A stretch of DNA of 64,000 nucleotides from Patescibacteria group bacterium (GTDB taxonomy: Bacteria > Patescibacteriota > Microgenomatia > Levybacterales > UBA12049). The stretch lies in assembly GCA_035457005.1 (NCBI GenBank), contig DATICB010000020.1, forward strand, positions 2,109 to 66,108, given 5' to 3'. A model generated the notes under the pieces. It was not told the origin of the DNA, did no database searches, and saw only the letters and a list, made by a program, of their open reading frames with translations. Of the stretch, positions 1 to 64,000 are shown one piece after another. A program made the translations under genes and the position numbers. How positions within the stretch are numbered: position 1 is the first letter of the stretch; each line of letters starts with the position of its first letter.

Positions 1-212
1 TTCTGAATCTTTGAAGCGGTATCAACAAATCGTTGTTCGCCTGTGTAGAATGGATGGCAATGTGAGCACAATTCAATATGAATCGTCTCTTGTGTTGAGC
101 CGAGTGTATATTTGGTACCACAGGACGCACAGGTAACTGTTGCGGTGTAGTATGCTGGATGAATTCCTTGCTTCATATGCTAATTATAGCACGAAATAGA
201 TCAGCAAACAAG

Positions 213-1121
213 CTATTTTTTTCTGAAAAACAGGTGGATAGGGTGATACTGTAAGCGCTTTTCTGCCACAAAAATGCCAAAAAAGACCAAAAAAGCACCA
301 AAAATAAAAAGAGGCGTTGGATATTCATGAACCAGAGGGGCTGCAACCAAAACAGCCACAACAGGATCGGTGTAGGTAAAAACAGTTGTTTGGGAGGCAA
401 ACATGTGCTTGAGCGCGAAATAATAAATAGAGTAGGCAAGAAAAGACGAGAAAAGTGCACCAAAGATAACGCCAACGATCCCGGGGTAGAGGAGTTGTGT
501 GGCAAGGCCATACTTTTCAATTTCGCCCGTTGCAGCAGGGAAGAAGGTAATAGTGCCAATAAGAAACGTCCAGAAAACAATCGTGAGAGGATCATAACGT
601 TTGGTAAGGGATTTAATGCAGAGCGTTCCGCCAACTGCGCCAAGAGTTGCTAAAACCAAAAAGAGATTGCCGGCAATAGATGCGCTGTGGGTTGTGTGAA
701 TAAGAGGCTCAAGAATAATAAGCAGTACTCCTGTAAGCCCAATAACATTCCCCAAAAGCATTCGCTTGGAAGGTTTTTCTTTAAGAAAAAGAATTGATCC
801 AAGCAAAATAAATACTGGGCCGCTGGATGAGATGATAGGGGAGTTAATACTTGCTGTTCGCTCGATACCCAGAAAAAATCCACTAATGTTCACACTTATT
901 CCTAAAAGTCCTGCCAAAACAAAAAGAGGGAAATCTTTTAGACGCAAAGGTATTTTTTTGGGAGCAAATATAACAACAAAAAAAATTGGAATAAAAAAAC
1001 GAAGAAATGCCAGGGTGAATGGATGGATGTCCTGAAGTGACCATTTAAAAATTGGTGCAGCAGCGCCCCAAATAACATTGGCAACAATAAGAGCAATAAC
1101 TGCTTGTTTGGACTTAGACAT
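213..1121 (-). CDS. EamA/DMT-family membrane transporter
   Basis: 302 aa, about 10 predicted TM helices, duplicated EamA-like halves (N-term IALIVANVIWGAAAPIFKWSL). Confidence 0.7.
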   Translation of the reverse strand: MSKSKQAVIALIVANVIWGAAAPIFKWSLQDIHPFTLAFLRFFIPIFFVVIFAPKKIPLRLKDFPLFVLAGLLGISVNISGFFLGIERTASINSPIISSSGPVFILLGSILFLKEKPSKRMLLGNVIGLTGVLLIILEPLIHTTHSASIAGNLFLVLATLGAVGGTLCIKSLTKRYDPLTIVFWTFLIGTITFFPAATGEIEKYGLATQLLYPGIVGVIFGALFSSFLAYSIYYFALKHMFASQTTVFTYTDPVVAVLVAAPLVHEYPTPLFIFGAFLVFFGIFVAEKRLQYHPIHLFFRKK

Positions 1122-1302
1122 AGAGCAGACTACTCAAAACTCAGATTAAAGGTTTTAGAGAATATATGTATTATGTAAGCAATTAAGCTATTCATCAAGA
1201 GGAAGAATTACTGCATTGCTTGAGAGCAATTATTCTATAGCATTGGCGGAGGCCAATTCATTGGCAGCAAGATTGCCTGGTGTTGGTAGATAGAAACCAA
1301 TC

Positions 1303-2517
1303 TTATTGCAGTTTTTTGATGACATCTGCAAGAGTGAGTTGCTGTTGGGTTCTTTCTTTTAAATTCTTGAGTGTTACCATATTTTTTTCTTTTTCCTCAG
1401 GGCCAAGAATAATAACGTAAGGAATATCTTTTTGATCGGCATATTTTAATTGTTTTTCCATTTTGGCATCAGACAAATAAAGCTCGGCATTTATATTATT
1501 TGAGCGAAGTTGAGAACTAATTTCTGCAGCGCTAGTTTCTAATTCTTTTGAAAAAATAGTTACCAATACTTTTGTTGTTGCATTCAAAACATCTTGCGGG
1601 AATAAATTCAGTGTGTCCATTGCCTCATATGTTCGGTCAAAGCCAAAAGCAAATCCAGCTGCGGGAATATCTTTTCCTGCAAACATGCCAATCAGCTTGT
1701 CATAACGACCACCTCCACAGATTGACCCAACAGGATATTCTTCTGTTTCTATTTCAAAAATCATTCCTGTGTAGTAATCCAAACCTCGTGCCAGTGTAGG
1801 GGAGAAAGAGAAATTTTCTTCGGAAATTCCAAGTTGTGTTAGTGCTTGAAAAATTTCCCGCAAACGCTCAGTTGGTTTTTTATCAATAATAGATTGCAGC
1901 ACATTTTTTGCTTCTTGCGCGTTTGCACATTCTCCTCTTGCAACTAATTCTTCCATAACACCGTCTTCACCAATTTTTTTCAATTTATCCAAAGTAATGA
2001 TTGTCCCCATAGACAAGCCTTCAAAAACCGATCTGTCATTAATAAGGACGTTAAATTTTTTAAATCCAAGCGCTTTGAGTGCTGTTGCTGCTGTTGCAAT
2101 AACTTCTGCATCGGCAAAAGCACTATCGATACCAACGGTATCAATATCGCATTGTAAAAATTCTCTATATCTTCCTTTTTGCGTGTTTTCTGCTCGAAAA
2201 ACATTTTGAATTTGGTAGCGTTTAAATGGGGTAGGGAGTAAATTACCATATTGTGCAACAAATCGAGCCAAAGGGACTGTCTGGTCATATCGCATTGCGA
2301 CTTTTCTTTTGCCATTGTCCTCGAATCGATACATTAATTTTTCGCCTTCATCGCCATATTTACCGCTTAAAATTTCGTCATATTCCAAAACAGGCGTTTC
2401 CATGCCTTCAAATCCATAGGACTCAAACACTTTCCTAAAAGTGTCTATCATATATTTTCGTTTTCTTGCCTCTGCTGGCAGAAAATCCCGAAATCCTTTG
2501 AGTGTCTGAATATTCAT
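1303..2517 (-). CDS. hisS: histidyl-tRNA synthetase
   Basis: 404 aa; class II HisRS N-term (LKGFRDFLP), motif 3 GGGRYDKLIGMF, C-terminal anticodon-binding domain. Confidence 0.9.
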   Translation of the reverse strand: MNIQTLKGFRDFLPAEARKRKYMIDTFRKVFESYGFEGMETPVLEYDEILSGKYGDEGEKLMYRFEDNGKRKVAMRYDQTVPLARFVAQYGNLLPTPFKRYQIQNVFRAENTQKGRYREFLQCDIDTVGIDSAFADAEVIATAATALKALGFKKFNVLINDRSVFEGLSMGTIITLDKLKKIGEDGVMEELVARGECANAQEAKNVLQSIIDKKPTERLREIFQALTQLGISEENFSFSPTLARGLDYYTGMIFEIETEEYPVGSICGGGRYDKLIGMFAGKDIPAAGFAFGFDRTYEAMDTLNLFPQDVLNATTKVLVTIFSKELETSAAEISSQLRSNNINAELYLSDAKMEKQLKYADQKDIPYVIILGPEEKEKNMVTLKNLKERTQQQLTLADVIKKLQ

Positions 2518-2524
2518 GTTACTA

Positions 2525-2698
2525 TTATACCAAACCTTTCTTTCTTTTTTCTATTCTTCTTGTCCACTGAATACTTTCTCGTCTTCGCGTTTCTCGCTCT
2601 CTTAGCCAACTTTCTTGAGTTAGTCCATATCGTTTTAAGACCTCGTCTGGTGGAGGTGTAACTTGCGATTGACCCTCAATATTATTTTGATTTGTCAT
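2525..2698 (-). CDS. small hypothetical protein (57 aa), basic C-terminus
   Basis: ORF not in the >=60 aa track; packed between LOG stop (2700) and hisS start (2517, 7-nt gap); MTNQNNIEGQSQVTPPPDEVLKRYGLTQESWLRERETRRRESIQWTRRIEKRKKGLV. Confidence 0.3.
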   Translation of the reverse strand: MTNQNNIEGQSQVTPPPDEVLKRYGLTQESWLRERETRRRESIQWTRRIEKRKKGLV

Positions 2699-2699
2699 A

Positions 2700-3245
2700 T
2701 TATCCTCTCCTGTTTTTTGCTAAATTAATTGCTGTTGCGACTGCTTCTGCTGGTGTTTTTGCCTCCACTATTGGCATGCGTTTTCGTCCATCAAAATATC
2801 TTTCTTTAACCATTTTATCTGTCCATCCGCCAAATCCAGTAAGTCCAACCATAGGAATTCCTGCCTGGTAAGCAACAGCGAGCTCATTTAATGTTCCGGA
2901 GCCACCAGAAATACTAATAATTACATCGCAGGAAAGCGCTAGCACAAACTCTCTTCCGCCTCCTCTATCAAGTCCTGTTGGTATGACAATGTCTGCATTT
3001 TCCATGACATCAAATGTTTTACCATACGTTACTCCAACAGCTAGCCCACCAGCCCTTCGTGCACCTCGGCAAGCTGCTTGAGATAGGGAAGACATATCTT
3101 TTTCTGCACCGAAAAAAAGTACAGCATCTAGATTTTCTCCAATTAGGCGTCCTAATTCTTCTGCCGCTTCTTCTGTTTTTTTTGAGTAATCAAGATCGAC
3201 ACATGATCCCATTACGCCAATTTGTATTCTTCGTTCGTTTTTCAT
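2700..3245 (-). CDS. LOG-family (TIGR00730, lysine-decarboxylase-like Rossmann) protein
   Basis: GAEKDMSSL...GGSGTLNELAVA motifs. Start trimmed to MKNERR (GGAG 7 nt upstream), because the first 15 codons of the track ORF are a terminator hairpin. Confidence 0.7.
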   Translation of the reverse strand: MKNERRIQIGVMGSCVDLDYSKKTEEAAEELGRLIGENLDAVLFFGAEKDMSSLSQAACRGARRAGGLAVGVTYGKTFDVMENADIVIPTGLDRGGGREFVLALSCDVIISISGGSGTLNELAVAYQAGIPMVGLTGFGGWTDKMVKERYFDGRKRMPIVEAKTPAEAVATAINLAKNRRG

Positions 3246-3258
3246 AATTTTCTCCATT

Positions 3259-3279
3259 AAAAAACCCGCTTCTGGCGGG
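3259..3279 (-). terminator. rho-independent terminator downstream of TrpR-like gene
   Basis: minus strand CCCGC-CAGAA-GCGGG followed by TTTTTT, 28 nt after the stop at 3307. Confidence 0.65.
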
Positions 3280-3306
3280 TGATTAATTCTCAAGAAACAC
3301 ATTAAA

Positions 3307-3630
3307 TCACGCCGCCGATAGGGAAGCGTGATGACTTACTTTTTTTGATTTATTTATTCTTTTTAACATAAGTTTGTATCCTCCAAATGTTCCATGTAAC
3401 CACTTTGCAATTCGAGCAATTGTTGTACTGCTCATACCTGTTTGCTTGGTAATTTGCTCGTATGGTATTTTTTTATCAAGTAGTCTTACTACCTTCCATC
3501 TATTAGCAAATTCTTTTATTTCTGCTTCTGTTAGTAAATCTCGTAAAAAGCGCTTTGCTTCATCTTCTGTTTTAAGAAGCAAAACAGCTTTTAATAACTC
3601 TTTTGTGTCATTACTTTTTAAACCACTCAC
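3307..3630 (-). CDS. TrpR-like / YerC-YecD family DNA-binding protein
   Basis: 107 aa; helix-turn-helix region ...ITKQTGMSSTTIARIAKWL typical of the TrpR-related YerC/YecD family. Confidence 0.6.
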   Translation of the reverse strand: MSGLKSNDTKELLKAVLLLKTEDEAKRFLRDLLTEAEIKEFANRWKVVRLLDKKIPYEQITKQTGMSSTTIARIAKWLHGTFGGYKLMLKRINKSKKVSHHASLSAA

Positions 3631-3711
3631 TTTATCTAAATAAAGTATAGTACTTTATCTTACTAAAGTCAATAGAGTAAAACAAGGTTAATTTTGCTCA
3701 AATAGAGAAAG

Positions 3712-4713
3712 TTAATGGCCGTCTTCGAGGAAGTGGTGGGAGATACGGTGAAGAATGACCAAGACAACAGCAATCACCGGAACAGCGAAAATAACACCAA
3801 AACTGCCTGCTATTTTGTAGCCAATAAAGAAGGAGAAAATAACAACAACAGGATGAAGTTTTAATGCATTGCCAACAACTCGTGGAAAAACAATATTAAA
3901 AATAATTTGCTGCATAACAACTAGTGAAATCAAAACAAATAGTGCTTTCCAAGGATCCATAAGAAATGCAATAGCAACTGGTGGGACAAGAGCAAAGAGT
4001 CCGCCAACAATGGGAATAATGGTAAGAATGCCTGCGATTAAGGCAACAGATGCTGCGAATCCAACGCCAAAAGCAGTCATAATAATCCACGTTGCAATGC
4101 CAGCAATAACGCCAAAAATAATTTGCACGCGAATAAAAGAGCCAAACGTATTATCTACAACTTCTTGGACGTAGCGTGCTTGTTCGCGATATTTTTTAGG
4201 GAGCAAAAAATAAAGTTCTTTATTAATATTATCTTTATCTACAACAAAATAAAACGAAGCAATAAGCACCATAATAAGGCCGACTAAAAAGCTTCCAATT
4301 GCTGGAATAAGTGTGAGCGAATTACCAACAGCAGTCAATGTAATTTGTGTTGCGCGGTTAACATAATAGGGGAATGTGTGTTGGTACTTTGGCAAGACTT
4401 TGACAAATGCAAAATATTGCGATGTGACAACAGGAATAAAATTAAAAATTGCAAATGCAAAAAGTGCAAAAAAGACAAGATACACAATTGCTGCAGCAAC
4501 TAATTTTGACGTATGCAGTTTTCGTGACAAAAATTCTACAGCTGGGCCTAAAATAAAACTTAAAATCCATGCAGAAAACAAAATAACCAATGCATCGGAG
4601 AAAAAGCCAAGAACATTCCAGACAACCTGCAAAACATAAATGCCCACTGCAACACTTGCCAAGACCAAGAAAGTGGTAATAAGTGTTGATTGTTTCTTCA
4701 GCTCGTCTAACAT
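3712..4713 (-). CDS. AI-2E family (PerM-like) membrane transporter
   Basis: 333 aa, 7-8 TM helices, AI-2E-like topology and conserved C-terminal region. Confidence 0.75.
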   Translation of the reverse strand: MLDELKKQSTLITTFLVLASVAVGIYVLQVVWNVLGFFSDALVILFSAWILSFILGPAVEFLSRKLHTSKLVAAAIVYLVFFALFAFAIFNFIPVVTSQYFAFVKVLPKYQHTFPYYVNRATQITLTAVGNSLTLIPAIGSFLVGLIMVLIASFYFVVDKDNINKELYFLLPKKYREQARYVQEVVDNTFGSFIRVQIIFGVIAGIATWIIMTAFGVGFAASVALIAGILTIIPIVGGLFALVPPVAIAFLMDPWKALFVLISLVVMQQIIFNIVFPRVVGNALKLHPVVVIFSFFIGYKIAGSFGVIFAVPVIAVVLVILHRISHHFLEDGH

Positions 4714-4796
4714 AAAAAGTTAATAGTTATTGGTTCATCGTTTGTGTAAATAAAAACCAATAGCTATCAGCTAGTTTTATGGTAGTAAAAATGCGG

Positions 4797-5876
4797 CTAT
4801 ATTACAATAAGATCTTTCGAGGAATTTGTAAGTTGTTGTAATTTTTTATTGTGCAAAACATAAACATCTTCTATTCTGACTCCTCCCATTGTTGGATCGT
4901 ATGTTCCGGGTTCTAGAGTAAACACTGTATTCTCAAGTAATTTTTCTGGTGAATAAAGAGAAAGGGTTGGTGCTTCGTGGACTTCGAGTGCAACACCATG
5001 TCCTAGTGCATGTGGGTAAACAGGGAAATGCTTTTCTTCCAAAACATCTCGAGCTATCTTATCGACATCTTTTACCAAAATATCTTCTGACATGTGGTTT
5101 TGAATGTAGCCAGCTGCTGCCTGCTGGGATTTCTTTACTGTTTCGTAGAGAGTTCGTTGGTTATCTGTTGGGCTGCCAAAAAAAACAGTTCTGCTCATGT
5201 CAGAAAGATAATTATTATACTTTAATCCAAAATCAAGAAGAACAAAGCTATTTTTTGTCAATTTTTCATCACTTGTCATGTGATGGGGGACAGCAGAGTG
5301 TCTTCCAAATGCAACAATACTTGGGAATCCAATATCTGCTCCAATGTCTTGGGCAATTGCTGTCATTTTTGCTGAAATTTCCAACTCGCTAACGCCTTCC
5401 TTGAGAAAGGGAATTGTTTTTTTAAAAACAACATCTGTTAGCTCACACGCTTTTTGTATTGCTGCAATTTCGTCTGCATCTTTTTGTAAACGGAGGTTTC
5501 GAAGACTCACGCTTTTTAGTTGTACTTTTTCATCTTGCAAGTCGTAATATTCGGCAACACGTAAATCTTTTTCCTCAAATCCAATGACTTTTAAATTTTC
5601 CTGTGTGACAATTTTTTTTACCATTTGTGCATACCAAACATCGGGCGATGTCTCCAAGACAGCAAGATCTGGAGTAAACTTTCTTGCCGCCTCTGTATAC
5701 AAAGGACTGGTAATAAGGTATGTGCTTTTGTTTGTGACCAATAAAAATCCATCATGGTCGACTAAAAATCTGTTAAATCCAGATATATAAAAAATATTGC
5801 TTGTTGAAGAAATAAGAAAGCCATCAACCTGTGTCTGCTCACAGATTTCTCGCAAATGGTCAAGGCGATTATTCAT
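4797..5876 (-). CDS. M24-family Xaa-Pro aminopeptidase/dipeptidase
   Basis: 359 aa; pita-bread fold metal ligand motifs (HGLGHGVALEVHE, D...D pattern), N-terminal creatinase-like domain. Confidence 0.8.
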   Translation of the reverse strand: MNNRLDHLREICEQTQVDGFLISSTSNIFYISGFNRFLVDHDGFLLVTNKSTYLITSPLYTEAARKFTPDLAVLETSPDVWYAQMVKKIVTQENLKVIGFEEKDLRVAEYYDLQDEKVQLKSVSLRNLRLQKDADEIAAIQKACELTDVVFKKTIPFLKEGVSELEISAKMTAIAQDIGADIGFPSIVAFGRHSAVPHHMTSDEKLTKNSFVLLDFGLKYNNYLSDMSRTVFFGSPTDNQRTLYETVKKSQQAAAGYIQNHMSEDILVKDVDKIARDVLEEKHFPVYPHALGHGVALEVHEAPTLSLYSPEKLLENTVFTLEPGTYDPTMGGVRIEDVYVLHNKKLQQLTNSSKDLIVI

Positions 5877-5932
5877 AGCTTATATTTTAGCATGTTCTTT
5901 CGTTCTGACAAAAGAACCAAAGTCTGCCAAGC

Positions 5933-6700
5933 TTATTTCGTAATTGGAGTGAGAGTTTTACCACTCCCGGTTGATGGGGTAATGGGGGCAATATCGGTTG
6001 GGTTAATTAATGTGATTTTTGGATTACTTTTTAAATCTGGGAAAACAAGAATTCTTGATGCAACAATAAGGTTTTTATTTTTAGCGTCTGGAAACCCGAC
6101 AACAAGTACACGGATTCCTGGAGATAATTTAGAAAATCCTGACTTTGCCACACCTGCTGCACTGGTATACGCATTTGTTTTGGTAATATTCTCGACGTCT
6201 ATTGCAATAGACTGGTTGTCAACAGTTGCAATGGTAAAAGTAAAATTGTCTTTATCAACAGTCAGCACTGCTCCTGAAAAAATTTGAGGAAGTTTTAGCA
6301 CATCAATCCAGCGTGCAAGAAGTCTTCGTGAGTCTTTATTATACAGTCCGATAACACCAACAAGTTGCCCTTTTGAAATGTCAGAAATGCCAAAAGACGA
6401 TTTTGCAGACGGGGAAGAAAATTTAGTCAACTCGTCAACATCAACAATTCTATCTGCTCCTTGCATGTCAGTCAGAGTAATTTGTGTTTCGGAGACATCA
6501 CTGACTGTCCCAATAAATCCTTTTTTCTCAACTAAGTTTAATTGTGCAACTCGTGAGGCAATTCTATCTTTAAGATTATTAATTTGTTGCTCGCTTTGGC
6601 TTACCGATGCTGTTGGGGTGGGTGTAGTCGCTGCAAATACAGATTGCATAGAAAGTACACAAAGAAATAATAAAAGAAGTCCGCTCGTAATTTTTTTCAT
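5933..6700 (-). CDS. secreted hypothetical protein
   Basis: 255 aa; signal peptide MKKITSGLLLLFLCVLSMQSVFA, Thr/Pro-rich linker, C-terminal Pro/Thr tail. Confidence 0.5.
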   Translation of the reverse strand: MKKITSGLLLLFLCVLSMQSVFAATTPTPTASVSQSEQQINNLKDRIASRVAQLNLVEKKGFIGTVSDVSETQITLTDMQGADRIVDVDELTKFSSPSAKSSFGISDISKGQLVGVIGLYNKDSRRLLARWIDVLKLPQIFSGAVLTVDKDNFTFTIATVDNQSIAIDVENITKTNAYTSAAGVAKSGFSKLSPGIRVLVVGFPDAKNKNLIVASRILVFPDLKSNPKITLINPTDIAPITPSTGSGKTLTPITK

Positions 6701-6703
6701 AGT

Positions 6704-7156
6704 TTAAAAATCTTCTGTTGTCACATTAACAGTAAGCACTTTTTGGCTTTCCGATCCGTCAGGCATAACAGCGAGAAGAAAAATTCTATTTTCGCCTGTT
6801 GCAAGAGTGACGGTAAGGGAAAATGCACCACTGCTGCTTGGTTTGACAACGGTATCTGTGGTATCTGTTGTTACTACTATAGTTGCTTGTGGTTGGGTTT
6901 TACCACTTACGGTGACAATTTTAGACGAGGTAACAGATTCGTCTGCAGGACTGTCAACAGAAAGGGGAACGGCATTCACGTCTGGTGTTGGTTTTTGCAA
7001 TGTAATGGTTTTGATATTACTTGGAGAAATGGTTTGGGTTGTCTGATAAATATAAAATGCAATACCAGCTACAAAAAGTCCTGCAAAAACTCCAGCAATA
7101 GCAAGTATAATTTTTTCAATTCTCATATATTTGGAGGAGTACGATGTGTAGGACAT
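6704..7156 (-). CDS. membrane-anchored hypothetical protein
   Basis: 150 aa; single N-terminal TM helix, beta-rich Thr/Val ectodomain; stop-start adjacent to 5933..6700. Confidence 0.45.
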   Translation of the reverse strand: MSYTSYSSKYMRIEKIILAIAGVFAGLFVAGIAFYIYQTTQTISPSNIKTITLQKPTPDVNAVPLSVDSPADESVTSSKIVTVSGKTQPQATIVVTTDTTDTVVKPSSSGAFSLTVTLATGENRIFLLAVMPDGSESQKVLTVNVTTEDF

Positions 7157-7211
7157 AATACGTCAACATGTCTTACTTGTCAATCAAACTCCTCTTTGCT
7201 AGTATAGAGAA

Positions 7212-7721
7212 ATGGAAATTGCATACAGTGACGGAGGACTAAGAATAAAAGGTAAGCAAGTAACACTCGCAACACAGCTTGGAAAAAGTAAAACACCAAC
7301 AGATGCGGTTATTCTTTTAGGAAAAAATCATGCAACAGAATTTTTTAGCAATGATGCAGGTGTTGTCTTCCAGGGTGCAGGCGAATACGAAATTAAAGGA
7401 ACAAAAGTAACAGGATTTAAAGCAGGCGAATCGGCAATGTATACTATTCGACTCGAAGGTCTGAGTCTTTTTGTGGGATATGTCTCTGGTGCAGTTGCCA
7501 TGAAAGATAAATTGCACGAGCATGATATTGCAATTTTATTGGCAGATGATGTACTTCCGGAATCAATTATGGGCATATTGAATGCGAGAGTTGTTATTTT
7601 TGCCGGAGAAAAAACAGCAGAAAATGCAAAAGCATTTGAAAAAGAAGGGGCAACTATTAATAAATATGCAATAACAAAAGACAAATTGCCCGCAGAAACA
7701 GAATTTGTTTTCTTAGGATAA
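7212..7721 (+). CDS. hypothetical protein
   Basis: 169 aa ORF with typical local codon usage; no motif I can name. Confidence 0.4.
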   Translation: MEIAYSDGGLRIKGKQVTLATQLGKSKTPTDAVILLGKNHATEFFSNDAGVVFQGAGEYEIKGTKVTGFKAGESAMYTIRLEGLSLFVGYVSGAVAMKDKLHEHDIAILLADDVLPESIMGILNARVVIFAGEKTAENAKAFEKEGATINKYAITKDKLPAETEFVFLG

Positions 7722-7781
7722 TTTTTTCATCTTTGACCTCTTGTTTTTCATGGGAATTGATATACTATTAGTAGTACTTTT

Positions 7782-9128
7782 ATGCTAAAAACAAAAGTTC
7801 CCCCACATAATTTGGAAGCAGAAAGCTCGGTCCTTGGTGCAATTCTTATTGATAAAGATGCGATTAATGTTGCCTCAGAAATTTTATTGCCATCGGATTT
7901 TTATGACGACAAAAATGGAGCAATTTTTCAAGCAATGCTTTCGTTGTATGAAGTAAGAAATCCGATTGATGTTGTCACGCTTTCATCGGAGCTGAAAAAA
8001 CAAAAAGCAAGCGATTTGGTTTCAAGTTCATACATTACCGAATTAGTAAATAGTGTTCCAACAGCGGCAAATGTCGAGCATTATGCACGACTTATTAAAG
8101 ACCAATCAATAAAACGTCGTCTTATTCATTTGGCAGCAAATATTTCTAATGAGTCTTTTAATGAAGAAAAAGAATTGCGCGAAGTTATCGAGACAGCAGA
8201 ATCTGGCGTTTTCTCAATATCCCAGGGCAATACGGTGAGAGGATTTATTCCGATTAAGCAAAGTTTGGCAGCAAGTTTTGACAGAATAGATGAATTGCAT
8301 AAAAAAGGCGAAGGACTTCGAGGAGTCAAAACAGGTTTTGCAGATTTGGATCACATGCTCTCTGGTATGCAGGCTTCAAATCTTCTTATTTTGGCTGCTA
8401 GGCCAGGGACAGGGAAAACAGCAATGGCTATGAATATTGCTCAGGCAATTGCAGTAGAGAATAAAGTGCCAATTGGAATTTTTTCTTTGGAAATGTCACA
8501 AGAAGAATTAGTAGACAGACTTTTGGTCGGGCAGGCAGATGTTGATGCATGGAGACTTAAGACTGGCAAATTGTCCGAATCAGACTTTACCAAATTGTCA
8601 GAAGCAATGGGACAATTAGCAGATGCGCCGATTTTTATTGATGATACACCAGGTATTACTATTTCTGAAATGCGAACAAAGGCCAGAAGACTCCAGTTAG
8701 AGCATAACGTAGGTTTGCTCGTTGTTGATTATTTACAGCTGGTGAATCCTGGCAAAAAAGCAGAAAGTCGTGTCCAAGAAGTATCTATTGTGTCACAGTC
8801 TTTAAAAAACTTAGCAAGAGAGTTGAAAATTCCTATTCTTGCTCTTTCTCAGCTGTCCCGTGCTGTTGAGCACAGGGGTGAGGCAAAGCCGCAGCTTGCA
8901 GATTTGCGTGAATCAGGGGCAATCGAGCAGGATGCAGACGTTGTTATGTTTTTGTATCGTGCAGATCCAGACGCAACAGGAAGTCCATTGCCAATTAATT
9001 TACTTGTTGCCAAACATAGAAATGGTCCAACAGGAGAAGTAAATCTTTTATTCCGAGGAGACAGAATTAAGTTTTATAGCATGGATCATAAAAGAGAAGA
9101 CGCCACAACAAATCCTTCGGCAAATTGA
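7782..9128 (+). CDS. dnaB: replicative DNA helicase DnaB
   Basis: 448 aa; N-term LPHNLEAESSVLGAIL, Walker A GTGKT, RecA-like C-terminal domain; no intein. Confidence 0.9.
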   Translation: MLKTKVPPHNLEAESSVLGAILIDKDAINVASEILLPSDFYDDKNGAIFQAMLSLYEVRNPIDVVTLSSELKKQKASDLVSSSYITELVNSVPTAANVEHYARLIKDQSIKRRLIHLAANISNESFNEEKELREVIETAESGVFSISQGNTVRGFIPIKQSLAASFDRIDELHKKGEGLRGVKTGFADLDHMLSGMQASNLLILAARPGTGKTAMAMNIAQAIAVENKVPIGIFSLEMSQEELVDRLLVGQADVDAWRLKTGKLSESDFTKLSEAMGQLADAPIFIDDTPGITISEMRTKARRLQLEHNVGLLVVDYLQLVNPGKKAESRVQEVSIVSQSLKNLARELKIPILALSQLSRAVEHRGEAKPQLADLRESGAIEQDADVVMFLYRADPDATGSPLPINLLVAKHRNGPTGEVNLLFRGDRIKFYSMDHKREDATTNPSAN

Positions 9129-9202
9129 CACATTGACAAAACTTCCCGCAGTCAGTTTTAATAAATATATAACTAGTTTATTTTAGGGAGGGGGTGAGTG
9201 CC

Positions 9203-9493
9203 ATGGATGATACAACACAAACAACACAGCCAACAGTACCAACAGACATGTCAAGCATGAGTGATGTTGCAGGGATGACCCCGCCACCAGCTCCTGTTAT
9301 GCCAGATCCTGTGTCATCAGCACCCACAGAGCCAAGCGCCATGCCAGCTGCTGCAACACCAGCACCAAGCTCAATGCCAAGTGCACCAGAAGGCGACGAC
9401 GAGGCATATGCTGCAGATATTCTGAATGAAATTTTGGATAGTCTGGATAGAATAGAAGCAAAACTCGAAGCAATGGAAAAAAAGCAAGGATAA
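9203..9493 (+). CDS. Pro/Ala/Ser-rich acidic small protein with C-terminal helix
   Basis: GGGAGGGGG SD about 10 nt upstream of ATG 9203 (the track start 9194 is GTG); followed by terminator at 9529. Confidence 0.5.
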   Translation: MDDTTQTTQPTVPTDMSSMSDVAGMTPPPAPVMPDPVSSAPTEPSAMPAAATPAPSSMPSAPEGDDEAYAADILNEILDSLDRIEAKLEAMEKKQG

Positions 9494-9528
9494 AAATTGC
9501 TTTAAGTTTCTTGAAGAACTCAATAAAT

Positions 9529-9552
9529 CCCGGTAAATTCCGGGTTTTATTG
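9529..9552 (+). terminator. rho-independent terminator
   Basis: CCCGGTAAATTCCGGG hairpin followed by TTTTATTG. Confidence 0.7.
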
Positions 9553-9590
9553 TAATAATTTTGACAGTGGGAAGTATAATCTAGTTATAT
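9550..9590 (+). promoter_or_regulatory. sigma70-like promoter candidate
   Basis: TTGACA(9561)-N18-TTATAT, or alternatively TTGTAA-N19-TATAAT(9575); faces the GC-rich element downstream. Confidence 0.35.
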
Positions 9591-9845
9591 AGTACGACGA
9601 GTTGGGAGGGTAAAGGGGTCCAGGTTACGTTCCTCCTGGGGAGCCACGGGGTGGAGTTGTAATACATGAGCATGATGATCCTCGAGGTTGGGGAAGAGGG
9701 AACTTACGATTTGCAGACCCTGCTAATCCTCGAGACAGAGGGATACAAAGGGGACCTTCACATCATTAATTTGTTCTATTTGTAACTTAACCTTGACTCC
9801 TCCAAAAATAAAAAAAATTCCAGACAAATTGTCTAGAATTTTTCT
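9588..9845 (+). ncRNA. candidate structured small RNA (alternatively a 39-aa ORF at 9666..9785)
   Basis: about 52% GC island 9600-9780 in AT-rich context; internal direct repeats; own promoter upstream and bidirectional hairpin/T-run downstream; strand and identity unresolved. Confidence 0.25.
9804..9836 (-). terminator. terminator downstream of tRNA-Leu (bidirectional hairpin)
   Basis: minus strand CTAGACA-ATT-TGTCTGG stem followed by TTTTTTTTATTTTT, 12 nt after tRNA 3' end. Confidence 0.5.
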
Positions 9846-9848
9846 GTG

Positions 9849-9933
9849 TGGGCGAGGAGGGAGTCGAACCCACATGACCAATTACGATCAAAGGTTTTTG
9901 AGACCTTCGTGTCTACCATTCCACCACTCGCCC
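9849..9933 (-). tRNA. tRNA-Leu (anticodon CAA)
   Basis: 85 nt; acceptor GGGCGAG/CTCGCCC+A; anticodon stem AAGGT/ACCTT with loop CTCAAAA; long variable arm; T-arm GGGTTCGACTCCC; CCA not encoded. Confidence 0.85.
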
Positions 9934-10206
9934 TTGCTGATTCACTTGCACTAATTGTGTTATCTTCTGGAAAGCTCTTTCGCTTCGCGTGTCTACTCCC
10001 CCAAGGGGACTAGCTTCTTCGAAGCGGCGCATTTCCACCACTCGCCCTCGTCGAAGCTCAACTTTATCGCTTCGTTTTTCGCTCCGCTCAAAACTTCGCT
10101 TGCCAGTCGGCTTCTCCTCTTAAAATCCTTTTAGGATTTTAGCTTTAAGGTACTTTTTTATAAAGCTTGTATATTATATACTGTTAAGTACGTTTTGAGC
10201 AAATAT

Positions 10207-12765
10207 ATGAGTCAGCTATTCCCAACAATCACTCCCGAGAAATACACTTTGTCCCTTCGTCCGAATTTAGAAACCTTTACTTTTTCAGCAGAAGAAACAA
10301 TAGCATTTCGCACAAAAAAAGCCTCTAAGTCATTGGTATTTCATGGTTTGGAGATTGTTGTTGAGAAAGCAGAGTTATTTATTGGGAATACAGTATTTGT
10401 TCCCAAAATTTCATACGACAAAAAAGAACACACCGTAACGTTTTCCTTTGCCAAACCTCTTCCAGCTGGAGAGAAAAAATTGTGCCTTTTCTATAACGGT
10501 TTATTGGATGAAAAAATGAAGGGGTGGTATCGCAGCGAGTTTAAACATGGTGAGGAAAAGCATGTTTTGGCAGTAACACAGTTTGAAGAAATTGGTGGAA
10601 GGCAGGCATTAGTGTGTATTGATGAGCCTGCAGCAAAAGCAGTTTTCGATATTACACTTATTATTCCACAAGACCTTGTTGGTCTTTCAAACACATTGGA
10701 AGACGAGGTAGAAGAGTTTTCTGATGGATATAAAAGATTGCATTTTGTCCCAACACCACGCATGTCTACATATCTTTTAGCATTTGTTGTCGGGAAGTTT
10801 GAGCACATAGAGAAAAAAACAAAAGGCAATATTTTGGTGAGAGCATTTGCAACGCCAGGAAAAAAAGAGCAGTTGCAATTTGCGCTGGATGTTGCATGTC
10901 GGTCGCTTGATTTTTATGCAGACTATTTTAACATTGCCTATCCGTTGCCAGTGTTGGATTTAATTGCGATTCCGGATTTTGATGCAGGAGCAATGGAAAA
11001 TTGGGGAGCTGTTACTTTTCGAGAATCAGCACTTTTGGTTGATGAGCAAAAATCATCGCTTACTAACAAGCAGTGGGTTGCGTTGGTTGTTGCGCATGAA
11101 TTGGCACACATGTGGTTTGGGAATTTAGTTACTATGGAGTGGTGGACACATTTGTGGCTTAATGAAGGATTTGCTTGTTACATAGAGTACCTTACTATTG
11201 ATTCGCTTTTTCCAAAGTGGCACATGTGGAAACAATTTGCATCAATGGAGCACAATAGTGCGCTTGCTCTGGATAGTCTTGCGTCTGCGCATCCAATAGA
11301 GGTACCGATTACATCGGACAAAGAGGTAAAGGAAATTTTTGATGAAATATCCTATGCCAAGGGAGCAAGTGTTATTCAAATGCTCGCAACGTATTTGGGG
11401 CCAAAACTTTTTCGACAAGGACTTCAAAAATATCTTAAAGATAATGCATATGGAAATACTGTTACCGAACAATTATGGGAAGCATTTGAGGCTGTTAGCC
11501 ATCAGCCAATACGAGAAATTATGTCCTTATGGACAAAAAAAGCAGGATACCCTTTGCTCAAAGTTGTCTCTCAAAAAGACGAGCTGCATGTTTCTCAGGA
11601 GCGATTTTTTGCCAGTCCGATAGAAAGAAGAAAATCTGTAGCAACACCTCTTTGGCATATTCCGCTTTTAATTAGTCATGGAGAGAAAAATAAACCACTG
11701 CTTTTTGATAAGAAAACACAAAAGATTCCAGGTACAGGTTTTATTAAGATTAATGCAACAGAATCAAGTGTTGTGCGTGTTGTCTATACAAAAGAGCAGT
11801 ATGCACTGCTGGAAAAAGTTCTCCCAACGCTTGATGCAGTAGACAGGATGGGAATTGTACGCGATGCTTTTGATAGTGCAAAGGCAGGCTACGCATCAAG
11901 TGTTGATGCGCTTTCTTTTTTGCCGTATTTTCGTCATGAAACCGAGTATGTTGTGTGGGCAAGCATTGCGGGAGGATTGTCAGCAATAGATGACATGCTT
12001 TTCGAAAGTGGGCAAGAAGACAGGGAAAAGTTTGCTCTTTTTGCCAGACAACTTTTTGTTCCATTAGTCAAAAAAATAGGTTGGAAAGAAAGAAAAACTG
12101 ACAGCAATGAAGATATTCTTCTTCGATCGCTCGCAATTGCCAATGCAGGAAAATATGGAGATAACGAAACAATTACTGAGGCAAAAAGACTGTTTGCAGA
12201 CCACGTAAGTGGCAAAAAAGCCATAGACCCCAACCTTCGGGGAGCAGTTTTTGCAACAGTTGCTAAGCGTGGCAATGATGCAACATGGAGTGAATTTGAA
12301 ATGCTTTTTCAGAAAGAGCAGCTTCAGCAAGAAAAAAGCAGGCTCATGATGGCGCTTTGCACATTTGCTCAAAAAAATCTTATTGAAAAAACACTAACCT
12401 GGTCAATGGCAAAAGCACTAGATTTCCAGGCCGAACACGTAAGAGTTCAGGATAAATCAGTCATCGCCCTTTTTCTTTTTAGTAATCCTGATGCACAGCA
12501 AATAACATGGGAATTTATCGAAACACATTGGGATGAGTATACAAAAATGTTTGCTGGCACTCATGGATTCACCAGACTTATTGAAGGAGCAGGGGACACA
12601 TTTTCAAAAGATTTGCGAGGCAAAGTCGCAGCATTTTTCAAAAAACATCCAACAGTTGAGCTGCAGATGACAATAAAACAGATTTTGGAGCGAATAGATG
12701 CTCACATTGATTGGTTGGAGCGGGATAGAGAAGCAATTGAAAACTTCCTCACACATGGGGTATAA
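10207..12765 (+). CDS. pepN: M1-family aminopeptidase N (ERAP/PSA-like, with ERAP1-C domain)
   Basis: GAMEN motif, HELAHMWFGN...WLNEGFA zinc-binding HEXXH-X18-E; long C-terminal helical ERAP1-like domain; the track start 10195 is TTG, first ATG is 10207. Confidence 0.9.
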   Translation: MSQLFPTITPEKYTLSLRPNLETFTFSAEETIAFRTKKASKSLVFHGLEIVVEKAELFIGNTVFVPKISYDKKEHTVTFSFAKPLPAGEKKLCLFYNGLLDEKMKGWYRSEFKHGEEKHVLAVTQFEEIGGRQALVCIDEPAAKAVFDITLIIPQDLVGLSNTLEDEVEEFSDGYKRLHFVPTPRMSTYLLAFVVGKFEHIEKKTKGNILVRAFATPGKKEQLQFALDVACRSLDFYADYFNIAYPLPVLDLIAIPDFDAGAMENWGAVTFRESALLVDEQKSSLTNKQWVALVVAHELAHMWFGNLVTMEWWTHLWLNEGFACYIEYLTIDSLFPKWHMWKQFASMEHNSALALDSLASAHPIEVPITSDKEVKEIFDEISYAKGASVIQMLATYLGPKLFRQGLQKYLKDNAYGNTVTEQLWEAFEAVSHQPIREIMSLWTKKAGYPLLKVVSQKDELHVSQERFFASPIERRKSVATPLWHIPLLISHGEKNKPLLFDKKTQKIPGTGFIKINATESSVVRVVYTKEQYALLEKVLPTLDAVDRMGIVRDAFDSAKAGYASSVDALSFLPYFRHETEYVVWASIAGGLSAIDDMLFESGQEDREKFALFARQLFVPLVKKIGWKERKTDSNEDILLRSLAIANAGKYGDNETITEAKRLFADHVSGKKAIDPNLRGAVFATVAKRGNDATWSEFEMLFQKEQLQQEKSRLMMALCTFAQKNLIEKTLTWSMAKALDFQAEHVRVQDKSVIALFLFSNPDAQQITWEFIETHWDEYTKMFAGTHGFTRLIEGAGDTFSKDLRGKVAAFFKKHPTVELQMTIKQILERIDAHIDWLERDREAIENFLTHGV

Positions 12766-12773
12766 TAGGTTCT

Positions 12774-13328
12774 ATGATTTCAGTAAACGATCTTCGACAG
12801 GGAGCAATTTATGAAGAATATGGAAATTTACTCCAAGTAGTATCCTTCGAACACGTGAAAATGGGTCGAGGTAGCGCAACGATTAAAGTAAAGGTGAAAA
12901 ATCTCCGCACGGGATCAATTTCAGAAAAAGGCTATGTAAATGGTCAGAAAGTGCAGGACGTCTCTGTTGTCAAAAAAGAGATGCAATATCTCTATCAAGA
13001 CAGTGAAAATGTGTATTTTATGGATCCAGTTACTTTTGAGCAAATTTCTATTCCTCTGAGCATTGTTGCGGAGGCAAAGTACTTAAAAGAAGGGCAAAAT
13101 TATCCAATTTCATTTAAAGACACAGAGGCACTCTCTTTGGTTATGACACCAAAAGTTGAGCTAAAGGTTGTTGATACAGCACCTGGTGTCAAAGGGAATT
13201 CTGCATCAAATGTGTTTAAAGATGCAACATTGGAAAATGGCATTCAGACAAAAGTGCCACTTTTTATAAATATTGGAGACTCTATTAGAGTGGATACCCG
13301 AACAGGAGCATATACCGAACGAGCATAA
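12774..13328 (+). CDS. efp: elongation factor P
   Basis: 184 aa; KOW-like N-domain, conserved loop VKMGRGSA, three-domain EF-P length. Confidence 0.9.
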   Translation: MISVNDLRQGAIYEEYGNLLQVVSFEHVKMGRGSATIKVKVKNLRTGSISEKGYVNGQKVQDVSVVKKEMQYLYQDSENVYFMDPVTFEQISIPLSIVAEAKYLKEGQNYPISFKDTEALSLVMTPKVELKVVDTAPGVKGNSASNVFKDATLENGIQTKVPLFINIGDSIRVDTRTGAYTERA

Positions 13329-13373
13329 GTTCTGCAAATTCTTAAAATAGTATATAATCAATAGGTCGCTGGT

Positions 13374-14639
13374 ATGAAAAATCACCTATTTTCCGCACTT
13401 CGAGTACGTCCATTTCTTTTCCTCTGGCTTGCCGAACTCCTTTCGCAAATTGCTTCCAACATGACCAATTTTATTCTTCTTTTGGTTGTTTTTTCTCTGA
13501 CTAATTCTAATACTGCAGTGTCTGGAATTATGATCGCATTTTTACTTCCTGCAATTCTGTTTGGAATTTTTGCGGGAGTTTTTGTTGATCATCAGGACAA
13601 AAAACATGTCTTGACCGGGACAAATATTGCCAGAGCACTTATTCTTTTGCTCTTGGCTTTTTCGCAAAATAGTCTTTTCTTTGTGTATCTTCTAACGTTT
13701 GCAGTTGCAACAGCAACACAATTTTTCATTCCTGCAGAAACACCAATGATTCCACTTTTGGTTGACAAAAAGCTATTGTTGTCAGCAAATGCACTTTTTG
13801 GCATTGCATTTTATGGGTCACTGCTTGTTGCATATGCATTGTCTGGACCGCTGCTTATTTTTTTCGGACAAAGTAATGTTTTTCTTGCATTATGTATTAT
13901 GTTTTTGATTGCAAGTATTTTTTCAAGTCTTATCAAAAGATCATCAGATGTAAAAGTGCAGTCACGTCTTCCAAAAAATATAACCGTTGGCGGAGAAATA
14001 AAAATTGCTCTTCATACAATTTTTGCTAGTAGAAAAATTTCCCACTCATTTCTTTTGCTATCGCTTTCTCAGATTCTTGTTTTGGTAATTGCAGTTATTG
14101 GTCCTGGATTTGCAACACATATTTTACAAATCCCCGTGAGCAGTTTCCCTCTTCTTTTTGTTATGCCAGCTGCAATTGGTATGGGAGTCGGGGCATTTAT
14201 TCTCACTAATTATTTTCATTCTATTTCAAAAGATAAAATTATTAACATTGGTCTTTTTACGACCGCTATTGCAATTTTCTTGTTGCCCTTTGGTGGACAA
14301 ATTATTTCAAGACCTTTTGTGAATACATTTAATACACAAATGCCCGAAATTTTGCAGCTGACAAAATTAAACTTTATGGCAATTCTTGCATTTTTCTCAG
14401 GCCTAGCAAATGCATTTATGTTTGTCCCAGCAAATACGCTTATTCAGGAAGAAACAAATGATGAAATGAGAGGGAAGATATATGGAGCACTTAATTCGCT
14501 TATTTCACTTCTTTCACTTTTGCCAATTGTCATTGTCGGCTCGTTAGCCGACGTTTTTGGTGTCGCAACTGTTTTATTAGTATTAGGAATTTGCGTTGGG
14601 ATTATTGGTATAATTCGATTAGTAACAACACGAGAATGA
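13374..14639 (+). CDS. MFS transporter
   Basis: 421 aa, 12 TM helices, MFS-like loop motifs. Confidence 0.8.
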   Translation: MKNHLFSALRVRPFLFLWLAELLSQIASNMTNFILLLVVFSLTNSNTAVSGIMIAFLLPAILFGIFAGVFVDHQDKKHVLTGTNIARALILLLLAFSQNSLFFVYLLTFAVATATQFFIPAETPMIPLLVDKKLLLSANALFGIAFYGSLLVAYALSGPLLIFFGQSNVFLALCIMFLIASIFSSLIKRSSDVKVQSRLPKNITVGGEIKIALHTIFASRKISHSFLLLSLSQILVLVIAVIGPGFATHILQIPVSSFPLLFVMPAAIGMGVGAFILTNYFHSISKDKIINIGLFTTAIAIFLLPFGGQIISRPFVNTFNTQMPEILQLTKLNFMAILAFFSGLANAFMFVPANTLIQEETNDEMRGKIYGALNSLISLLSLLPIVIVGSLADVFGVATVLLVLGICVGIIGIIRLVTTRE

Positions 14640-15301
14640 CACTGATTGCATCTATTATTATTTTTCTTTTTAGTCTTTTTGTTTTGTCAAAAGAGGATTT
14701 TGTTTTCCTGAGAAAAAATATCTCTTTGCAAACAATTTTTGACACAGCATGTTTGGTTGGGTTGGCGAGTCTTTTTTTCTCACGTCTTATTTTTGTCTTA
14801 CTTCACCCGTCATTTGCATATATTAATCCGTTTATTTTCTTTATTATTCCGTACTTTCCAGGACTAACAACTTCAGGATTTCTTATTGGAGGAAGTTTGG
14901 CATTATATCTTTTTTCAATGCGGCAAAAATTACCACTGGGGAAACTGTTTGATGTTTTCTCACTAAGTGTTCTTCCGTCATCTGCGACTTTTTTTCTGGT
15001 TATGAGTGTTATTTTTCTAACAACAAAACACATTGGTTTTAGTGCTCTTTTTTTAGCTATTTTCCTTTTGCTTTTCATAAGTACATTTTTACTTCGAACA
15101 CTTGCAATAAAATTCTCATGGGAAGATGGATCTGTAAGTCTTTTTGCATTAAGTCTTGCATCAATGAGTTTTTTCATAAGCAGTTTTATAAATAGTGGCA
15201 TGCATATACTGTTTGCCGAACTTTCATATTTTCTTTTTTTCTTTTTTCTTCTTTTTTTAAGCTTTCTTGTTAAATCGTTTAGAAAGACAAGACAATCATG
15301 A
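14636..15301 (+). CDS. polytopic membrane protein (unknown function)
   Basis: start moved to MTLIASIIIF (ATGA overlap with MFS stop); 6-7 TM helices; Lgt-like idea not supported (no G-R-G motif). Confidence 0.45.
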   Translation: MTLIASIIIFLFSLFVLSKEDFVFLRKNISLQTIFDTACLVGLASLFFSRLIFVLLHPSFAYINPFIFFIIPYFPGLTTSGFLIGGSLALYLFSMRQKLPLGKLFDVFSLSVLPSSATFFLVMSVIFLTTKHIGFSALFLAIFLLLFISTFLLRTLAIKFSWEDGSVSLFALSLASMSFFISSFINSGMHILFAELSYFLFFFFLLFLSFLVKSFRKTRQS

Positions 15302-16065
15302 GTAAGCTCTCAGTTATTTTTGAAGATAGTAATCTTTTGGTTGTCAATAAGCCTTCTGGTGTTGTTGTGAATAATTCAGATACCACGGCACATACAACAA
15401 CGCTTCAGGATATGGTTGCATCGTATCTACATGTACCAAGTAATCCGACAAGACTTATTACACAGAGAAAAGAAGGGGAGTGGGAGAATCCGGAAGACGC
15501 GTTTGTTAATCGTTGTGGCATTGTTCATAGACTAGATAAAGAGACATCAGGAGCACTCCTTGTTGCCAAGACACTGGAGGCATTTATTGCATTGCAAAAA
15601 GAGTTTAAAGATCGTGTGGTTGAAAAAACATACGTTGCGCTTTCTCATGGAAAAATTACACCAGTGCAGGGGGAGATAAGTGTCCCGGTTGGACGATTGG
15701 AATTTAACCGTAAGCGATTTGGCATTGTTGCGGGTGGAAGGGAATCTCTTACTGTATATAGAGTCGAGTCTTATTTTGAAAATCCAAAAACAAAAGAAAT
15801 ACTTTCGCTTGTAACACTTTTTCCCAAAACAGGCAGAACACATCAAATTCGGGTGCATTTACAATATATTGGCCATCCTATTTTTGGCGATGAACTGTAT
15901 GCTGGCCGAAAAATTGCCCGAAATGACAGAAAAATATTGCAGCGAGTTTTTTTGCACGCAGCACATATTAGCTTTCTTCATCCTGTAACACAGAAAAAAA
16001 TGGAATTTTCAGCACCATTGCCAGAAGAGTTAGAAACCGTGCTCAGTCAGCTAAAAAAGCAATAA
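15298..16065 (+). CDS. RluA-family pseudouridine synthase
   Basis: HRLDKETSGALLVAKT catalytic Asp motif; ATGA overlap with upstream gene. Confidence 0.85.
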   Translation: MSKLSVIFEDSNLLVVNKPSGVVVNNSDTTAHTTTLQDMVASYLHVPSNPTRLITQRKEGEWENPEDAFVNRCGIVHRLDKETSGALLVAKTLEAFIALQKEFKDRVVEKTYVALSHGKITPVQGEISVPVGRLEFNRKRFGIVAGGRESLTVYRVESYFENPKTKEILSLVTLFPKTGRTHQIRVHLQYIGHPIFGDELYAGRKIARNDRKILQRVFLHAAHISFLHPVTQKKMEFSAPLPEELETVLSQLKKQ

Positions 16066-16125
16066 ATACTTCTTGCAAGAAGTATAATTCTTCGCTACGA
16101 TTAAGCGTGAAGGAGGTGTAGAAAA

Positions 16126-16263
16126 ATGGGATCATTTGGTGATTTTGGCAAACGAGAAAAAAAGAAAAAAAAGCAAGGATCAGGAAGTGCAGGTTCGTCT
16201 TTGTCGACAAGACCTGTTTTTGTTGCGCCACCGCAAATAAAAAAAGAAAGACGAGAAAGATAA
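16126..16263 (+). CDS. small basic protein (45 aa)
   Basis: AAGGAGGTG SD 8 nt upstream of ATG; MGSFGDFGKREKKKKKQGSGSAGSSLSTRPVFVAPPQIKKERRER; below the track threshold. Confidence 0.4.
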   Translation: MGSFGDFGKREKKKKKQGSGSAGSSLSTRPVFVAPPQIKKERRER

Positions 16264-16278
16264 GTATCATTTCTGCCC

Positions 16279-17067
16279 ATGAGACGATCTTCTTACCATT
16301 CAGGCAACAGCCTGAAAATTGCGTTTATTTTTATATGTTGTATTCTCTTGCTTATAGCAGGAGGATTTCTCCTTAAGCTTTTTCTTGTACTTCGGGCATC
16401 CACATTTGACGGCGTACATCAATATATTTTAGAAATTGACGAAAATAGAGAGCATGGTGCACTTGTTGCATTTAGTCCCGCGACTTCCTCAATAACCATG
16501 TTGCAAATTAATGGTCGAGTTGATAATACCTTCGGCAAGTATCTTGGTATTCCTGTTGATGGCGTTGTGAGTATGTCTGTGCCAGAAAATCCATCAGAGC
16601 TTGCTGGCGATGTTTTTATAAAAAGCAGTCATGAAAAGGGAATAACGATTATTGATAAGCTTCGTCTTTTGCTTTTTGCCAACTCACTCAAGCAGGATAA
16701 TTTTCACAAAAAGACAATTCAATTGCCAATCGACACAGCAACAAGTGATACCGTACTACCATCACTTTTTCAAGATACAAGGCTTTATAACGACAACGAA
16801 AGCATTGCTATTATCAACGCAACGGGCGAGTCAGGAGTCGGCTCTGAAATTGCCCACCAACTTGGCATTATTGGCATGAATGTGCTCTCGGTTACCACTG
16901 CATCCGACGAACAAAATGCCACCACAATCATTGCCATGCATACAGACACCTATACTGTGCAAAAAATAGAACGCTTGTTTCATGTTGATGCCAGGTCAAC
17001 AGCGACAACAGGAATTTCAGATATTGTGCTGACTATTGGAAAAGAAAGTCTTCCTGCGTTACAATAA
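16279..17067 (+). CDS. membrane-anchored LytR_C-domain protein
   Basis: N-terminal TM helix; C-terminal region (IAIINATGESGVGSEIAHQLGIIGMNV...DIVLTIGKE) resembles the LytR cell-envelope-associated C-terminal domain. Confidence 0.5.
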   Translation: MRRSSYHSGNSLKIAFIFICCILLLIAGGFLLKLFLVLRASTFDGVHQYILEIDENREHGALVAFSPATSSITMLQINGRVDNTFGKYLGIPVDGVVSMSVPENPSELAGDVFIKSSHEKGITIIDKLRLLLFANSLKQDNFHKKTIQLPIDTATSDTVLPSLFQDTRLYNDNESIAIINATGESGVGSEIAHQLGIIGMNVLSVTTASDEQNATTIIAMHTDTYTVQKIERLFHVDARSTATTGISDIVLTIGKESLPALQ

Positions 17068-17071
17068 GGGC

Positions 17072-17239
17072 ATGTTGCTTGCCGTCGTTATTGTTTTCAT
17101 TGCAATTGTTTCTGTTGGTATTTCGTATTGGTCTTTGCGAAACGAATTAAAAAAACATAAGCATGTCGAAGAGGTGAAAAAAGATTTGGCAAAAGGAAAA
17201 GTTATTTTTTATGCGCCTTCTGATGCTTCATCTAAATAA
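17072..17239 (+). CDS. small single-TM protein (55 aa)
   Basis: start moved to MLLAVVIVF just after upstream stop; hydrophobic helix then Lys-rich tail. Confidence 0.3.
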   Translation: MLLAVVIVFIAIVSVGISYWSLRNELKKHKHVEEVKKDLAKGKVIFYAPSDASSK

Positions 17240-17886
17240 GCATTTTTCGAAGCATGTTTACTAAATGCCAAATGGGTTTTGTCACCAAAAAGAAAAGAAG
17301 GTTGATTTTTGTATTTTGTTGCGCGTTTGATTTCTTTAATAAAAATAACAACACCGTGGTCATTAGCGGATTTAATGTATGCTTCATATGCGTTGCCGCC
17401 ATCGATAAATTTAATAAGCCGTTTTCCCAAGTCTTCGGGTAAAACACCAATATATTCTTTATTAGTATCTTGAATAAATATTTTCATTCTTTTTTTGCAA
17501 AGCGTCACTGTTTGACCAACTTGTAAATTTCTTAGTTGTCGTGCTGGTGCAGTATTCAGAAGGCTAACGATTTTGGTTTTTCCTGATTCTTCCAAAAACA
17601 TGTTGCTTAGTAGCTTAGTTGGCATATTGGTTTGCGATCCTGCGGTACTCAAGCGCTTGAGTCCACGGGTAGCAATAGGGTTGAGCGGATCGATTATCAA
17701 TACCCTGTCGTAGGTTTCTTTTGCTTCCTTTTTATTGCCAAGGGCACTTAGTGCAAACCCCAAACGATTCAGGGCATCGGTGTCCTCTGGATTTTCCTTA
17801 AGAATTTCAATATTCAGTTTGGCCGCTTCCTGCCAATTGCCGTTTAAGGCTATCTGAATTGCTTGATTTTTGAGTGATGAAGTCAT
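17209..17886 (-). CDS. TPR-repeat protein with uncharacterised C-terminal domain
   Basis: N-terminal TPR repeats (WQEAAKLNIEILKENPEDTDALNRLGFALSALGNKKEAKETYDRVLIIDPLNP). Confidence 0.55.
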   Translation of the reverse strand: MTSSLKNQAIQIALNGNWQEAAKLNIEILKENPEDTDALNRLGFALSALGNKKEAKETYDRVLIIDPLNPIATRGLKRLSTAGSQTNMPTKLLSNMFLEESGKTKIVSLLNTAPARQLRNLQVGQTVTLCKKRMKIFIQDTNKEYIGVLPEDLGKRLIKFIDGGNAYEAYIKSANDHGVVIFIKEIKRATKYKNQPSFLFGDKTHLAFSKHASKNAYLDEASEGA

Positions 17887-18045
17887 GGGCAGTTTTTAGT
17901 GGGTTTTATCCCGTATTTATGCGGGACTAATTGAAAAATTGTAACGAGATTTATTGCAAAAGTCAAGGCAGAAAGAGTATAATTAACGTGCAAAGAGCAT
18001 AGAGTAGAACTTCTCTAAGCACAAAGCTCTATGCCTTAAACATGT

Positions 18046-18765
18046 ATGAGTGGACATTCAAAATGGGCAACAATTAAACGGCAAAAAGGGGCAAATGACG
18101 CCAAAAGAGGCGCTCTTTTTACCAAGCTTTCTAAGGCAGTCACCATTGCTGTATCTGCTGGCGGTGGTGTTGCAGATCCTGCGCAAAACTTTCGACTTCG
18201 GCTAGCTGTCGAAGCAGCACGCGGAGCAAATATGCCAAAAGATACTATTGAAAGAGCAATAGAAAAAGCAGCAGGGAAGTCAGGCATTGTTTTGGAAGAA
18301 GTGCTGTACGAAGGATTTGGTCCTGGCGGTGTAGGGATCATTGTTGAGGCAGCAACAGATAATAAAAATAGAACAACTTCGGAAGTGGCAAATGCTTTCA
18401 ATAAAAATGGGGGGAATATGGGCGCAATGGGATCGGTAAGTTATCAATTTAAAAAAATGGGACAACTTCTTGTCGATAAAGGGTCATTGTCATTTGATCA
18501 ACTTTTCTTAGAAGCAGCGGATGCAGGAGCGGAAGATGTTGAGGAGTCAGACACACTGGCATATGTCTATACACAACCAAACGACTTAGCAAAAGTCAGA
18601 GACAGTCTGTCGCAAAAGGGAATTGGAGTTAAGGAAATGGAACTAGTTTGGCAACCAACAATGACGGTAACTGTTGACGACACAACAGGTGAGAAAATTA
18701 TGAATTTACTTGAAAAATTGGAAGAGTTGGATGATGTGCAAAAAACGTATTCAAACATGGCCTAA
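18046..18765 (+). CDS. yebC: YebC/PmpR-family transcriptional regulator
   Basis: MSGHSKWATIKRQKGANDAKRGALFTKL canonical N-terminus; 239 aa. Confidence 0.9.
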   Translation: MSGHSKWATIKRQKGANDAKRGALFTKLSKAVTIAVSAGGGVADPAQNFRLRLAVEAARGANMPKDTIERAIEKAAGKSGIVLEEVLYEGFGPGGVGIIVEAATDNKNRTTSEVANAFNKNGGNMGAMGSVSYQFKKMGQLLVDKGSLSFDQLFLEAADAGAEDVEESDTLAYVYTQPNDLAKVRDSLSQKGIGVKEMELVWQPTMTVTVDDTTGEKIMNLLEKLEELDDVQKTYSNMA

Positions 18766-18768
18766 AAG

Positions 18769-19617
18769 ATGATACGAGAAATACTTATTAAGTTGCTTCC
18801 TCCGCATTTACAACCCAAACCCCGCCGCGAAAAAGAGGGAAGAGGATTTCTCTTGAGTAAACGTCAAAAATTTGTTATTTCTGTTGCAGTGCTTTCTCTT
18901 GGTCTTTTTTTCTCAGAATATCTTTTTAGCGGATATGGTGTTTTGTTTGCGGGAATTCTTGCAGTTGTCACTGACGCATTAGTTATTATTTCTTTAGGCG
19001 ATGACTTAATGGATAACTTTTCTGTATATCCTTTGATTTTGCCGTTTCTCTGGAGTCTGTCATTTGGCTTTTTCTATTTTTTAGCACCTGCAAGGCTGCT
19101 TACAAGATTAATTCTTACGACACTTTTTGCAATCGGAATGTACTCAGTACTACTGTCTGAGAATATTTTTGTTGTTGGTTCAATTCGTACTATTGCGCTT
19201 TTGAGTAGTGCGCGAATTGTAACTTTTGTGATATCACTTGTTTCATATTTTTTTGTTACCAATACTATTTTTTCATTTCGATTACCGATTCTTCCAACAC
19301 TTGGATTATTTGCTCTGTTTACATTCTTGTTTTTTCTTCACAGTATCTGGACCTACACACTGGGGAAGAGTCTTCGAGATGATTTGCTGTGGAATGGAAT
19401 TATGACGTTGTGTCTTACCGAATTTGCTGGCATGCTGTGGTTTTGGCCAACGCCGCCGACAGTTTTTGCTCTTTTTATTGCGGCAATGTTTTATATTCTC
19501 ACTGGACTGACGCACGTTTGGCTTGATAAACGGCTTTTTAAGAGTGTCTTATGGGAATATCTCTGGGTAGCAATTGTGGCTGTTTTTGTTTTATTTTGGT
19601 TTAGTAGCTGGCAATAG
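18769..19617 (+). CDS. polytopic membrane protein (unknown)
   Basis: 282 aa, about 8 TM helices, immediately after yebC. Confidence 0.5.
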   Translation: MIREILIKLLPPHLQPKPRREKEGRGFLLSKRQKFVISVAVLSLGLFFSEYLFSGYGVLFAGILAVVTDALVIISLGDDLMDNFSVYPLILPFLWSLSFGFFYFLAPARLLTRLILTTLFAIGMYSVLLSENIFVVGSIRTIALLSSARIVTFVISLVSYFFVTNTIFSFRLPILPTLGLFALFTFLFFLHSIWTYTLGKSLRDDLLWNGIMTLCLTEFAGMLWFWPTPPTVFALFIAAMFYILTGLTHVWLDKRLFKSVLWEYLWVAIVAVFVLFWFSSWQ

Positions 19618-20663
19618 GCTTTGTTCCTTTTAGGACACCAGGAAAGCCAGCACGTATGGGAGTTCGCCTCCGCTCAAGTTATTTATAAATGCCTTATGGC
19701 AACACAGTAGATCTAGATTCAATTAGCCTCACAGTAAATAAAATTTTTTTAAAGAATCAACTAGGGAGGAGGAGAGTGGTATTGTTAGGAAACAGCCTCA
19801 AATGATATAGTTTGATACACATAAACTATAAGTCCTATAATAATTTATTAAAAATTATAGGATATTTTTTGTGGATAACTTTTGGTTTTCACGGCTTTTA
19901 AGTGCCCACTTTTCACAGCCTCTATTCTTCAAGCGGAAAAGCTTGTTTTGCTTATATACAAAGACAAGCAGGATACGATTGTTATAAATTACATGCACAG
20001 AATAGGGTTCAGTAGTACGCGCACCTCCACTATCCAAGTGGAAGATAAGAAAATAAAAGAAAAAAAGTCGAACGCTTGTGTAATTCTGAAGCTAAATTGA
20101 TGAGTTTAGATTGATTTTTCAATCCAAATGTAGTTGTTTTAAGAGCAACCGTGTACTTGCCTGAGGCTAAAAGTGATAATGCAGCCTTATTTGGCAAGCC
20201 AAACGTTATGGTGCTAAGGCCTTTCGGGAATAGAGGGCCTAGGGTCGCCTAGGACACATGATAGTAATTGTTGTTGAACAATTGCATGTGTAAGTTAACA
20301 GACAATCCCTTTTAGGGAGAGAGGTCACATCTCTCTTCCTTGAAACAAACCAATATAAGTCAACACTGCCATAGTTGTTGGACACTAAAATTTGTTGCAG
20401 AAAGACCTAGGGGAAGCTTGATTAATAACGTCGCACAATAATACTTTTACGACGCCACTCAGGCTGGGTTCTCGGAGAAGACCTTGATTTGGGTTTGGTT
20501 TGTTGACAGAAATTATGGAGATTTTGTCTGCTGCCTTTCATTTCTTGGGCTTAATATTCTCTATTTTCTCTGTACTTAAAAATTGTCCAATCCCCTACTA
20601 CAGGACTTAATGAAATATGATTTTTTGTTCGGAAGATAAAACGAAGATTTTGTTTGAGACCGG

Positions 20664-20951
20664 TTAATCAGCCTGTATGGTAATTTTGACCCCATTCCGA
20701 TTAGAGACTAGTACTTCGGATTCACCGTGTCTTGCGACTATGGGCGATAAGCCGAGTATATTATGACTCGCGCTTATTTGAGATCCAGTATCATGAACAT
20801 AGAGACCTCTGGTATGTATTGTTTGACCAATGGGTATTGTTTCGATCGCAGTTACACCGCCGTTTGGATCATGGGCACCGTCATACACCCTTAGTGTTCC
20901 TGCTAGCGTAAGGCCAGGAATACGTCTTGGAAGTTGTTCTCTTTGTGTCAT
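20664..20951 (-). CDS. retropepsin-like (clan AA aspartic protease) domain fragment
   Basis: 95 aa; IGQTIHTRGLYVHDTGSQISASHNILGLSP matches the ...vnG..v.alvDTGAs...a..LGL retropepsin core; short, so possibly a gene remnant. Confidence 0.35.
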   Translation of the reverse strand: MTQREQLPRRIPGLTLAGTLRVYDGAHDPNGGVTAIETIPIGQTIHTRGLYVHDTGSQISASHNILGLSPIVARHGESEVLVSNRNGVKITIQAD

Positions 20952-21033
20952 GGGCGAAGTATAGGTCGAAAGGACTTATTTGTCAAATTACTTTGTGTCA
21001 GAAAGATGTCCAATAAGCAGTCAAGTGTATTCT

Positions 21034-21222
21034 TTAATTATTCCGAGGGTTTTTGGGATCTGGCACAATGACGGGATATGATGCAAGATCTCCTTCAATT
21101 TTGGGCCTTGTTGTTGTAGGAGGGATTTGGGTATATCTTCTATCTATATTTCCAGGTGGATTGCCAGAAGGATGCTGTGGTTTTTTTTCGCCAGACGGTT
21201 GTTGTTCGATATGCTTAGTCAT
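21034..21222 (-). CDS. small hypothetical protein (Pro-rich, 62 aa)
   Basis: start moved to MTKHIEQQ, placing it 1 nt after the stop of 21224..22102. Confidence 0.25.
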   Translation of the reverse strand: MTKHIEQQPSGEKKPQHPSGNPPGNIDRRYTQIPPTTTRPKIEGDLASYPVIVPDPKNPRNN

Positions 21223-21223
21223 G

Positions 21224-22102
21224 TTATTTTCCTGCAAAAAAAGTGTTACCCAAGGGGAGAAGTAATTTCCCAAGCATGCCTGTGCCATGAGCCAAGTAAG
21301 TACCTATTGTATGCCAGTAGAGTTGCCATAGACTGCGTTTCATAATCATAGAGGGTTGTTGCGCAGTCTGGATATGCTGTGCAAAGAGATCCCATTCTGC
21401 AAAGTCTTTTGATTCTTCCTTTGTCTTTTTCTCAAAGCCCAAGACAAATTGCGCAAATGGTGACATACCCCAAATTTTTTCTTTATCTTTCGGTTTTACG
21501 GCAAAGCCGCGAATTGCATAGCGCTTTTGGATGGCAATTGGACTCAGGCTAGTAAAAGATCCGTGGGTCGTGTCGACTTCATATGTCCAAAAAGCAAGTG
21601 ATTGGGATGACACATCCTGTTTGACTTTTCCCAGACGAAAGAAAAAATCTGTGTCGTGATAGGATTCAATTGATGAAACAAACTGTGTCAGAAGATTTGG
21701 CTTGGGAAAGTATGGGTGATACAAAACAGGCTCGAGTGACACCGCGGGAAAATCTGATTGGCTTTGTCGTTTTTTAATATCACGAGTAAGCTTTGTAAGC
21801 TCTTGTTTTACTTCCTTGGTGAATGGATCTTTTTCATTGGAAAAGGCAATGCAATCGATATCAACAATTGTTTTTCCATCCTCAGTTCTTATAATGCTGG
21901 GATTTTCTGCATTTTTTAAGATAATCTTTTTTTTCTTGGCATCAACTGCTGTAATTGACGTTTTCTTGCCAATAAATCTTACGAGTGCACCGCCAACAAC
22001 AACTATGGTAAATCCATGCGCACGTCCAATTTCTTGGACTTCTTGAATAGCATCGATTAGCAGCATGGTGTCATTGTACACAAGTCTATAGAAACTTGAC
22101 AA
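21224..22102 (-). CDS. hypothetical protein (292 aa)
   Basis: long ORF divergent from the recombinase gene; no recognisable motif. Confidence 0.45.
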   Translation of the reverse strand: MSSFYRLVYNDTMLLIDAIQEVQEIGRAHGFTIVVVGGALVRFIGKKTSITAVDAKKKKIILKNAENPSIIRTEDGKTIVDIDCIAFSNEKDPFTKEVKQELTKLTRDIKKRQSQSDFPAVSLEPVLYHPYFPKPNLLTQFVSSIESYHDTDFFFRLGKVKQDVSSQSLAFWTYEVDTTHGSFTSLSPIAIQKRYAIRGFAVKPKDKEKIWGMSPFAQFVLGFEKKTKEESKDFAEWDLFAQHIQTAQQPSMIMKRSLWQLYWHTIGTYLAHGTGMLGKLLLPLGNTFFAGK

Positions 22103-22127
22103 ATAGGTATTTTATGTCGCACAATGG

Positions 22128-23240
22128 TTGGTAATACTGTTAATGTTTATTCATTTTACGACGTTGTCACGTCGCAAAATGAATTTGGTTTACCGATTCA
22201 ATGGCTTAAGTAGATATATGTCGTCTGTCCAAAATCAATTACCTGTTCAAGGCTTGGAAAAAGAGGAAAACCACCTCCCTATTCCCACGCCAGAAAATAA
22301 TATGCCCCCTTCCCTACTCCTTCATATTAATGATTTTTTGGACTACCTCTCTGTTGAAAGGAATTGCTCCAAACTTACCATTCGAGACTATCGGCATTAC
22401 TTGGAAGTTTTTGGTGAATGGTTTGGGACAACGCAGGCACATAAATCCATAGAAGACTTAGACGTAGTAACAGTGAGGCGTTTTCGGGTTTTTCTGGCCT
22501 CAAAAATGGATAATCATGGCATGACAATGAAGCGTGTGACACAAAATTATTATGTTATTGCGCTGCGTTCTTTCTTAAAATTTCTTATTAAAAATGATGT
22601 GAAGACGCTTGAACCAACCAAAATTGATTTACCCAAAACAGAATCGCGCAGTCTTAAATTTTTAGAACGGGAACACATAGACAGAATGGTAACTGCTGCA
22701 GATACGAGCAAAATCGAAGGCATTCGCGACAGAGCAATTTTAGAGCTTTTATTTTCAACAGGTCTTCGTGTGTCTGAGCTGTGTAAGCTAAATCACCAAC
22801 AGGTGAATATTGAAAGGCGTGAATTTGGCGTGATTGGTAAAGGTGGACGCGCACGAGTTGTTTTTATTTCTGATAGAGCTGCTGATTGGGTGCAAAAATA
22901 TTTAGACAAGCGCGAGGATGTCTACAAGCCGTTATTTATCCGCTATTCTGGTAAAGAAATTCCCGAAAATGGTGGTGAGAAAATGCGACTTACACCGCGT
23001 TCTGTTGAGCGTATGGTAAAAAAATATGTACGGGTTGCCAGGATTCCTGTTGATGCAACAGTACATACGCTCAGACATAGTTTTGCAACGGATTTACTTT
23101 CCAATGGGGCAGATTTGCGATCGGTTCAAGAAATGTTGGGACACAAAAATATTGCGACAACGCAAATTTACACACATATTACCAATAAGCAGCTTCGTGA
23201 TATCCATAAGCAATTCCACAGTGGTAATAATGGAAAGTAG
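22128..23240 (+). CDS. tyrosine site-specific recombinase (XerC/XerD-like integrase)
   Basis: catalytic R..HxxR..Y box: HTLRHSFATDLL...GHKNIATTQIYTHI; N-terminal SAM-like core-binding domain; true start probably an internal Met (about 22218-22300). Confidence 0.85.
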   Translation: MVILLMFIHFTTLSRRKMNLVYRFNGLSRYMSSVQNQLPVQGLEKEENHLPIPTPENNMPPSLLLHINDFLDYLSVERNCSKLTIRDYRHYLEVFGEWFGTTQAHKSIEDLDVVTVRRFRVFLASKMDNHGMTMKRVTQNYYVIALRSFLKFLIKNDVKTLEPTKIDLPKTESRSLKFLEREHIDRMVTAADTSKIEGIRDRAILELLFSTGLRVSELCKLNHQQVNIERREFGVIGKGGRARVVFISDRAADWVQKYLDKREDVYKPLFIRYSGKEIPENGGEKMRLTPRSVERMVKKYVRVARIPVDATVHTLRHSFATDLLSNGADLRSVQEMLGHKNIATTQIYTHITNKQLRDIHKQFHSGNNGK

Positions 23241-23325
23241 GTTCACAAATAATAATTCAATAAACTAATTAGTAGCGAAGCAGAAAACAGATACTGCGCA
23301 CTTCCTGCCTTGTCCAGAAAAGTTA

Positions 23326-23547
23326 TTACCTGCGATCTTTGTCCCGCTTGATATGCTTACGTGGTCTGGAAAGCGGTATGCCAAAGATAATTCTTCTTCG
23401 TGGAGGTTTTTGTGGTTGAGTGAAGTCAGGAACAGTGCCGTCAATAATATTAAGAATAGTATCTTTGATAAATTGTCCTGGGCTTCTCCGCTGGTCTATA
23501 AAGTGTACCACGGAAAGAATTTTACTCTTGGTTAGTACTGAATGCAA
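23326..23547 (-). CDS. small hypothetical protein (73 aa), basic C-terminus
   Basis: ORF just downstream of, and co-oriented with, the RmlC-like gene; no motif. Confidence 0.25.
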   Translation of the reverse strand: MHSVLTKSKILSVVHFIDQRRSPGQFIKDTILNIIDGTVPDFTQPQKPPRRRIIFGIPLSRPRKHIKRDKDRR

Positions 23548-23566
23548 GAAGATTTTAATCGTGAAT

Positions 23567-24115
23567 TTATTCTTTTGTTATTTCCCAAAACTTTTCTCCC
23601 AAACTATCCCACGGAAGACGCATTTCATCAGGATTTTTTATATCAAACTGTTCGCTGACAAAATAAATGACAGTTGCAGGATTTTCAAATGGATTCATGT
23701 AGCCGTGCGCTACTCCTTGGGGAATTCGAACCCAGTGTGCTTTCCCGCCACCTAATGCTAAACGCATAGTTTGACCTTTTGTTGGGGATTTTTCGCGTAA
23801 ATCCCACAACCCAACAATCAGCTTATCGCCAGGTAAAACAGTTTGAATTTCTTCTTGTTTTAAATGGAAATGCCACGCCTTAACCGATTTTGGCATAACA
23901 AGAGATCTACTTATCTGGCGAATGTGAAAGTGTGGAAATTCTTCTAATTTTCCATCTGGGCTAAGTCTTGCCAGTTCTGAAAAATCGCCATCTTCACCAG
24001 TAAATACTTTCATTTCCACAACTTCTACACCATCAATTTTTTGCTTGGGAGAATAATCCTGCGTGCTAACGAAAGGTTGATACTGCTTTGCAATGTCTGA
24101 TTTGGTGAGAGTCAT
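23567..24115 (-). CDS. dTDP-4-dehydrorhamnose 3,5-epimerase-like cupin (RmlC family)
   Basis: 182 aa; cupin barrel with RmlC-like motifs (WHFHLKQEE...RIPQGVAHGY). Confidence 0.7.
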   Translation of the reverse strand: MTLTKSDIAKQYQPFVSTQDYSPKQKIDGVEVVEMKVFTGEDGDFSELARLSPDGKLEEFPHFHIRQISRSLVMPKSVKAWHFHLKQEEIQTVLPGDKLIVGLWDLREKSPTKGQTMRLALGGGKAHWVRIPQGVAHGYMNPFENPATVIYFVSEQFDIKNPDEMRLPWDSLGEKFWEITKE

Positions 24116-24154
24116 ACAAAAAGTATATGAGAAAAAGACCTTATTAGCAATGAG

Positions 24155-25048
24155 TTAGTTAGGCATGCGATGTCTTTGAAACCGTCTGAAAAAATGAGGA
24201 GTTCTTGGAGATTGTGACTCAGGAAGAAAATGAGTGTGGTATGTTTGTGGGGTAAGTAGCTCTGCTTTTCCGTTGACTAAGTATGCACCTGGTTTGGAAA
24301 CGCTGCGCAAATGATCATACTCTCTTCTCCCCAAAAGTTGCTGTCTTGTGAGGCTTTGTTCGGTAACTAATTCTATCCGTGTTCGCGGAACAACAGCAAC
24401 TCCGGCTTGCTCGAGTTGTTTTATCTTATCTGTATTCGATGTGGTGGCTATTGCAGGTCTTTCGCCAATAGTATCTTTGATAACTTTTGCCACAATGTCA
24501 TGACGACGCAGATCGTCATAATACCCCATTTCGTTGAATGCCTGCTGCATGGTTGGAATAGGAAGGTTGTGTTGCGCTGCCTCGTATTGTATGGTCGCTT
24601 GTCTGTGGACTGCTTGAGATCCGTGACCATTGCCGGCTGCTGTTTCCTCTGACACAATTGCCATAACGCCAATTCCCAATTCTGTCATTGTATCCAGCAT
24701 AAGGTCTCTCTGTTGCACACAGTCATGTCCTTGCATGTGAAAGCTAGATCCTAAATTCATGCACGGACAGGCATAATCTGCACGCACTGGTGCCGGTTCA
24801 TGCAGTGGTCTGCCTAAGCCAAGACTGTATACTGTCATTCTCATGTTTGTCTCAGGGTGTTGGTATTCTGTAACATCAAAAACAACAGGTTTGCCACCGT
24901 GCTCGGTATATACCTTTAGACCCCGAATGACACTGAATTGCTCGTCGTCAATAGTAATAGTTTCCCATGCGTTGGTGTGTGAAGCACCTTCTGTTTCTGT
25001 CGCACGCTGTGAGAAGTAGTCTGCTGGTTGTGGTGTTTCGGTGCTCAT
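24155..25048 (-). CDS. GTP cyclohydrolase II-family (RibA-like) protein with C-terminal extension
   Basis: Cys cluster CPC...HDC, GNGHGSQ, and C-terminal ...PAIATTSNTDKIKQLEQAGVAVV resembling the RibA LLTNNP.K...L...G region; noticeably higher GC (about 47%) than flanking genes. Confidence 0.5.
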   Translation of the reverse strand: MSTETPQPADYFSQRATETEGASHTNAWETITIDDEQFSVIRGLKVYTEHGGKPVVFDVTEYQHPETNMRMTVYSLGLGRPLHEPAPVRADYACPCMNLGSSFHMQGHDCVQQRDLMLDTMTELGIGVMAIVSEETAAGNGHGSQAVHRQATIQYEAAQHNLPIPTMQQAFNEMGYYDDLRRHDIVAKVIKDTIGERPAIATTSNTDKIKQLEQAGVAVVPRTRIELVTEQSLTRQQLLGRREYDHLRSVSKPGAYLVNGKAELLTPQTYHTHFLPESQSPRTPHFFRRFQRHRMPN

Positions 25049-25213
25049 AAGTAATAAAAAACAGCCGTGTGGCTGTTGAGATCAAAAAAAATGCTCCAAA
25101 GGAGCATACGCTTAGTAATCTTTTTGAAAAAAATTGATCGGAAAATTGTCCAAAAAAAATCAGAGTGTTTCATCGCTCTGAGATTTAATTATGAAGGATG
25201 AGATATGAATATG

Positions 25214-25873
25214 TCAAGAGGAATTTGTTTTATTTACCAAAAATTCTTTCCCATGACCAACAGTAGTGTTGATGGGAATACCTTTCTTACACAGTGGACA
25301 CACGCTTTGACTATATGCATCTGCTTTAAAAACAGAAAGAGCGAAAAATGGCGCTTGCATAAATCTTCTAGTCACATCTTTTGGATTGCGATTAAGTAAA
25401 ACAAAAACGCCAACAACTTTTCCTTTTGCTTTTTTTACCTCGTCGACAACTTTCTTAACAGATGCTCCGGTTGTTGTTAGGTCCTCCACAACCAACACTC
25501 GTTTGTTTTTAATCAGCTCATCATAGCCCCTTTTAAATAGTTGCGGTTTGTCAAATTTTTGTACATCATCATAACTTTTTTCTGTAAATACACTTAAGAC
25601 TTCCTTTTTTGTCAATTTTGATAAATGATACGCAACCCACTGAGAAAGAATAATCCCTCCAACCGATGGTCCAACAACAATTTGAATTTTTTTATTTTTC
25701 ATTTCTTCTGCCATCATTTTGCACACTTTTGATGTCAAGAGCGTATGTGGATACAATTTATCTTTTCGAATATACACGCTACCATGTTTTCCCGACGTAT
25801 AGACAAAATGATCATTGGTAATAATTGCTCCTGTTTGCTCTAAGATTTGTAATGTTTTTTTATTTGTATCCAT
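25214..25873 (-). CDS. pyrE: orotate phosphoribosyltransferase
   Basis: PRPP-binding motif VLVVEDLTTTGASV; 219 aa. Confidence 0.85.
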   Translation of the reverse strand: MDTNKKTLQILEQTGAIITNDHFVYTSGKHGSVYIRKDKLYPHTLLTSKVCKMMAEEMKNKKIQIVVGPSVGGIILSQWVAYHLSKLTKKEVLSVFTEKSYDDVQKFDKPQLFKRGYDELIKNKRVLVVEDLTTTGASVKKVVDEVKKAKGKVVGVFVLLNRNPKDVTRRFMQAPFFALSVFKADAYSQSVCPLCKKGIPINTTVGHGKEFLVNKTNSS

Positions 25874-26671
25874 TTATCTGTATCTATTAATAGTATTTTT
25901 TGTTTTTTCTGCTTCTTCTCTGGGGTTTTTTGCAAAAATAATACTTCGTGAACTACTCATTATCAAACCAGCATTTTGAGAATTAAGTCCTGTCTGCAGC
26001 GTTTGTTTAATATCTCCTCCTTGCGCGCCAATACCTGGCACTAAAAATGTCATATCGCCAGCGAGTTTTCTTATTTCTTTTACTTCTTTTGGATATGTGG
26101 CACCAACGACCATAAGGCAATTTTTATTTTTATTCCATTTTCGCACAACACGTTTTGCAACTTTTCTATATATTGTTTCTTTGCCTATACGCAAGTCCTG
26201 AAATTCTCCTGCCCCTGGATTTGAAGTTTTACACAAAACAATAATTCCCTTTTCTTTTCTATCCAAAAAAGGCTGTATTGCTTCTTGTCCTAAATACGGA
26301 TGAATTGTTACAGCATCAACTTGTAAATAGTCAAATATAAATTGCACATAACCTTCGTTGGTGCTCCCGATATCACCCCTTTTTGCGTCAAGAATAATCG
26401 GAATTTCTGGATAATCTTTTTTGAGATAATCGCATGTTTTTTTTAACTCCCCTATTCCCTTTTCTCCCAGCGCTTCGTAGAAAGCAGAGTTTGGCTTATA
26501 ACAGCAAACTAAATTATGAGTGGTATCAATAATAAATTTATTAAATGCAAAAAATGAAAATTTTTCTTGGAGAAATTGTTTTGGTAATTTTTCCAAAACT
26601 GGATCCAGCCCAATACACAAAAGAGAATTATTTTTTTTCACCAAGTCATCTAATTTTTTTTGAAATGTCAT
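25874..26671 (-). CDS. pyrF: orotidine-5'-phosphate decarboxylase (long/type-2 form)
   Basis: ILDAKRGDIGST motif; start set to MTFQKKL, giving an ATGA overlap with the pyrD stop. Confidence 0.85.
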   Translation of the reverse strand: MTFQKKLDDLVKKNNSLLCIGLDPVLEKLPKQFLQEKFSFFAFNKFIIDTTHNLVCCYKPNSAFYEALGEKGIGELKKTCDYLKKDYPEIPIILDAKRGDIGSTNEGYVQFIFDYLQVDAVTIHPYLGQEAIQPFLDRKEKGIIVLCKTSNPGAGEFQDLRIGKETIYRKVAKRVVRKWNKNKNCLMVVGATYPKEVKEIRKLAGDMTFLVPGIGAQGGDIKQTLQTGLNSQNAGLIMSSSRSIIFAKNPREEAEKTKNTINRYR

Positions 26672-27732
26672 AGATATTTTTCCTTTATTTCTTGCGCAAA
26701 ATATGGATTCCACATTGCTGCAGTTGCACTCATAACAACATCTGCTCCAGTATCTCTATATTTTTTGTAATGTTTTGGAAGCATTACTCCACCCATTCCA
26801 ATAATAGTAAAGTTCATTTGCAAATCTTCTCGAATTTTTTTAAGGTTAGCAACCATATCAAGACCAGCCCATCGTACTCCGTCTCCACATGCTCCCGCGA
26901 TAAGTCTTCCAGGTAAAACTTCATTCCCCTTTTTGTCTATGACTTTTGTTGGAATAGTATTGATGCATGAAATACAATCAACTATATCGCCAACAGCCTT
27001 GACTAATTTTTTTAATTGTTCGTAATTGGGAAAATATGCAACCTTCACTACAAGAGGCATATTCCCCACTTCATTTTTTATTGCCTCCAGCACTTTCTGT
27101 GTTTTTGCAATATCAAAACAAAGTAGGCTAGACGAGCCCTCATTCGGACAACTCGTATTTGCTTCTAAAATTTTACAACCTGTTTCTTTTACCAACCGAG
27201 CAGTTGTCACCCAATCTTCAATAAATTGCCTTTCACTTCCACTTCCATCTGGAGTGCCTTCTGTCGCACATATGAGCATCTGTCCTTTTCCGATATATCC
27301 AACTGATTTTTTAAGATCTGGTTGCCAGATATCTGGGACGTGGGACGGATTGCCGAAGGAGTTGGTAATTGTTAACGGTTGTGTAAATCTTTTCTTGGCA
27401 TAAACACCTTTTGTGGCCTTGTTTAAGCTAAGTTGCCCCTTAATATTTAATTGAACAACATTCGGCCATTGATTAGAAGGCTTATTTCTCGATCTTACTG
27501 TTTTTTGAATAACTATATCGAAGCCTTTATCCAGTGCGCCTTTAATAAATTTGCTATTAAAGAGCGGTCCGGATGCAATACCAAACGGGAGAAAGACTTT
27601 TTGGTCTAGAAATTCGTATTCAGGCTTGCCTTTATTTTTGTAAACTTTGTTATCTGCAAATGCCCCAAAGGGCCCATCTTTCCAATTGTCTTCCCAAGAT
27701 TTCCCTGGATCGTAAAAAGGAGTATGAAGCAT
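26668..27732 (-). CDS. pyrD: dihydroorotate dehydrogenase, class 1 (PyrD family)
   Basis: TIM-barrel FMN enzyme; active-site NTSCPN motif (Cys base, class 1), GIASGP, C-terminal GMGGV FMN-phosphate loop. Confidence 0.8.
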   Translation of the reverse strand: MLHTPFYDPGKSWEDNWKDGPFGAFADNKVYKNKGKPEYEFLDQKVFLPFGIASGPLFNSKFIKGALDKGFDIVIQKTVRSRNKPSNQWPNVVQLNIKGQLSLNKATKGVYAKKRFTQPLTITNSFGNPSHVPDIWQPDLKKSVGYIGKGQMLICATEGTPDGSGSERQFIEDWVTTARLVKETGCKILEANTSCPNEGSSSLLCFDIAKTQKVLEAIKNEVGNMPLVVKVAYFPNYEQLKKLVKAVGDIVDCISCINTIPTKVIDKKGNEVLPGRLIAGACGDGVRWAGLDMVANLKKIREDLQMNFTIIGMGGVMLPKHYKKYRDTGADVVMSATAAMWNPYFAQEIKEKYL

Positions 27733-27734
27733 GT

Positions 27735-29345
27735 TTATAATCCCACATTGGCATCAACCAAACGACCAGAATGGTTGGAAAGAGATTTTCCGTTGGACTT
27801 TTCTGAAATGAGATTTGTGTGATTTTCGCTAAGATTACTCATTACTATTTGTGCAACTTCAACATCGGTAATTAGTCCAGCGCCTGTTTTGATTGCTCCT
27901 TTGCGGATTAATTTTCCGTCAGTAAATTCTTTACTTTCTTTAAACAATTTTCTTGTTGGAATATCGATAATTACATCAAACACTTTTTTATTCAACAAAT
28001 CTGCAATGTTGGGAGTTTCGCCAACTTCTGAAATTTTATGAACTAGTGCTGTCTGGACTCCTTTACTTTTTAAAAACTCATGGGTGTGTTCTGTCGCATA
28101 AAAAATTGCATTACCTGATTTGGCTAACAATTTGACAACTGGAAGTAATTGTCTTTTGTTTTCCACTCTACCAATCGAGAGAAGTATATGCTTTTTTTCA
28201 GGAATAATAATTGGCGCCTGTCCATAATGTTTTTTATTCCAATCCCCTGTCTGTAAATTAAGAAGATAGAAAAGCGATGCATTGCGAATATCTTTTTCTC
28301 CTAAAATATATTGCATGACGCGGTCATTACCTGCGCCATATCCTGCATGTGGATTTGTCCCTTTTTTCTCCATAATATCCAAGTACCATTTGAAATCTTC
28401 ATATCGCCCGCCTCTTTGGATATGCAACTTAAACATTGTTGATGTAATAAGTCTTTCGTTTAACTTTTCAAAATCGTGCTCTCTCACTGATGCGCCTGTT
28501 CCCTCTCCTGCATAGGGGAAAATGCAGTCTGCAGAAAGACATACTCTGCTGTCTTTACTTGATACTTTCATGTTAAAGAATTTAATTTCTTTTGGATATT
28601 TCATAATAAATACCGGTAGCTCCGTCTTGTCTTTTTTATTTAATACTTCAACAATTTTTGCTTCGTGGTTTGCCTTTAAATCGTCACCAAAAGAAACTTC
28701 TGGGTATCCATTGACATTGAGTAATTTCACTGCGTCTTCATAGCTAATACGGTGGAAATTATGAGTTGCAGCGTATCGAATTTTTTCAATATTTCTTTTG
28801 TATATAGTCTGAAGTATTTTTTCGTTGTCTTTAAGAATACCACTAAGCATACTCTGAATTGTTTCTTGAATATTAACGAGCAATGCTTCGTACATTTTAT
28901 CTTCATCGTATGTTTCGCGCGTCATACCAATGGTGGTACTGTCAAATTCTTCTTCTGTTAATCGAAATTGTCGTAAGTGTCTTTCGTCTTCTATTTCCTC
29001 ATCCCGTCCCGAATGAATAACAGTAAAAACACTTGGAAGACTTTGCAGCGCTTGTTCAAGTGCTAGCTGTCCTGTTTGAGTGAAGAAAAGCGGAATGTCG
29101 TTATGATTTCCTACTTTGAAAAGTGTATCAACATTTTCGCATGCACCAGTTATGCCAACAATCTCCGGGACATCAACATATGTTCTGCCCCTCTTGCGAT
29201 AACTGTCATACGCCCCTTTATTTAATGATTGATAGAAACCAACTAAATTGTTGAAATGTGTATTAAAGTCTAATTGTACTTTTTTATTTTCTACAGTTAG
29301 TTCAATTGCTTTTTTCATGTTTTTTATTTTGTCAATTTTGGTCAA
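27735..29345 (-). CDS. AsnRS/AspRS-like class II synthetase catalytic core (archaeal-type AsnA-like) fused to a C-terminal MGS-like domain
   Basis: motif 2 HLRQFRLTEEEF (FRxE); motif 3 GYGAGNDRVMQYILGEKDIRNASLF; no anticodon-binding domain; residues about 390-536 (ILLSIGRVENKRQLLPVVKLLAKSGNAIFYATEHTHEFLKSKGV...VIIDIP...GAIKTGAGLITDVEVA) match the MGS-like allosteric domain of CarB. Confidence 0.6.
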   Translation of the reverse strand: MTKIDKIKNMKKAIELTVENKKVQLDFNTHFNNLVGFYQSLNKGAYDSYRKRGRTYVDVPEIVGITGACENVDTLFKVGNHNDIPLFFTQTGQLALEQALQSLPSVFTVIHSGRDEEIEDERHLRQFRLTEEEFDSTTIGMTRETYDEDKMYEALLVNIQETIQSMLSGILKDNEKILQTIYKRNIEKIRYAATHNFHRISYEDAVKLLNVNGYPEVSFGDDLKANHEAKIVEVLNKKDKTELPVFIMKYPKEIKFFNMKVSSKDSRVCLSADCIFPYAGEGTGASVREHDFEKLNERLITSTMFKLHIQRGGRYEDFKWYLDIMEKKGTNPHAGYGAGNDRVMQYILGEKDIRNASLFYLLNLQTGDWNKKHYGQAPIIIPEKKHILLSIGRVENKRQLLPVVKLLAKSGNAIFYATEHTHEFLKSKGVQTALVHKISEVGETPNIADLLNKKVFDVIIDIPTRKLFKESKEFTDGKLIRKGAIKTGAGLITDVEVAQIVMSNLSENHTNLISEKSNGKSLSNHSGRLVDANVGL

Positions 29346-29369
29346 AAAAAAGAGCCGAAACGGCTCTTA
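29343..29369 (-). terminator. rho-independent terminator / candidate attenuator hairpin
   Basis: minus strand AAGAGCCG-TTT-CGGCTCTT followed by TTTTTT; the stop codon of the 18-aa uORF overlaps the 5' arm. Confidence 0.65.
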
Positions 29370-29423
29370 TATGTTTTGCGCTTTTGCGAAAATCTTTATT
29401 TTTTTATTTTTACAAGTTGTCAT
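29367..29423 (-). CDS. candidate leader peptide (18 aa) MTTCKNKKIKIFAKAQNI
   Basis: AAGGAG 8 nt upstream of ATG; stop codon abuts the terminator stem; promoter-like element upstream. Confidence 0.3.
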   Translation of the reverse strand: MTTCKNKKIKIFAKAQNI

Positions 29424-29442
29424 TTTTTTATCTCCTTGAATA

Positions 29443-29471
29443 ACATTAAAGAGTTTTGAAAACCTTGTCAA
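29443..29471 (-). promoter_or_regulatory. sigma70-like promoter candidate for the leader/pyr transcription unit
   Basis: minus strand TTGACA-N17-TAATGT, 11 nt upstream of the SD. Confidence 0.4.
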
Positions 29472-29496
29472 TAGATCAAAAGAGTACTTAAAGGGG

Positions 29497-30351
29497 TCAA
29501 TTTTCTATAGAATGCTCTGCAGCACTGACAACATTTTCAAGAAGACAGGCAACGTTGACCGGTCCCACACCGCCCGGTGTCGGTGTATACCAACCAGCAA
29601 TATCTTTTATTTTTTCTTCATTGTAGTCTCCATAAAATTTTCCATCATCCCCTCTTGTCATGCCAACATTTAAAAGAATAACATCTTTTTTAATCATGTC
29701 TTTTGTCAAAACACCTGGCTTCCCAACAGCAGTAATAATGATATCTGCTTTTTTAGCGATGTCTTCTGGATTTTTTGTTTGAGAGTCAATCACTGTTGGC
29801 TCTACTCCCCTATTTTGAAATTCTTTAATAATTGGTGTCCCACCTGTTGTACCTTTGCCCATAACAACAATATGTTTGCTGAGTAACCATTCATTGAATG
29901 ACTCACCTGTTGTGATTGTTTCTTTTATCATTGGCACTTCTAAAAGTTTCATAATTGCTGCAGCAATAGGGACAGTAAATGGTGAATTAGGAGTGAACCC
30001 ATCAACGTCTTTTTTAGGGTCTATAGAGTTAATAAGTTTTTGTTCATTCAAATTTTTTGGAATTGGGAGCTGAAGAATAATGCCGTGAATATCGCCATTT
30101 TTCTGCAGAAAATCAATTGTCTCCTTGAGCTTTTCCTGTGATATATTTTCCGGATGTTTATAGACACTTACTAAAGTGCCAATTTCTTTTGCTCTTTTTT
30201 CTTTCTGTAAAACATAAGAGACTGTTTCTGGATTTTCACCGACCATAACAACAGCTAAATGCGGCATAATCCCCTTTTCGGCAAGCGCGTCAACACGGAT
30301 AATCAGCTCTGCTAGCAAATGATTAGCAACCGTACGGCCATCTAAAATCAT
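29497..30351 (-). CDS. folD: bifunctional methylene-THF dehydrogenase/methenyl-THF cyclohydrolase
   Basis: 284 aa; FolD catalytic and NAD(P)-binding domains (GKGTTGGTPI...). Confidence 0.9.
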   Translation of the reverse strand: MILDGRTVANHLLAELIIRVDALAEKGIMPHLAVVMVGENPETVSYVLQKEKRAKEIGTLVSVYKHPENISQEKLKETIDFLQKNGDIHGIILQLPIPKNLNEQKLINSIDPKKDVDGFTPNSPFTVPIAAAIMKLLEVPMIKETITTGESFNEWLLSKHIVVMGKGTTGGTPIIKEFQNRGVEPTVIDSQTKNPEDIAKKADIIITAVGKPGVLTKDMIKKDVILLNVGMTRGDDGKFYGDYNEEKIKDIAGWYTPTPGGVGPVNVACLLENVVSAAEHSIEN

Positions 30352-30612
30352 GTGGATATTATAGCAGAATTATTATTGCAGGTGCTCTAGAGCTGTAATT
30401 CTCTTGTCGTGATTTTTAATTTCATCTTCAATTTCCTTATCTTTTTCATGCCATGATTTGTTCTTGCCTGATTGTCTTAAGCTGTTCAACGACACCATCT
30501 AGTCGTTCAAAAATATCATTTTTCAAGTTCCCTATTGCTTTGTCAAATTTCTCTTCAGAAACAGGATTTTGTTTCATAAATTCACTATAAAAGAATGCTA
30601 ACAAAGCGTCAA

Positions 30613-33093
30613 CTATTCTACGCAGGTTATTGAAGCAACATGATCATTGGCTTTAGAAAATCTCATGAGAATAACCCCTTGTGTTGCGCGAGATAATTTT
30701 GGAATAGATGCTAGCTCGAGTTGCACAACTTGTCCCTTTTTGGATGTAATAATAACGCTGTTACTTGTTGGTGGAATAACCTGTGATACAGCAACTTTTC
30801 CTGTTTTCTCTGTGACATTGGCGACTTTTACTCCCATGCCGCCTCTTGTCTGTCCTCTAAATTCACTGGCTAGTGTTTTTTTACCAAGACCATTTTCCAT
30901 AATTGTCAAAAGGAGCGCATCTTTGTCATCGTGATGGACAATATCCATGCTAATCACTTCGTCAGTTGAGCTAATTTTTATTCCTCTCACGCCTTGTGTT
31001 GCACGGCCCATCGACCTAACCTGTTTTTCGTTAAATCGAATTGCTTTCCCTTCTTTGGTAACAAGCAAAACTTCATCATCGTCTGATGTTAAATTACTCC
31101 AGACCAATTCGTCTCCTTTATCTAATTTTATTGCAACAATTCCTGATTTTCTAATATTTTCAAATTCACTGACTTTCGATTTTTTCACTGTTCCATTTCT
31201 TGTTGTCAGGAAGACATACGTATCTTTTAATTTTCCTTGGTAATTAATAAATGATTCAATCTTTTCTCCTGCTTCAATATTAAGCAAATTAACAATTGCA
31301 CTGCCCTTGGATGTTCGACTGCTTTCTGCAATTTCGTATGCTTTCAGCTGATATACTTTTCCTTTGTTGGTAAAGAAAAGAAGATTGTCATGTGTTTGGG
31401 CATAACGAATGCTTAAAATGTCGTCTTCTTCTTTTGTTGTCATTCCTTTTACTCCCTTGCCTCCCCTATTTTGCGTATGGAAAGAATTTGTTGATTGTCT
31501 CTTTATATACCCAGTATTGGTAATAGTGATAACAGTTGGCTCGTTAGGAATTAAATCTTCTTCGGAGAATTCATCGACTTTTCCTTTGTACACTTTTGTT
31601 CGTCTTTCATCACCATATTTTTCTTTAAGATGGGTCAACTCTTCAGCAACAACTTTTAAGATTTTTTCAGGATGCGAGAGTAAATCTTCCAAATAAGCAA
31701 TGGTTTCTTTTACCATTAAAAGCTCTTCTTCAATTTTCTGTCTTTCAAGTGCAGCAAGACGCCTTAATTGCATGTCTAAAATTGCAGTTGCTTGAAGTTC
31801 GGACAATTTAAATTTCTCCATTAAATTCTTCTTTGCTTCTTCCTGATCTTTTGATTCACGAATTGTTTTAATAACAGCATCAATATGATCAACGGCAATT
31901 TTTAGTCCTTCTAAAATATGCAGCCGTGCTTTTGCTTGTCTTAATTCAAACTCACTTCTTCTGGTAATAACAATAAATCGATGTTTAAGATATTCTTCAA
32001 GAATGACTTTGAGTGTTAAGGTTTGGGGTGTGCCATCAACGAGTGCAACAATGTTTCCTGGGAAAGATGTTTGCAAACTGGTGTGTTTGAATAAATTGTT
32101 TAACACCTTTTTAGGTGCTGCATCTCTTTTTAACTCAACAACAATTCTAAGTCCATGTCTGTCTGATTCATCACGCAAATCGGTAATACCTTCAATTTTT
32201 TTCTCCTTTGCCAAATCAGCAATTCTTGCAACTAAAAGTGCTTTATTTACCTGATATGGTAATTCGGTAATTATAATGGCGCTTTTTCCTTGTCCAATTT
32301 CTTCGATTTCTGCTTTACCCCGGATAATAATTTTTCCTTTTCCTGTTGTGTACAAATTTCTAATTTCTGTTTGGTCATACAAAGCGCCCCTAGTTGGGAA
32401 ATCAGGGCCTTTAATATGTTCTAAAAGCTCTTCTATAGTAATTTCTGTTGTTAGCTTAACACCGTGTTTTTCCGATGTATCTTTGGTGATTTTTGTTTTG
32501 GCAATTACTGCATGAATTGCATCAATCACTTCGGACAAATTATGTGGAGGAATTTTGGTTGCCATACCAACAGCAATTCCCTCTGCTCCCATAAGAAGCA
32601 AATTAGGAAGTTTGGCTGGAAGATAGACTGGCTCTTGTCTGCTGGAGTCAAAATTTGGCCTGGTATCAACGGTTTCTTTGTCCAAATCCCAAAGCATTTC
32701 AGACGTGATTGCTGCCATTCTTGCCTCGGTATAACGCATAGCAGCCGGTGGATCACCATCTAAAGAACCAAAGTTTCCCTGTCCATCAACCAAAGGATAT
32801 CGCATGGAAAAATCCTGTGCCAAACGAACCATTGCATCGTAGACTGGGACATCTCCATGTGGATGATATTTTCCCAACACTTCTCCAACAACCGTTGCGG
32901 ACTTTTTATATTTGGATGAGTGATCCAGACCCATCTCATTCATAGCAAAAAGAATGCGTCTATGAACTGGTTTTAGTCCGTCTCTCACGTCAGGAAGTGC
33001 GCGGTCGACAATGACAGACATAGCGTAATCCAAATACGCCCGTTTCATTTCTATTGTCAGTTCTGCTTTTTGCAGTGTGCCGATATCTACCAT
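30613..33093 (-). CDS. gyrA: DNA gyrase subunit A
   Basis: 826 aa; N-terminal GyrA box with catalytic Tyr region, C-terminal beta-pinwheel repeats. Confidence 0.95.
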
Positions 33094-33099
33094 ACAAAG

Positions 33100-33642
33100 T
33101 TATTTGGAGAAGCCTTCTTTTTCGAAGCGTTCAATACACTCGCAGACTATTTTTTTCGCTTCCTCGACATCTCCCCACCCAAGCACTTTTGTTGTGCCGG
33201 GTTTTTTTAAATCCTTATAGTGCGCAAAGTGAAATTCAATTTTTTGCTTCCAACGGCTACCCAAATCATCGAGTGTTTTGATACTGTCTCCTGTATTTCT
33301 GTCATCATCTGGGACACAAACAATCTTGTAGTCCATTTCCCCATCGTCTTCAAAATTAAAAATACCAAGAATTTTTCCGTGAACAAGTGTTCCTGTTGGG
33401 ATTGGTTCGTGACACACCATTAAGACATCTAATTCATCTCCATCGGTGTCTTTTGTTGCGGGAATAAATCCGTAATTAACGGGCTTAGGGAAAACATCTG
33501 GCTCGACTCGATCGAGCATAAACATACCGTTGGTCCGATCATATTCAATCTTTAAAGAAGACCCTTGCGGAATATCAATAACTGCATTAACAAATCCTTC
33601 GTCTACTTTTCCTGGGGTGAGTGTTTTATTAAAATCCATCAT
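33100..33642 (-). CDS. ppa: inorganic pyrophosphatase (family I)
   Basis: 180 aa; conserved Asp cluster DGDELDVLMV...DDGEMDYKIV. Confidence 0.9.
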   Translation of the reverse strand: MMDFNKTLTPGKVDEGFVNAVIDIPQGSSLKIEYDRTNGMFMLDRVEPDVFPKPVNYGFIPATKDTDGDELDVLMVCHEPIPTGTLVHGKILGIFNFEDDGEMDYKIVCVPDDDRNTGDSIKTLDDLGSRWKQKIEFHFAHYKDLKKPGTTKVLGWGDVEEAKKIVCECIERFEKEGFSK

Positions 33643-33732
33643 AAGATTTAGTTATAGTATACTGTTCTTGTTCGAGCTTGTCGAGAACTATTTTAAAACT
33701 TCTCGACTCGTTTCACTCACTCGAAGAAGAAG

Positions 33733-34206
33733 CTACATTTTATATTCCTGTCTTGGGTTATCTGGAAAATTTTTTTCGTCAAACAAAACAAATAAAGTTG
33801 GTTTTATGTGATACACCATGTGTCCATCTGTCCCATCTTGAATTTTTTTCTTTCTTTCTTCTCCCATTTTCATTCTTGTTGCATAGGTTTTTAGTCCATG
33901 TTCTCCATCTTGTTTTTCTAATTTTTTTGCAATTCCTTGAAATTGTATGCCCCTTACTTCGTCTCCTGGTGTATGGGGTAAAACAATTGTACCGGCAACT
34001 TTCTCATTTATTGCAATTTCTTGGGAATGTCTTCTTTCTGGCTTGGATAACCAATATAAATTAAGCTTATCATCATAAGCAAAATAAACAGTGCAGACCC
34101 AAGGTTGATTGTCTTTTGCAGTTGCAACCTGCATAAGGCGTGCACTTTCTAAATACTCAGTAATCAGCTGCTTAATATCCATAGCTTTATATATCAAGAT
34201 TTGCAC
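33733..34206 (-). CDS. pyridoxamine-5'-phosphate-oxidase-like FMN-binding split-barrel protein
   Basis: 157 aa; PNPOx-like fold signature (ARLMQVATAKDNQPWVCTVYFAYDD...). Confidence 0.65.
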   Translation of the reverse strand: MQILIYKAMDIKQLITEYLESARLMQVATAKDNQPWVCTVYFAYDDKLNLYWLSKPERRHSQEIAINEKVAGTIVLPHTPGDEVRGIQFQGIAKKLEKQDGEHGLKTYATRMKMGEERKKKIQDGTDGHMVYHIKPTLFVLFDEKNFPDNPRQEYKM

Positions 34207-34221
34207 TGGTCGTCCACAGGA

Positions 34222-36177
<1,956 letters not shown>

Positions 36178-36237
36178 CTAACATAGACGTTTTACTTGAG
36201 CAATGTACTATAGTAAAAATCAAAAAGATCCTGTAGT

Positions 36238-36831
36238 TTACACATTTTCAAGACTACGCCAAAGGTACCAACATGCGTTACTTCGGTATGGTTGCCACAT
36301 TTTGGATAATTCCAGCATCTTTTGTTGATCTGTTATTCCATAGAGCTTGGTTATTGCATTGCGAAGTCCTAAATCGCCAACAGAAAAAACATCTGGCCTG
36401 TTGAGTGTAAAGATAAGAATCATTTCTGCGGTCCACTTCCCTACTCCGCGAATTTGGGTAAGAGCGACAATAACCTCGTCATCAGTCATCTTTTGTATCT
36501 TTTTTACATCTATGAGGCCACTCACAAATGCATCCGCAACACTTTTTATGTATGAAATTTTCTGAAAAGAAATACCTGCTAATCGAATGGTTTCATCAGG
36601 CATACGAAGAATTTGCTGCGGGGTGGGAAAGGTGGTGTCATTTTGTTGCCTCCCTTGTTTTTTAAACAATTCAACAAATCTTTTATAAATAGTGTCAGAT
36701 GCTTTTACTGAAAGCTGTTGGGAAATAATTGACTCAATAAGATTTTCATATAATTTCTCTGTCCTATCTGCAAAATGGGGCTTAGGATATTTTGCAACCA
36801 ATTGTTGCATGATAGGATCTGTAAATTTCAT
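36238..36831 (-). CDS. HhH-GPD DNA glycosylase (AlkA-like DNA-3-methyladenine glycosylase II)
   Basis: 197 aa; HhH motif and catalytic Asp region (...LTQIRGVGKWTAEMILIF...D). Confidence 0.75.
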   Translation of the reverse strand: MKFTDPIMQQLVAKYPKPHFADRTEKLYENLIESIISQQLSVKASDTIYKRFVELFKKQGRQQNDTTFPTPQQILRMPDETIRLAGISFQKISYIKSVADAFVSGLIDVKKIQKMTDDEVIVALTQIRGVGKWTAEMILIFTLNRPDVFSVGDLGLRNAITKLYGITDQQKMLELSKMWQPYRSNACWYLWRSLENV

Positions 36832-37514
36832 TGCAAGAGAAAATGTTCCAGAATCATTCGCGGTGAAACATTGGTTGTTTGGAATATTTTGTATGCTTGC
36901 AAGAGGCGTTCTATTGCTTTCACTATTTGCGTGTCATTTGGATTTTCTAGCATCTGTTGACGAGCAAGCATGATACTTTCTTCAAACCACAGGGCAAGTT
37001 TGTCTTTGTCTGCGGCCAAATCTTCGGCCAAGGCAAGACGATCGGCAATCGACCCTTTCTCTATTTCGCTCAGTTGATTTAGTATTTTGTTTTTCCTATC
37101 GTCATCGAGTCCTTGCGCTGCGTGTTCTATCTTGTATGCGCGACATCTACTGACAATTGTTGGAAGCATTGTCGCATCGGTTGTTGCAGAAAGAATAAGA
37201 GTGGTATGTGCTGGTGGCTCTTCGAGTATTTTCAGGAGTGCATTTTGTGCTTCTGGGGTAAGAAGCTGTGCGTTGTTAAGAATAATACATTTTTCCAAGC
37301 CATGAGAGGGTGCAAGATATGCTGTTTTTTGCATAGTTCGTATATCTTCGATGCCAAAAGATGCTGTCTGCGGCTCCAAAAGCTGTTTATCAAAAGGAGA
37401 AATCTTCTGCTTTGTGCAGAATGATGCAATATACTCATTGCGCCTTTCCTGCGATTTGCCAATAAGAAGTATGCTTTGCATAATAGTAGCTAAGTGATTA
37501 TAGAAATTTTGCAT
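36828..37514 (-). CDS. holB: DNA polymerase III delta' subunit-like AAA+ protein
   Basis: NALLKILEEPP and SRC (TIVSRCRAY) motifs; degenerate Walker A; the track start is TTG, so I used the internal Met MQNFYNH. Confidence 0.65.
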   Translation of the reverse strand: MQNFYNHLATIMQSILLIGKSQERRNEYIASFCTKQKISPFDKQLLEPQTASFGIEDIRTMQKTAYLAPSHGLEKCIILNNAQLLTPEAQNALLKILEEPPAHTTLILSATTDATMLPTIVSRCRAYKIEHAAQGLDDDRKNKILNQLSEIEKGSIADRLALAEDLAADKDKLALWFEESIMLARQQMLENPNDTQIVKAIERLLQAYKIFQTTNVSPRMILEHFLLQ

Positions 37515-37753
37515 CTTTTTTGCTAGGCTTGCTTTATGACAGATTCTGACGGTCCTCTTGGTCGTGAGTTTCGAGAATTTGACGGCCAAATAAGGAGAGA
37601 AATAATGAAGTTAGAGAGGGAAATGGGATTAATTGGCGGAGAGCATGACGGTGAAAGTTCGGGTGGCCGGATGAAAAGAAAAATTAGAGAAGGACTAAGG
37701 GATGTAGGGAGAAGATTGGGTTTTGGTAGGAATAGATAGTAAAGCTTTCTTCA

Positions 37754-39691
37754 TTGACACAACTTCAAAGGTTAACTACTATAAAAGTAATGCCCGATCA
37801 GCAACCAGTTCCGCAGGGAAATCCTGTTGGAGCAAATCCCTCAGTTGTCACTCCTTTAGTGAGTGTGTCTCCTGCTGTGCAGCAGCCTATCAATGCAGCA
37901 ACACCAGTAACTCCAACTGTTCAGCAAGCAACGCCGGAACTTAGGCCACCAGCAATAAGCCAGCAACCCTTTGTATCAAGTAGTCAACCGGAGACAAATG
38001 TTGTCGACGCACTTTTCCGACAAGGGCTACTCACTAAACAACAATATGACGAGATTAAGTTAAAAAGCGCGACAACCAATAAGTCAGCAGACGAAATTTT
38101 GCAGGAAATGCACATTGTTGATCCTGAAAAAATTGCAGAAGTAAAGGCAACGCTTTTAGGCGTCCCTTACATTAATTTATCTACTGCTTCTTTTTCTCCA
38201 GAAGCTTTAAGTTTTATTCCACGTGCTGTTGTTGAGCGTTTTCAACTTATCCCCTTTTTATACGACGACAAAGCAAAAGTTTTATCTGTTGCAATGAGTG
38301 ATCCTTCGGATTTGGACGCAATCAGCTTTATTCAGCAAAAAACAGGTCTTACCATAAAAACATTTGCCGCATCTGCAGATGATGTAAAAAGTGCCATATC
38401 TGCACAGTATCGCCAAGAATTGGTAGGAGAAGTCGGAAAAGCAGTTAAGGAGACAGAAGAATTGCACGAAACCAATGAAGCCAAAACAGTAGACAGCTCC
38501 CAAATAGGTCAGATTATTAAAGAAGCACCAATTGCAAAAATTGTCGCAACCATTTTGGAATATGCAGTCAATTCTCGCGCATCCGATGTGCATATCGAGC
38601 CAATGGAAGACAGAGTACGAGTGAGGTATCGCATTGACGGCATTTTGTACGATAGACTAAGTCTTCCAAAATCAGTGCAGGATGCCGTGATCTCGCGTAT
38701 CAAAGTGCTTTCTGAAATGAAAATTGATGAACACCGAACGCCGCAGGATGGAAGATTTAATTTTAAAGTTGGTAATCAAGAGGTTGATCTTCGTATTTCT
38801 GTTTTACCTACAGTACATGGCGAGAAAATCGTTATGAGACTTCTTCGCAAATCAGGAGGCATTCCTACACTTCCTGAATTGGGACTTAATGGAACATCAC
38901 TCAAAGAATTGGAAACAGCAATTCTTCGCCCGCACGGCATTATTTTAGTCTGCGGGCCTACGGGATCTGGAAAAACAACGACATTGTACGCAGTGCTGGC
39001 CAAGCTCAATACAACGCGTGTGAATATTGTTTCTTTGGAAGATCCGGTTGAGTACGAAATTCCCGGAGTCAATCAGGTGCAAATTAATCCTGCTGTGGGA
39101 CTTACGTTTGCCGATGGACTCAGAAGTTTCCTGCGTCAGGATCCTAATATTATTCTTGTTGGAGAAATTCGGGATAGTGAGACAACAGATTTGGCAATTC
39201 AGGCAGCGCTCACCGGTCATTTGGTTTTTTCAACACTTCATACATCAGATGCGGCAGGTGCCCTCCCTCGTCTTATTGATTTAGGAGCAGAAACATTTCT
39301 TTTAGCATCAACGATTACCGCTGTTATGGGACAAAGAATTGTGAGAAAAATTTGCCCAAATTGCAAAGAATCCTACATACCAGCACCTCAGCTTGTTGAG
39401 GAAATCAAAAAAGAACTCGGTCCGCTCATGCCGCAAGGGGAGATAAAGCTCTACAAAGGAAAAGGATGCAGTGAATGCGGTGATTCAGGTTATATAGGCA
39501 GAGTTGGTATTTTTGAAGTCCTCACGGTTACTGAAAAAATTGCTCATCTTATTTTGCAACGGGCAGATGCAGAAGCAATAGAAAAACAGGCGGTAGTAGA
39601 GGGTATGATTACCATGAAGCAGGATGGATACTTAAAAGTGTTGGCGGGTGTAACAACGATAGAAGAAGTGTTGCGTGTTGCGCAGGAATAA
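37754..39691 (+). CDS. pilB: type IV pilus assembly ATPase PilB (GspE family) with Pro-rich N-terminal extension
   Basis: GspII_E N-domain, Walker A VCGPTGSGKTTTL, Asp/His boxes, tetracysteine zinc motif CPNC...CSEC. Confidence 0.9.
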   Translation: MTQLQRLTTIKVMPDQQPVPQGNPVGANPSVVTPLVSVSPAVQQPINAATPVTPTVQQATPELRPPAISQQPFVSSSQPETNVVDALFRQGLLTKQQYDEIKLKSATTNKSADEILQEMHIVDPEKIAEVKATLLGVPYINLSTASFSPEALSFIPRAVVERFQLIPFLYDDKAKVLSVAMSDPSDLDAISFIQQKTGLTIKTFAASADDVKSAISAQYRQELVGEVGKAVKETEELHETNEAKTVDSSQIGQIIKEAPIAKIVATILEYAVNSRASDVHIEPMEDRVRVRYRIDGILYDRLSLPKSVQDAVISRIKVLSEMKIDEHRTPQDGRFNFKVGNQEVDLRISVLPTVHGEKIVMRLLRKSGGIPTLPELGLNGTSLKELETAILRPHGIILVCGPTGSGKTTTLYAVLAKLNTTRVNIVSLEDPVEYEIPGVNQVQINPAVGLTFADGLRSFLRQDPNIILVGEIRDSETTDLAIQAALTGHLVFSTLHTSDAAGALPRLIDLGAETFLLASTITAVMGQRIVRKICPNCKESYIPAPQLVEEIKKELGPLMPQGEIKLYKGKGCSECGDSGYIGRVGIFEVLTVTEKIAHLILQRADAEAIEKQAVVEGMITMKQDGYLKVLAGVTTIEEVLRVAQE

Positions 39692-39766
39692 TCTTGCATA
39701 GGGCAATTGAGCCTGGAGAATAACTTAAGCACTAAACTCTTAGCTCTTTGCTATACTGAAAGTATT

Positions 39767-40834
39767 ATGGATTTACAGCAATTATTAGAATTAGTTGTTA
39801 AAAGCAATGCATCGGATTTGCATTTATTGCCTGGACTTCCTCCGGCAATTCGTGTTGATGGTAATTTGTCCTATGTTGCGCAGGTTGCTGTTTTAAGCTC
39901 TGAAAGTGTGACGAGCATGCTTTTTGGGCTTTTGAGTGCCGAGCAGAAAGATTTGCTCACTGCAAATAAAGAGCTTGATTTTTCTATGCCGTATGGTGGC
40001 GGTATTTATGGAGACTTAGGACGTTTTCGTGTCAATGCATACTACCAACGGGGGCAATTATGCGGGGCGTTTCGTTTTTTGCCCAAAACAATTAAAACAA
40101 TTGAAGATTTACATTTGCCACGAATTTGTCACACATTTGCAAATTTACGCCAGGGATTTGTTTTGGTAACAGGCCCAACAGGACAAGGAAAATCAACAAC
40201 TCTCGCCTCAATGGTAAATGAAATTAATATGACGCGGGCAAATCATATTTTAACGATTGAGGATCCAATTGAATATGTGTACCCCAATGGAAAAAGTATT
40301 ATTTCTCAGCGCGAAATGAAATCAGACACTCATTCGTGGACTATGGCACTTCGTTCCTCTTTACGTGAAGATCCAGATGTTGTCTTAATTGGTGAAATGC
40401 GTGATCCTGATACCATGCAGGCAGCAATGACCATTGCAGAGACTGGTCATTTGGTGTTGTCGACACTCCATACAAATTCTGCATCACAATCAATAGACAG
40501 AATTATTGATAGCTTCCCTGAGCATCAACAAACCCAAATTCGCACGCAGCTTTCATTTACCTTAAAAGGCATTATTTCGCAAAGACTTATTCCACAAATT
40601 TCTGGAGGAAGAATTCCAGCTGTTGAAATCTTAGTCGGTACGCCTGCGGTAGCAAGTAATGTGCGAGATGGAAAAACGCATTTGATTGATTCTATTATCC
40701 AAACATCACAAGATGTCGGCATGGTAACACTTGATAATTCTCTTTCACAACTTGTTTTGTCTGGAGCTATTAGTCTTGATACGGCAAAATCCTACAGCTT
40801 GCACCCTGAAGAACTTCTGAGAATGGTGGGATAA
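39767..40834 (+). CDS. pilT: type IV pilus retraction ATPase PilT
   Basis: start at MDLQQLLEL; Walker A VTGPTGQGKSTTL; PilT-type C-terminus; no zinc-finger. Confidence 0.9.
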   Translation: MDLQQLLELVVKSNASDLHLLPGLPPAIRVDGNLSYVAQVAVLSSESVTSMLFGLLSAEQKDLLTANKELDFSMPYGGGIYGDLGRFRVNAYYQRGQLCGAFRFLPKTIKTIEDLHLPRICHTFANLRQGFVLVTGPTGQGKSTTLASMVNEINMTRANHILTIEDPIEYVYPNGKSIISQREMKSDTHSWTMALRSSLREDPDVVLIGEMRDPDTMQAAMTIAETGHLVLSTLHTNSASQSIDRIIDSFPEHQQTQIRTQLSFTLKGIISQRLIPQISGGRIPAVEILVGTPAVASNVRDGKTHLIDSIIQTSQDVGMVTLDNSLSQLVLSGAISLDTAKSYSLHPEELLRMVG

Positions 40835-40865
40835 AAAGCAGAGTTTCACTTTTTATTCGTTTTCT

Positions 40866-42068
40866 ATGAAAATACAATACCGCGCAACCAACAAAGAGGG
40901 AAAAGTTACCCAAGGCGTTTTGGAAGCAAAAGACGTGAACGAGGCAGTTGGGTTTTTGCGTACCAACGGCATGCTTCCTTTGTCTGTGAGAGAAATGACC
41001 TCACAAGGGTTTTCTTTTTCGGCTCTTTTTCAAAAATCCTCAACACAAGATTTAGTTTTATTTACCAGACAATTGTCATCTATTCTTTCTTCGGGACTGA
41101 CGCTTATGCAGGCTTTGAATATTTTAAAAGAGCAGGTGCAGAATCCGCAGATGAAACAAATTGTTGAAAGCCTTATTGCCGATGTGCAGGAAGGAAAAAC
41201 ATTTGCCGATGCTATTGCAAAATACCCAAAAATTTTTAACCCAATTTATATTTCTCTTATCCGTGCTGCAGAATCATCTGGTTTTTTAGACAAAGTGCTG
41301 CTTCGTTTGGCAGACAATTTGGAAAAACAGCAAAAATTAGCAAGTACCATAAAATCAGCCTTAGCATATCCGATTATCGTTATCGTCCTTATGATCGTTG
41401 TCATGTTTGTCATGATGATTTTTGTCATCCCACAACTGACAGTTTTGTACCAAAACTTGAATATCCCCCTCCCCTTTACTACCCAGGTTATGGTTGCAGT
41501 TTCTAATTTTACGATTGGATTTTGGCCGCTGATTCTTGGCATGGTTATTCTTATTGGGGTTGCCTATAATAGGTGGCTTAAAACAGAATCAGGAAAACTA
41601 ATTACTGACAGTATTAAGCTGAAATTGCCGGTTTTTGGTGTGTTGATTAGAAAAACGATCATGGCTGAGTTTTCTCGAACCTTTGGTTTGTTGGTTGGCG
41701 CAGGAACGCTTGTGGTACAATCTCTTAACGAGTCAGCAGACACAACAGGAAATGTTATTTATCGAAGTGCAATTCAGGAAATTGCGAAACGCGTTGAAAA
41801 AGGTATTTCAATTGGTGATGCCATGGCAGCGTTTGATATTTTCCCACCAATTCTTATTCAAATGGTAAAAATTGGCGAGCAAACAGGAAAATTAGATGAG
41901 TCGCTTTTAAAAGTTTCAGAATATTTTGAACGCGAAGTTGATGGGACGGTGAAGACACTGACAACCGCGATGGAACCATTTATTATGATTATTTTGGGAA
42001 TTGGCGTTTCGTTTCTCATTATTTCTATCATCACGCCAATTTACAACCTGACATCAAGCATCCAATAA
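40866..42068 (+). CDS. pilC: type IV pilus platform protein PilC (GspF family)
   Basis: 400 aa, two GspF repeats, 3-4 TM segments. Confidence 0.9.
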   Translation: MKIQYRATNKEGKVTQGVLEAKDVNEAVGFLRTNGMLPLSVREMTSQGFSFSALFQKSSTQDLVLFTRQLSSILSSGLTLMQALNILKEQVQNPQMKQIVESLIADVQEGKTFADAIAKYPKIFNPIYISLIRAAESSGFLDKVLLRLADNLEKQQKLASTIKSALAYPIIVIVLMIVVMFVMMIFVIPQLTVLYQNLNIPLPFTTQVMVAVSNFTIGFWPLILGMVILIGVAYNRWLKTESGKLITDSIKLKLPVFGVLIRKTIMAEFSRTFGLLVGAGTLVVQSLNESADTTGNVIYRSAIQEIAKRVEKGISIGDAMAAFDIFPPILIQMVKIGEQTGKLDESLLKVSEYFEREVDGTVKTLTTAMEPFIMIILGIGVSFLIISIITPIYNLTSSIQ

Positions 42069-42195
42069 AGACAGTTCGGAAATCTGGCTTGATACTGTGG
42101 AATCTAATTTACTCACAGATGTGTACTTTTTCGAATTTGCAGCAAGTTGGGATCTTGACAAGGTGAAAAAAAGTGTGTTTAACTTAATTAGAGTC

Positions 42196-42747
42196 ATGAT
42201 TAACCTGTCCAAACTTTTCAAAAGTTTTCATTCGTCACCTATCTCCCTTCAATCGGGCTTTACCCTTATCGAACTTCTTGTTGTTATTGGTATTTTAGGT
42301 GTTTTGGCAGCAGCACTGGTCGCAACGATTGATCCTTTCGAGCAGCTTAAAAAAGCAAATGACGCGAATGTCAAAAATACTGCAGTTGAATTTATTGATG
42401 CAAATATTCGCTACTACACGACGCATAGTCACATGCCATGGGCACCAGGTGGATGCAATGCAGGCAACGACCCATCGAGTCTTTCGTTGTACCCAGACCT
42501 TACAACGTGTATGAGTAGTTTGGTAGCAGATGGCGAGGTCAAGACTGCCTTCACGACTGTCACTGGAGTGCTCAGTTCGATCATTATTAATGGGACAGAT
42601 ACAGACATTACTGCTTGCTTCTTACCACAATCAAAAGCGCAAAGGTCTGATCCAAATACGAAATTTGACAGGAATGGCGTAGAAATTGCGAATCCATCTT
42701 CCACATGCGGACCAACATCGACTGCCTGCTACTGGTGTTCACAATAA
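42196..42747 (+). CDS. type IV pilin (candidate major pilin)
   Basis: class III signal ...SLQSG|FTLIELLVVIGILGVLAA with Glu+5; C-terminal Cys pair; first structural gene after pilC. Confidence 0.8.
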   Translation: MINLSKLFKSFHSSPISLQSGFTLIELLVVIGILGVLAAALVATIDPFEQLKKANDANVKNTAVEFIDANIRYYTTHSHMPWAPGGCNAGNDPSSLSLYPDLTTCMSSLVADGEVKTAFTTVTGVLSSIIINGTDTDITACFLPQSKAQRSDPNTKFDRNGVEIANPSSTCGPTSTACYWCSQ

Positions 42748-42756
42748 GCCCTTTTC

Positions 42757-44793
42757 ATGCTCTCGTTTTTTAAAAAAAACATCCTGCCCGTTATATTAGG
42801 TAGTGGTTTTTTGCTGCTATACATCTCACACCTTTCAGTAAGTGTCTATGGAGGAGATGTTGGCGACCTGGTTACTGCTGCAGCTGTTGGTGGCGTTGCT
42901 CATCCACCAGGTTATCCTCTCTTTACTTTTCTTGGGTTTTTGCTAACAAAGACTGCTGTTGCATCAATCTCTCCTGCTTTTGCAGTGGGATTGATTTCTG
43001 CATTTTCGGCAGCAGCTGGTGTTGTGGGATTTTATCTGCTCATGTTGCAGTTGACCAAAAGTAAATACGCATCACTAATTGCGTCATTAACCCTTGGTTT
43101 CTCTTTCCTCTATTGGTTTTATGCAGAAATTGCCGAAGTTTTTGCCCTTAACATTTTTTTGGCAATTTTGCTTTTTCTTTTTGCAATTGTCTATAAAAAT
43201 ACAAAAAAGAATATTTTTCTTTATGTCTTTGTTTTTTTCTTAGGGTTATCATGCACAAATCACCAAACCATTATCTTTGTTATTCCATCGACTCTTTTTA
43301 TTGTCGCCAAAACAGCATATAAAGAAGTGAAAAAACGACCGAAATCCATACTGTTTTGTTTTCTTTTGTTTTTATTTGGACTCACTCCATTTTTATATAT
43401 TCCTATTGCCTCTTCTTTCCATCCTATTATCAACTGGGACAGCGTGCATGATGTGTCAACATTTTTACATTTAATTCTTCGCAAAGACTATGGCACATTT
43501 CAGGCAGGAATTTTTGACACTCCAACCCTGTCGCAGCGCTTGGTAACAGTTGCTGTGTACCTGAAATCACTGGTGATTCAAAGTACTATCCCGGTTATTG
43601 TCTTAACGCTTTTTGGCTACTATAAACTTTATAGAAAAGATAAGACTATTTTTCTCTCACTTGCTGTTGCGTGGTTTTTGTCTGGGCCATTATTTCTTTT
43701 TTATGCAGGATTTCCTTTAACAAGTGAATTTATTATTGGCGCATATGAGCGTTTTACTCTGCTCTCGTCAATTATTTTTCTCATTCCTTTTGGCGTTGGT
43801 CTTTTGGAATTTTCAACATTATTGACAAAACTGTTACCAAAAAGAAATTATGAGAAAATTTTTCTTTCTGTTTTTCTTTTAATTCCTCTTATGCTTTTTT
43901 TCTATAATTTTCCCAAAACAAACCTCCGCTCAGTCTCTATCGGCGATACATATGCAAAAGATTTTTTACAAGTATTGCCAAAGAATTCGGTGTTGCTTAT
44001 TTCTGGAGACACGCAAATTTTTAATACGTGGTATATGTATTACGTATTGCATGTTCGTCCAGATATTCTCCTGTACAATATCGGCGCAACACCAGTAACA
44101 CAAAATGAAATCGCACAAAAACTGCAAGGAGTATCATCAAAAAATAGAACAGATACATTAATAAAAATTGTCGAAACTATGCAAAGGACAAGACCAATTT
44201 TTTCTACAACACGATTTCAATCAAAAAAAGGGGCAGCTATTACGTGGGTACCATATGGACTAACATACCAAATGTATTTATCTGGTGATAGTATTCCTGA
44301 TAAAAAAAATTATGAAAATACTTTAGATACGGTTTGGTCGCACATGCACGTACCGCCTTCCCAAGATATGGAAAATCCTGCTAATCATAGCTTAACAATA
44401 GTTGGTATTCCTACTGATTACAGTAATGCACTTATTGCTGCTGGAACTTTTGTTTACTCACAATACAAAGATATACAGAAAACCATTTTGCTCTACAAAC
44501 AGGCCGTTGCTGCCTCGCCATCAAACGGAAAAGCCTACAGTGCGCTGGGTGTTGTATATACAGGAATACCGGGCATGTGCAATGAAGCAGTTGCAAATTT
44601 TTCTCAATCTTTGGCAATTGATGCGTATCAAGAGCTACCTTACTTTCTTTTATACAATGAATATATTGCTTGTTTCAAAGATAATAAAAGAGCAGATGAA
44701 GTAAGTAAGGCGTACGAAGAATTATTTAAAAAAGATTTTCAAAAAGAAATAAAAAAATCACAGGATTCACTAAGCTCTATTTCGAATAATTAA
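42757..44793 (+). CDS. DUF2723/TMEM260-like GT-C membrane glycosyltransferase with C-terminal TPR repeats
   Basis: 678 aa; N-terminal signature YGGDVGDLVTAAAVGGVAHPPGYPLF matches the DUF2723 consensus GD.GEL....G.AHPPGYPL; about 11 TM helices; soluble C-terminal TPR-like region. Confidence 0.7.
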   Translation: MLSFFKKNILPVILGSGFLLLYISHLSVSVYGGDVGDLVTAAAVGGVAHPPGYPLFTFLGFLLTKTAVASISPAFAVGLISAFSAAAGVVGFYLLMLQLTKSKYASLIASLTLGFSFLYWFYAEIAEVFALNIFLAILLFLFAIVYKNTKKNIFLYVFVFFLGLSCTNHQTIIFVIPSTLFIVAKTAYKEVKKRPKSILFCFLLFLFGLTPFLYIPIASSFHPIINWDSVHDVSTFLHLILRKDYGTFQAGIFDTPTLSQRLVTVAVYLKSLVIQSTIPVIVLTLFGYYKLYRKDKTIFLSLAVAWFLSGPLFLFYAGFPLTSEFIIGAYERFTLLSSIIFLIPFGVGLLEFSTLLTKLLPKRNYEKIFLSVFLLIPLMLFFYNFPKTNLRSVSIGDTYAKDFLQVLPKNSVLLISGDTQIFNTWYMYYVLHVRPDILLYNIGATPVTQNEIAQKLQGVSSKNRTDTLIKIVETMQRTRPIFSTTRFQSKKGAAITWVPYGLTYQMYLSGDSIPDKKNYENTLDTVWSHMHVPPSQDMENPANHSLTIVGIPTDYSNALIAAGTFVYSQYKDIQKTILLYKQAVAASPSNGKAYSALGVVYTGIPGMCNEAVANFSQSLAIDAYQELPYFLLYNEYIACFKDNKRADEVSKAYEELFKKDFQKEIKKSQDSLSSISNN

Positions 44794-44796
44794 TTT

Positions 44797-45960
44797 ATGG
44801 AAAAAAGTACAAAAGAAATTCTTCTTCTTATTTTTTCTGTAAAAGTAAGTATCTTTCTTCTGATTTTTCTTGCATATTCATTATTGCCTTTTTCAACAAA
44901 ATTTTATTTTCCAAATTTTATATATCCGCCTAAGGCGTCAATTTCTCTGGCAACCGCCTACAAAACGTGGGATGCACAGCACTATCTTTTTCTGAGTGAA
45001 AAATGGTATCAAAAAAATGAGGATTCTGATGCATTCCCTCCTCTTTTTCCATTTACTATCTTTGTTGCAACTCTTATTACGCGAAGTAGCTTTATTTCAG
45101 GACTTTTACTTTCCAATATATTTTCTTTTATTGCTTTTTACCTTTTTTATGTATTTGTTAAAAAACAATACTCTGAAAAAATTGCTTATAGAAGTTTGTT
45201 ATTTCTTCTTGCCTTTCCCACTGCATTTTATTTTTCTCTTATCTATACAGAAAGTATTTTTCTCCTCATAGTTATAATTTTCTTTATGTATTTACAACAG
45301 AAAAAACTTTTTCTAGCTGCTGTTGCGGCATTTTTTTTACCAATGTCACGACTTATCGGAATAGCAATTAGCATTCCATTTTTATTTTCTTATATTTTGC
45401 ATTACCACGGCCATTCGGTATATGACGAACTTTCTTCTATTGGAAAATCATTACTGCAAAAAAAGAGTTTGCTACTTTTCTCCCCTTTTTTTGGACTTGG
45501 GATAGTCATGTGCATGTTTTACATTACAACAGGAAGCTTTTTTACACAGTTTAGCGCACAACAGAATTATATTTCACAATACTCTCTTTTCTCGATTTTT
45601 AATCCAATTTTTTTTCTCCGAGCACTCTTTGCTTTTCCATTAGCACTACATGGTTTTACCAATTCTCTTTTGGATAGATTATTTTTTGTCTTTTTTATCT
45701 TTATTCTCTTTTTTCTTTACAAAAGAGTTTCAAAAATACTTTTTATCTACACACTTTGTTTTGGAATTCTGCCTGTCTTGAGTGGAAGTTTTATGTCGTA
45801 CATGAGATATTTGGTTATTGTTTTCCCCATTTTTATTTGTCTTGCAAAACTCTCTTTAGAGGAAAAATATAGAAAATACACATTCCCTTTTTTATTTTTT
45901 TCAATTTTTTTACAAACATTATTTATCATTATGCATAGCTTAAATTATTGGGTTTCGTAA
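44797..45960 (+). CDS. GT-C mannosyltransferase-like membrane protein (PIG-V/GT76-like)
   Basis: 387 aa polytopic protein; first loop KTWDAQHYLFLSEKWYQK...AFPPLFPF resembles the PIG-V family motif WD..hYl.IA..GY...aFfPlyP. Confidence 0.5.
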   Translation: MEKSTKEILLLIFSVKVSIFLLIFLAYSLLPFSTKFYFPNFIYPPKASISLATAYKTWDAQHYLFLSEKWYQKNEDSDAFPPLFPFTIFVATLITRSSFISGLLLSNIFSFIAFYLFYVFVKKQYSEKIAYRSLLFLLAFPTAFYFSLIYTESIFLLIVIIFFMYLQQKKLFLAAVAAFFLPMSRLIGIAISIPFLFSYILHYHGHSVYDELSSIGKSLLQKKSLLLFSPFFGLGIVMCMFYITTGSFFTQFSAQQNYISQYSLFSIFNPIFFLRALFAFPLALHGFTNSLLDRLFFVFFIFILFFLYKRVSKILFIYTLCFGILPVLSGSFMSYMRYLVIVFPIFICLAKLSLEEKYRKYTFPFLFFSIFLQTLFIIMHSLNYWVS

Positions 45961-45961
45961 T

Positions 45962-46732
45962 ATGATATATTTTTTACTTTTTCTTTTCGGTGTCTGTTTT
46001 GGATCATTCCTTAATGTCCTCATCGATAGAATTCCTGCTGGAAAATCAGTACTCTTTGGGCGCTCACAGTGTGATTTTTGTAAAAAACAGTTGGGAATTT
46101 TTGACCTTATTCCAGTAATTTCTTATGTTTTCCTTTTAGGAAAATGCCGATATTGTAAGAAAAAACTTTCTTTGCAATACCCAATGATAGAGGTTTTAAC
46201 AGGTTTTTTATTCGTTTTTCTATTTTTCTTAGAAATGCCCATAACATTTATCCAGTTTCAACTCTTTTTAATAGACATCTTTTTAGTAAGCATGGGATTT
46301 GCGCTTACTATAATGGACATAAAATATCATCTTTTGTCAGATAAGCTTCTTGTTGTTTTTGGATTTTTTGCACTTTTACGAATAAGCATTCTGAGTCCTC
46401 AGGCACTCCCCTTTTCTTTTCTTGTGGGACTGCTTGCAACGTTGCCATTATTTCTTATTTTCTTTTTTTCAAAAGGAAAAGGAATGGGTTTTGGTGATGT
46501 TAAACTTATCGGAATTTTAGGTTTTTTACTTGGATTTCCCAATATTATTTTGTGTTATTACATCGCTTTCTTGACAGGCGCTGTAGCGGGCGTCATACTC
46601 ATTTTAGGAGGGAAAAAGAAATTGCATAACTCTGTTATTGCATTTGGACCGTTTCTTTTTCTTGGCGCCTTCATTACATACTTTTTTGAAAACACATTAT
46701 GGCAATACGCAAAAATCTTCTTAGGCTTTTAA
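45962..46732 (+). CDS. pilD: prepilin peptidase PilD (A24 family)
   Basis: tetracysteine CDFC...CRYC zinc motif, catalytic Asp regions (GFGDVKLIG). Confidence 0.9.
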   Translation: MIYFLLFLFGVCFGSFLNVLIDRIPAGKSVLFGRSQCDFCKKQLGIFDLIPVISYVFLLGKCRYCKKKLSLQYPMIEVLTGFLFVFLFFLEMPITFIQFQLFLIDIFLVSMGFALTIMDIKYHLLSDKLLVVFGFFALLRISILSPQALPFSFLVGLLATLPLFLIFFFSKGKGMGFGDVKLIGILGFLLGFPNIILCYYIAFLTGAVAGVILILGGKKKLHNSVIAFGPFLFLGAFITYFFENTLWQYAKIFLGF

Positions 46733-47478
46733 AAACTCTCAAGAGCAACAATGGATTTACCCTTATAGAACTGATTGTCGTCATTGCGATTTTGGGCATT
46801 CTTCTTATTAGCCTCATTACCACATTTAATCCATTGGCTCAGTACAACAAGGCAGCAGATGGAACAAGGGAACATGACTTGGGACAAATTCAACGGGCTC
46901 TGGATACGTATTTTAACGATACTGGTTGTTATCCAACAACATTAACATTTGGAAGCAAATGGTCTTCTGGTAGTCAGGTATACATGGAAAAAGTGCCACA
47001 GGATTTGAATTGTGCAAAGGATCCAAACAAATGTTATGTCTATGAAACAGATACGTCAACCAGTTGTCCACAATGGAATGTGCTCTATGCGTCACTGCAA
47101 AGTAGTGCTATCCCCTCGCAAGCATGTCCGCTCACGACCCGTTCGTTATGTGTCCCAAGTAATTTTAGTTCATCAAATTACAATTATTGCGTTACCTCCG
47201 GAGGTATCGATTGTGCTGTTATTGCAGGGTTTACTCTTCCATCAGCAACAGGAGGGAACAGCGGCGGAAGTGGTGGCAATGGCGGAGGGGGAAGCAGCGG
47301 TGGTAATAATGGCGGGGGCGGCAATGGTCCAATTACGTGTGCAAGTGGACAATACTATGGATGTACGGGAGATAACCGTTGTAACAGCATATCCCCATCT
47401 TCGCAATGTAGTCAAAATGGCGGTTCTGTTTTCTGTTATTGCGACAATCACTGTAATCAAAGTTGTCAATTCAATTAA
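46699..47478 (+). CDS. type IV pilin with Gly/Ser-rich linker and Cys-rich (10 Cys) C-terminal domain
   Basis: leader ...KSNNG|FTLIELIVVIAILGIL; low-complexity GGNSGGSGGNGGGGSSGGNNGGGGNG region. Confidence 0.8.
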   Translation: MAIRKNLLRLLKTLKSNNGFTLIELIVVIAILGILLISLITTFNPLAQYNKAADGTREHDLGQIQRALDTYFNDTGCYPTTLTFGSKWSSGSQVYMEKVPQDLNCAKDPNKCYVYETDTSTSCPQWNVLYASLQSSAIPSQACPLTTRSLCVPSNFSSSNYNYCVTSGGIDCAVIAGFTLPSATGGNSGGSGGNGGGGSSGGNNGGGGNGPITCASGQYYGCTGDNRCNSISPSSQCSQNGGSVFCYCDNHCNQSCQFN

Positions 47479-47480
47479 GC

Positions 47481-48050
47481 ATGAAATACACATATCAAAA
47501 TGGGTTTACCCTTATTGAGCTTATTGTCACGATTGGTATTTTGGCTGTGTTGGCTGTGTTGGCACTTGCGACACTTAATCCGTTGCAGCAATTTAGGAAA
47601 GCACGGGATGGCGAGAGAAAATCTGACTTGGCACAATTACAGCGGGTGCTTGAGCAGTATTATCAGGATCATGGCAGTTATCCCAAAAGCAGTGTGTCTA
47701 ATACTATCACTGATTTTAATGGCAACAGTGTTGTTTGGGGAGGGTCATCTGGGTGGGCTCCCTACATGAATCTTGTTCCAAAAGATCCTGACTCAAGTAG
47801 AACCTATGTCTATTATGCTGCAGGTACAACGCCACAATCATACAAGTTATTTAGCAGTCTCGAAGTTGGCCCCAATGATCCACAAACATGTAAGGCAGAT
47901 GTTGCAAATTGCCAGAATAATCCAACAAGTGTGCCGTACTGTACGTGTGGCGGAGTTCCTGCTGGAGTAGACTGTGGAGCAAATGGCGTGCATTACCCCT
48001 GCAATTATGGTGTTTCCAGTCCTAATACAACACCTGATAGCTCGCAATAA
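47481..48050 (+). CDS. type IV pilin
   Basis: short leader MKYTYQNG|FTLIELIVTIGILAVLAVLAL; Cys-containing C-terminus. Confidence 0.8.
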   Translation: MKYTYQNGFTLIELIVTIGILAVLAVLALATLNPLQQFRKARDGERKSDLAQLQRVLEQYYQDHGSYPKSSVSNTITDFNGNSVVWGGSSGWAPYMNLVPKDPDSSRTYVYYAAGTTPQSYKLFSSLEVGPNDPQTCKADVANCQNNPTSVPYCTCGGVPAGVDCGANGVHYPCNYGVSSPNTTPDSSQ

Positions 48051-48051
48051 G

Positions 48052-48564
48052 ATGTGGTACGATACGTATATGCACAAATATTTAGATAATTTTCAAAGAA
48101 AATTCTCACAACAATCAGGTTTTACTCTTATCGAGCTACTTATTGTTATTGCTATTATCGGAATTCTGTCAACACTTCTCATGACTAATTTTATTGGCGT
48201 TCGCCAGCGTGCCCGTGACGCACAGCGCAAATCAGATGTGCGTCAAATGCAGTCCGCATTGGAGTTATACAGATCAGATACAGGAAGTTATCCTGTTTCT
48301 GATTCGAATAATCGACTCAATGCAACAGCATGCACAACTTCATCGGGATTTACCAGTACCGATGGAGGGACAACGTATATGCAAAAAGTTCCCTGTGACC
48401 CATTAGGGACAAGTGCGTATCATTCAGGAAATTATTACTACAATAGTAGCGGTACGACATACACGATATATGCATGTTTGGAAAATACATCTGATTCGCA
48501 AGGCACTTCCCTATCTAATACCGGCTGTAGCACTGATTTCTTATACGTTGTAACGAATCCATGA
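48052..48564 (+). CDS. type IV pilin
   Basis: ...QQSG|FTLIELLIVIAIIGILSTLL; start immediately after upstream stop. Confidence 0.75.
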   Translation: MWYDTYMHKYLDNFQRKFSQQSGFTLIELLIVIAIIGILSTLLMTNFIGVRQRARDAQRKSDVRQMQSALELYRSDTGSYPVSDSNNRLNATACTTSSGFTSTDGGTTYMQKVPCDPLGTSAYHSGNYYYNSSGTTYTIYACLENTSDSQGTSLSNTGCSTDFLYVVTNP

Positions 48565-49163
48565 CCAGCACCGCGTCTTCCAGACAGTCAGGTTTTACCC
48601 CGATTGAATCTGGGTTTACCCTTATTGAGCTAATTATTGTTTTTTCAGTCATTACCGTACTCTCTTCGCTTGGTGTTGCTTCGTTTGTTGCATACAGCAG
48701 GTCTCAGACTATTGATACTGCAATGAAAGATTTTAAAAGTGTGTTATTTACCGCCAGGTCAAGAGCTCTTTCTCAGCTTCGTGATAGCACATGTTTTTCA
48801 AGTGGGTTTGACGGACAAGGATATGAATTGGAAGGATACCAGGTGGTTGCATGCTGCTCATTTGGGCCACTGTGCTCGTCTGTTCAGTGCAACACTGTGT
48901 CAAATAGTTATGAATTGCAGGCAGTCTATGGGTATCCCGATGGATCGGGACGAGTTGCGCAAACATGTTTGAGTAAAAAATTTGCAGATCCCAATATTGG
49001 TGTCAGTAGCTCAAATAAAACAACAGCAACGTATTTTTTCTTTTCCTCAGTAACTGGTGCAGTGACGACCAATGCCTCATCTGGGCAGCTCCCACAGATT
49101 GAATTCAGTGGCTATGGTATTACGAAATTAGCAACTGTTTCTGCGACAGGAGTTGTGCAATGA
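48561..49163 (+). CDS. type IV pilin with duplicated N-terminal cleavage motif
   Basis: MTSTASSRQSGFTPIESGFTLIELIIVFSV...; ATGA overlap with upstream gene. Confidence 0.75.
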   Translation: MTSTASSRQSGFTPIESGFTLIELIIVFSVITVLSSLGVASFVAYSRSQTIDTAMKDFKSVLFTARSRALSQLRDSTCFSSGFDGQGYELEGYQVVACCSFGPLCSSVQCNTVSNSYELQAVYGYPDGSGRVAQTCLSKKFADPNIGVSSSNKTTATYFFFSSVTGAVTTNASSGQLPQIEFSGYGITKLATVSATGVVQ

Positions 49164-49705
49164 GACATTTTCTTACAAGCCAATCGGGACAAACACTGAT
49201 TGAAGTACTGGTCGCACTAACTGCGGGTGTTGTGATTATTGCTGCAATTGTCAGTGCGTCGCTCAACGCATTGACGAATAGTAATTTTGCGAGAGATCAG
49301 AATATCGCTGCGCAATATACGCAGTCTGGTATAGAAATTATCCGTGATATGAGAAATGAAAGTATTGCATCGCTGAGCGCATCGTATCTGTCTGACAACA
49401 CGTATTGTTTGGCAAAATCATGCAGTGCATTGGATAATCAAATCCCTTCGTGTTGGATAAAAAGCGGAAATTGTGGCCAAAATGTAGATAAATTTGTTCG
49501 CGAAGTTGTTGTTGCACATGATTCATCTGATTGTAACGCAAGTCCCACGCCAAATGGTCAGCAAGGATTTTTATCATCCAATGTCAAAGTAACAGTAACA
49601 ACATTTTGGTATGATTCACGTTGTACCGATTCGAGTAATGCATTTTGTCACTCAGTTACGCTGTCATCATGTTTTTCTGATTTTACTATTGCACCAACGC
49701 CATGA
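49160..49705 (+). CDS. minor pilin / pseudopilin-like
   Basis: ...SQSG|QTLIEVLVALTAGVVIIAAI; ATGA overlap. Confidence 0.65.
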   Translation: MRHFLTSQSGQTLIEVLVALTAGVVIIAAIVSASLNALTNSNFARDQNIAAQYTQSGIEIIRDMRNESIASLSASYLSDNTYCLAKSCSALDNQIPSCWIKSGNCGQNVDKFVREVVVAHDSSDCNASPTPNGQQGFLSSNVKVTVTTFWYDSRCTDSSNAFCHSVTLSSCFSDFTIAPTP

Positions 49706-50268
49706 AACAAATCTCAAATCTCAAATCACAAAACCCAAATCATAAATCCAAAATCATCAATCAAAGTGGATTTACGCTCATTGAAATGCTCGCGGTTATC
49801 ATTATCTTTATTGTTGTTGGAACAATTGCTGTCAGTATTCTTGTTACGTCATTTCGCACGTCTACCAAAACAGATGTCGTGACTGCGGTGCAAAATAATG
49901 GAAATTATGCATTGTCTCAAATGGCTAAAACAATACGCGATGCACGAGGACTCGTAACCCCTTTCCCCTGTTCTCCAACGGTTGTTGCAAATACCATTAG
50001 TATTACCACTCCTGACAATCAAGAAGTTACGTATGCATGTGGCAATTCGACAATTGCGTCAAATGGTGCAAGTTTGCTTGATACAACACAGGTTGCTGTG
50101 CAGGCATGTTCGTTTACCTGTAGTCAGGATAGTAAATCGGATTTGCCAGTTATTCTTATTGCCTTTTCGCTCTTGCAAAAATCATCGAGCAGTTTTGCCG
50201 AACAAAAGGCATCACAAAGCGCGGTATTCTTCCAAACCTCCATTGGTATTCGAAATATTAATAGATAA
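49702..50268 (+). CDS. minor pilin-like with long basic leader
   Basis: MKQISNLKSQNPNHKSKIINQSG|FTLIEMLAVIIIF; leader encoded by a degenerate 7-nt tandem repeat. Confidence 0.7.
   Translation: MKQISNLKSQNPNHKSKIINQSGFTLIEMLAVIIIFIVVGTIAVSILVTSFRTSTKTDVVTAVQNNGNYALSQMAKTIRDARGLVTPFPCSPTVVANTISITTPDNQEVTYACGNSTIASNGASLLDTTQVAVQACSFTCSQDSKSDLPVILIAFSLLQKSSSSFAEQKASQSAVFFQTSIGIRNINR
49708..49763 (+). repeat. degenerate heptanucleotide tandem repeat (about 8 units of CAAATCT)
   Basis: caaatct caaatct caaatca caaaacc caaatca taaatcc aaaatca tcaatca, within the 5' coding region of the 49702 pilin. Confidence 0.7.
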
Positions 50269-50306
50269 CGATTGACACCTGCGTATGCTCCTTATATGCT
50301 AGATAT

Positions 50307-51188
50307 ATGCGTACCAATTTCTCTGGGAAATTTTCCGTTGGTCAGTCAGGACAAGCGCTTCTTATTGTTGTGTTGGTCATGGTGATTGCGCTCACCGTTG
50401 GTCTCTCTCTTGCATCAAGAAGTATTACCACGCTTCGTAATTCCACTGATGAGGCAGCGTCTCAAGCGGCATTTTCTGCTGCAGAAGCAGGTGTTGAGCA
50501 AGCAGTAAAATTAGGAGATGTCAGCGGTGCATCGATTTTATCTGGTGTCTCATTGCATGATAAGAATAATTCGCAAATTAGTAGTGTTGATATCTCGCTT
50601 ATCGATGGAAGCCAATTTCTTTTGAATAATGGCAATCCAATTTTCCAGGACGATGGTACCGATATTTGGCTTTCTTCGCATACCGATGACCCCTCGCAAC
50701 TTTTCCAAACAGCATGGAATGGGACATTATTTGTTCATTGGGGAACAAATACCGATACATGTGCAGATCCTGCAATGGAAATTCTGGTTATTTCAGGGAC
50801 TCGGGTAAGTCCAACACTCGCACGATATACGTTTGATTCATGTGCAACAAGGCGAAGTGTGAATTCTTTTTGTGCTATTGCTGCAGGAGGCGCGTGTCCA
50901 AGTTCTGCAGCCGGAGGTTTTGTCGTTAATGGTATTAATGGCAGTCAAACATTTAATTACCGAGTACAACTCCCTATTACTAATGGACTTCTTGCACGGG
51001 TTGTTCCTTTATATAAAGCTGGAAGCATTGGTATTAAAGGCGCAGGACTTCCAATACAAGGAAAAATTATTACCTCTACCGGAACAGCTGGTGTTACCAA
51101 CTCGCAAACAGTAAGAAAAGTAAGTTTTTTCCAAGGGTATGACAGTGTTCCGTCAGAATTTTTCTATTCTCTTTTTCAACCAAAATGA
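50307..51188 (+). CDS. PilX_N-domain minor pilin / pilus tip-associated protein
   Basis: GQALLIVVLVMVIALTVGLSLASRS...AFSAAEAGVEQA matches the PilX N-terminal domain pattern. Confidence 0.65.
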   Translation: MRTNFSGKFSVGQSGQALLIVVLVMVIALTVGLSLASRSITTLRNSTDEAASQAAFSAAEAGVEQAVKLGDVSGASILSGVSLHDKNNSQISSVDISLIDGSQFLLNNGNPIFQDDGTDIWLSSHTDDPSQLFQTAWNGTLFVHWGTNTDTCADPAMEILVISGTRVSPTLARYTFDSCATRRSVNSFCAIAAGGACPSSAAGGFVVNGINGSQTFNYRVQLPITNGLLARVVPLYKAGSIGIKGAGLPIQGKIITSTGTAGVTNSQTVRKVSFFQGYDSVPSEFFYSLFQPK

Positions 51189-52213
51189 CAAAACAAAAAG
51201 CATTCGGACTAGACATAGGAACACATAGTATAAAAGCTGTCTGGCTTGCAAAAGACCAACGTGGATTTTTTCTCCAATCTGCTCTCACTATGCCCGCTCC
51301 TCAGCGGGGTATGTTGTCTGAATCCCCTCTTGATCAGGAAGAAATGGCAAGAGCAATCAGGACTCTTCTCGATGAAGCAAAAATTTCGACAAAATATGTC
51401 AATGTCGCCTTACCTGAAAACCAAGTGTATACAAAAGTCATCGAAATCCCGACGCTCTCTGATAAAGAATTGGCTTCGGCAATTTACTGGGAGGCCGAGC
51501 AATACATTCCTGTCCCCCTGACGACCATAACGCTTGATTATAAAGTTATTTCTCGTCCACAAACAAAAGCAGCAGGAAACACTATGCGTGTGTTATTGGT
51601 TGGTGCACCAACGGTACTGATTGAAAAATATGAAAAAGTTTTGGGAACAGCAGGACTCATGCTTAATGCAGTGGAGACAGAAATCATTTCTCTCACTCGT
51701 GCGGCAGTTACTGACAATCAGTTTCCAGCAACGCTTATTGTGAATATTGGCGCCATGAGTACGTCTTTGGCAATTATCAAGAATGGTGAACTTGTCTTTA
51801 CCTATTCCCTTGCAACAGGAGGCGTAGCAATTTCCCGGGCAATCGCTGCGGATTTGGGGTTTGCCCTGGCACAAGCTGAGGAATACAAAAAAACGTATGG
51901 GTTAGCAGATAGCGCGTTGGGTGGAAAGTTGGGTAAAGTAACTGAGCCGATTCTCTCTAGTATTCTTACAGAAGTAAGAAAGTCGCTATCTTTCTACAGC
52001 ACAAAATACACCAATGATCCAATAAAACAAATTATTTTGTCTGGTGGATCGGCCAAACTTCCTGGTTTGGCAACCTACTTTACATCCAATACTGGTGTTG
52101 AAACAGCAATTATTAATCCTTGGAAATTACTTATTCCCCAAGAAGTACCAAAAGATATTATTGATAATGCACCAGAGTATGCAATTGCTGCAGGTCTTGC
52201 AATGAGAGACTAG
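51185..52213 (+). CDS. pilM: type IV pilus assembly protein PilM (actin-like ATPase)
   Basis: GLDIGTHSIKAV phosphate-1 motif, 342 aa. Confidence 0.9.
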   Translation: MTKQKAFGLDIGTHSIKAVWLAKDQRGFFLQSALTMPAPQRGMLSESPLDQEEMARAIRTLLDEAKISTKYVNVALPENQVYTKVIEIPTLSDKELASAIYWEAEQYIPVPLTTITLDYKVISRPQTKAAGNTMRVLLVGAPTVLIEKYEKVLGTAGLMLNAVETEIISLTRAAVTDNQFPATLIVNIGAMSTSLAIIKNGELVFTYSLATGGVAISRAIAADLGFALAQAEEYKKTYGLADSALGGKLGKVTEPILSSILTEVRKSLSFYSTKYTNDPIKQIILSGGSAKLPGLATYFTSNTGVETAIINPWKLLIPQEVPKDIIDNAPEYAIAAGLAMRD

Positions 52214-52214
52214 T

Positions 52215-52748
52215 ATGGCTGATATTAATCTACTTATCCAAAAACATCAGGGATTTTTCTCTGAAGACAGACTTTTGCTTTTTTCAAAAGTAGGAGCAAT
52301 AAGTGGCGTCGTGCTTGTTTTGTCTCTTTCAATTCTTTTTTTTCTTTTAAGTCGTGATCCCTCTATTGCACAGGTAAAAGCAGATGAAACAAGAACAATT
52401 GCGCAGTTGACGCTTTTGCAAAGTAAGACAGCAAAATATCTTATTGTGGTAGACAGAATTCAAAAAATTAAAGCAATTGAAAAAAACAAGACAACTTTTG
52501 CTGACACTATTTCTTCATTTGTTGGTCTTATCCCTGGTGGCGCAACAATTACCAACTTTACTTTGGATAAGCACACACTTTCTCTCGCCGTGTCTGCGTC
52601 TGACTTATCGCTTTTGGGAAAAGCAGTCGATAACTTTACATCGCTTGTTTTGCAGAAAAAAATCCTTAAAAATCTGAGCATTCAGGGACTTGTTTCAGAT
52701 GAAAAAGGTGGCAAATATGTCTTAACGCTCTCAGGAGATTTACTATGA
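52215..52748 (+). CDS. pilN: PilN-like pilus assembly protein
   Basis: MADINLL N-terminus, single TM helix, follows pilM by 1 nt. Confidence 0.65.
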   Translation: MADINLLIQKHQGFFSEDRLLLFSKVGAISGVVLVLSLSILFFLLSRDPSIAQVKADETRTIAQLTLLQSKTAKYLIVVDRIQKIKAIEKNKTTFADTISSFVGLIPGGATITNFTLDKHTLSLAVSASDLSLLGKAVDNFTSLVLQKKILKNLSIQGLVSDEKGGKYVLTLSGDLL

Positions 52749-53536
52749 ATACAAATAGCAAAGTGACCATGAACCAACTGGTTTTTCGAAATCTCTATTT
52801 CAGGTATCGAGATTTTATTACACCAGTAAGCACGATATGTGTTTGCATACTGTTGTTTTGGTTTGTGGTAATTCCACAAATGCAGAGCTGGTTTGCGCTT
52901 CGTAACGACCTAACGGTCAACATTCAAGACGTGGGAATTATGCATCAAAACTTGTCATTTCTCACCAAGCTCGACGATGCAGCGCTGTCTACCATGTTGA
53001 CAACAGCAACAAGCGCGTTGCCTGCAGATAAAGATTTTGCTGGTATTGTTGCATCTATTCAAAATGCCGCAGCTGTTTCTGGTGCAACATTGGGTGATTA
53101 CTCTTTTCAATTGGGAGATTTGGCGGGACTGGATCAGAATGGCAAACCATCACAGTTGCCAGTGCAGTTAAATATTGTTTTAAAAGGAGATATTACGGAT
53201 GCACAGCGTTTTGCAGCACAGCTAAAAAAACAATTACCCTTATCAGATGCCATTGCTATCTCGGTGAGTGCAAATCAGTCAATTACAGTAACAGTTGTTT
53301 TTTATTATGCGCAGATTCCTAAAATTGTTTTTCAGGACACAAGACCACTGCCTCTTTTAAGTAAAACCGACCAACAGCTACTTAATAGTCTTGCCAGTGG
53401 TAATAATCTGCAAAATGCAGAGCTTTCTACGCCAGGAGCAAGTGTTTCTGCAACACCAACGCCTGCAGTTAGTCTCGCACCAACACCAACAATTGTGATT
53501 TCCCCTTCGCCAACAGGAACAGCAAGTGCGCAGTAA
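52745..53536 (+). CDS. pilO: PilO-like pilus assembly protein with Thr/Pro/Ala-rich C-terminal tail
   Basis: single TM helix, coiled region, position after pilN with ATGA overlap. Confidence 0.55.
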   Translation: MNTNSKVTMNQLVFRNLYFRYRDFITPVSTICVCILLFWFVVIPQMQSWFALRNDLTVNIQDVGIMHQNLSFLTKLDDAALSTMLTTATSALPADKDFAGIVASIQNAAAVSGATLGDYSFQLGDLAGLDQNGKPSQLPVQLNIVLKGDITDAQRFAAQLKKQLPLSDAIAISVSANQSITVTVVFYYAQIPKIVFQDTRPLPLLSKTDQQLLNSLASGNNLQNAELSTPGASVSATPTPAVSLAPTPTIVISPSPTGTASAQ

Positions 53537-53538
53537 TA

Positions 53539-54219
53539 TTACTTCTTCAGAAGATCTGGACGGTGTTTTTGGGTAATTTCTTTAGCTTTTGTTTGTCGCC
53601 ATGCGGCAATCTCTTTATGATTTCCCGATAAAAGTGTCTTCGGAACAAATACACCGTTATATTCTCGCGGCGTTGTGTATTGGGGAAATTCAAGAAGATT
53701 TTCGCTAAACGATTCAATGCTAGTTGCATCTTCTTTTAAAACACCACTAACGAGTCTTGCAACACTATCGGTAATAAGCATTGCAGGAATTTCCCCACCG
53801 GTAAGAATAAAATCACCAATAGAAATCGTGGCATCAACAAGAGATCTTATTCGCTCGTCAACACCTTCGTAATGTCCACAAATAAGAATAAGGTGTTGCA
53901 GCTGTGAAAATTCCTTAGCTGTTTGCTGTTGAAACGTCTGCCCTCGTGCATCCAAAAGTACTACTTTTTGTTGTGTTTCTGTAAGATTTGTATCTTTGAC
54001 GGACTGAATTGCTTTATCTAGTACGTCAACTTTCATAACCATTCCGACTCCCCCACCGTACGGTCTGTCATCAACAACTTTATGTTTGCCTTCTCCAAAA
54101 TCACGGATATTTACCAATTTAATTTCCAAAAGATTTTTTTCTTGTGCATGTTTAAGAATGGATTCACGGAATGGACCAGTAAACATTTCTGGAAAAAGAG
54201 TGAGAATAGTTATCTTCAT
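53539..54219 (-). CDS. trmD: tRNA (guanine37-N1)-methyltransferase
   Basis: SPOUT knot motifs; MKITILTLFPEMF...RPYGGGVGMVMK. Confidence 0.9.
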   Translation of the reverse strand: MKITILTLFPEMFTGPFRESILKHAQEKNLLEIKLVNIRDFGEGKHKVVDDRPYGGGVGMVMKVDVLDKAIQSVKDTNLTETQQKVVLLDARGQTFQQQTAKEFSQLQHLILICGHYEGVDERIRSLVDATISIGDFILTGGEIPAMLITDSVARLVSGVLKEDATSIESFSENLLEFPQYTTPREYNGVFVPKTLLSGNHKEIAAWRQTKAKEITQKHRPDLLKK

Positions 54220-54257
54220 GTGCTTATTATACTAAATTTGCCTGCACCAAACAATGA

Positions 54258-54776
54258 CTATAGGTTTTGAATAATCTGTTCTATTGTTTGTTCGTTTGAA
54301 TCTTGATTTGGAACAACTATGGTATGTTCGTCTTCTGTCGGAACCTTAAAATGGTGAATAACCTCATCAAAATCTTCCTCACGGATATCCTGGCGCTTTC
54401 CTGTCTTTTTATTTTCCTGCCACCTCTCTTTTGCAATGTGCTCACTTGTTGGCACATAAACAACATACGCCTTCGCATTACAGGAAGCAGCAATTTCCCT
54501 CAGCTCATCCCGCTCTTTTCGCATATAGGCAACACCATCTGCAATGACGGATTCCCCTTTTGTTAGTGCGTTACGAATGCTTTTATAGTAGTGGGCATAT
54601 GCCTTAACCCAATCATCATAGTCAATTTGTTTTTCCAGGCTAAATTCAATTCCTAACTCAATATTAATGTCATCGACAGTAATTCGCTTAAATCCTTTCT
54701 GTTCAAACAACTTTGCTAAAGTTGTTTTACCAGCAAAAGGAAGACCGCATAAAATCAGAAGAACGGGTTGAGCCAT
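54258..54776 (-). CDS. P-loop kinase-like ATPase (AAA_33/zeta-toxin-like fold)
   Basis: Walker A LCGLPFAGKTT; 172 aa. Confidence 0.55.
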   Translation of the reverse strand: MAQPVLLILCGLPFAGKTTLAKLFEQKGFKRITVDDINIELGIEFSLEKQIDYDDWVKAYAHYYKSIRNALTKGESVIADGVAYMRKERDELREIAASCNAKAYVVYVPTSEHIAKERWQENKKTGKRQDIREEDFDEVIHHFKVPTEDEHTIVVPNQDSNEQTIEQIIQNL

Positions 54777-54799
54777 GATATCTATTGTAGACGGAGATT

Positions 54800-55033
54800 C
54801 TATACTTCAGCAAGTTGGACTTGGACTTTTTTGTTCTGCTTCATTGCGGGGATTTTCATAAGATTTCGGATTGCGCGAATTACTCTGCCACCTTTACCAA
54901 TAAGTTTTCCCATGTCTTCTTTGCTTGGTGTAATGGTAAGTGTAACAACGCCGTCAATTTCCTCTTCGGTAACACTAATAGTTGCGGGGTCTTCAACAAG
55001 ATTTTTAACGATGTATTCTAAGATGTCTTTCAT
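54800..55033 (-). CDS. KH-domain RNA-binding protein (YlqC/UPF0109)
   Basis: GKLIGKGGRVIRAIR GXXG loop; start moved to MKDILEYIV to avoid overlapping rpsP. Confidence 0.8.
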   Translation of the reverse strand: MKDILEYIVKNLVEDPATISVTEEEIDGVVTLTITPSKEDMGKLIGKGGRVIRAIRNLMKIPAMKQNKKVQVQLAEV

Positions 55034-55043
55034 ATAAGAGTCT

Positions 55044-55268
55044 TTATGCAATCAGTTTTTTCACTGTTGCAGATGGTCGTGCACCTTGGGAAATCCAATA
55101 CTGAACTCTATCCATTTTAAGATCTTTGGTAACGCCTTTTGCTGTTTTAACAACCCAACCTAAATACTCAGCTGGTCTGCCGTCTCGTCGGTATCGTCGT
55201 TCGGTAACAACAAGACGATATTTTGCTTCGCCTTTGTGTCCTGTTTTGGTAAGTCGAATTACTAACAT
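55044..55268 (-). CDS. rpsP: 30S ribosomal protein S16
   Basis: MLVIRLTKTGHKGEAKYRLVVTERRYRRDGRPAEYLGWV; start moved to MLVIRL (13 nt after the rnc stop). Confidence 0.85.
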   Translation of the reverse strand: MLVIRLTKTGHKGEAKYRLVVTERRYRRDGRPAEYLGWVVKTAKGVTKDLKMDRVQYWISQGARPSATVKKLIA

Positions 55269-55281
55269 AGATGTAATTATA

Positions 55282-55944
55282 CTATTTTTGGCTGCTCTTC
55301 TCAAGAGCCTGCTTTGCGGCCATTTCTTCTGCAGCTTGCTTTGATTTACCCTGTCCTTTGCCTTGTAGCTCGTCTTTTACATAGACACCAACGGTAAAGA
55401 TTTTTGCATGTGAAGGCCCTGCCTCTTCCAAGACTTTGTACACTGGTGAGCTATGGTGACGAGACTGGGTTTGTTCTTGAAAAAGGCTTTTTGGGTCTTT
55501 AAATTGATTACTTTTCACTATCTCATCCATTTTTGGGAAAAGATTGGTGGCAATAAATGCAGAAGTAGCAGCAATCCCCTGATCCAGGAAAAGTGCGCCA
55601 ATAAAGCTTTCAAAACTATCTGCCAAAAGACTCTGGTTTTCCCTGCCCTTTGCTTCTTCCTCGCCTTTGGAAAGTCGCAAATAGTCGCCAAATCCTAAAT
55701 CCTTGGCTGTTTGGGCAAGAATTTTGGTATTTACTAAAAGTGAGCGAATATTGGTAAGAATGCCTTCGTTAAATTGTGGATATTTTTTGAATAATTCCTG
55801 TGAAACAACAAAAGAAAGAATACTATCACCCAAAAATTCGAGTCGTTCGTTGGACTCAATTTTATCTTTTGCTTCATTCAAAAAAGATCTGTGAGTAAAG
55901 GCCTGTTCAAAAAGTTCTTTATTGGTAAATACTGGCAATGTCAT
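55282..55944 (-). CDS. rnc: ribonuclease III
   Basis: RNase III signature ERLEFLGDSIL, C-terminal dsRBD. Confidence 0.9.
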   Translation of the reverse strand: MTLPVFTNKELFEQAFTHRSFLNEAKDKIESNERLEFLGDSILSFVVSQELFKKYPQFNEGILTNIRSLLVNTKILAQTAKDLGFGDYLRLSKGEEEAKGRENQSLLADSFESFIGALFLDQGIAATSAFIATNLFPKMDEIVKSNQFKDPKSLFQEQTQSRHHSSPVYKVLEEAGPSHAKIFTVGVYVKDELQGKGQGKSKQAAEEMAAKQALEKSSQK

Positions 55945-55952
55945 AGTTGTGT

Positions 55953-56312
55953 TTACTTACTAACGGGTTTTTCAATCAGTTTGCCTAAAGCGCCATTAAC
56001 AAAACTGGCACTGTGCTCTCCTCCATATTCTTTTGCCAGCTCTATTGCCTCGTCAACAACGACTTTTGGTGGTGCACTTTTCTCGATTTCCAGCTCATAC
56101 ACTGCAAGTCGAAGAATAGCCAAGTCTACTTTGTTAATTTTTTCAATTGGAAATTCCGGCGCAGCCTTTCTAATACGCTCATCCAGCGTCTCTATTTTGG
56201 AAAAAATCTCTTTTGCCTTTACAGATACTGGCTGTTTGTGGAAATCCTCCTTAAAAAGCTCCTCAACTAATTTTTGTCTTTTTTTGTGTCTGGGGTCAAG
56301 GGGGTTTTTCAT
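55953..56312 (-). CDS. nusB: transcription antitermination factor NusB
   Basis: 119 aa all-helical; C-terminal FVNGALGK motif. Confidence 0.8.
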   Translation of the reverse strand: MKNPLDPRHKKRQKLVEELFKEDFHKQPVSVKAKEIFSKIETLDERIRKAAPEFPIEKINKVDLAILRLAVYELEIEKSAPPKVVVDEAIELAKEYGGEHSASFVNGALGKLIEKPVSK

Positions 56313-56323
56313 GAGCTACTGTT

Positions 56324-56527
56324 TTAGCCTCGTGTTATTTTTGCTTTTTGCTCTTTCTTCACAACATTCGTACCTTTATAGAATCCGCAAAATTGGCAGA
56401 CTGTGTGGGGTTTGGTAAGTTGGCCACAATTTGGACATGCTGTTAAACTTGCTGCTGCAAGCTTGATTGATGCTCGCCTTTTGCCTTTTCGTCCTGTTGA
56501 ATGTCGTCGTTTTGGCTCGTGTGGCAT
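56324..56527 (-). CDS. rpmF: 50S ribosomal protein L32
   Basis: MPHEPKRRHSTGRKGKRRA...CPNCGQLTKPHTVCQFCGFYKG (Cys4 ribbon). Confidence 0.8.
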   Translation of the reverse strand: MPHEPKRRHSTGRKGKRRASIKLAAASLTACPNCGQLTKPHTVCQFCGFYKGTNVVKKEQKAKITRG

Positions 56528-56569
56528 AGTAGATGTATTTTAGCGTATTTTGAGCTGACCTGCAAGGAT

Positions 56570-58675
56570 CTAGTCTGGGCTGACTTTTTTGGTGCTTATT
56601 TCCTCAACTTTTTGTGCCAGAAAAGGAAGCCTTCCTAGTTGTGGAAAAAGTATTGCTGCTTCCTGTTTGGCTAGTTCTAACAGTTTGGTATCACCAAACG
56701 AGGCTATTTTTAGCCATTTTCTGCCGTGTTGGGCTGTTCCGTATAATTCCCCTGCACCTCGCATTTTTAAATCCAATTCTGCCAACTCTGCGCCATTATG
56801 GATGTGTTCCATGCTTTTGAGTCGCTGTGTTGTTTGCGGATTGTTTGATTCTGTAAACAAAAGACAATAAGACTGCTTGTCTCCTCTGCCAACTCTACCC
56901 CTGAGTTGGTGTAGTTGAGAAAGTCCAAATCTGTCTGCTGCCTCGATAAGAATAATAGTTGCGTTGGGAATATCTATGCCAACCTCAACGACCGGTGTTG
57001 CGACAAGAATATCTATTTTCCCTGTTCGAAATTCTTCCAAAACCGCATCCTTTTCTTTTGCCCGCATTTTTCCGTGGAGCAGCCCTAGTTTTAATTTTGG
57101 AAAAACAGACCTCTGAAGCCGCTCAAATTCACTGGATGCTGCTTTTATTGTGGTTAGCGTTTCTGATTCTTCGATAAATGGGCAGACAATAAAAGCTTGA
57201 TCGCCTTTTGCGATTTGTTCAGCAATCCATTTATAGCCACTTTCCCTTTTCTGTTGTGGCACAAGCCATGTTTTAATTTCACGTCTTCCTTTCGGCATTT
57301 CATCAAGAATAGATAAATCCAAATCGCCGTATAGAGTGAGCGCAACGGTTCGAGGAATAGGCGTTGCCGTCATGGTAAGAACATGAGGATTATTGCCTTT
57401 CGAACGAATTATTGATCGTTGCTCGACACCAAAACGGTGTTGCTCGTCAATGACCACAAGTCCTAATTTTTCGTAATTTATGTTGTCAGACAGCACCGCA
57501 TGAGTACCAATAAGCATGTCAAAGGAATTGTCATTGTAAGGAGCTTGCGACGCGGCAATCTCATTTTTATTAGATTGCTTCGCTTTGCTCGCAATGACAC
57601 GTTCTGTTTTTCTTGAACCAGTTGCCAAATCAACCCGCACTCCCAGTGGCTCGAGTAATTTTTTAATTGTTTGGTAATGTTGATTGGCCAAGATTTCTGT
57701 TGGCGCCATAAGTACTGACTGAAATCCGTTTAATTTTGCTAAAAATAATGCTATTGCTGCAACCACTGTTTTGCCACTTCCCACGTCCCCTTCTAAGAGC
57801 CTATTCATTACGTGGACAGATGCCAGGTCGGTCATAATTTCATGAATTGCTTTTCTTTGGGCATTGGTTGGCTCAAAAGGCAAGCTTTCCCAAAATGTGT
57901 CTATTTCTTTTTGAAATTTTTCAATAGCAAATTGCTGTCCACGTGCTTTTTGCTGCCACTCAGATTTTCTTTTTTTATTGGCCAAATATAAAAGAAGTAA
58001 TTCATCAAATCCCAATCGTTCTTTCGCTTTTTCAGACAGTTCCAAACTTTCTGGAAAATGCACTTCTCGTATTGCTTTTTCAAATGGTTCAAGATGCAGT
58101 TTTTCCACTTCTTCAACTGGTAAAAACTCATTGAGTTCGTAACTTGTTGCAAGGATCTTATCTACTTGGCGCCTGAGCCATTTGGACGAAACGCCGGCTG
58201 TCTCGGGATACACAGGGACAAGTCTGCCGGTATGAATCGTATGGCCACTCGTTGGAATTACCTCAAAATCAGGAGCAGAAAGGCTGGGAATAAACCCGTC
58301 TGATTGCACTCTTCCAGACAAAGACACCACGTCGCCAAATTTGAGCGTTTTGGTAATGTATGGCTGATTAAACCAAATAACCTGCAATGTTCCGCTGTCA
58401 TCCGTTATCGCAGCTTTTTGGATTTGCTTTCGAGACCTTGTATAGGTGTTGGTAATTTCGGTAATTCTCCCTTGGACAGTGCACAGCTCTCCCGGAACAA
58501 TATCTTTTATTGCAACAATACGCGAGTAATCATCATAGCGACTTGGTAAGTGGTAAAGAAAGTCACCAAGCTTGGTTATGTCTAATTTTTCCAGACGCGA
58601 TGCGTAATTATTGTACAATTTGCCTGCATCCGTAAGAGGGGTCGCGAGTTTCACATTGTGATTATACACCAGACA
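56570..58675 (-). CDS. recG: ATP-dependent DNA helicase RecG
   Basis: wedge domain, helicase motifs (GDVGSGKT, DEQHRFG), TRG motif; start at ATG 58675 (MSGVYNHNV), overlapping the upstream small ORF stop as TAATG. Confidence 0.9.
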   Translation of the reverse strand, partial: CLVYNHNVKLATPLTDAGKLYNNYASRLEKLDITKLGDFLYHLPSRYDDYSRIVAIKDIVPGELCTVQGRITEITNTYTRSRKQIQKAAITDDSGTLQVIWFNQPYITKTLKFGDVVSLSGRVQSDGFIPSLSAPDFEVIPTSGHTIHTGRLVPVYPETAGVSSKWLRRQVDKILATSYELNEFLPVEEVEKLHLEPFEKAIREVHFPESLELSEKAKERLGFDELLLLYLANKKRKSEWQQKARGQQFAIEKFQKEIDTFWESLPFEPTNAQRKAIHEIMTDLASVHVMNRLLEGDVGSGKTVVAAIALFLAKLNGFQSVLMAPTEILANQHYQTIKKLLEPLGVRVDLATGSRKTERVIASKAKQSNKNEIAASQAPYNDNSFDMLIGTHAVLSDNINYEKLGLVVIDEQHRFGVEQRSIIRSKGNNPHVLTMTATPIPRTVALTLYGDLDLSILDEMPKGRREIKTWLVPQQKRESGYKWIAEQIAKGDQAFIVCPFIEESETLTTIKAASSEFERLQRSVFPKLKLGLLHGKMRAKEKDAVLEEFRTGKIDILVATPVVEVGIDIPNATIILIEAADRFGLSQLHQLRGRVGRGDKQSYCLLFTESNNPQTTQRLKSMEHIHNGAELAELDLKMRGAGELYGTAQHGRKWLKIASFGDTKLLELAKQEAAILFPQLGRLPFLAQKVEEISTKKVSPD

Positions 58676-58789
58676 TTATTGACCAATTGCAGCTAGATAA
58701 AATGGAACAAATGTTGTTGCAATAAGTGCAAGACTCCCAACAATAATGAGAATTCGCAGTACCCACTGATGTTTTCTAAAAAATTCCAT
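58676..58789 (-). CDS. small membrane protein (37 aa) translationally coupled to recG
   Basis: MEFFRKHQWVLRILIIVGSLALIATTFVPFYLAAIGQ; its stop overlaps the recG start (TAATG). Confidence 0.4.
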   Translation of the reverse strand: MEFFRKHQWVLRILIIVGSLALIATTFVPFYLAAIGQ

Positions 58790-58870
58790 AAATTTGTCAT
58801 TGCGAGCAAACAAGGTTTGCGCGGCAATCTTATATCAGATTGCTTCGTCATTGCATTCCTCGCAATGACA

Positions 58871-60100
58871 CTAGTCTAGTGTAATTCTTATGTAATTTCT
58901 TTTACCAACTTTCAATATCATATTGTCATCAAGTTTAATTAATTGTTTTGGATCTAGAATTTTTTCTCCATCTATAGATACCGCACCCTGCTGAACTAGT
59001 CGTTTTGCTTCTGATGCGCTGGGTGCTAAGTTTAGCGCTACCAAAACGTCTGTTATCCATCTACCTTCTTTAATTGCATCTGCTAATGATATCTTTTCCA
59101 GATCTTTTTCTGTAACAGTAGGAACATCTGATGGCATTTCTTTTTTCTGGACAGTTCGCTCAAAGTATTCCTGAGCAGATTTTGCTGCTTCTTCGTGATT
59201 GAGCTGTTTTACTATTTCGAATGCTAATCTTTTCTTATGCTCAACCGGATGTGCACCTGCTTTTAGTTCTTCTGCAACTTTTTCAACCTCGTCCATTGGC
59301 ACATCGGTTAGGTATTCTAAGCCTTTCACAATAATATCGTCAGAAAGACTCATTATCTTGCCAAAAAGATCTTCCGGTTTGTCGTTTAATGCAATAACAT
59401 TACCTTCTGTTTTACCAATTTTTCGTCCCTCACTGTCTGTTAAAAGTGGCGTTGTCATGACAAATTTTTCTCTATTCTGCATTTCCCGTACCAGTTTTCG
59501 TCCAGCCAACATGTTGAATGTTTGATCTGTTCCGCCCAATTCTGCATCTGCAGAAATTGCGACTGAGTCGTACCCCTGTAAAAGCGGATATAAAAACTCT
59601 CGAAGATTCACGTCTTCTCCTTTTTTCATTCGATCCTGAAACATATCTCTTTCTGCTAATTGCTGCAAAGAAAAGTGTCCGGCGATATCTAAAATATCTT
59701 TGAGTGTTAATTTATTCAGCCAGTCGCCGTTGTAAACAATTTCAACAGGATTCTCGCCATCAAAATTTACTAATTTTTTTGCCTGCATCACGTAATCTTT
59801 GGCATTCTGTTTTAGTTCTTCTTCGGAAAGATATTTTTCTCGTGCACGTGTTTTACCAGAAGGATCGCCAGCAAGGCCTGTTCCTGTGCCAATGAGGAAA
59901 ACTACTTTATGACCTGCTTTTTGCCAATGAGCAAGCTTACGAAATCCCACCATATGACCAATATGAAGTTGAATGCCGGTTGGGTCAAATCCTTGGTAGA
60001 TCTTTAATTTTTTTCCACTGCGAAGCATCTTCTCAAGATCCTCTTGAGAAGGATAAATAGTATCAACACCACGAGTAAGAAGTTCTTCTATTTTATCCAT
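58871..60100 (-). CDS. tyrS: tyrosyl-tRNA synthetase
   Basis: HIGH-type motif (HIGHMVG), KMSKS-like KFGKTEGN, C-terminal S4 domain. Confidence 0.9.
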   Translation of the reverse strand: MDKIEELLTRGVDTIYPSQEDLEKMLRSGKKLKIYQGFDPTGIQLHIGHMVGFRKLAHWQKAGHKVVFLIGTGTGLAGDPSGKTRAREKYLSEEELKQNAKDYVMQAKKLVNFDGENPVEIVYNGDWLNKLTLKDILDIAGHFSLQQLAERDMFQDRMKKGEDVNLREFLYPLLQGYDSVAISADAELGGTDQTFNMLAGRKLVREMQNREKFVMTTPLLTDSEGRKIGKTEGNVIALNDKPEDLFGKIMSLSDDIIVKGLEYLTDVPMDEVEKVAEELKAGAHPVEHKKRLAFEIVKQLNHEEAAKSAQEYFERTVQKKEMPSDVPTVTEKDLEKISLADAIKEGRWITDVLVALNLAPSASEAKRLVQQGAVSIDGEKILDPKQLIKLDDNMILKVGKRNYIRITLD

Positions 60101-60170
60101 ATTTTCTCAAAGTATAGCATGATTTTTTTTGAGTAGCTAGCCGCGGACTAGTCTACTCATGCTAATTGGC

Positions 60171-60341
60171 TTATCCCCCAATCTGCCAAGGAACAGGTTC
60201 TCCAGGGTGTTCTTTTCGCCACTTTTCGGTGGCTTTGTCGATTCGATCTATACGATCTCTTCGTTGTCTGGGTGTTTCCTGCACTTGTTGATTAGGTTTT
60301 TTACTTTCTGGAGTTTTACCTCCTCTATTTCTTTCAGCCAT
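60171..60341 (-). CDS. small basic hypothetical protein (56 aa)
   Basis: MAERNRGGKTPESKKPNQQVQETPRQRRDRIDRIDKATEKWRKEHPGEPVPWQIGG; GAGG-containing stretch upstream; between tyrS and the HAD gene. Confidence 0.3.
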   Translation of the reverse strand: MAERNRGGKTPESKKPNQQVQETPRQRRDRIDRIDKATEKWRKEHPGEPVPWQIGG

Positions 60342-60346
60342 CTCTA

Positions 60347-61138
60347 TCACCTCCTCTCATATTGATTCTCTGAAAGATCTCTTTCAGAGGCGAAAAGAAA
60401 CGGAAGAGATGAAAAATCATGTACAGTAAGTGCGGCTCCGGCATTTTTTAATTCTTCAGCACTTTTTGTACTTGTTCTGCCAATTGTTTTTATATTAATT
60501 GATGCACCAGCTTGTATGTCTGATGGTGTATCTCCAATAAATACTGATTGTTCAACTAGTTCTTCAAAAGGAATTCCAAAGTGCTCAGCAACTTTTTGGA
60601 AATGCCCTTCACCTTTTTTAAGACTTGGATCATTTGGGTTTGTTCCAATAGCAAAATCAATACATTCTGCGAGTTCTGGATGGAGCTCTAAAAGTTGAAA
60701 AATATTTTTTGTCGGACGAGAGGAGGAAATAAAAAGGTGAATACCTTGCTGCTTAAGGCTTTTTAGGGCACTCGTTATATCAGGGAAAAGTTCCAGAGGT
60801 TGATTAAAGAATTCTATATCTATACTGTTGGCAATAAATTGCCGTAAATCCATAGAAACTAAGCGAAGAAGATGGTTAGAAGGTAAAGAAAGGCTATTGG
60901 GAAGAGTTTCAAGCTGTCTAATCGTTGGGTTGCCCATGGTAGCTTGAGCAAATTGATGCGTTGTATTTTCTGGAACATGAAAAAGGCGGGAAGTTCTTGT
61001 TGCAAACACTTCTGGAAAACTTCTTGTTGGTTCTTTCAGAATTGTTCCATCTAAATCAAAACCAACAAAACGCACGCTTTTAAAAGGTTTTGTTTCAATT
61101 CTTTGTACTGGTTGCTCAATTGTTCTCATATATCCCAT
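60347..61138 (-). CDS. HAD-superfamily hydrolase
   Basis: motif I FDLDGTI, motif IV GDTPSDIQAG. Confidence 0.7.
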   Translation of the reverse strand: MGYMRTIEQPVQRIETKPFKSVRFVGFDLDGTILKEPTRSFPEVFATRTSRLFHVPENTTHQFAQATMGNPTIRQLETLPNSLSLPSNHLLRLVSMDLRQFIANSIDIEFFNQPLELFPDITSALKSLKQQGIHLFISSSRPTKNIFQLLELHPELAECIDFAIGTNPNDPSLKKGEGHFQKVAEHFGIPFEELVEQSVFIGDTPSDIQAGASINIKTIGRTSTKSAEELKNAGAALTVHDFSSLPFLFASERDLSENQYERR

Positions 61139-61291
61139 AAAAAAATCTCCCTGGTGGGAGATGATTGTTTTGCTGAAAATTATTTATTTATCCATTAGCA
61201 CGCACAATCTCCCCCGTCAGAGAGGTTGTAATAATAAGCACTTCGTGTCGAAAGACTCATAGTTATATTATTCTAACAATGTTGCGGGGAC

Positions 61292-63604
61292 TTGTCAACT
61301 TTGTCTATAATAGGCTATATGGAGTTTCAGTCGAGACGCCGTCGCCGCAGTATTATTGGTCAAATCTGGCAATTTTTTTTCCCTAGTACAAATGGTGCAT
61401 CTCGGATTATGTTGTACAGCAGACTGGCCCGCCTCACCTTATTTGCACTTATTATTGGTATTGTTATTTTTGTTATTCTTTTTATTTGGTACGGACGTGA
61501 TTTGCCTGCACCTGGCAAACTCATTAACAGTAGTTTGGCTGAGTCGACACGAATTTATGATAGAAAAGGTGTGCTCCTCTACTCTGTCTACAAAGACCAA
61601 AATCGTGCATATGTGTCTCTTAACGACATACCTAAAAATGTGCAACACGCAACAATTGCGATAGAAGACAGAAATTTTTACACAAATTCTGGATTTTCTG
61701 TAACAGGCTATGTCCGCTCGTTTATTGATCTTATTGTGTATCGAAGAATTGTGAGTGGAGGCTCAACACTTACGCAGCAATTGGTCAAAAATGTATTATT
61801 GCAAGATACGCAGCAGACATTTATCCGCAAGCTCAAAGAGCTTATTTTGGCAATCCAGGTAGACAAAAGATATTCAAAAGATCAAATCCTGGAAATGTAT
61901 TTAAATGATGTGCCGTATGGTGGTGCAAATATTGGTGTTGAGTCGGCGGCGCAAGCATATTTTGGGAAAGATGTAAAAGATTTGGATTTGGCACAATCTG
62001 CATTTTTAGCAGGATTGCCTCAGGCGCCAAGTGTGTACTCGCCATTTTCTGGGAATAAATACTACCTGGCCAGGACACAGGCAGTCTTGAATGCGATGCG
62101 AGACGAAGGCTATATTTCGCAAAAACAAGACGATAGTGCGTATAAAGAGGTTCAGCAAATGAGTTTTTCAGATACTGACAGATCGATTAAGGCGCCGCAC
62201 TGGGTCATGTATATTAAACAGCTTCTTGCCCAGCAGTTTGGCGAGGCAGCTGTTGATAACGGTGGATTACAAGTAACAACAACTCTTGACTATGACATTG
62301 AGAAAAATGCAGAGGCAACAGTAAAGTCAGAAATTGGAAAATTGAAAGGATATCATGTTGCCAATGCAGCGGCAATGGTTATGGATCCAAAGACTGGACA
62401 AATTTTAGCAATGGTTGGGAATACTGACTATTTTGATACATCAATTGATGGGAATTACAACGATGCGTTGGCAAACAGACAGCCTGGGTCTTCTCTAAAA
62501 CCAATTATGTACGCAACAGCATTTGAAAAAGGCTACACCCCGGCAACAGAAGTAATGGACGTCAAGACAGATTTCCCATCTGGTGATCCGATAAATCCCA
62601 ATTATCAGCCAGTCAACTATGATGGCAAATATCATGGCCCGATTCAGTTGCGATTTGCATTGGGAAATTCCATGAATATTCCAGCTGTTAAAATGCTTGC
62701 ACGGGTTGGGATAAAAGATGTCATGACAAATGCATTTAATATGGGCATTAAAAATTGGGAGCCAACATCGAGTAATATTGCCAATGTTGGCCTGTCACTT
62801 GTTTTGGGAGGACGCGAGACAACACTTCTTGATGAAATGACTGCATACAGTGTGTTTGCAGATAACGGAGTAAAACATGATCCTGTTGCGATTCTTAAGG
62901 TAACAGACAGTCACGGAAATACACTTTTCCAAAATCAGGACAAATCAGGCATGCAGGTTCTCCCCAAAGAGGTAACCTTTCTTATTTCCCATATTTTACT
63001 GGACAATAATGCAAGAGAAGCAGAATTTGGTCCAAATTCGTGGCTTGTTGTCTCGGGTAAAACAGTCAGTGTAAAAACAGGAACAACAGATGATAAAAAA
63101 GACAACTGGACTATGGGATACACGCCCTCGTATGTTGTAGGCGTCTGGGTTGGCAACAACGACAACAGTGCAATGAATCAAGCAATTGCGTCAGGCGTAA
63201 CAGGAGCGTCTCCTATTTGGAATAAAATTATGACGTATGTTTTAAAGGGCAAGCCAGATGAGCCGCCGGTGAAACCAGACAATGTTGTTGCGGTTACGGT
63301 TGATTCTCTTTTTGGGGGACTTCCCTACAATAATCAGCCAACACGGTCTGAATACTTTATTAAAGGTACTGAGCCAACAGCAACAAATCCTGTGTATCAG
63401 TCGAAAGATGGAAAAATTTATTATGTTGTTAGAGAATCAGATCCTGTAAGTACAGACGGCGTGAATAGGTGGCAACAAGGAATCGATACCTGGATTACAC
63501 AAAATCATTCTGCAGCGGATTATCAGTGGTACCCACCAGAAGATTTACTGAAGCAATTAAATATTGCACCAACCAATCCTGTCACACCAACACCAACGCC
63601 GTAA
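61292..63604 (+). CDS. class A penicillin-binding protein (transglycosylase + transpeptidase)
   Basis: GT51 motifs (IAIEDRNFY, TLTQQL), transpeptidase SSLKP (SxxK), SMN, KTGTT; N-terminal TM helix; exact start Met uncertain. Confidence 0.9.
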   Translation: MSTLSIIGYMEFQSRRRRRSIIGQIWQFFFPSTNGASRIMLYSRLARLTLFALIIGIVIFVILFIWYGRDLPAPGKLINSSLAESTRIYDRKGVLLYSVYKDQNRAYVSLNDIPKNVQHATIAIEDRNFYTNSGFSVTGYVRSFIDLIVYRRIVSGGSTLTQQLVKNVLLQDTQQTFIRKLKELILAIQVDKRYSKDQILEMYLNDVPYGGANIGVESAAQAYFGKDVKDLDLAQSAFLAGLPQAPSVYSPFSGNKYYLARTQAVLNAMRDEGYISQKQDDSAYKEVQQMSFSDTDRSIKAPHWVMYIKQLLAQQFGEAAVDNGGLQVTTTLDYDIEKNAEATVKSEIGKLKGYHVANAAAMVMDPKTGQILAMVGNTDYFDTSIDGNYNDALANRQPGSSLKPIMYATAFEKGYTPATEVMDVKTDFPSGDPINPNYQPVNYDGKYHGPIQLRFALGNSMNIPAVKMLARVGIKDVMTNAFNMGIKNWEPTSSNIANVGLSLVLGGRETTLLDEMTAYSVFADNGVKHDPVAILKVTDSHGNTLFQNQDKSGMQVLPKEVTFLISHILLDNNAREAEFGPNSWLVVSGKTVSVKTGTTDDKKDNWTMGYTPSYVVGVWVGNNDNSAMNQAIASGVTGASPIWNKIMTYVLKGKPDEPPVKPDNVVAVTVDSLFGGLPYNNQPTRSEYFIKGTEPTATNPVYQSKDGKIYYVVRESDPVSTDGVNRWQQGIDTWITQNHSAADYQWYPPEDLLKQLNIAPTNPVTPTPTP

Positions 63605-63638
63605 TAAAAAACGCAAGTATTCACAAATTACCTGTTTC

Positions 63639-63824
63639 TTATTTAGTTCCACCGTGACTATTGCTCCCTGATGTTCCAGAAGCTCCCCCAACGACGCTTG
63701 GTAATTCACCAGTTGTGTCTGCCATGCCGCCTCCCCGTCCGCCATTATGATTTCCTTGACTGGTGAAGCGTATCTGAAGTACTGCTTTTTTTCCAAGCAG
63801 GTTTTCTATTGTGTATCGTGCCAT
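63639..63824 (-). CDS. small Gly-rich protein (61 aa)
   Basis: GGGGAGGTG SD 6 nt upstream of ATG (MARYTIENLLGKKAVLQIRFTSQ...), Gly/Ser-rich C-terminus. Confidence 0.4.
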   Translation of the reverse strand: MARYTIENLLGKKAVLQIRFTSQGNHNGGRGGGMADTTGELPSVVGGASGTSGSNSHGGTK

Positions 63825-64000
63825 ATTCTCACCTCCCCTCTCGCATAACAGTAGAGAAAAGATGTATGACTCGCAATGAGGAATGGATGTGGATGGCACA
63901 CTTTTTTTTAATCTCAAAACTCATGCGCATTGGTGCTGCATTGTTATTGCCACTGTTTATCTTTTATTGTAAATCTAGCAATTTTGCGAAAGGAGGTGAG

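What the first reader, a model, noticed from the sequence alone, without database searches (positions are those of the whole stretch)
27735..29345. Class II aminoacyl-tRNA-synthetase-like core (AsnA/AsnRS-type) fused to a CarB-type MGS allosteric domain, heading a pyrD-pyrF-pyrE operon
The N-terminal 380 aa have AsnRS/AspRS catalytic motifs 2 and 3 (HLRQFRLTEEEF; GYGAGNDRVMQYILGEKDIRNASLF) and no anticodon-binding domain. This is the architecture of archaeal-type asparagine synthetase A. The C-terminal 150 aa align to the methylglyoxal-synthase-like domain that forms the UMP/IMP/ornithine-binding allosteric tail of carbamoyl-phosphate synthetase CarB. The gene sits in the position carB often occupies upstream of pyrD-pyrF-pyrE. 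No carA, carB, pyrB or pyrC lies in this window, so whether they exist elsewhere is unknown. I have not seen this fusion described. It suggests either nucleotide-regulated amidation of an Asp-type substrate or an unrecognised step feeding pyrimidine synthesis in a reduced genome.
Basis: partly seen in the sequence, partly recalled or inferred. Interest (0 to 1): 0.8.

Follow-up and report, generated by a model that had tools for sequence, protein, structure and literature searches.

The report
AsnRS-like ligase heading pyrimidine operon
A candidate-phyla bacterium has a tRNA-synthetase-like enzyme carrying the regulatory tail of carbamoyl-phosphate synthetase, sitting where related genomes keep the first four pyrimidine-synthesis genes, which points to an undescribed way of starting pyrimidine synthesis.

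Summary
Window 27735-29345 (minus strand; probable ATG at 29318, 527 aa) encodes an AsnRS-type class II catalytic core with no anticodon domain, fused to a CarB-type MGS allosteric domain. It directly precedes pyrD-pyrF-pyrE.

The fusion is not rare. More than 120 protein clusters in Patescibacteria/Microgenomates carry it, annotated only generically, and I found no paper on it.

- It is a distinct AsnRS-derived clade, not a member of the characterised AsnA or archaeal AS-AR families.
- The ATP, Mg and amino-acid contact residues are invariant.
- The tRNA-contacting motif-2 loop has turned acidic.
- The tail keeps the CarB UMP/IMP and ornithine contact residues.

PyrD lies in the held flanks of 25 of 40 fused loci. 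Single polypeptides aaRS-like+MGS+PyrD(+PRTase) exist. In relatives, the same slot (atp operon … pyrD-pyrF-pyrE-pyrG) holds carA-carB-pyrB-pyrC.

An ArgG+MGS fusion and a PRK06886 amidohydrolase often join the cluster.

Best reading (about 0.5): an AsnA-type, AMP-forming amide ligase committed to the upstream half of pyrimidine ring synthesis, under nucleotide/ornithine control. The exact substrate is unresolved. The main rival is a plain asparagine synthetase.

The parts
27735..29318 (-). CDS of the aaRS-like + MGS fusion (527 aa from ATG 29318; the ORF lister extends it to TTG 29345, which lies inside the upstream terminator's T-run)
28269..29297 (-). AsnRS-type class II catalytic core (motifs 1-3; no anticodon-binding domain)
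27867..28148 (-). MGS-like domain of the CarB allosteric type
27738..27815 (-). C-terminal low-complexity tail, pLDDT below 50, absent from most homologs (which are about 495 aa)
29342..29368 (-). Intrinsic-terminator-like hairpin (AAGAGCCGTTTCGGCTCTT) plus T-run directly upstream of the start codon; putative attenuator
   Evidence: conserved upstream of 72% of family genes against 4-7% of other genes
29367..29423 (-). 18-codon leader ORF (MTTCKNKKIKIFAKAQNI) with GGAGA Shine-Dalgarno; its stop codon overlaps the 5' base of the terminator stem (tentative)
29443..29471 (-). Promoter-like TTGACA-17-TAATGT upstream of the leader (read by eye; below the scanner's threshold)
26668..27732 (-). Divergent DHO_dh-family protein ('PyrD*'), start 2 nt after the fusion's stop
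   Evidence: Pfam PF01180 E 1.1e-16; far below NCBIfam cut-offs; own profile
25874..26713 (-). pyrF (OMP decarboxylase)
   Evidence: TIGR02127 257.5 bits against cut-off 110.6
25214..25873 (-). pyrE-type orotate phosphoribosyltransferase
   Evidence: TIGR01367 121.6 bits (below cut-off 150.25), PF00156
25060..25107 (-). Two terminator-like hairpins closing the operon after pyrE

Best explanation
The gene encodes a catalytically competent, tRNA-independent, AMP-forming ligase derived from the AsnRS catalytic core.

Proposed mechanism: it most likely works like AsnA or archaeal AS-AR. It adenylates a carboxylate of aspartate, or of an N-substituted aspartate, and a nitrogen nucleophile attacks the adenylate to form an amide. 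In Microgenomates this chemistry is committed to the upstream half of pyrimidine ring synthesis. The amide it forms is, or becomes, the N3-C4 bond of dihydroorotate. The product is handed to the adjacent, sometimes covalently fused, dihydroorotate dehydrogenase.

The enzyme acts alone or together with an ArgG+MGS fusion and a PRK06886 amidohydrolase. Together these take the place of carA-carB-pyrB-pyrC.

The CarB-derived MGS tail keeps the UMP/IMP and ornithine contact residues. It most likely provides feedback or feed-forward control, and possibly docking to the other MGS-bearing enzymes of the cluster.

Shown: domain identity, residue conservation, gene order, fusions, synteny replacement.

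Inferred: catalysis, reaction type, effector binding.

Unresolved sub-variants:
(a) Asp + NH3 gives Asn, which then serves as the ring precursor.
(b) ATP-driven ring closure of N-carbamoyl-aspartate or argininosuccinate made by ArgG and the amidohydrolase.
(c) Asp plus a carbamoyl-type N-donor (citrulline, urea or carbamoyl phosphate), followed by closure.
(d) Asn + CO2 closure in the manner of dethiobiotin synthetase.
For: Catalytic competence:
- Motif-2 Arg/Glu, motif-3 Arg, the Mg ligands, the flipping-loop Glu and the GxxxRE Arg are invariant across 80 loci and 45 aligned proteins.
- The roles of the equivalent human AsnRS residues E279, R322 and E324 are documented in PMC10831071.

Not a tRNA synthetase:
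- There is no anticodon domain.
- The motif-2 loop is acidic (RDEEiEDeRH) against basic RAEKSRTRRH in AsnRS.
- No anticodon-domain gene sits beside stand-alone cores.

Link to pyrimidine synthesis:
- PyrD lies in the held flanks of 25 of 40 fused loci, usually as the next gene.
- Single ORFs carry aaRS-like+MGS+DHO_dh(+PRTase): L031, P0121, P0126.
- MGS+PyrD and MGS-only partners occur next to the fusion in L109 and L097.
- Stand-alone relatives next to pyr genes occur in Oligoflexales (L072, L082) and an Uhrbacteria MAG (L064).

Replacement of the canonical block:
- L088 and L089 read atp operon-carA-carB-pyrB-pyrC-pyrD-pyrF-pyrE-pyrG.
- L002, L016, L033, L038 and L041 keep the same flanks with aaRS-like+MGS, with or without ArgG+MGS and the amidohydrolase, in place of the four genes.
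- None of the 40 fused loci has PyrB or CarB in the held flanks, and one has PyrC.
- Contig-length fingerprints share 6 contigs with ArgG+MGS and none with PyrB.

Tail:
- Equivalents of CarB S948, K954, T974, T977, K993, N1015 and T1042 are conserved in 38-41 of 41 tails, and also in the ArgG+MGS tails.
- The roles of T977, K993, S948 and T1042 are confirmed in PMC6245113.
- The closest fold for the tail is the CPS1 MGS domain.

Regulation: a terminator-type element sits directly upstream of 72% of family genes against 4-7% of other genes.
Against: - No biochemical data exist, and no whole-genome presence/absence test could be run here.
- The enzyme coexists with an apparently intact DHOase in L006 and with a full canonical set in L067. 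It is therefore not a strict replacement of any single canonical enzyme.
- ArgG+MGS and the amidohydrolase can directly precede pyrD-pyrE-pyrF without the aaRS-like gene (L092, L093, L103, L108). They also coexist with the canonical genes in L099.
- Fused and stand-alone cores are nearly identical in all pocket motifs. Only 3 of 31 stand-alone CPR cores have PyrD nearby. A general function outside pyrimidine synthesis, such as Asn synthesis, therefore fits them.
- The residues that bind the free alpha-amino group in AsnRS are conserved. This favours a free amino acid (Asp or Asn) over an N-acylated substrate.
Confidence: 0.5

Rival explanations
1. It is a plain asparagine synthetase, a third independently evolved aaRS-derived AS. 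It makes Asn for protein synthesis. The pyr-operon position and the CarB tail would then be historical (a leftover 3' end of carB after genome reduction) or reflect only shared use and regulation of aspartate. PyrD, PyrE and PyrF would serve salvage of dihydroorotate or orotate.
For: - The pocket is AsnRS-like, with Leu at the position of AspRS Lys198, and the alpha-amino contacts are conserved.
- Stand-alone cores with the same motifs are common in CPR and DPANN without pyr neighbours.
- The gene coexists with the full canonical pathway in L067.
Against: - Fusions to PyrD(-PRTase) recur in separate clusters.
- MGS-PyrD partners exist.
- Effector-binding residues of the tail are under strong conservation.
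- The same tail is found on ArgG within the same cluster.
- Pyr linkage appears in three distant lineages, including ones without the MGS tail.
- The syntenic slot is that of carA-carB-pyrB-pyrC.
- The upstream terminator geometry does not look like an amino-acid-starvation attenuator, and the leaders are not Asn-rich.
Confidence: 0.3
2. It is a non-catalytic regulatory or scaffold subunit, as HisZ is for HisG. It would sense Asp/Asn, ATP and UMP/ornithine and control or assemble DHODH and OPRT.
For: - The protein is physically fused to PyrD-PRTase.
- MGS domains appear on several cluster members.
Against: All catalytic residues are invariant over deep divergence, including the Mg ligands and the transition-state arginines. 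That is not expected for a pure sensor.
Confidence: 0.07
3. It is a split or minimal AsnRS that still charges tRNA(Asn), with anticodon recognition supplied in trans or dispensed with.
For: Among known families it is closest in sequence and fold to true AsnRS.
Against: - There is no anticodon-binding domain in the protein or in neighbouring genes.
- The motif-2 loop is acidic where AsnRS is basic.
- It scores far below the asnS cut-off: 171.7 against 342.6 bits.
- Its operon and fusion partners are metabolic enzymes.
Confidence: 0.03

Closest known systems
Asparaginyl-tRNA synthetase (class IIb), catalytic domain
   Different: - It has no OB-fold anticodon domain.
- The motif-2 loop is acidic rather than basic.
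- It has a family-specific insertion (TSTMFKLH) and signature motifs (TGACENxDTLF, YPKEIKFFNM).
- It carries a C-terminal MGS domain.
- It is encoded in pyr operons.
Archaeal asparagine synthetase A (AS-AR, Pyrococcus; PDB 3p8t) and E. coli AsnA (11as/12as)
   Same: All are aaRS catalytic cores without an anticodon domain. The proposed mechanism is the same: an aspartyl-adenylate attacked by a nitrogen nucleophile.
Allosteric (MGS-like) C-terminal domain of carbamoyl-phosphate synthetase CarB / CPS1
   Different: It is attached to an aaRS-like ligase (and, in the same clusters, to ArgG and to PyrD) rather than to the ATP-grasp synthetase domains. Its ligand is untested.
HisZ, the HisRS-like regulatory subunit of ATP phosphoribosyltransferase
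   Same: Both are class II aaRS paralogs without tRNA function that are associated with a PRTase-containing biosynthetic pathway.
   Different: HisZ has lost the catalytic residues, whereas here they are invariant.
CAD and UMPS-type multienzyme fusions of pyrimidine synthesis
   Same: Pyrimidine-pathway enzymes are fused into one polypeptide (aaRS-like+MGS+PyrD+PRTase in L031 and P0121).
   Different: The domain set is different. The upstream catalytic unit is an aaRS-like ligase rather than CPSase/ATCase/DHOase.

Membership tests
Asparaginyl-tRNA synthetase (asnS) | Class II catalytic core with motifs 1, 2 and 3 and AsnRS-type active-site residues | tested here: met
Asparaginyl-tRNA synthetase (asnS) | N-terminal OB-fold anticodon-binding domain | tested here: not met
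   The core match starts at residue 17; asnS model positions 1-137 are not covered; there is no PF01336 hit
Asparaginyl-tRNA synthetase (asnS) | Score above the curated equivalog cut-off | tested here: not met
   TIGR00457 171.7 bits against 342.6; NF003037 160.7 against 414
Asparaginyl-tRNA synthetase (asnS) | Aminoacylation of tRNA(Asn) | not testable with these tools
   Indirect evidence only: the acidic motif-2 loop argues against it
Asparagine synthetase A (AsnA / archaeal AS-AR) | aaRS-type catalytic core lacking an anticodon-binding domain | tested here: met
Asparagine synthetase A (AsnA / archaeal AS-AR) | Sequence membership (NCBIfam AsnA equivalogs above cut-off; close similarity to 3p8t or 12as) | tested here: not met
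Asparagine synthetase A (AsnA / archaeal AS-AR) | Catalyses Asp + NH3 + ATP to Asn + AMP + PPi | not testable with these tools
   An enzyme assay is needed
CarB-type allosteric MGS domain | MGS-like fold and Pfam membership | tested here: met
CarB-type allosteric MGS domain | Conservation of effector-contact residues (E. coli S948, K954, T974, T977, K993, N1015, T1042) | tested here: met
   38-41 of 41 tails conserve each position. In the window protein itself the N1015 equivalent is Asp. Roles of four of the residues are confirmed in PMC6245113; the other three come from my own knowledge.
CarB-type allosteric MGS domain | Attached to the CPSase large-subunit synthetase domains | tested here: not met
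   No CPSase_L domains in the protein
CarB-type allosteric MGS domain | Binds UMP/IMP/ornithine and modulates catalysis | not testable with these tools
   Binding and kinetic assays are needed
Methylglyoxal synthase proper | Sequence membership in the enzyme family | tested here: not met
HisZ-like non-catalytic aaRS paralog | Loss of catalytic residues | tested here: not met
   Catalytic residues are invariant

The most novel reading that the evidence does not exclude
Microgenomates (CPR) bacteria make dihydroorotate without carbamoyl-phosphate synthetase, aspartate transcarbamoylase or dihydroorotase. They would use an AsnRS-derived ligase, alone or with an argininosuccinate synthase + MGS fusion and a PRK06886 cytosine-deaminase-like amidohydrolase fed by arginine or citrulline. 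All of these carry, or dock through, the CarB allosteric domain. That would be a previously unrecognised entry into de novo pyrimidine synthesis.
Probability: 0.35. Interest if true: 0.93.

Novelty: new variant of a known kind. Interest (0 to 1): 0.8.

Why it matters
De novo pyrimidine synthesis is regarded as one of the most invariant pathways in biology. CPR bacteria are usually scored as lacking it when carAB, pyrB and pyrC are absent.

If this ligase, with or without the ArgG+MGS and amidohydrolase pair, supplies dihydroorotate, several things follow:
- Many 'auxotrophic' CPR genomes would in fact be prototrophic for pyrimidines.
- Metabolic reconstructions would need revising.
- A new aaRS-derived enzyme chemistry and a new use of the CarB allosteric domain would be defined.

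Even under the conservative reading it would be a third, independent invention of an aaRS-derived asparagine synthetase, uniquely wired to nucleotide sensing.

The side observation that the partner amidohydrolase is conserved in Pasteurellaceae gives a culturable system in which part of the idea can be tested. The review read treats H. influenzae as a pyrimidine auxotroph. From my own knowledge, unverified here, it keeps pyrD, pyrE, pyrF and argG.

Tried and rejected
1. Strict replacement of dihydroorotase. Rejected: intact-looking PyrC sits next to the gene in L006 and L067.
2. Split AsnRS with an anticodon domain in trans. No such gene lies beside stand-alone cores, and there is no other AsnRS/AspRS-like ORF in the window.
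3. T-box, PyrR-site or other known RNA element upstream. Rfam gives nothing at the gathering threshold or at E up to 10.
4. Asn-codon-rich leader peptides. Not seen.
5. The roughly 460-aa N-terminal extension of the L067/P0124/P0133 variants. No Pfam, NCBIfam or PDB match beyond a weak TPR-like hit, so it was uninformative.
6. Whole-genome absence of carAB/pyrB/pyrC. This could not be tested. The contig-length fingerprint test is therefore only suggestive.
7. ArgH next to ArgG+MGS. Not found; the Lyase_1 gene in L035 is a fumarase/aspartase type.
8. The AFDB fold library was unavailable.
9. Literature searches on Patescibacteria pyrimidine synthesis, AsnRS paralog + MGS, and argininosuccinate/dihydroorotate alternative pathways found nothing relevant.
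10. PyrD* acting between the ligase and the amidohydrolase on a 2-substituted ring. Set aside, because canonical PyrD (about 306 aa, closely similar to the PyrD of canonical operons) also follows the fusion.
Full report
WHAT IS THERE

On the minus strand, 27735-29345 is an uninterrupted ORF of 536 aa from a TTG. The TTG lies inside the T-run of an upstream terminator. The ATG at 29318 gives 527 aa. That version is identical to an NCBI protein from a Patescibacteria MAG (P0001, 'amino acid--tRNA ligase-related protein') and matches the N-termini of homologs.

Domain evidence:
- Pfam places tRNA-synt_2 on residues 17-359 (E 2.9e-30) and MGS on residues 400-493 (E 4.1e-9). Both are above the gathering scores.
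- NCBIfam's best hit is asnS, but it covers only catalytic positions 138-448 of 455 and scores half the cut-off. The tail matches CarB positions 927-1052 of 1058.
- The closest solved relatives by sequence are AsnRS (1x54, E 4e-27). The tail hits the human CPS1 MGS domain (2yvq).
- An AlphaFold model built on 45 homologs has mean pLDDT 83. It is weak in the flipping-loop region and in the last 26 residues.

SURROUNDINGS IN THE WINDOW

The fusion's stop is 2 nt from the ATG of a DHO_dh-family gene (26668-27732). That gene is divergent: 61 bits in Pfam and far below the NCBIfam cut-offs. It is followed by pyrF (above cut-off) and a pyrE-type PRTase, then two terminators. Upstream are folD, gyrA, ppa and gyrB. 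The rest of the window is ordinary CPR housekeeping.

No carA, carB, pyrB, pyrC, ArgG or PRK06886 homolog is present among window ORFs of at least 60 aa.

HOW COMMON IT IS AND WHAT FAMILY IT BELONGS TO

- The word-indexed search returned 745 hits. The top 120 clusters (63-82% identity) all carry both Pfam domains. Their names are generic.
- The exhaustive search with the core alone found 91 50%-identity clusters at E up to 1e-30. True AsnRS starts only near E 1e-26.
- A genome scan gave 80 loci from Microgenomates (Levy-, Roizman-, Gottesman-, Beckwith-, Woesebacteria), other CPR, DPANN archaea and Oligoflexales.
- All members share signature motifs (TGACENxDTLF, QTGQLxLE, YPKEIKFFNM, GExxGxAxRE, PHAGYGxGxxR) and an insertion absent from AsnRS.
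- A neighbour-joining tree makes the family monophyletic relative to AsnRS, with a DPANN/Oligoflexales clade and a CPR clade. MGS-fused forms fill the Microgenomates crown, with stand-alone forms interspersed. The tail was therefore gained early and lost or split several times.
- Fused and unfused CPR cores are essentially identical in every pocket motif, so they very likely share their chemistry.

IS IT AN ENZYME, AND DOES IT USE tRNA?

The residues that bind ATP, Mg2+ and the amino acid in class IIb synthetases are invariant: E61, Q84, R105, E107, E122, E124, D264, E272, R279 and R333 (527-aa numbering). The roles of the flipping-loop Glu and the motif-2 Arg/Glu are documented for human AsnRS in PMC10831071. 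The position of AspRS Lys198 is Leu, as in AsnRS.

Against tRNA charging:
- There is no anticodon domain.
- No such domain is encoded beside stand-alone cores.
- The motif-2 loop is acidic or neutral throughout the family, where AsnRS is strongly basic.

I conclude, by inference, that it is an active tRNA-independent adenylate-forming ligase.

THE TAIL

I aligned 41 tails with E. coli CarB. The equivalents of S948, K954, T974, T977, K993, N1015 and T1042 are conserved in 38-41 of the 41, and likewise in the ArgG+MGS tails.

PMC6245113 states that T977 and K993 are crucial for UMP inhibition and binding. It also states that S948F abolishes UMP/IMP sensitivity and that T1042 binds ornithine. The roles of K954, T974 and N1015 come from my own recollection of the CPS-IMP structure.

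In the window protein itself the N1015 equivalent is Asp. The tail is more similar to the ArgG+MGS tail (E about 1e-20 to 1e-27) than to CarB's own tail (about 1e-10 to 1e-14).

GENOMIC CONTEXT ELSEWHERE

Counts over the AARS-centred loci:
- Of 40 fused loci, the held flanks contain PyrD in 25, usually as the very next gene. They contain PyrF in 20 and PyrE in 12.
- They contain PyrB in none, CarB in none and PyrC in one.
- Of 31 stand-alone CPR cores, only 3 have PyrD nearby.

Physical fusions and partners:
- L031 (1129 aa) and P0121 (1134 aa) are aaRS-like + MGS + DHO_dh + PRTase.
- P0126 (807 aa) is aaRS-like + MGS + DHO_dh.
- L109 has aaRS-like+MGS followed by MGS+PyrD+PRTase.
- L097 has an MGS-only ORF between the fusion and PyrD.

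Stand-alone relatives next to pyr genes occur in Oligoflexales (L072, L082: PRTase, core, pyrF) and in an Uhrbacteria MAG (L064).

SYNTENY REPLACEMENT

Canonical Microgenomates operons read as follows:
- L088, L089: atpBEFHAGDC - carA - carB - pyrB - pyrC - pyrD - pyrF - pyrE - pyrG.
- L087: carA carB pyrB pyrC pyrD pyrK … pyrF pyrE prs pyrG rplS.

Variant operons keep the same flanks:
- L002: atp operon - CBS protein - aaRS-like+MGS - PyrD - pyrF - pyrE - pyrG - rplS.
- L033, L038 and L041 are alike.
- L016: atp operon - CBS - ArgG+MGS - PRK06886 amidohydrolase - aaRS-like+MGS - PyrD … pyrF pyrE … pyrG.

So the four-gene upstream block is replaced at the same site.

Contig-length fingerprints across the three top-120 hit lists share six contigs between aaRS-like+MGS and ArgG+MGS. 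They share none between either of these and PyrB. This is weak evidence, because the lists are truncated and the database is incomplete.

THE COMPANION GENES

- ArgG+MGS scores as a bona fide argininosuccinate synthase (506 bits against a cut-off of 334) with the CarB-type tail. It is itself widespread: more than 120 clusters at 74% identity or higher.
- The amidohydrolase matches NCBIfam PRK06886 'hypothetical protein' above cut-off. It is related to cytosine deaminases, not to DHOase.
- A reciprocal scan starting from the amidohydrolase gave 23 CPR-type loci. ArgG+MGS is adjacent in 17 and the aaRS-like gene is within 8 kb in 5-6.
- In L092, L093, L103 and L108 the order is ArgG+MGS - amidohydrolase - PyrD - pyrE - pyrF with no aaRS-like gene.
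- In L096 the amidohydrolase is fused to PyrD.
- DDAH/arginine-deiminase-like genes sit in the cluster in L035, L096, L097, L099 and L100.
- L099 has the canonical genes and the pair side by side.
- When all three genes are present, the order is ArgG+MGS, amidohydrolase, aaRS-like+MGS, PyrD.

WHAT IT MOST LIKELY DOES

The data support a pathway-level assignment: a ligase dedicated to the upstream part of pyrimidine synthesis and controlled through a CarB-type domain. I hold this with fair confidence.

At the chemical level I commit to AsnA-type chemistry, in which an aspartyl-adenylate is attacked by a nitrogen nucleophile. The amide formed corresponds to N3-C4 of dihydroorotate. This umbrella covers four sub-variants:
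(a) Asp + NH3 gives Asn, which is used as the ring precursor.
(b) ATP-driven closure of N-carbamoyl-aspartate or argininosuccinate. Citrulline + Asp would go through ArgG, and the amidohydrolase would remove ornithine. The gene order is colinear with this.
(c) Asp plus a carbamoyl-type N donor (citrulline, urea or carbamoyl phosphate), followed by displacement of the leaving group by the alpha-amine.
(d) Asn + CO2 closure, analogous to dethiobiotin synthetase.

How the evidence weighs on these:
- Operon 'completeness' favours variants in which the ligase alone can feed PyrD. Nine long-flank loci have only the fusion upstream of PyrD.
- The conserved alpha-amino contacts favour free Asp or Asn as substrate.
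- Coexistence with intact PyrC (L006, L067) excludes a strict DHOase replacement.

I cannot resolve the substrate in silico.

RIVALS

- A plain asparagine synthetase with a historical or regulatory link to the operon (0.3) fits the pocket and the many stand-alone members. It explains the repeated fusions to PyrD, the conserved effector residues, the same tail on ArgG and the cross-lineage pyr linkage poorly.
- A HisZ-like pseudo-enzyme (0.07) is contradicted by the invariant catalytic residues.
- A minimal AsnRS (0.03) is contradicted by the missing anticodon domain and the acidic motif-2 loop.

AN UNEXPECTED REGULATORY FEATURE

- A terminator-like hairpin plus T-run lies within 80 nt of the core start in 47 of 65 CPR family genes. 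The figure for other genes in the same loci is 26 of 729, or 49 of 729 with a lenient window (Fisher p about 6e-42).
- It occurs with fused and stand-alone forms and after different upstream genes. The stem is often AGAGCC-loop-GGCUCU. A similar hairpin precedes 7 of 20 ArgG+MGS genes.
- In 22 of 46 cases a short ORF ends at the hairpin's 5' base, against about 11 expected by shuffling. In the window this is MTTCKNKKIKIFAKAQNI with a GGAGA Shine-Dalgarno.
- The geometry resembles the translation-coupled, UTP-sensitive pyrE/pyrBI attenuators of E. coli (own knowledge). There is no Asn-codon enrichment and no Rfam match.

COMPARISON WITH THE KNOWN, AND NOVELTY

- It works like AsnA or AS-AR but fails their membership tests.
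- It resembles AsnRS most but lacks that family's defining anticodon domain and cut-off score.
- Its tail is a CarB allosteric domain in a new host.
- I found no paper describing the fusion, the clade or the gene cluster.

I rate it a new variant of a known kind (an aaRS-derived metabolic ligase). There is a substantial chance, about 0.35, that it marks a categorically new entry into pyrimidine synthesis.

Noticed in passing
window 29342-29471 (minus strand); also upstream of the aaRS-like gene in L001, L002, L004, L007, L017, L021, L028-L032, L036, L037, L041, L044, L047 and others: A conserved terminator-like hairpin plus T-run lies directly upstream of the family's start codon. It is present for 72% of family genes against 4-7% of other genes. 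A short leader ORF often ends at the hairpin. This is a putative attenuator of unknown signal with pyrE/pyrBI-like geometry. A similar hairpin precedes 7 of 20 ArgG+MGS genes.
   Followed up: partly
L009 7323-9011, L010 7344-9011, L016 7507-9120, L035 5381-7021, L046 8759-10366, L015 8162-9781; P0391-P0510: A bona fide argininosuccinate synthase is fused to a CarB-type MGS domain. It is widespread in Microgenomates (more than 120 clusters) and sits in pyr clusters, with no ArgH nearby.
   Followed up: partly
L009 9001-9996, L010 8998-9996, L035 8861-9841, L011 3045-4046, L046 7035-8009; L096 2701-4270: A cytosine-deaminase-related amidohydrolase (NCBIfam PRK06886 'hypothetical protein') is tightly paired with ArgG+MGS. 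The pair can directly precede pyrD-pyrE-pyrF without the aaRS-like gene. In L096 the amidohydrolase is fused to PyrD.
   Followed up: partly
L113-L169 (for example L148 7983-8975); clusters P0511-P0540: The same amidohydrolase family is conserved at about 64% identity across Pasteurellaceae (Haemophilus influenzae, H. parainfluenzae, Pasteurella, Aggregatibacter, Gallibacterium). There it sits next to yejK/yejM/gltX-type genes. H. influenzae is treated as a pyrimidine auxotroph (PMC13328217). From my own knowledge, not checked here, it retains pyrD/E/F and argG.
   Followed up: partly
L035 6639-7865 and 7911-8726; L096 1893-2708; L097 8981-10661; L099 9882-10718; L100 7183-7989: DDAH/arginine-dihydrolase-like genes (guanidino-group-modifying enzymes; arginine to citrulline) lie inside the ArgG+MGS and amidohydrolase clusters.
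   Followed up: no
window 26668-27732; L004, L011, L016, L028, L035, L041; L007 11486-13339, L009 11469-13388: There is a divergent DHO_dh-family 'PyrD*' of about 355-375 aa that scores far below the NCBIfam DHODH cut-offs. In some loci it is fused to a C-terminal PRTase. It alternates with a canonical roughly 306-aa PyrD at the same operon position.
   Followed up: partly
L067 8606-11131; P0124, P0133: A subfamily of 822-857 aa carries the aaRS-like core at the C-terminus, preceded by a roughly 460-aa helical (weakly TPR-like) extension with no family match. In L067 it sits inside a complete canonical pyr operon.
   Followed up: partly
L109 10476-12728; L097 14007-14408; L027 11147-11527; L054 1705-2274: The MGS domain also occurs N-terminal to PyrD-PRTase, and as a stand-alone small ORF right after the aaRS-like gene. 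This suggests a shared docking or sensor module across the cluster.
   Followed up: no
L002 9404-9871, L016 6960-7457, L038 9378-9860, L041 9401-9889: A small CBS-pair protein lies between the atp operon and the alternative pyr module. It is absent from that position in the canonical operons L088 and L089.
   Followed up: no
L035 12607-13917; L067 11121-13647; L088 12041-14646: Class II fumarase/aspartase and malic-enzyme genes lie next to pyrD, which hints at a fumarate-dependent DHODH in these anaerobes.
   Followed up: no
window 24155-25048 (minus strand): A 297-aa ORF just after the pyr operon has only a weak GTP cyclohydrolase II match (E 1.3e-6).
   Followed up: no

Follow-up and report, generated by a model that had tools for sequence, protein, structure and literature searches.

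Most Patescibacteria (CPR) have yet to be cultured; their genomes are tiny, and regulation in them is thought to be sparse. In the 64-kb stretch of patescibacterial DNA analysed here (the window), a strong hairpin followed by a run of U separates folD from an operon containing pyrimidine nucleotide synthesis genes. Is this hairpin simply the terminator of folD, with a short open reading frame ending at it by chance, or does it belong to a leader that decides whether the operon is transcribed? An earlier note, made from the sequence, had put forward the latter reading and kept the former as the simpler alternative. The present analysis indicates that the leader is most likely a translation-gated transcription switch akin to the pyrBI and pyrE attenuators of E. 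coli.

The operon and its upstream gene

All features described below lie on the minus strand. The upstream gene, folD (29497-30351; Pfam THF_DHG_CYH and THF_DHG_CYH_C, NCBIfam FolD), ends with the stop codon TGA at 29499-29497. The first gene of the controlled operon (27735-29318) encodes a 527-aa fusion of an AsnRS catalytic-core-like part and an MGS-like part (Pfam tRNA-synt_2 and MGS). The core of this protein was recognized by NCBIfam asnS, its matches in the PDB were AsnRS catalytic domains, and its C-terminus resembles that of the carbamoyl-phosphate synthase large subunit. The other three genes (25214-27732), which form the controlled set for pyrimidine nucleotide synthesis behind the first gene, are pyrD-like (27732-26668; Pfam DHO_dh), pyrF (26713-25874; Pfam OMPdecase, NCBIfam pyrF_sub2 above cutoff) and pyrE-like (25873-25214; Pfam Pribosyltran, with NCBIfam pyrE_Therm as the best match). 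The four genes adjoin or overlap without gaps.

The start codon of the AsnRS-like/MGS gene was set at ATG 29318 (MKKAIELTVE) by the N-termini of homologues in relatives. The mechanically called TTG at 29345, from which the terminator had been described as ending 2 nt before the gene, was wrong by 27 nt, and 25 nt separate the U-tract from the ATG.

Promoter, leader ORF and terminator in the window

A -35 hexamer TTGACA (29466-29471) and a -10 hexamer TAATGT (29443-29448) are separated by a 17-nt spacer, as the earlier note had described. TAATGT shares only 3 of its 6 positions with TATAAT, which explains why this promoter was missing from a consensus promoter scan. It fits the pattern T-A-n-n-n-T, and TAnnnT was present in 50-53 of 53 orthologous leaders. 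An exact TTGACA was found 72-142 nt upstream of the terminator at 44 of 65 orthologous loci; shuffled sequences gave 2.8 such loci and the antisense strand 3. Judging from the promoter position, transcription probably starts at about 29437-29435 (A/A/G), at the Shine-Dalgarno sequence. A conserved promoter with a predicted start stands between folD and the hairpin, against the first of the two observations (no transcription start there) that the earlier note would have taken as a refutation. Across the window, 8 of 53 TTGACA motifs were intergenic against 12% expected, an uninformative census in which crude gene calls overlapped promoters.

A second promoter between the terminator and the operon was considered and rejected, since the TTGACA at 29335-29330, in the terminator-to-gene gap, has no usable -10 before the ATG. 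In most orthologous leaders, the stem end lies 5-31 nt from the gene ATG, leaving no room for a further promoter downstream of the terminator.

The leader ORF (uORF; 29367-29423) consists of 18 codons and a TAA and encodes MTTCKNKKIKIFAKAQNI. Its ATG is at 29423 and its TAA at 29369-29367, and a Shine-Dalgarno sequence, AAGGAG (29431-29436), lies 8 nt ahead of the ATG; sequence and translation agree here with the earlier description. The uORF is 56% A, consistent with the A-rich leader noted before, and the peptide contains many Lys, Ile and Asn residues, the abundance of Lys and Ile following from the A-rich composition. In dinucleotide shuffles of this locus alone, the chance of an ATG ORF ending at the hairpin was 0.11 for at least 10 codons and 0.033 for at least 18 codons, and 0.005 when a Shine-Dalgarno 4-mer was added to the ORF of at least 18 codons. 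Because these chances (0.005-0.1) are not negligible, the significance of the uORF comes from comparative data.

The hairpin AAGAGCCG-UUU-CGGCUCUU (29350-29368), identified by a terminator scan and by folding, is followed by a U8 tract (29344-29351), which corresponds to T7-T9 in close relatives. It lies 128 nt past the folD stop on the same strand and has an 8-bp stem (-11.2 kcal/mol, z -5.0); none of 200 shuffles folded as well. The AA of the uORF stop TAA forms the first two bases of the stem, a 2-nt overlap that bears out the claim of a UAA running into the 5' arm of a strong terminator.

No antiterminator was found by MFE and alignment folding of the leader. Ahead of the stem, the leader RNA has no marked structure (-3.1 kcal/mol, z +0.5), its 5' hairpin being vestigial (4 bp, -1.2 kcal/mol, z -0.1), and alignment folding of the leaders yielded the terminator as the sole consensus structure. 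At the gathering threshold, Rfam matches were limited to tRNA in the window and to tRNA and rRNA in 17 related loci; at E<=10, the leader gave sub-threshold, terminator-driven matches only. The searches thus gave no evidence of a known riboswitch, of a PyrR site or of a leader family curated in Rfam.

Conservation of the leader among relatives

Relatives reached at most 75% protein identity in genome and metagenome scans and at most 82% in the protein search; at such distances, the comparison is a coarse, codon-level one and not nucleotide-level dN/dS. All ten closest relatives (74-82% protein identity) carry uORFs of 14-20 codons with diverged peptides, the uORF having 18 codons both in the window and at one relative's locus, L163. 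Between the uORFs of L167 and L169, the differences are three synonymous changes and a 6-nt change in length that keeps the frame. Thus, the presence, position and end point of the uORF are conserved, and its peptide sequence is not.

Of 56 leaders across the family, 48 have an ATG uORF extending as far as the terminator (13.9±3.2 expected) and 8 have no such uORF; an orthologous uORF was recognized in 36 of the 56 (4.3±1.8 expected). Together with a stem that is invariant in nine close relatives, these counts provide the conservation of uORF and hairpin for which the earlier note had proposed to look. Stop-to-stem spacing was scored in the 39 leaders for which an ATG uORF of 8 codons or more had been called. 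Fourteen of these show a 2-nt overlap between stop codon and stem; in the others the stop codon lies at most 9 nt away, or the ORF enters or crosses the hairpin. Additionally, a GGAG-type 4-mer precedes the uORF ATG in 14 of the 39 leaders, about fivefold above the 7% background, and the Shine-Dalgarno sequence is kept in the close relatives L163, L161, L167 and L169.

The layout of promoter, uORF and terminator recurs in dozens of distant relatives and does not depend on folD. The gene upstream of the leader is divergent in L162, L163 and L164, belongs to the dCTP-deaminase/dUTPase family in L170 and is an unannotated 110-aa ORF in L167. The occurrence of the same leader behind divergent or other genes excludes that the hairpin is just the folD terminator, and the simpler alternative of the earlier note falls with it.

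A probable ribosome-dependent attenuator without an antiterminator

Transcription would begin a few bases past TAATGT, nearly at the Shine-Dalgarno sequence, and the RNA made would be the A-rich, unstructured 18-codon uORF. RNA polymerase would then reach the strong intrinsic terminator about 70 nt from the start and 25 nt before the first operon gene. With no ribosome close behind, the hairpin would form and transcription would halt. A ribosome on the last uORF codons or on the UAA would cover the 5' arm of the stem and block the hairpin, and the polymerase could continue into the AsnRS-like/MGS-pyrD-pyrF-pyrE operon. The output would thus be set by which of the two, polymerase or first ribosome, wins a race.

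Experiments in E. coli showed that a translating ribosome almost abolishes termination when the terminator follows the stop codon by a few nt, and that full termination needs a gap of more than about 27-30 nt between the two (PMC4824070). Similarly, tight coupling is required at pyrL/pyrBI to prevent terminator formation (PMC5021804), and at rph-pyrE it matters how far the stop codon lies from the attenuator (PMC2784333). Conservation of promoter and uORF, together with the stop-stem geometry, supports the proposed occlusion of the hairpin by a ribosome sitting on the stop codon. The anatomy of the leader, its conservation in many relatives, the fixed relation of stop to stem and the absence of alternative RNA structures are direct observations; on this sequence evidence, we consider it probable that the leader attenuates transcription in a ribosome-dependent way and in the simplest form, with one terminator and no antiterminator. 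We infer that transcription starts and stops at the predicted sites and that the uORF is translated.

The leader is so short that the ribosome must load within the roughly 70-nt transit of the polymerase, for which a pause would be needed. The likeliest modulator would be the supply of pyrimidine nucleotides: at low UTP, the polymerase would slow at U-runs and the ribosome would catch up, as happens at pyrBI and rph-pyrE of E. coli. In the window, a U4 run in the uORF (AUU UUC; 29389-29392), 20 nt before the stem, is a candidate UTP-sensitive slow site; it is a single run, with no U-rich cluster. In orthologous uORFs, runs of at least four T occur at 19.9/kb, about twofold above the 8.7-10/kb of neighbouring DNA. 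Such a run is present in 23 of 32 uORFs, compared with 6.4±2.0 in shuffles, and 10 of 39 uORFs are without any. This enrichment is independent of frame. Phe-codon sensing was rejected, because Phe is no commoner in frame than out of frame. UTP may accordingly be the modulating signal of the attenuator, a suggestion that we make tentatively. With one U4 run and a vestigial 5' hairpin, the UTP-sensing step is weakest in exactly the window's copy.

Alternative explanations

The race between ribosome and polymerase might also operate with no metabolite signal, a leaky constitutive terminator gated by translation then tying the operon to general translational capacity or growth rate and insulating it from folD read-through. 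A window copy with neither a U-rich cluster nor a stable 5' hairpin would suit such an arrangement, as would the unconstrained sequence of the uORF peptide and the observation that stochastic ribosome-polymerase coupling alone sets termination near E. coli stop codons (PMC4824070). However, U-runs are enriched across the family, and the conserved module of hairpin and U-tract stands almost only before the AsnRS-like/MGS gene and before a GTP-cyclohydrolase-II-like gene after pyrE. This restriction to two genes indicates a dedicated rather than a generic signal, and we regard control without a metabolite as unlikely.

A trans-acting factor, protein or RNA, that recognizes the AAGAGCC...GGCUCUU stem and leaves the uORF a secondary role is less probable still. 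The GAGCC/GGCUC stem, invariant in the close relatives and seen again across 51-82% protein identity, is almost confined to the pyr-operon leader in 1.09 Mb of fetched loci. What is conserved is its sequence rather than a covarying pairing, which hints at an extra constraint on the hairpin, such as a binding factor. Against such a factor, many orthologous leaders have unrelated stems (GGAGCGC, CCCGCG, GGGGGC etc.) and keep the same uORF-to-stem geometry. Moreover, no PyrR site was found, the phosphoribosyltransferase of the operon is PyrE-like (1e-35 for PyrE against 1e-5 for PyrR with NCBIfam profiles, compared for the operon gene only), and no candidate regulator gene was found beside the operon.

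Sensing of an amino acid, in which the ribosome would stall at Lys, Ile, Asn or Phe codons and so report charged tRNA, would fit an AsnRS-like first gene and a peptide rich in Lys, Ile and Asn, and the leader also gave a weak, non-significant match to Rfam Phe_leader (17.7 bits, the gathering score being 55). Nevertheless, no single regulatory codon is repeated in a row in the uORF, Phe and Asn are no more frequent in the reading frame than in the two alternative ones, and there is no antiterminator for a stalled ribosome to favour. With the uORF stop at the stem, stalling would lower expression, and amino-acid sensing is very improbable.

Equally improbable is an ordinary folD terminator with a fortuitous ORF, a reading that the position of the hairpin behind folD and the single-locus chance of 0.03-0.1 without a Shine-Dalgarno requirement would allow but that, at the level of sequence, is refuted by the present comparative data, in which the uORF and promoter are conserved far outside the shuffle controls, no promoter fits between terminator and operon and, for the variant of a small-protein gene with its own terminator, the lack of peptide conservation makes a functional small protein unlikely.

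Further candidate leaders and wider significance

Two other candidate leaders were observed in the window. At 25217-25045, a second candidate leader-peptide attenuator has an ORF that crosses terminators and is full of U-runs, making it a candidate for an even more pyrBI-like leader. The third candidate, at 61300-61139 upstream of tyrS, contains Tyr-Tyr-Tyr and looks like the amino-acid leader-peptide type.

It is conceivable, though rather doubtful, that the window element is a reduced copy of an undescribed, Patescibacteria-wide pyrimidine sensor with three stages. In the first, four pyrimidines followed by four purines at the transcription start would decide whether the RNA includes the whole 5' arm of a hairpin, as in pyrC/pyrD. 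In the second, this hairpin would enclose the Shine-Dalgarno sequence and AUG of the leader ORF and be followed directly by a U7-U9 tract; at low UTP, the polymerase would crawl through the U-tract with the 3' arm still inside the enzyme, and a 30S subunit would capture the free Shine-Dalgarno sequence. In the third, the loaded ribosome would escort the polymerase through one or two terminators. If this were true, the AsnRS-like/MGS-pyrDFE operon and the GTP-cyclohydrolase-II-like gene would form a small regulon, indicating a pyrimidine role for both uncharacterized enzymes. A PDB sequence search gave no match for the GTP-cyclohydrolase-II-like protein, and no link of URC1 to GTP cyclohydrolase II was found in the papers searched.

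The pyr leader and the two further candidates in the same 64 kb suggest that Patescibacteria may use protein-free control through transcription-translation coupling. Reliance on such control would imply tight ribosome-polymerase coupling in the phylum. In addition, the conserved leader would place the unusual AsnRS-core/MGS fusion under pyrimidine control, possibly together with the GTP-cyclohydrolase-II-like gene, and so provide a handle on their functions. Being short and self-contained, the leader is open to study in vitro or in E. coli, and the host need not be cultivated.

Comparison with known systems

Like the trp, his, phe and pheST attenuators, the window leader combines a leader peptide with a terminator, and control would be exerted through ribosome position; unlike them, it has neither tandem regulatory codons nor an alternative 2:3 antiterminator. 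With the PyrR-dependent pyr attenuators of Bacillus it shares a terminator within the leader of a pyrimidine operon. However, it lacks an antiterminator/anti-antiterminator pair, its phosphoribosyltransferase is of the PyrE kind, and the PyrR binding loop (Rfam RF00515) was absent at the gathering threshold from the window and 17 related loci and at E<=10 from the leader.

A likeness to start-site switching at pyrC/pyrD (logic: PMC6524683) appears in the orthologous leaders, which read WWWW-YYYY-RRRR after the -10, with hardly any G at +5 to +7 or C at +9 to +12. In relatives, as assessed by stem statistics and a pattern scan, a covarying hairpin that starts within the pyrimidine block contains both the Shine-Dalgarno sequence and the start codon of the uORF. 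In contrast, the hairpin of the window has only 4 bp (-1.2 kcal/mol) and its purine block starts 3 nt earlier, and the start-site switch, if present in relatives, looks lost in the window. Unlike that of pyrC/pyrD, the switch of the relatives would gate a leader peptide and not a structural gene.

The closest likenesses are to pyrBI (pyrL) of E. coli and Salmonella and to rph-pyrE of E. coli. As in pyrBI, a short leader ORF lies between a sigma-70-type promoter and an intrinsic terminator that closely precedes the first gene of a pyrimidine operon, with no antiterminator, and read-through of pyrBI needs a ribosome close behind the polymerase (PMC5021804, PMC4824070). The two have no sequence relationship. 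The window uORF of 18 codons ends at the foot of the stem and does not run through it, a single U4 run replaces the U-rich pause cluster, the first gene encodes an AsnRS-like/MGS fusion rather than aspartate transcarbamoylase, and the host belongs to the Patescibacteria (CPR). The earlier note had named pyrBI-type attenuation, but the stop at the stem foot is closer to rph-pyrE. There, too, the target is a pyrimidine gene, and the stop codons of the 39 scored leaders lie -2 to +9 nt from the stem. The upstream ORF in E. coli is the full protein gene rph, whereas the window has a dedicated leader of 18 codons, served by a promoter of its own that lies about 100 nt from the terminator. In a phylum for which literature searches gave no report of leader-peptide attenuation, the pyr leader adds a new case to the known pyrBI/pyrE kind of attenuator.

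A conserved leader upstream of the AsnRS-like/MGS operon

The first gene of the operon (27735-29318, minus strand) encodes a 527-aa fusion protein in which an AsnRS catalytic-core-like domain, lacking the anticodon-binding domain, is joined to an MGS-like domain. The latter is similar to the (allosteric) C-terminus of the large subunit of carbamoyl-phosphate synthase. Next in the operon come a dihydroorotate-dehydrogenase-like gene, then pyrF and a gene for a PyrE-like phosphoribosyltransferase, and the genes abut or overlap. The host belongs to the Microgenomates group of the Patescibacteria (CPR), and the closest publicly available relatives of the first protein share 73-82% identity with it, 82% being the highest value among the relatives compared. 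No carAB, pyrB or pyrC adjoins the first gene in the window, and one may speculate that it performs an ATP-dependent step substituting for pyrB or pyrC. Among relatives, an amidohydrolase or asparaginase gene is often adjacent to its orthologue.

Downstream of the folD stop codon (TGA, 29499-29497), all on the minus strand, we found a -35 hexamer (TTGACA, 29471-29466), a 17-nt spacer, a -10 hexamer (TAATGT, 29448-29443) and an SD sequence (AAGGAG, 29436-29431) located 8 nt before the ATG (29423) of an 18-codon uORF, MTTCKNKKIKIFAKAQNI. Its TAA stop (29369-29367) contributes its AA as the first two bases of the stem of a hairpin, AAGAGCCG-UUU-CGGCUCUU (29368-29350), which is followed by U8. The elements and order described in the earlier note were thus all recovered. 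The -10 hexamer agrees with TATAAT at three of six positions, and the promoter scan made no call there. The hairpin has a folding energy of -11.2 kcal/mol (z -5.0; none of 200 shuffles was as stable) and was also picked up by the terminator scan. The distance to the first gene, put by the earlier note at 2 nt, needed correction: the start is ATG 29318 (MKKAIELTVE), in agreement with the starts of relatives, rather than the mechanical TTG 29345, and the gap between U-tract and start codon is therefore 25 nt. Two further -35-like hexamers occur in this gap on the minus strand (TTGACC, 29345-29340; TTGACA, 29335-29330); neither has a usable -10 before the coding region, and they are probably due to chance.

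In dinucleotide shuffles of this locus, an ATG ORF ending at the hairpin arose in 11% of cases for at least 10 codons, in 3.3% for at least 18 codons and in 0.5% when an SD 4-mer was also required. By itself, this locus is suggestive but not compelling.

Conservation among the closest relatives

The ten closest loci (L161-L170), with first-gene proteins 74-82% identical to that of the window, all carry TTGACA, an ATG uORF of 14-20 codons and AAGAGCC(G)-loop-(C)GGCUCUU plus U8-9, followed by the gene, and most have a purine-rich SD. The leader peptides have diverged (MTTWKNKTPKIFANTQTR, MTWKNKQIIFKKKSK, MKKIIKNKKKLLVF, MTRQKITKKLFPGGIIS and others). The uORFs of the window and L163 are equal in length with zero indels, and those of L167 and L169 show an in-frame 6-nt length difference and three synonymous third-position changes. 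A MAFFT alignment of the close leaders contained just two invariant elements, the -35 hexamer and the stem of the terminator with its U-tract. Invariance of the hexamer is partly by construction because the input was trimmed to start at TTGACA, so that the TTGACA count over 65 loci is the unbiased measure. The consensus structure contained the terminator only.

A simpler alternative, already raised in the earlier note, is that the hairpin is just the terminator of folD, which it follows in the window, and that the uORF is fortuitous. Indeed, the window hairpin will also halt folD read-through. Nevertheless, the leader unit is kept where the upstream gene is divergent (L162, amidohydrolase; L163, asparaginase; L164), where it belongs to the dCTP-deaminase/dUTPase family (L170) and where folD is separated from the leader by an unannotated 110-aa ORF (L167), which rules out a plain folD terminator.

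Family-wide conservation

Of 150 loci with enough upstream sequence, 79 had a strict terminator no more than 130 nt from the start of the gene. The promoter that the earlier note saw in front of the uORF recurs across the family: exact TTGACA was present 72-142 nt 5' of the terminator on the sense strand in 44 of 65 distinct loci (antisense, 3; shuffles, 2.8, max 9), and a TAnnnT -10 in 50-53 of 53 leaders, against a chance level roughly estimated at about 10%. The uORF is likewise conserved. An ATG uORF with 10 or more codons and its stop between -12 nt and mid-hairpin was found in 36 of 56 non-redundant leaders (control 4.3±1.8, max 11), and one reaching the terminator at all in 48 of 56 (control 13.9±3.2, max 23) and absent from the other eight. 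The counts for promoter and uORF speak against both refuting outcomes named in the earlier note. An SD 4-mer preceded the uORF ATG in 14/39 leaders (background 7%). The stop overlaps the stem by 2 nt in 14/39 leaders and lies 1-9 nt before it in 18/39, while the uORF enters or crosses the hairpin in 7/39; the stop-to-stem distance stays at or below 9 nt in lineages whose leaders have no other sequence in common. Because 36-52 nt separate the -35 from the uORF ATG in most leaders, the uORF opens either right at the predicted transcript start or no more than about 16 nt from it.

A separate observation concerns the stem GAGCC...GGCUC, which is kept in sequence, not by covariation, in the window (29350-29368) and in some 40 other loci of the family. 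It persists across leaders whose proteins are just 51-82% identical and is nearly absent from the rest of the 1.09 Mb of related-locus DNA. U frequently precedes the stem, giving UAAGAGCC with a stop codon built in.

Proposed mechanism

A ribosome positioned over the final codons of the uORF, or over its stop, would shield the 5' arm of the hairpin, and if shielding held while polymerase made the 3' arm and U-tract, the terminator would be defeated. Ribosome masking is the one simple way that the anatomy leaves to achieve this. The RNA between the transcript start and the stem lacks structure (-3.1 kcal/mol, z +0.5). Judging from sequence and by analogy, transcription probably starts and stops as predicted and the uORF is presumably translated. 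The conserved stop-at-stem geometry supports the occlusion idea of the earlier note. The ribosome effect that it would exploit has been established by experiment in E. coli, where the tR2 terminator placed a few bp past a stop codon was almost fully repressed and needed a distance of more than about 27-30 nt, together with coupled translation, to return to about 90% efficiency (PMC4824070).

An amino-acid-type attenuator was rejected: the uORF has no run of one regulatory codon, and folding of the reported leader revealed no structure competing with the 5' arm of the terminator. A PyrR-dependent attenuator was also discarded, given that the operon phosphoribosyltransferase is PyrE-like, not PyrR, and that an Rfam search detected no PyrR site in the window, its leader or 17 related loci. 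Apart from tRNA and rRNA, no Rfam family reached threshold in any of these sequences.

A possible pyrimidine signal

The functions of the operon point to pyrimidine nucleotides as the sensed metabolite; UTP in particular is a tentative choice. Runs of at least four T reach 19.9/kb in the uORFs, compared with 8.7/kb in the adjacent gene and 10/kb in whole loci, and at least one occurs in 23 of 32 uORFs (6.4±2.0 in mononucleotide shuffles). The in-frame frequencies of Phe and Asn in the uORFs were not above the out-of-frame ones, and because Phe is not enriched, the U-run constraint acts on RNA rather than on the peptide. Moreover, many relatives have a hairpin around the SD and AUG of the uORF (stem score 7.45 vs 5.80±0.22 shuffled), for example CCAGAG/CUCUGG, CUAGGAG/CUCCUAG, UCAGG/CCUGA and CCCAG/CUGGG. 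It is conserved, covaries and opens at the predicted transcription start (e.g. L049, L131, L127, L081, L093, L016, L026, L165 and L170), and U6-U9 often lies directly 3' of it. Within 1.15 Mb, this promoter-hairpin-U-tract pattern occurs almost exclusively before the first gene and before the gene after pyrE. Past the -10, the leaders read WWWW-YYYY-RRRR, with G nearly missing at +5 to +7 and C at +9 to +12, and the 5' arm of the SD/AUG hairpin starts inside the pyrimidine block. The YYYY-RRRR blocks and hairpin are arranged as in the pyrC/pyrD start-site switch (PMC6524683). Together with the U-runs, these family features suggest UTP/CTP-sensitive steps. In the window copy, the 5' hairpin is vestigial (4 bp, -1.2 kcal/mol, z -0.1), the purine block starts 3 nt earlier and there is one U4 only (29392-29389), so it looks like a reduced version with the ribosome-polymerase race alone left.

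Other leaders in the window

Strong intrinsic terminators between genes are rare here, with six in all over the two strands of the 64 kb. Four belong to three leaders with TTGACA promoters, directly before genes rather than at gene ends; the remaining two are at 3280-3264 and after a tRNA-Leu gene (9845-9811).

The second leader (25217-25045, minus strand; TTGACA-N18-CATAAT) lies between pyrE and a GTP-cyclohydrolase-II-like gene. It contains the hairpin UCAGAG-cgAUGaaaca-CUCUGA plus U8 (-7.5 kcal/mol) and a 42-codon uORF, MKHSDFFWTIFRSIFFKKITKRMLLWSIFFDLNSHTAVFYYL, with eight Phe and many U-runs, which crosses two tandem terminators (25107-25091 with T8; 25077-25060 with T6) and ends as ATGA over the start codon of the gene. 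The arrangement is conserved in L163 (5650-5860) and L165 (7100-7345). The gene (24155-25048, minus strand) encodes a 297-aa protein with a weak GTP cyclohydrolase II match (Pfam 1.3e-6) and no sequence relative in the PDB. The yeast uracil-catabolism protein URC1 is reportedly GTP-cyclohydrolase-II-like, and such a likeness would fit the pyrimidine link.

The third leader (61300-61139, minus strand; TTGACA-N17-TAGAAT) precedes a HAD hydrolase gene and tyrS. Its uORF, MSLSTRSAYYYNLSDGGDCAC, has three consecutive Tyr codons, and its terminator is AUCUCCC-acca-GGGAGAU plus U6 (61162-61145, minus strand), with whose 3' arm the upstream GGGGGAGAU could plausibly compete as an antiterminator. This layout resembles a leader-peptide attenuator that would sense Tyr, with E. 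coli pheST as the analogue. With two further candidate leaders in the same 64 kb, this genome seems to use leader-peptide attenuation repeatedly.

Comparison with known pyrimidine attenuators

A literature search found no report of attenuators in Patescibacteria. The reported element combines a leader terminator with an ORF that stops at the stem and stands ahead of pyrimidine genes, and its putative role draws on conservation together with experiments in E. coli. In function it would match the ribosome-coupled pyrimidine attenuators of enterobacteria, to which it has no homology. Its geometry is that of rph-pyrE, where pyrE expression is set by the distance from the rph stop codon to the attenuator loop (PMC2784333). 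Its dedicated leader ORF resembles pyrL of the pyrBI leader, in which tight coupling is required to block terminator formation (PMC5021804), and the second leader (25217-25045) is closer still to pyrBI.

Follow-up and report, generated by a model that had tools for sequence, protein, structure and literature searches.

Two GT-C-fold glycosyltransferases encoded between a pilin gene and pilD as candidates for pilin glycosylation in a Patescibacteria group bacterium

A type IV pilus operon of a Patescibacteria group bacterium includes, between its first pilin gene and pilD, the genes for two GT-C-fold glycosyltransferases, designated GT1 and GT2. These enzymes most likely glycosylate the pilus subunit, since GT1 is homologous to TMEM260 and the location between a pilin gene and pilD recurs in distant bacteria. 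Our preferred reading, which we consider fairly probable, is that GT1 attaches an O-linked sugar to the neighboring pilin, with a polyprenyl-phosphate sugar as the donor, and that GT2 extends the glycan. Gene context and homology point to the pilin as the acceptor and to mannose as the sugar.

The DNA analyzed, referred to as the window, is a stretch of 64,000 nucleotides in which the pilus genes are all on the plus strand. The operon includes pilB, which codes for the pilus extension ATPase (37754 to 39691; Pfam T2SSE, E 8e-129, plus MshEN), a gene for a pilT-like retraction ATPase (39707 to 40834; T2SSE, E 8e-43), and pilC, which codes for the platform protein (40866 to 42068; two copies of T2SSF, E 1.4e-62). 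These genes are followed by that of the first pilin, which is presumably the major one and is proposed as the acceptor (42196 to 42747; N_methyl, 31.3 bits), and by those of GT1, a TMEM260-like GT-C glycosyltransferase of 678 amino acids (42757 to 44793), GT2, an all-membrane GT-C glycosyltransferase of 387 amino acids that resembles ALG12, PIG-M and PIG-V (44797 to 45960), and the prepilin peptidase PilD (45962 to 46732; A24_N_bact, E 4e-32; Peptidase_A24, E 9e-13). The first-pass annotation had given the coordinates of the ORFs from pilC to pilD, the gaps between them (pilC to pilin 127 nt, pilin to GT1 9 nt, GT1 to GT2 3 nt, GT2 to pilD 1 nt) and the motifs of both enzymes, and all were found in the sequence as described. 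Six more pilin or minor-pilin genes come next (46699-47478, 47463-48050, 47974-48564, 48561-49163, 49160-49705 and 49702-50268). The remainder of the operon (50307 to 53536) consists of a 293-residue ORF, pilM (51185-52213) and two ORFs assigned by position to pilN and pilO (52215-52748 and 52745-53536). The orthologue of the pilM product is PilM_2 in two other loci, L001 and L002, which share the gene order of this stretch; the 293-residue ORF and the two ORFs at the pilN and pilO positions had no match in the Pfam scan. With PilB, PilT, PilC, PilD, PilM and several prepilins of the G/FTLIE type (the slash marks the cleavage site), the block is a type IV pilus operon, and no secretin is encoded in the window. 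Co-transcription of the block is suggested by the short gaps; scanning for promoters and terminators added no information (36 promoter-like sites versus 40.5 expected, and 15 terminator-like sites versus 13.3 expected). The G+C content falls to 0.315 at 44-46 kb. Horizontal transfer was considered as the source of this dip and rejected, as membrane proteins rich in Phe, Ile, Leu and Tyr were thought to be a better explanation. The other ORFs of the window are housekeeping genes only. The Pfam scan of the 64 kb detected neither a polyprenyl-phosphate-sugar synthase nor a mannose donor synthase or nucleotide-sugar pathway, and this counts against the glycosylation reading.

GT1 matched PF11028 (DUF2723) at residues 34-190 with 81 bits, the cut-off being 24.2. 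The profile of its family (alignment A2) matched PDB 9rql_A, a structure of TMEM260, with an E value of 4.5e-68; profile positions 12-455 correspond to chain residues 31-480, and the alignment ends at TMEM260 residue 480. The motif GGDVGDL...GGVAHPPGYPLF is found at residues 32-56. In TMEM260, residues D52, H67, R264, Y267, R355 and D441 participate in donor binding or catalysis, and activity is lost or reduced when they are mutated (preprint 10.64898/2026.03.17.711096). Their equivalents in GT1, D34, H49, R242, Y245, R332 and D418, are all present in the window protein, and each of the six positions is either invariant or reaches at least 90% conservation across 36 homologues. The GT1 model has the three domains of TMEM260: a GT-C membrane core (residues ~1-390), an alpha/beta, Rossmann-like domain (~410-510) and a TPR domain (~550-677). 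A structure search of the PDB copies did not return TMEM260 for GT1, so the link between the two proteins rests on sequence. On these comparisons GT1 is a true homologue of the TMEM260/DUF2723 family with a TPR domain, as the first-pass annotation had anticipated. It is also a candidate mannose transferase that would use polyprenyl-phosphate-mannose to modify Ser or Thr residues of a protein. NCBIfam matches of the TPR region to PilW and Tgl fell well short of the cut-off and played no part in identifying the protein.

GT2 has the motifs WDAQHYLFL at residues 58-66 and AFPPLFPF at 79-86. Asp59, located within WDAQHY in the first outer loop, is invariant. The best 21 structural matches of GT2 were all GT-C-fold proteins, with Dol-P-Man-dependent mannosyltransferases at the top; GT2 has a GT-C fold whose first outer loop carries an acidic residue. 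There is no soluble acceptor-binding domain. The earlier description of GT2 as a GT-C glycosyltransferase was thus borne out, and the more specific PIG-V/GT76 label draws on its relatives. Among the relatives of GT2, 22 of 46 matched PF04188 (best E 1.1e-10) and 21 of 46 matched PMT_2, and a homologue in locus L118 scored 35 bits against PF04188 (cut-off 22.4). The window protein itself was below every curated Pfam cut-off: it had no PF04188 match at E <= 0.1 and reached 19.4 bits against PMT_2, where the cut-off is 26.1. Judged from these scores, the family appears to lie between the PF04188 (PIG-V) and PMT_2 models.

The first pilin starts at an ATG that is the 34th codon of a longer ORF, whose opening GTG is at 42097. 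The resulting leader, MINLSKLFKSFHSSPISLQSG, has 21 residues and is followed by FTLIE. The protein contains 6 Cys, and the alignment of its orthologues revealed the common elements RYYTTH..PW, GELK..FTT and a C-terminal CYWC. A prepilin motif was detected by motif scan in five of the six downstream pilin or minor-pilin genes, and both of the two that were scanned with Pfam had N_methyl/T2SSG matches. The downstream pilins had been described as Ser/Thr-rich, which agrees with a Ser+Thr content of 17-27% in the pilins versus 12.4% in nine cytoplasmic proteins of the window. Two observations on the aligned pilins count against glycosylation: no acceptor sequon of the TMEM260 type was apparent by inspection, and no one residue stands out as the acceptor site.

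The association between pilin and GT1 genes was then measured across genomes. A same-strand pilin ORF was located directly upstream, within 400 bp, in 36 of the 83 GT1-family genes that had at least 700 bp of upstream DNA, when fewer than one would be expected by chance from a background of 0.02 pilin-motif ORFs per kb. In one locus (L092) a family-2 glycosyltransferase gene, a candidate polyprenyl-phosphate-sugar synthase, adjoins those of GT1 and a pilin. The pilin-linked GT1 proteins of Patescibacteria formed a single clade in a rough neighbor-joining tree. These data bear on an alternative in which GT1 and GT2 glycosylate another envelope component, such as a lipoglycan, a teichoic-acid-like polymer or other secreted proteins, and their location reflects the packing of envelope genes into long operons in a small genome. 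Several facts are in its favor. The more distant DUF2723 proteins (25-31% identity) have no link to pili, and the GT2 family, with 22,351 representatives at E <= 0.001, is found in the sampled members mostly away from pilus genes, including a 43%-identical one that adjoins a galactokinase gene; both facts also count against the pilin glycosylation reading. In addition, the slot after GT1 is occupied in other lineages by YfhO, an enzyme known from the glycosylation of teichoic acids, and a TMEM260-like/PIG-V-like pair is found outside any pilus locus in L118. Nevertheless, this explanation is unlikely. Besides exceeding chance, the adjacency of pilin and GT1 is conserved at identities from 63% to ~28% and the unit remains whole where pilBTC is inverted (L011, L028 and L031). 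Moreover, the adjacency, widespread in Patescibacteria, appears again with quite different neighbors in the secretin-bearing operons of an unrelated clade (L137, L164, L165 and L167). Among stand-alone GT2 homologues, 8 of 67 adjoin a prepilin-type gene versus ~0.5 expected, the latter being an estimate from background density.

The order pilin-GT1-GT2-pilD was found again in 12 other distinct loci, with GT2 identities down to 35%, and chance is excluded as its origin. Of the complete adjacent GT1-GT2 pairs sampled, 13 of 14 are inside a pilus operon; the exception is L118, and a possible 15th pair (L131) is interrupted by the end of its contig. The profile, structure and synteny analyses that the first-pass annotation had recommended thus each favored glycosyltransferases within a pilus operon. 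The second slot varies: it may hold GT2, YfhO, a PMT_2-like gene (YfhO and the PMT_2-like proteins being other GT-C enzymes) or none, and the existence of GT1-only pilus operons (L084, L085 and L089) indicates that GT2 is dispensable for the role of GT1 and counts against a joint function. This interchange, together with the lack of a soluble acceptor-binding domain in GT2, could mean that GT1 acts on the pilin while GT2 belongs to a separate pathway that makes a lipid-linked or cell-surface glycan or modifies a different pilin. We regard this as quite improbable, because the two genes, which are 3 nt apart or overlapping, stay together in 13 distinct pilus loci. Furthermore, GT2-type genes adjoin genes for TPR-bearing GT-C proteins outside pilus loci, in L118 and in Geomonas (L020), which suggests a shared pathway and would fit an initiator-plus-extender pair. 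The Geomonas neighbor was considered as a GT1 and rejected, as it matched in the TPR only, with 24.8 bits. The idea that GT1 is instead a non-catalytic pilus assembly factor, whose TPR domain serves as a scaffold or chaperone in the manner of the pilotins PilF, PilW and Tgl, is very hard to sustain, given that GT1 conserves every residue used by TMEM260 for donor binding and catalysis, that the TPR similarity is generic and that the window has no secretin for a pilotin to serve.

Glycosylation of the pilin by GT1 with extension by GT2 could proceed as follows. The prepilin encoded at 42196 would enter the membrane with its globular part outside. The GT-C core of GT1 would hold a polyprenyl-phosphate hexose, most likely mannose, through D34, H49, R242, Y245 and R332, while the external TPR and alpha/beta domains would take hold of a pilin segment in extended form. 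D418 would act as the base in the transfer to the hydroxyl of a Ser or Thr. GT2 would then add another sugar from a polyprenyl-phosphate donor, a role suggested by its having no soluble acceptor-binding domain and by its resemblance to enzymes that add mannose to an existing glycan. Finally, PilD would remove the leader and the glycosylated pilin would be built into the pilus, where the glycan may contribute to pilus stability, phage masking or partner recognition.

The closest precedent is TfpW (AAM52060.1), a pilin glycosyltransferase with GT-C and TPR regions whose gene immediately follows pilA in Pseudomonas aeruginosa group IV strains (Pa5196 and PA7); it transfers monosaccharide-derived glycans from a polyprenyl-phosphate donor to Ser/Thr of the pilin. 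The first-pass annotation overlooked this enzyme when it stated that well-studied pilin glycosylation uses PglL/TfpO-type enzymes. Like GT1, TfpW has ~650 residues, a polytopic GT-C region of 11 membrane helices and, on the outside, a C-terminal TPR domain, and its gene is directly 3' of the pilin gene. On the other hand, its defining motifs, DDX in periplasmic loop 1 and YX6PFX7P, were both missing from GT1 in a pattern search, and loop 1 of GT1 has GGDVGDL and the TMEM260 residue set instead, TfpW being compared by its published description. TfpW also moves D-arabinofuranose, requires Dpr genes and works without a second GT-C partner. When the DUF2723 protein encoded next to a pilin in L137 was used as the query, none of the matches was named from Pseudomonas, Kingella or Acinetobacter, and no named TfpW-like protein was returned. 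TMEM260, the human ER protein O-mannosyltransferase (PDB 9rql, 9rqm and 9rqn), shares with GT1 the Pfam family, the key residues and the combination of GT-C, Rossmann-like and TPR domains, the last of which has in TMEM260 an asparagine ladder for acceptor binding. It differs in being eukaryotic, in its Dol-P-Man donor and in its long sequon within the IPT domains of plexins, cMET and RON. PIG-V (GT76), ALG12 (GT22), PIG-M (GT50) and PimE (GT87) are compact glycan-extending GT-C mannosyltransferases whose substrates are lipid-linked glycans, in contrast to the protein-bound sugar proposed for GT2, whose family, unlike them, is bacterial and large. PglL and TfpO also O-glycosylate pilins, and tfpO likewise follows pilA, but these proteins are of a different superfamily (Wzy_C or O-antigen-ligase type) and transfer preassembled undecaprenyl-diphosphate oligosaccharides; Pfam found no Wzy_C match in GT1 or GT2 at E <= 0.1. 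In actinobacterial protein O-mannosylation by Pmt (GT39) with GT-C extension and in the three-component systems of GT-A enzyme, flippase and GT-C enzyme (CsbB-GtcA-YfhO), a polyprenyl-phosphate monosaccharide is likewise made inside and used outside by GT-C enzymes, and YfhO-type genes stand in the place of GT2 in other pilus operons of Patescibacteria. Those systems are not known to lie within pilus operons, and their targets are many secreted proteins or teichoic acids.

Compared by description, the proposed GT1/GT2 cassette would be a variant of the GT-C plus TPR pilin glycosylation known from TfpW. In the literature searched, no reported function was found for bacterial DUF2723/TMEM260 homologues, and the conserved link to pilin genes offers these enzymes a specific, testable substrate. 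It also relates an enzyme involved in human disease to a simple bacterial system that could serve to study how the TPR "hand" recognizes its acceptor. Type IV pili play a central part in host attachment by Patescibacteria, and for the Saccharibacterium TM7x the O-glycosylation of pilins is so far a prediction to which no enzyme has been assigned. The presence in many Patescibacteria pilus operons of their own GT-C cassette pinpoints genes for experimenters and suggests that the pilus glycan differs between lineages. As a more tentative proposal, which we hold to be possible but doubtful, bacterial TMEM260/DUF2723 proteins would be dedicated pilin O-glycosyltransferases, an ancient bacterial role for the family of enzymes that in animals now modifies plexin and MET receptors, and the slot between the major pilin and pilD in Patescibacteria would be a swappable glycosylation island with GT1 as its constant member. 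The partners in such an island (PIG-V-like, YfhO, PMT_2-like and sometimes a family-2 donor synthase) would vary, and the island would diversify the surface glycan of the pilus, by which these episymbionts would tune their attachment to hosts or their escape from phages.

The type IV pilus block of the window reads, entirely on the + strand, pilB, pilT, pilC, a pilin gene (ATG at 42196), GT1, GT2, pilD, six more pilin genes and pilM. GT1 (42757-44793, 678 amino acids) is a TMEM260-like (DUF2723/PF11028) GT-C glycosyltransferase with a TPR domain, and GT2 (44797-45960, 387 amino acids) is a second, all-membrane GT-C enzyme of a PIG-V/PMT_2-related family. The gaps from pilC through the pilin gene, GT1 and GT2 to pilD are, in order, 127, 9, 3 and 1 nt. 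The first-pass annotation, which proposed a pilin glycosylation module here, had described the block exactly; its genes, strand and gaps were borne out by the ORF coordinates, and the pilus gene identities were backed by Pfam. The database record identical to the GT2 sequence is a hypothetical protein from a Patescibacteria-group MAG. G+C is 0.315 across GT2 and pilD (44001-46000) compared to about 0.39-0.42 in the flanks, a dip that probably reflects the hydrophobic codon content of membrane proteins and not foreign origin. In the pilin after pilD (46699-47478; 16 Cys in total), a Gly/Ser/Asn low-complexity linker (GGNSGGSGGNGGGGSSGGNNGGGGNG) precedes a C-terminal domain rich in Cys.

Outside this block, the window carries housekeeping DNA of the sort usual in Patescibacteria genomes. 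A single nucleotide-sugar gene was found in the 64 kb; about 18 kb from GT1, it encodes a small cupin protein (23567-24115, - strand) resembling dTDP-4-dehydrorhamnose 3,5-epimerase or a sugar isomerase; a XerC/D-type integrase gene (22128-23240) lies near it. An unusual fusion protein of 536 residues (27735-29345, - strand) has a core resembling class II aminoacyl-tRNA synthetases (tRNA-synt_2) and an MGS-like domain at its C terminus, and pyrimidine biosynthesis genes adjoin it.

When metagenomes were scanned with the GT1 profile, 83 family genes had 700 bp or more of upstream sequence, and for 36 of these a pilin ORF on the same strand lay no more than 400 bp upstream. Since the background density is 0.02 pilin-motif ORFs per kb, fewer than one would be expected by chance. 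Nearly all full-length GT1 homologues above about 28% identity are pilus-linked. This result is more telling than the context of the pair, which was examined by a GT2-profile scan of species-representative genomes and our own ORF labelling. In that scan, all Patescibacteria-like loci having both genes showed the order pilin-GT1-GT2-pilD, with GT2 identity down to 35%; pilBTC is inverted in three of them (L011, L028 and L031), yet the order is kept. Single-homologue look-ups were consistent with it. Other GT2 homologues are stand-alone genes, such as one adjoining galactokinase.

The interval between the pilin gene and pilD behaves as a glycosyltransferase island of variable content. In L084, L085 and L089 pilD directly follows GT1, with no second enzyme between. 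Elsewhere the slot is occupied by a polytopic YfhO-family protein (PF09586) of 720-750 residues, on either strand (L090, L095-L099, L101, L102, L105 and L120), by PMT_2-like proteins, or by both; some YfhO-bearing Patescibacteria pilus operons carry additional PMT_2-like GT-C genes. The patescibacterial locus L092 (4852-10491) has the order methyltransferase, family-2 glycosyltransferase, PMT_2-like GT-C, GT1 and a convergent pilin. Its family-2 enzyme is a plausible polyprenyl-phosphate-sugar synthase, the only candidate donor synthase adjoining GT1 among the sampled loci.

Related arrangements occur outside Patescibacteria. In four diderm loci (L137; L164, 6074-8540; L165, 6520-9025; L167, 5512-7992), a pilin of 125-128 residues is directly followed by a TMEM260-like gene within pilB-pilC...pilM-secretin operons; multihaem cytochrome genes adjoin two of these loci. 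In a rough neighbour-joining tree, the secretin-bearing sequences form their own clade, apart from a single pilin-linked Patescibacteria clade, and human TMEM260 clusters with homologues lacking a pilus link. In Verrucomicrobia, a gene for a prepilin-type protein of 260-300 residues directly adjoins the stand-alone GT2 homologue, often with overlapping ends, in 8 of 67 cases (L032, L047, L049, L056, L057, L062, L073 and L078), versus about 0.5 expected by chance on our estimate from the background density. Away from pili, GT2-type genes are also paired with TPR-bearing GT-C genes: the partner is TMEM260-like in L118, and a Geomonas silvestris Red330 cassette (L020, 7170-11128) comprises genes for a family-2 glycosyltransferase, a polytopic protein of 577 residues with C-terminal TPR, and a GT2 homologue. 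The 577-residue protein, presumed to be a GT-C enzyme, has the loop-1 motif FVYDDE, and a paralogue 4 kb off matches PMT_2 and TPR. Geomonas is a cultured genus and would be tractable for studying the function of GT2-type enzymes.

A pilin O-glycosylation cassette is the best-supported reading of the GT1-GT2 locus. GT1 would initiate glycosylation of the adjacent pilin, presumably the major one, from a polyprenyl-phosphate hexose, and GT2 would extend the glycan. We infer this enzymology from homology, and gene context points to the adjacent pilin as acceptor. Several Ser/Thr columns are conserved in the alignment of pilin orthologues; no TMEM260-like sequon was apparent there, without an explicit sequon search. 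The glycosylated target could instead be another envelope component, or GT2 could serve a pathway separate from GT1, but both alternatives are weakened because the adjacency repeats across distant lineages. A non-catalytic role for GT1 is weakened by the conservation of its catalytic residues.

The closest precedent, left out of the first-pass account of known pilin glycosylation, comes from Pseudomonas aeruginosa group IV strains: TfpW, a GT-C enzyme of 646 residues that has 11 membrane helices, carries a TPR domain at its C terminus, is encoded immediately after pilA and arabinosylates pilin Ser/Thr. Its DDX and YX6PFX7P motifs are absent from GT1; architecture and gene position are alike. 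The locus is a new form of a known kind of system, the pilin-adjacent GT-C glycosyltransferase with TPR. The literature searched yielded no connection between DUF2723/TMEM260 homologues and pilins, and the TMEM260 discovery paper says of the bacterial side only 'distant homologs in bacteria'. With this locus the bacterial TMEM260 family gains a first candidate function.

Follow-up and report, generated by a model that had tools for sequence, protein, structure and literature searches.

A conserved pilin-gene set from a Levybacteria-type Patescibacterium, in a probable type IVa-like pilus operon

Introduction

The type IV pilus (T4P) loci of Saccharibacteria encode pilin sets with accessory domains (PMC11623550), and modular pilins have been described as widespread, CPR lineages included (PMC8179133). 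The core minor pilins are encoded by four consecutive single-copy prepilin genes in Pseudomonas aeruginosa (fimU-pilV-pilW-pilX), in the T2SS (gspH-I-J-K) and in Bacillus (comGD-GE-GF-GG), and the same arrangement is found in the locus described here. This locus lies in a 64,000-nucleotide stretch of DNA, hereafter the window, from an uncultured, ultrasmall Levybacteria-type Patescibacterium (CPR). We read positions 46699-50268 and the neighbouring genes as belonging to one chromosomal operon for a type IVa-like pilus, of which they form the pilin-gene block, with a probability of roughly 80%. The six-gene block is an ordinary, strongly conserved pilin set, not a system of recombination-driven variation.

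Results

The operon is encoded on the + strand in the order pilB-pilT-pilC-pilA0-[two GT-C genes]-pilD-g1-g2-g3-g4-g5-g6-g7X-pilM-pilN-pilO, and is flanked by housekeeping genes (trmD, rnc, recG, tyrS, a PBP and gyrB). It starts with the motors and platform, pilB (T2SSE plus MshEN), pilT and pilC (T2SSF), at 37754..42068. These were assigned by domain matches, the domain scan of the operon giving T2SSE with MshEN, a second T2SSE, T2SSF and peptidase A24. The prepilin peptidase gene pilD (45962..46732) matches A24_N_bact (4.2e-32) and Peptidase_A24 (8.9e-13). The operon ends with the alignment-complex genes pilM, pilN and pilO (51185..53536). We identified pilM through related loci, 80 in each of two collections, and its relatives in genome contigs (80 loci) were nearly all labelled Levybacteria, Microgenomates or Patescibacteria; in the contig of a closely related strain (L081), the called pilM product matches Pfam PilM_2 and FtsA. 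The genes pilN and pilO, which have no Pfam match, were assigned by conserved position. The locus has no PilY1-like gene.

Two genes for GT-C-type membrane glycosyltransferase-like proteins are encoded between pilA0 and pilD (42757..45960, +; PF11028, PF13231). The first (42757-44793) is TMEM260-like with TPR (PF11028, 1.2e-22), and the second (44797-45960) has a weak PMT_2 match (PF13231, 0.0013, under its cut-off). GT-C genes occupy this position in just 17/80 and 7/80 of the related loci. Both are candidate enzymes for pilin O-glycosylation.

The first-pass annotation of this DNA had described six consecutive genes with a class III signal peptide, and a total of eight pilin-class genes. Our analysis bears out both statements: in the six + strand genes (g1 to g6) such a peptide precedes a hydrophobic alpha1N, the cleavage motif being G|FTLIE[LM] in five of them and G|QTLIEV in g5, and the other two genes are pilA0 (42196-42747) and the PilX_N-like g7X (50307-51188). 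A motif scan of the window retrieved exactly seven G-x-x-x-x-E pilins, every one in this locus and none elsewhere in the 64 kb. All eight genes encode prepilin leaders, with PilD encoded alongside, and their identity as pilins is supported by N_methyl and TIGR02532 matches, with T2SSG over its cut-off for g2 and g3. The junctions are less uniform than the four ATGA or similar overlaps initially described, since only three in the array are ATGA overlaps (g3/g4, g4/g5 and g5/g6). The genes g1/g2 and g2/g3 are 2 nt and 1 nt apart, and pilD overlaps g1 by 34 nt. The ATGA overlap is kept among orthologs in 30/63 cases for g3/g4, 32/63 for g4/g5 (four as GTGA) and 41/66 for g5/g6.

The gene pilA0 (42196..42747, +), directly 3' of pilC, has the leader MINLSKLFKSFHSSPISLQSG|FTLIEL, 6 Cys and an N_methyl match over the cut-off (30.9 bits). 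Its sequence and 5' DNA are better conserved than those of any other pilin, the first 90 nt having 91% nucleotide identity to the related loci L001 and L008. Position and conservation make it the probable major pilin. The genes g1, g2 and g3 are paralogs and encode pilins of the GspG fold: the similarity of g2 is 42% to g1 over 137 aa and 35% to g3 over 164 aa, and the likeness of the three runs on through the globular domain. T2SSG and N_methyl are matched by both g2 (47481..48050, +; MKYTYQNG|FTLIEL, 6 Cys; T2SSG 33.0 and N_methyl 32.0 bits, both over cut-offs) and g3 (48052..48564, +; 4 Cys; T2SSG 31.8 and N_methyl 33.9 bits; TIGR01710 GspG, 4.5e-18).

Domain matches, an AF2 model and a family of 38 homologs with a common architecture identify g1 (46699..47478, +) as a modular pilin. 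Its 19-aa leader is followed by a GspG-like pilin domain, a Gly-rich linker (about residues 185-210, nt 47251-47328) and a C-terminal module of roughly 46 residues (residues 211-259, nt 47329-47475). The Gly-rich spacer had been recognised at first pass, but the C-terminal domain, then described as knot-like and credited with 10 Cys, has 8 in the last 46 residues; the other eight of the 16 Cys are in the pilin domain. The model has a mean pLDDT of 85.4, with values under 50 in the linker (185-208) and about 87-92 in the module, which reaches 80.5 when modelled alone. The module matched no Pfam family, PDB sequence or known fold, and Foldseek of the g1 model returned weak pilin matches alone (E above 0.4). 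Among 1.84 billion representatives, the module family was confined to the C-terminal end of pilins of 230-280 aa. The module is small, lineage-specific and unclassified. Related loci have g1 as an optional gene; its relatives have PT-rich linkers of 24-67 residues, and module type differs among orthologs, being swapped or lost between lineages. We suggest that g1 polymerises via its pilin module and would display the disulfide-rich 8-Cys module on the disordered linker. The module would most likely be an add-on binding ligands or host surfaces. Related lineages have other small Cys modules or larger domains in its stead, or have lost it.

The next four genes were classed by sub-threshold HMM matches, largely in the N-terminal helix, together with gene order; profiles of their orthologs matched PDB sequences in alpha1N alone. 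The gene g4 (48561..49163, +; 6 Cys; ATGA overlap with g3) is of the GspH/FimU/PpdA/ComGD class: 34/34 orthologs match GspH (best 3.8e-11) and the PpdA-like PRK10506 (best 4.4e-14), all under curated cut-offs, and there is a weak match to FimU (4ipu, E 0.015). The GspI/PilV/ComGE-class g5 (49160..49705, +; 8 Cys; ATGA overlap with g4) matches TIGR02523 PilV (9.5e-06), and its 44 orthologs match PilV (33), ComGE (24) and GspI (23), all under cut-offs. The class of g6 (49702..50268, +; 4 Cys; N_methyl 25.4 bits; ATGA overlap with g5) is mostly positional (GspJ/PilW/ComGF): its 46 orthologs match GspH (28), ComGF (21) and GspJ (3), and their scan gave no specific GspJ/PilW signal. The g6 leader is coded by an imperfect heptamer repeat (49707-49756). 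Finally, g7X (50307..51188, +; 293 aa, 4 Cys, G|QALLIV), at the GspK/PilX/ComGG position, lacks Glu5 and is of the PilX_N type (37/46 orthologs, best 3.2e-06; 16.9 bits in the window against a cut-off of 25.5). It follows a 38-nt gap, a gap of more than 10 nt being present here in 60/68 loci, and has an ATGA overlap with pilM.

From these sequence features, we read g4-g7X as a putative GspH/I/J/K-type set for priming and for the tip, with translation coupled via ATGA overlaps. By analogy with GspH-I-J-K, FimU-PilV-PilW-PilX and ComGD-GG, g4 to g7X would form a complex that initiates the filament at the PilC/PilMNO platform and is then carried to the pilus tip, with g7X, lacking Glu5, as the capping subunit. 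The shaft would be built by pilA0, possibly with g2 and g3; PilB would extend the pilus and PilT retract it. The family-wide overlaps would couple translation and yield minor pilins in matched, low amounts.

The locus is conserved well beyond this genome. The single-copy block g4-g5-g6-g7X is in fixed order in 76/82 related loci, preceded by GspG-like pilins (0 to 4 copies over the 82, with the most distant loci reaching six g3-like genes), and every window gene has a positional ortholog, one-to-one. The first-pass annotation had taken the shared 5' blocks as substrates for recombination and gene conversion among the pilins, with shuffled C-terminal cassettes as a check, and had itself named uniform arrays in related genomes as grounds against this. 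The outcome tells against the proposal: the layout is alike over the 82 loci, and the first 90 nt of the pilin genes group by ortholog, not by genome. In strain L081 (99.14% identity) the layout of the array is unchanged; there are 60 SNPs, which we counted as 55 synonymous and 5 non-synonymous, and neither indels nor chimeras. This points to purifying selection, with no rearrangement from strain to strain.

The 20-mer behind this proposal, GGGTTTACCCTTATTGAGCT, occurs exactly twice, as was claimed, at 47502 and 48612 (4-6 nt from where it had been placed). Copies with 3 mismatches are found at 42256, 46753 and 48118 (none expected in shuffled sequence), but the supposed close variant at 49768 has 5. 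The g2 copy (47502..47521, +) codes GFTLIEL and has 2 synonymous differences in strain L081 and 1 in L083. In g4 the cleavage-site block is duplicated in tandem as 21-nt units (48591..48632, +; GFTPIES / GFTLIEL), the second of which contains the 20-mer (48612-48631). This duplication is present in L081 and absent from 63/63 g4 orthologs. With peptides fixed and synonymous codons redrawn, the probability that any window pilin pair shares at least 20 nt is 0.02-0.04; the longest shared run has a median of 14 nt in related arrays and reaches 20 nt in 12/57. On both counts, the window run is long enough to fall in the upper tail, without being exceptional.

Could the tandem pilins nevertheless vary on short timescales by conversion or crossover at these blocks, producing chimeras as in Neisseria pilE/pilS? 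The exact g2/g4 20-mer, the lineage-specific duplication of precisely this block and the variable number of GspG-like pilins, with two identical tandem copies in locus L059, speak for it. So do the runs of at least 20 nt, found in 11/56 arrays, where a per-genome synonymous-codon null predicts 0.6, and in register in 10/647 paralog pairs of the same genome, compared with 12/5712 GC3-matched non-ortholog pairs from different genomes (Fisher p = 2e-5), about seven times more often. However, this enrichment replicates only weakly in 18 independent metagenome arrays (0/143 at this length), and the exact 20-mer identity is missing from strain L081 and from the closest species. No shared tract exceeds 25 nt, no cassettes that are silent or truncated were found, and the one G4 motif, inside g2, has no counterpart in the pilin genes of 80 genome-derived related loci. 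Together with the conserved order, ortholog clustering and synonymous SNPs, this makes rapid variation of the array very unlikely. Some exchange between paralogs may still occur, because long identical runs are in excess within genomes, and the data allow, as a weak residual signal, sporadic conversion over tracts no longer than 25 nt. We read the shared blocks as the trace that the universally conserved G|FTLIEL alpha1N peptide leaves in the DNA, permitting at most such occasional tracts and unequal crossing-over, which over evolutionary time would change how many GspG-like pilins there are.

Discussion

DNA uptake has been proposed for patescibacterial pili, and the best HMM names of the pilins are GspG, GspH, GspI and ComGD/GE/GF. 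Yet a Com-type DNA-uptake pilus or a T2SS-like pseudopilus, in place of an adhesive or motile type IVa pilus, is highly improbable: all these matches are far under equivalog cut-offs, the scanned ORFs of the locus include no secretin, GspC, GspL or GspM, and the operon has a second, PilT-type ATPase and pilM-pilN-pilO, T4aP features that are not known from Com and T2SS operons. DNA uptake by a T4aP is conceivable, and would be one function of the pilus and not a different machine.

The type IVa-like operon that we favour resembles Neisseria pilE/pilS in having several pilin-related sequences with common conserved blocks in one genome. It differs from it in that all genes are complete and individually conserved orthologs, without silent 5'-truncated copies, a conserved G4 element or strain-level mosaicism of globular domains.

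A second comparison is with the core minor-pilin sets. As in these, the block is downstream of GspG-type pilins, follows the H-I-J-K order by best matches, ends with the largest subunit, which lacks Glu5, and consists of tightly packed, translationally coupled genes. The likeness is, however, mostly in the N-terminal helix, with every match under curated cut-offs. In addition, the locus differs in the missing PilY1-like gene, in Cys-rich globular domains (4-8 Cys) and in the place of the block, which is enclosed by pilD and pilM and shares an operon with the motors.

The loci of Saccharibacteria (TM7x) are also patescibacterial, T4aP-like and equipped with pilB/pilT/pilC/pilD/pilMNO; their minor pilins are like T2SS pseudopilins, some with accessory C-terminal domains, and pilin glycosylation is suspected (PMC11623550). 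In contrast, the present lineage is Levybacteria, and eight pilin genes are in one operon, against about five pilins in TM7x. Compared by description, the accessory domain is here an 8-Cys module of 46 residues that follows a low-complexity linker, in place of a jelly-roll or beta-propeller.

Modular pilins such as Streptococcus sanguinis PilB (vWA) and PilC (lectin) and CofB of ETEC share with g1 the succession of pilin module, linker and extra C-terminal module (PMC8179133, PMC9934059). The g1 module differs in being tiny, disulfide-rich, unclassified and restricted to this pilin family, and its linker in being long and disordered, with about 25 Gly-rich residues. The expected role is the same, i.e., ligand binding displayed by the filament.

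Organisation of the pilin operon

The pilin genes of this region belong to an ordinary type IV pilus operon that is well conserved. The operon forms a single tightly packed unit on the + strand (37754-53536), which starts at 37754 with pilB (T2SSE and MshEN domains), pilT and pilC (T2SSF). These are followed by the pilin pilA0 (42196-42747), two GT-C-like membrane proteins, the prepilin peptidase gene pilD (peptidase A24), six consecutive pilin genes (g1 to g6), the PilX_N-like gene g7X, and finally pilM, pilN and pilO. The genes pilD, pilB, pilT and pilC have Pfam matches and lie in the same operon as the pilins. Relatives of pilM were found in both our genome-derived and metagenome-derived collections; pilN and pilO were identified by their conserved position only. 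The locus encodes the cognate prepilin peptidase and the assembly machinery that type IV pilins require. The operon is flanked by housekeeping genes (trmD, rnc, recG, tyrS, a class A PBP, gyrB and a holB-like gene) and its G+C content is about 40% throughout, so the region belongs to the chromosomal core and not to a mobile element. Among contigs representing one genome per species, the PilM relatives were labelled almost exclusively as Levybacteria, Microgenomates or Patescibacteria, the closest showing 88, 77, 73 and 72% identity. In the metagenomes, where we looked for intermediate relatives, PilM identity did not exceed 77%, and the metagenome-derived loci were then used as an independent replication set. 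The sole Rfam match was a tRNA-Leu, and promoter and terminator motifs were not enriched over shuffled sequences.

Positions 42757-45960, which separate the probable major pilin gene from pilD, encode the two GT-C-like proteins: one is TMEM260-like and ends in a TPR tail, the other weakly matches PMT_2. The GT-C genes were found in just 17 and 7 of 80 related loci, always at the same position. In Pseudomonas, TfpW and TfpO adjoin pilA, and by analogy these GT-C proteins may be candidate pilin O-glycosyltransferases.

Gene starts in the array were chosen by inspecting the sequence, which gave g1 at 46699-47478, g2 at 47481-48050, g3 at 48052-48564, g4 at 48561-49163, g5 at 49160-49705, g6 at 49702-50268 and g7X at 50307-51188, all on the + strand. 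The overlapping stop-starts described in the first-pass annotation occur as ATGA at g3/g4, g4/g5 and g5/g6, but g1 and g2 are separated by 2 nt and g2 and g3 by 1 nt. Further ATGA overlaps were found at g7X/pilM and pilN/pilO, and pilD overlaps g1 by 34 nt. In related loci, 4-nt stop-start overlaps were present at g3/g4 in 30 out of 63 cases, at g4/g5 in 32 out of 63 (including four GTGA), and at g5/g6 in 41 out of 66. This conservation across the family argues for translational coupling under selection. In 60 of 68 related loci, g7X is preceded by a gap longer than 10 nt, the other junctions being mostly overlaps. The 38-nt gap of the window (50269-50306) carries a promoter-like TTGACA-17-TATGCT at 50272-50300, and could be a candidate internal promoter or ribosome-loading site. 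An imperfect heptanucleotide repeat (ACAAATC, about seven copies, 76% match, 49707-49756) encodes the leader peptide of g6, KQISNLKSQNPNHKSKI; gain or loss of a unit would change the reading frame. The repeat has the same length in the closely related strain L081 and is missing in most orthologs.

Identification of the pilins

All genes from g1 to g6 encode pilins, as first annotated: their leaders end in Gly, and a hydrophobic helix with Glu at +5 follows. In pilA0 and g1 to g6 the cleavage site (/) reads G/[FQ]TLIE followed by the helix, g5 having GQTLIEV. A six-frame motif scan of the 64 kb found exactly seven class III sites, every one in the operon. The g7X protein (G/QALLIVVLV) keeps the Gly and the hydrophobic helix and lacks Glu5. 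The PF07963 N_methyl cut-off (21.2 bits) was passed by pilA0, g1, g2, g3 and g6, with g4 (19.5) and g5 (20.0) slightly under; with TIGR02532 (cut-off 16.3), g4 passed (19.1) and g5 failed (14.6). The T2SSG profile (PF08334, gathering cut-off of 21 bits) matched g2 (33.0 bits) and g3 (31.8 bits), whereas g1 scored below the cut-off (13.9 bits). Nevertheless, g1 is paralogous to g2 (BLASTP, 1.7e-23) and g3 (3.1e-19) through the globular domain. The Cys count is even in all eight pilins (pilA0 6, g1 16, g2 6, g3 4, g4 6, g5 8, g6 4, g7X 4), which would fit disulfide-bonded extracellular proteins. The eight pilin genes (42196-51188) encode 54 Cys in total. Judging from these counts, extensive disulfide bonding of the pilins seems implied, and would therefore call for an extracytoplasmic oxidative-folding system in a reduced genome.

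Recombination among the pilin genes

The 5' sequence blocks shared by the pilin genes had been proposed as substrates for homologous recombination and gene conversion, a proposal that identical organisation in related genomes would contradict. BLASTP against the window proteins served to annotate 80 genome-derived and 34 metagenome-derived loci, and gene order was counted in the 82 in which the interval from pilD to pilM was complete. The organisation was indeed largely the same in relatives, the order g4-g5-g6-g7X being kept in 76 of these loci. Upstream of g4 there was one GspG-like pilin in 14 loci, two in 27, three in 37, four in three, and none in one; the number in the window is the modal state. 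The best match of each window gene occupies the same position in other genomes. Even over the 90 nt that follow the cleavage site, orthologs were more alike (0.57-0.91) than within-genome paralogs (0.33-0.67), g2 being the weakest case. Strain comparison revealed no shuffled cassettes: over 7004 nt, L081 shows no indels and 60 SNPs (99.14% identity). These SNPs (55 synonymous, five non-synonymous) are spread from pilD to pilO, and the two strains show no mosaic variation of the globular domains.

Searches with the globular domains (tblastn) found just the annotated genes and the paralogy between g1, g2 and g3. We found no silent, promoterless or 5'-truncated cassettes, and every pilin gene has a complete leader. 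The single canonical G4 motif of the 64 kb, GGGGAGGGTCATCTGGGTGGG, lies on the + strand inside g2 (47737-47757). It was rejected as a recombination initiator, since none of the pilin genes of the 80 genome-derived related loci has a G4 motif, and it is probably a coincidence. Taken together, gene order, orthology, strain comparison, cassette searches and the G4 analysis rule out a pilE/pilS-like system, or cassette shuffling on short or medium timescales. The JGI metagenomes did not contain this strain, and neither the crossover junction expected at the 20-nt block common to g2 and g4 nor the parental variants had a match there.

This block, which encodes GFTLIEL at the cleavage site, is exactly repeated at 47502 and 48612. 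Other copies have three mismatches (42256, 46753 and 48118), and the one at 49768 has five. When peptides were fixed and synonymous codons redrawn from the window's own usage, a shared run of at least 20 nt in at least one pair among the seven pilin genes had a probability of 0.02-0.04. The longest shared run in 57 related arrays had a median of 14 nt and reached at least 20 nt in 12 arrays, and the gene pairs with long shared runs vary from genome to genome. The g2/g4 identity is absent from the closest species (L001, longest run of 14 nt). The g2 copy of L081, GGGTTTACTCTTATCGAGCT, has two synonymous differences from the 20-mer, and that of a third strain (L083) has one. Because the identity is not kept in these three relatives, and the pairs involved change between genomes, it is a strain-level accident at synonymous sites inside a peptide-constrained block. 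Conversion of the L081 g2 from pilA0 or g3 was rejected, its variants being the commoner A/T-ending codons.

Support for the recombination reading is limited to a weak signal of homogenisation over short tracts. Runs of at least 20 nt were observed in 11 of 56 arrays, against 0.6 expected under a per-genome synonymous-codon null. Within the first 60 nt, in-register runs of at least 20 nt occurred in 10 of 647 within-genome paralog pairs and in 12 of 5712 GC3-matched between-genome non-ortholog pairs (Fisher p = 2e-5). In 18 independent metagenome arrays the trend held at thresholds of at least 15 nt (p = 0.017) and at least 17 nt (p = 0.04), but was not replicated at 20 nt or more (0/143). Shared tracts never exceeded 25 nt, and overall identity over 60 nt was barely higher within genomes (0.583) than between them (0.568). 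Sporadic micro-conversion could explain the excess of runs, and so could codon-context preferences peculiar to each genome.

The number of GspG-like pilins is variable, with up to six g3-like genes in distant loci. This GspG-like block grows by tandem duplication, whereas the genes from g4 to g7X remain single-copy. In one related locus (L059), two tandem pilin ORFs of 223 aa upstream of pilD are identical over 609 nt, and three distant relatives (L150, L152, L163) encode three to six tandem g3-like pilins. A 21-nt tandem block duplication in g4 (48591-48632, GFTPIES-GFTLIEL) is restricted to the window lineage, including L081, and absent from 63 orthologs. Together with the variation in GspG-like number, it would fit occasional slippage or unequal exchange at the blocks. 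These seven duplicated codons (SGFTPIE-SGFTLIE) create two candidate PilD sites. SNPs between strains (46504-53056 against L081, L082 and L083) fall in tight synonymous clusters, e.g., 11 within 47510-47582. This segment encodes the hydrophobic N-terminal helix (alpha1N) of g2, and L083 is there a mosaic between the window and L081. This pattern suggests allelic recombination among co-existing strains rather than exchange between paralogs.

The modular pilin g1

The g1 module and its exchange from lineage to lineage are the only features of this well-conserved operon that merit follow-up. The g1 protein is present in NCBI from a Patescibacteria MAG, annotated as 'prepilin-type N-terminal cleavage/methylation domain-containing protein' and nothing further. 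It does have a Cys-rich C-terminal domain, with eight rather than the ten Cys first reported in its last 46 residues; the other eight of its 16 Cys are in the pilin domain. AlphaFold2 (38 homologs, mean pLDDT of 85.4) predicted a confident pilin lollipop for g1, the one gene modelled, with a long alpha1 helix (22-75) and a beta-sheet head (strands 88-96, 114-117, 126-131 and 163-168) at pLDDT above 90. A disordered linker (185-208, pLDDT below 50) leads to the C-terminal module (about 87-92). This architecture is kept in the 38 homologs. Modelled alone, the module gave a beta-hairpin with short helices (pLDDT 80.5) that had no fold match in the PDB, and Foldseek searches of the PDB with the full model returned weak pilin matches only (E above 0.4). 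The module belongs to no Pfam family: scans of ten variants at E up to 10 gave nothing meaningful. Its profile matched six clusters among 1.84 billion representative proteins, all consisting of 230-280-residue proteins that end with the module; the five members retrieved had g1-like pilin domains. As modelled, g1 is a modular pilin made of a pilin module, a linker and a separate C-terminal module. The latter was found in these pilins alone and did not match any domain whose function is defined outside pilus biology.

The linker of the g1 positional orthologs is usually Pro/Thr-rich, not Gly-rich. Their modules are of at least three types (8-Cys, 6-Cys, and a third with CxC), are absent, or come with an extra domain of about 200 residues, and switches occur between fairly close pilin domains. 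The extra domain (VFVTS..Y.G.L....G.DGAD..C) follows a PT linker in two g1-position pilins (L057:5344-6681 and L074:2411-3565), and in L057 a 6-Cys module comes after it.

Ultrasmall Patescibacteria are believed to rely mainly on type IV pili to attach to host cells and feed on them. To our knowledge, almost nothing is known of these pili outside Saccharibacteria. By analogy with other modular pilins, it would be natural to infer a binding role for the g1 module. We give about one chance in five to the reading in which the optional g1 determines host or ligand specificity, its modules forming a new class of small binding domains that lineages exchange like cassettes, with short conserved blocks and low-complexity linkers as joints. 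As a weaker corollary, micro-conversion at the alpha1N blocks would contribute to the birth and death of GspG-like pilins.

The g4-g7X set and comparison with known systems

The four adjacent genes g4, g5, g6 and g7X are single-copy, and their order is conserved. In scans of ortholog groups, g4 was consistently GspH/PpdA/ComGD-like (34/34), if sub-threshold. The matches of g5 (44 orthologs: PilV-like 33, GspI-like 23, ComGE-like 24) were likewise consistent and sub-threshold; those of g6 (46 orthologs: ComGF 21, GspH 28, GspJ 3) were sub-threshold and diffuse, with no specific J-class signal. Orthologs of g7X were PilX_N-like in 37 of 46 cases, the window protein scoring 16.9 bits (cut-off 25.5). 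Profiles of the four ortholog groups matched PDB sequences only in alpha1N, plus one weak FimU match. Because these profiles saw only the N-terminal helix, we infer rather than establish the assignment of the four genes to the H-I-J-K classes. The absence of Glu5 in g7X is typical of a terminal K/PilX-type subunit.

For the Levybacteria pilus operon, these results provide a template across the phylum, in which GspG-like pilins in variable number precede a fixed set of four putative priming genes. The variable component, g1 with its unclassified Cys-rich module, is an obvious candidate for host or substrate recognition. The results also show that comparative evidence is needed before tandem pilin genes with common cleavage-site DNA are taken for a variation system.

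The core minor-pilin sets of T2SS and T4aP prime assembly and cap the filament, GspH/I/J/K being equivalent to FimU/PilV/PilW/PilX and to ComGD/GE/GF/GG. The genes from g4 to g7X share with them the H-I-J-K (or D-E-F-G) order, the single copies and the last subunit without Glu5. As for g1, it has the same design as the modular pilins PilB and PilC of S. sanguinis, a design reported to be widespread and to extend to CPR lineages (PMC8179133), and it finds a parallel in the minor pilins with accessory domains of Saccharibacteria (PMC11623550).
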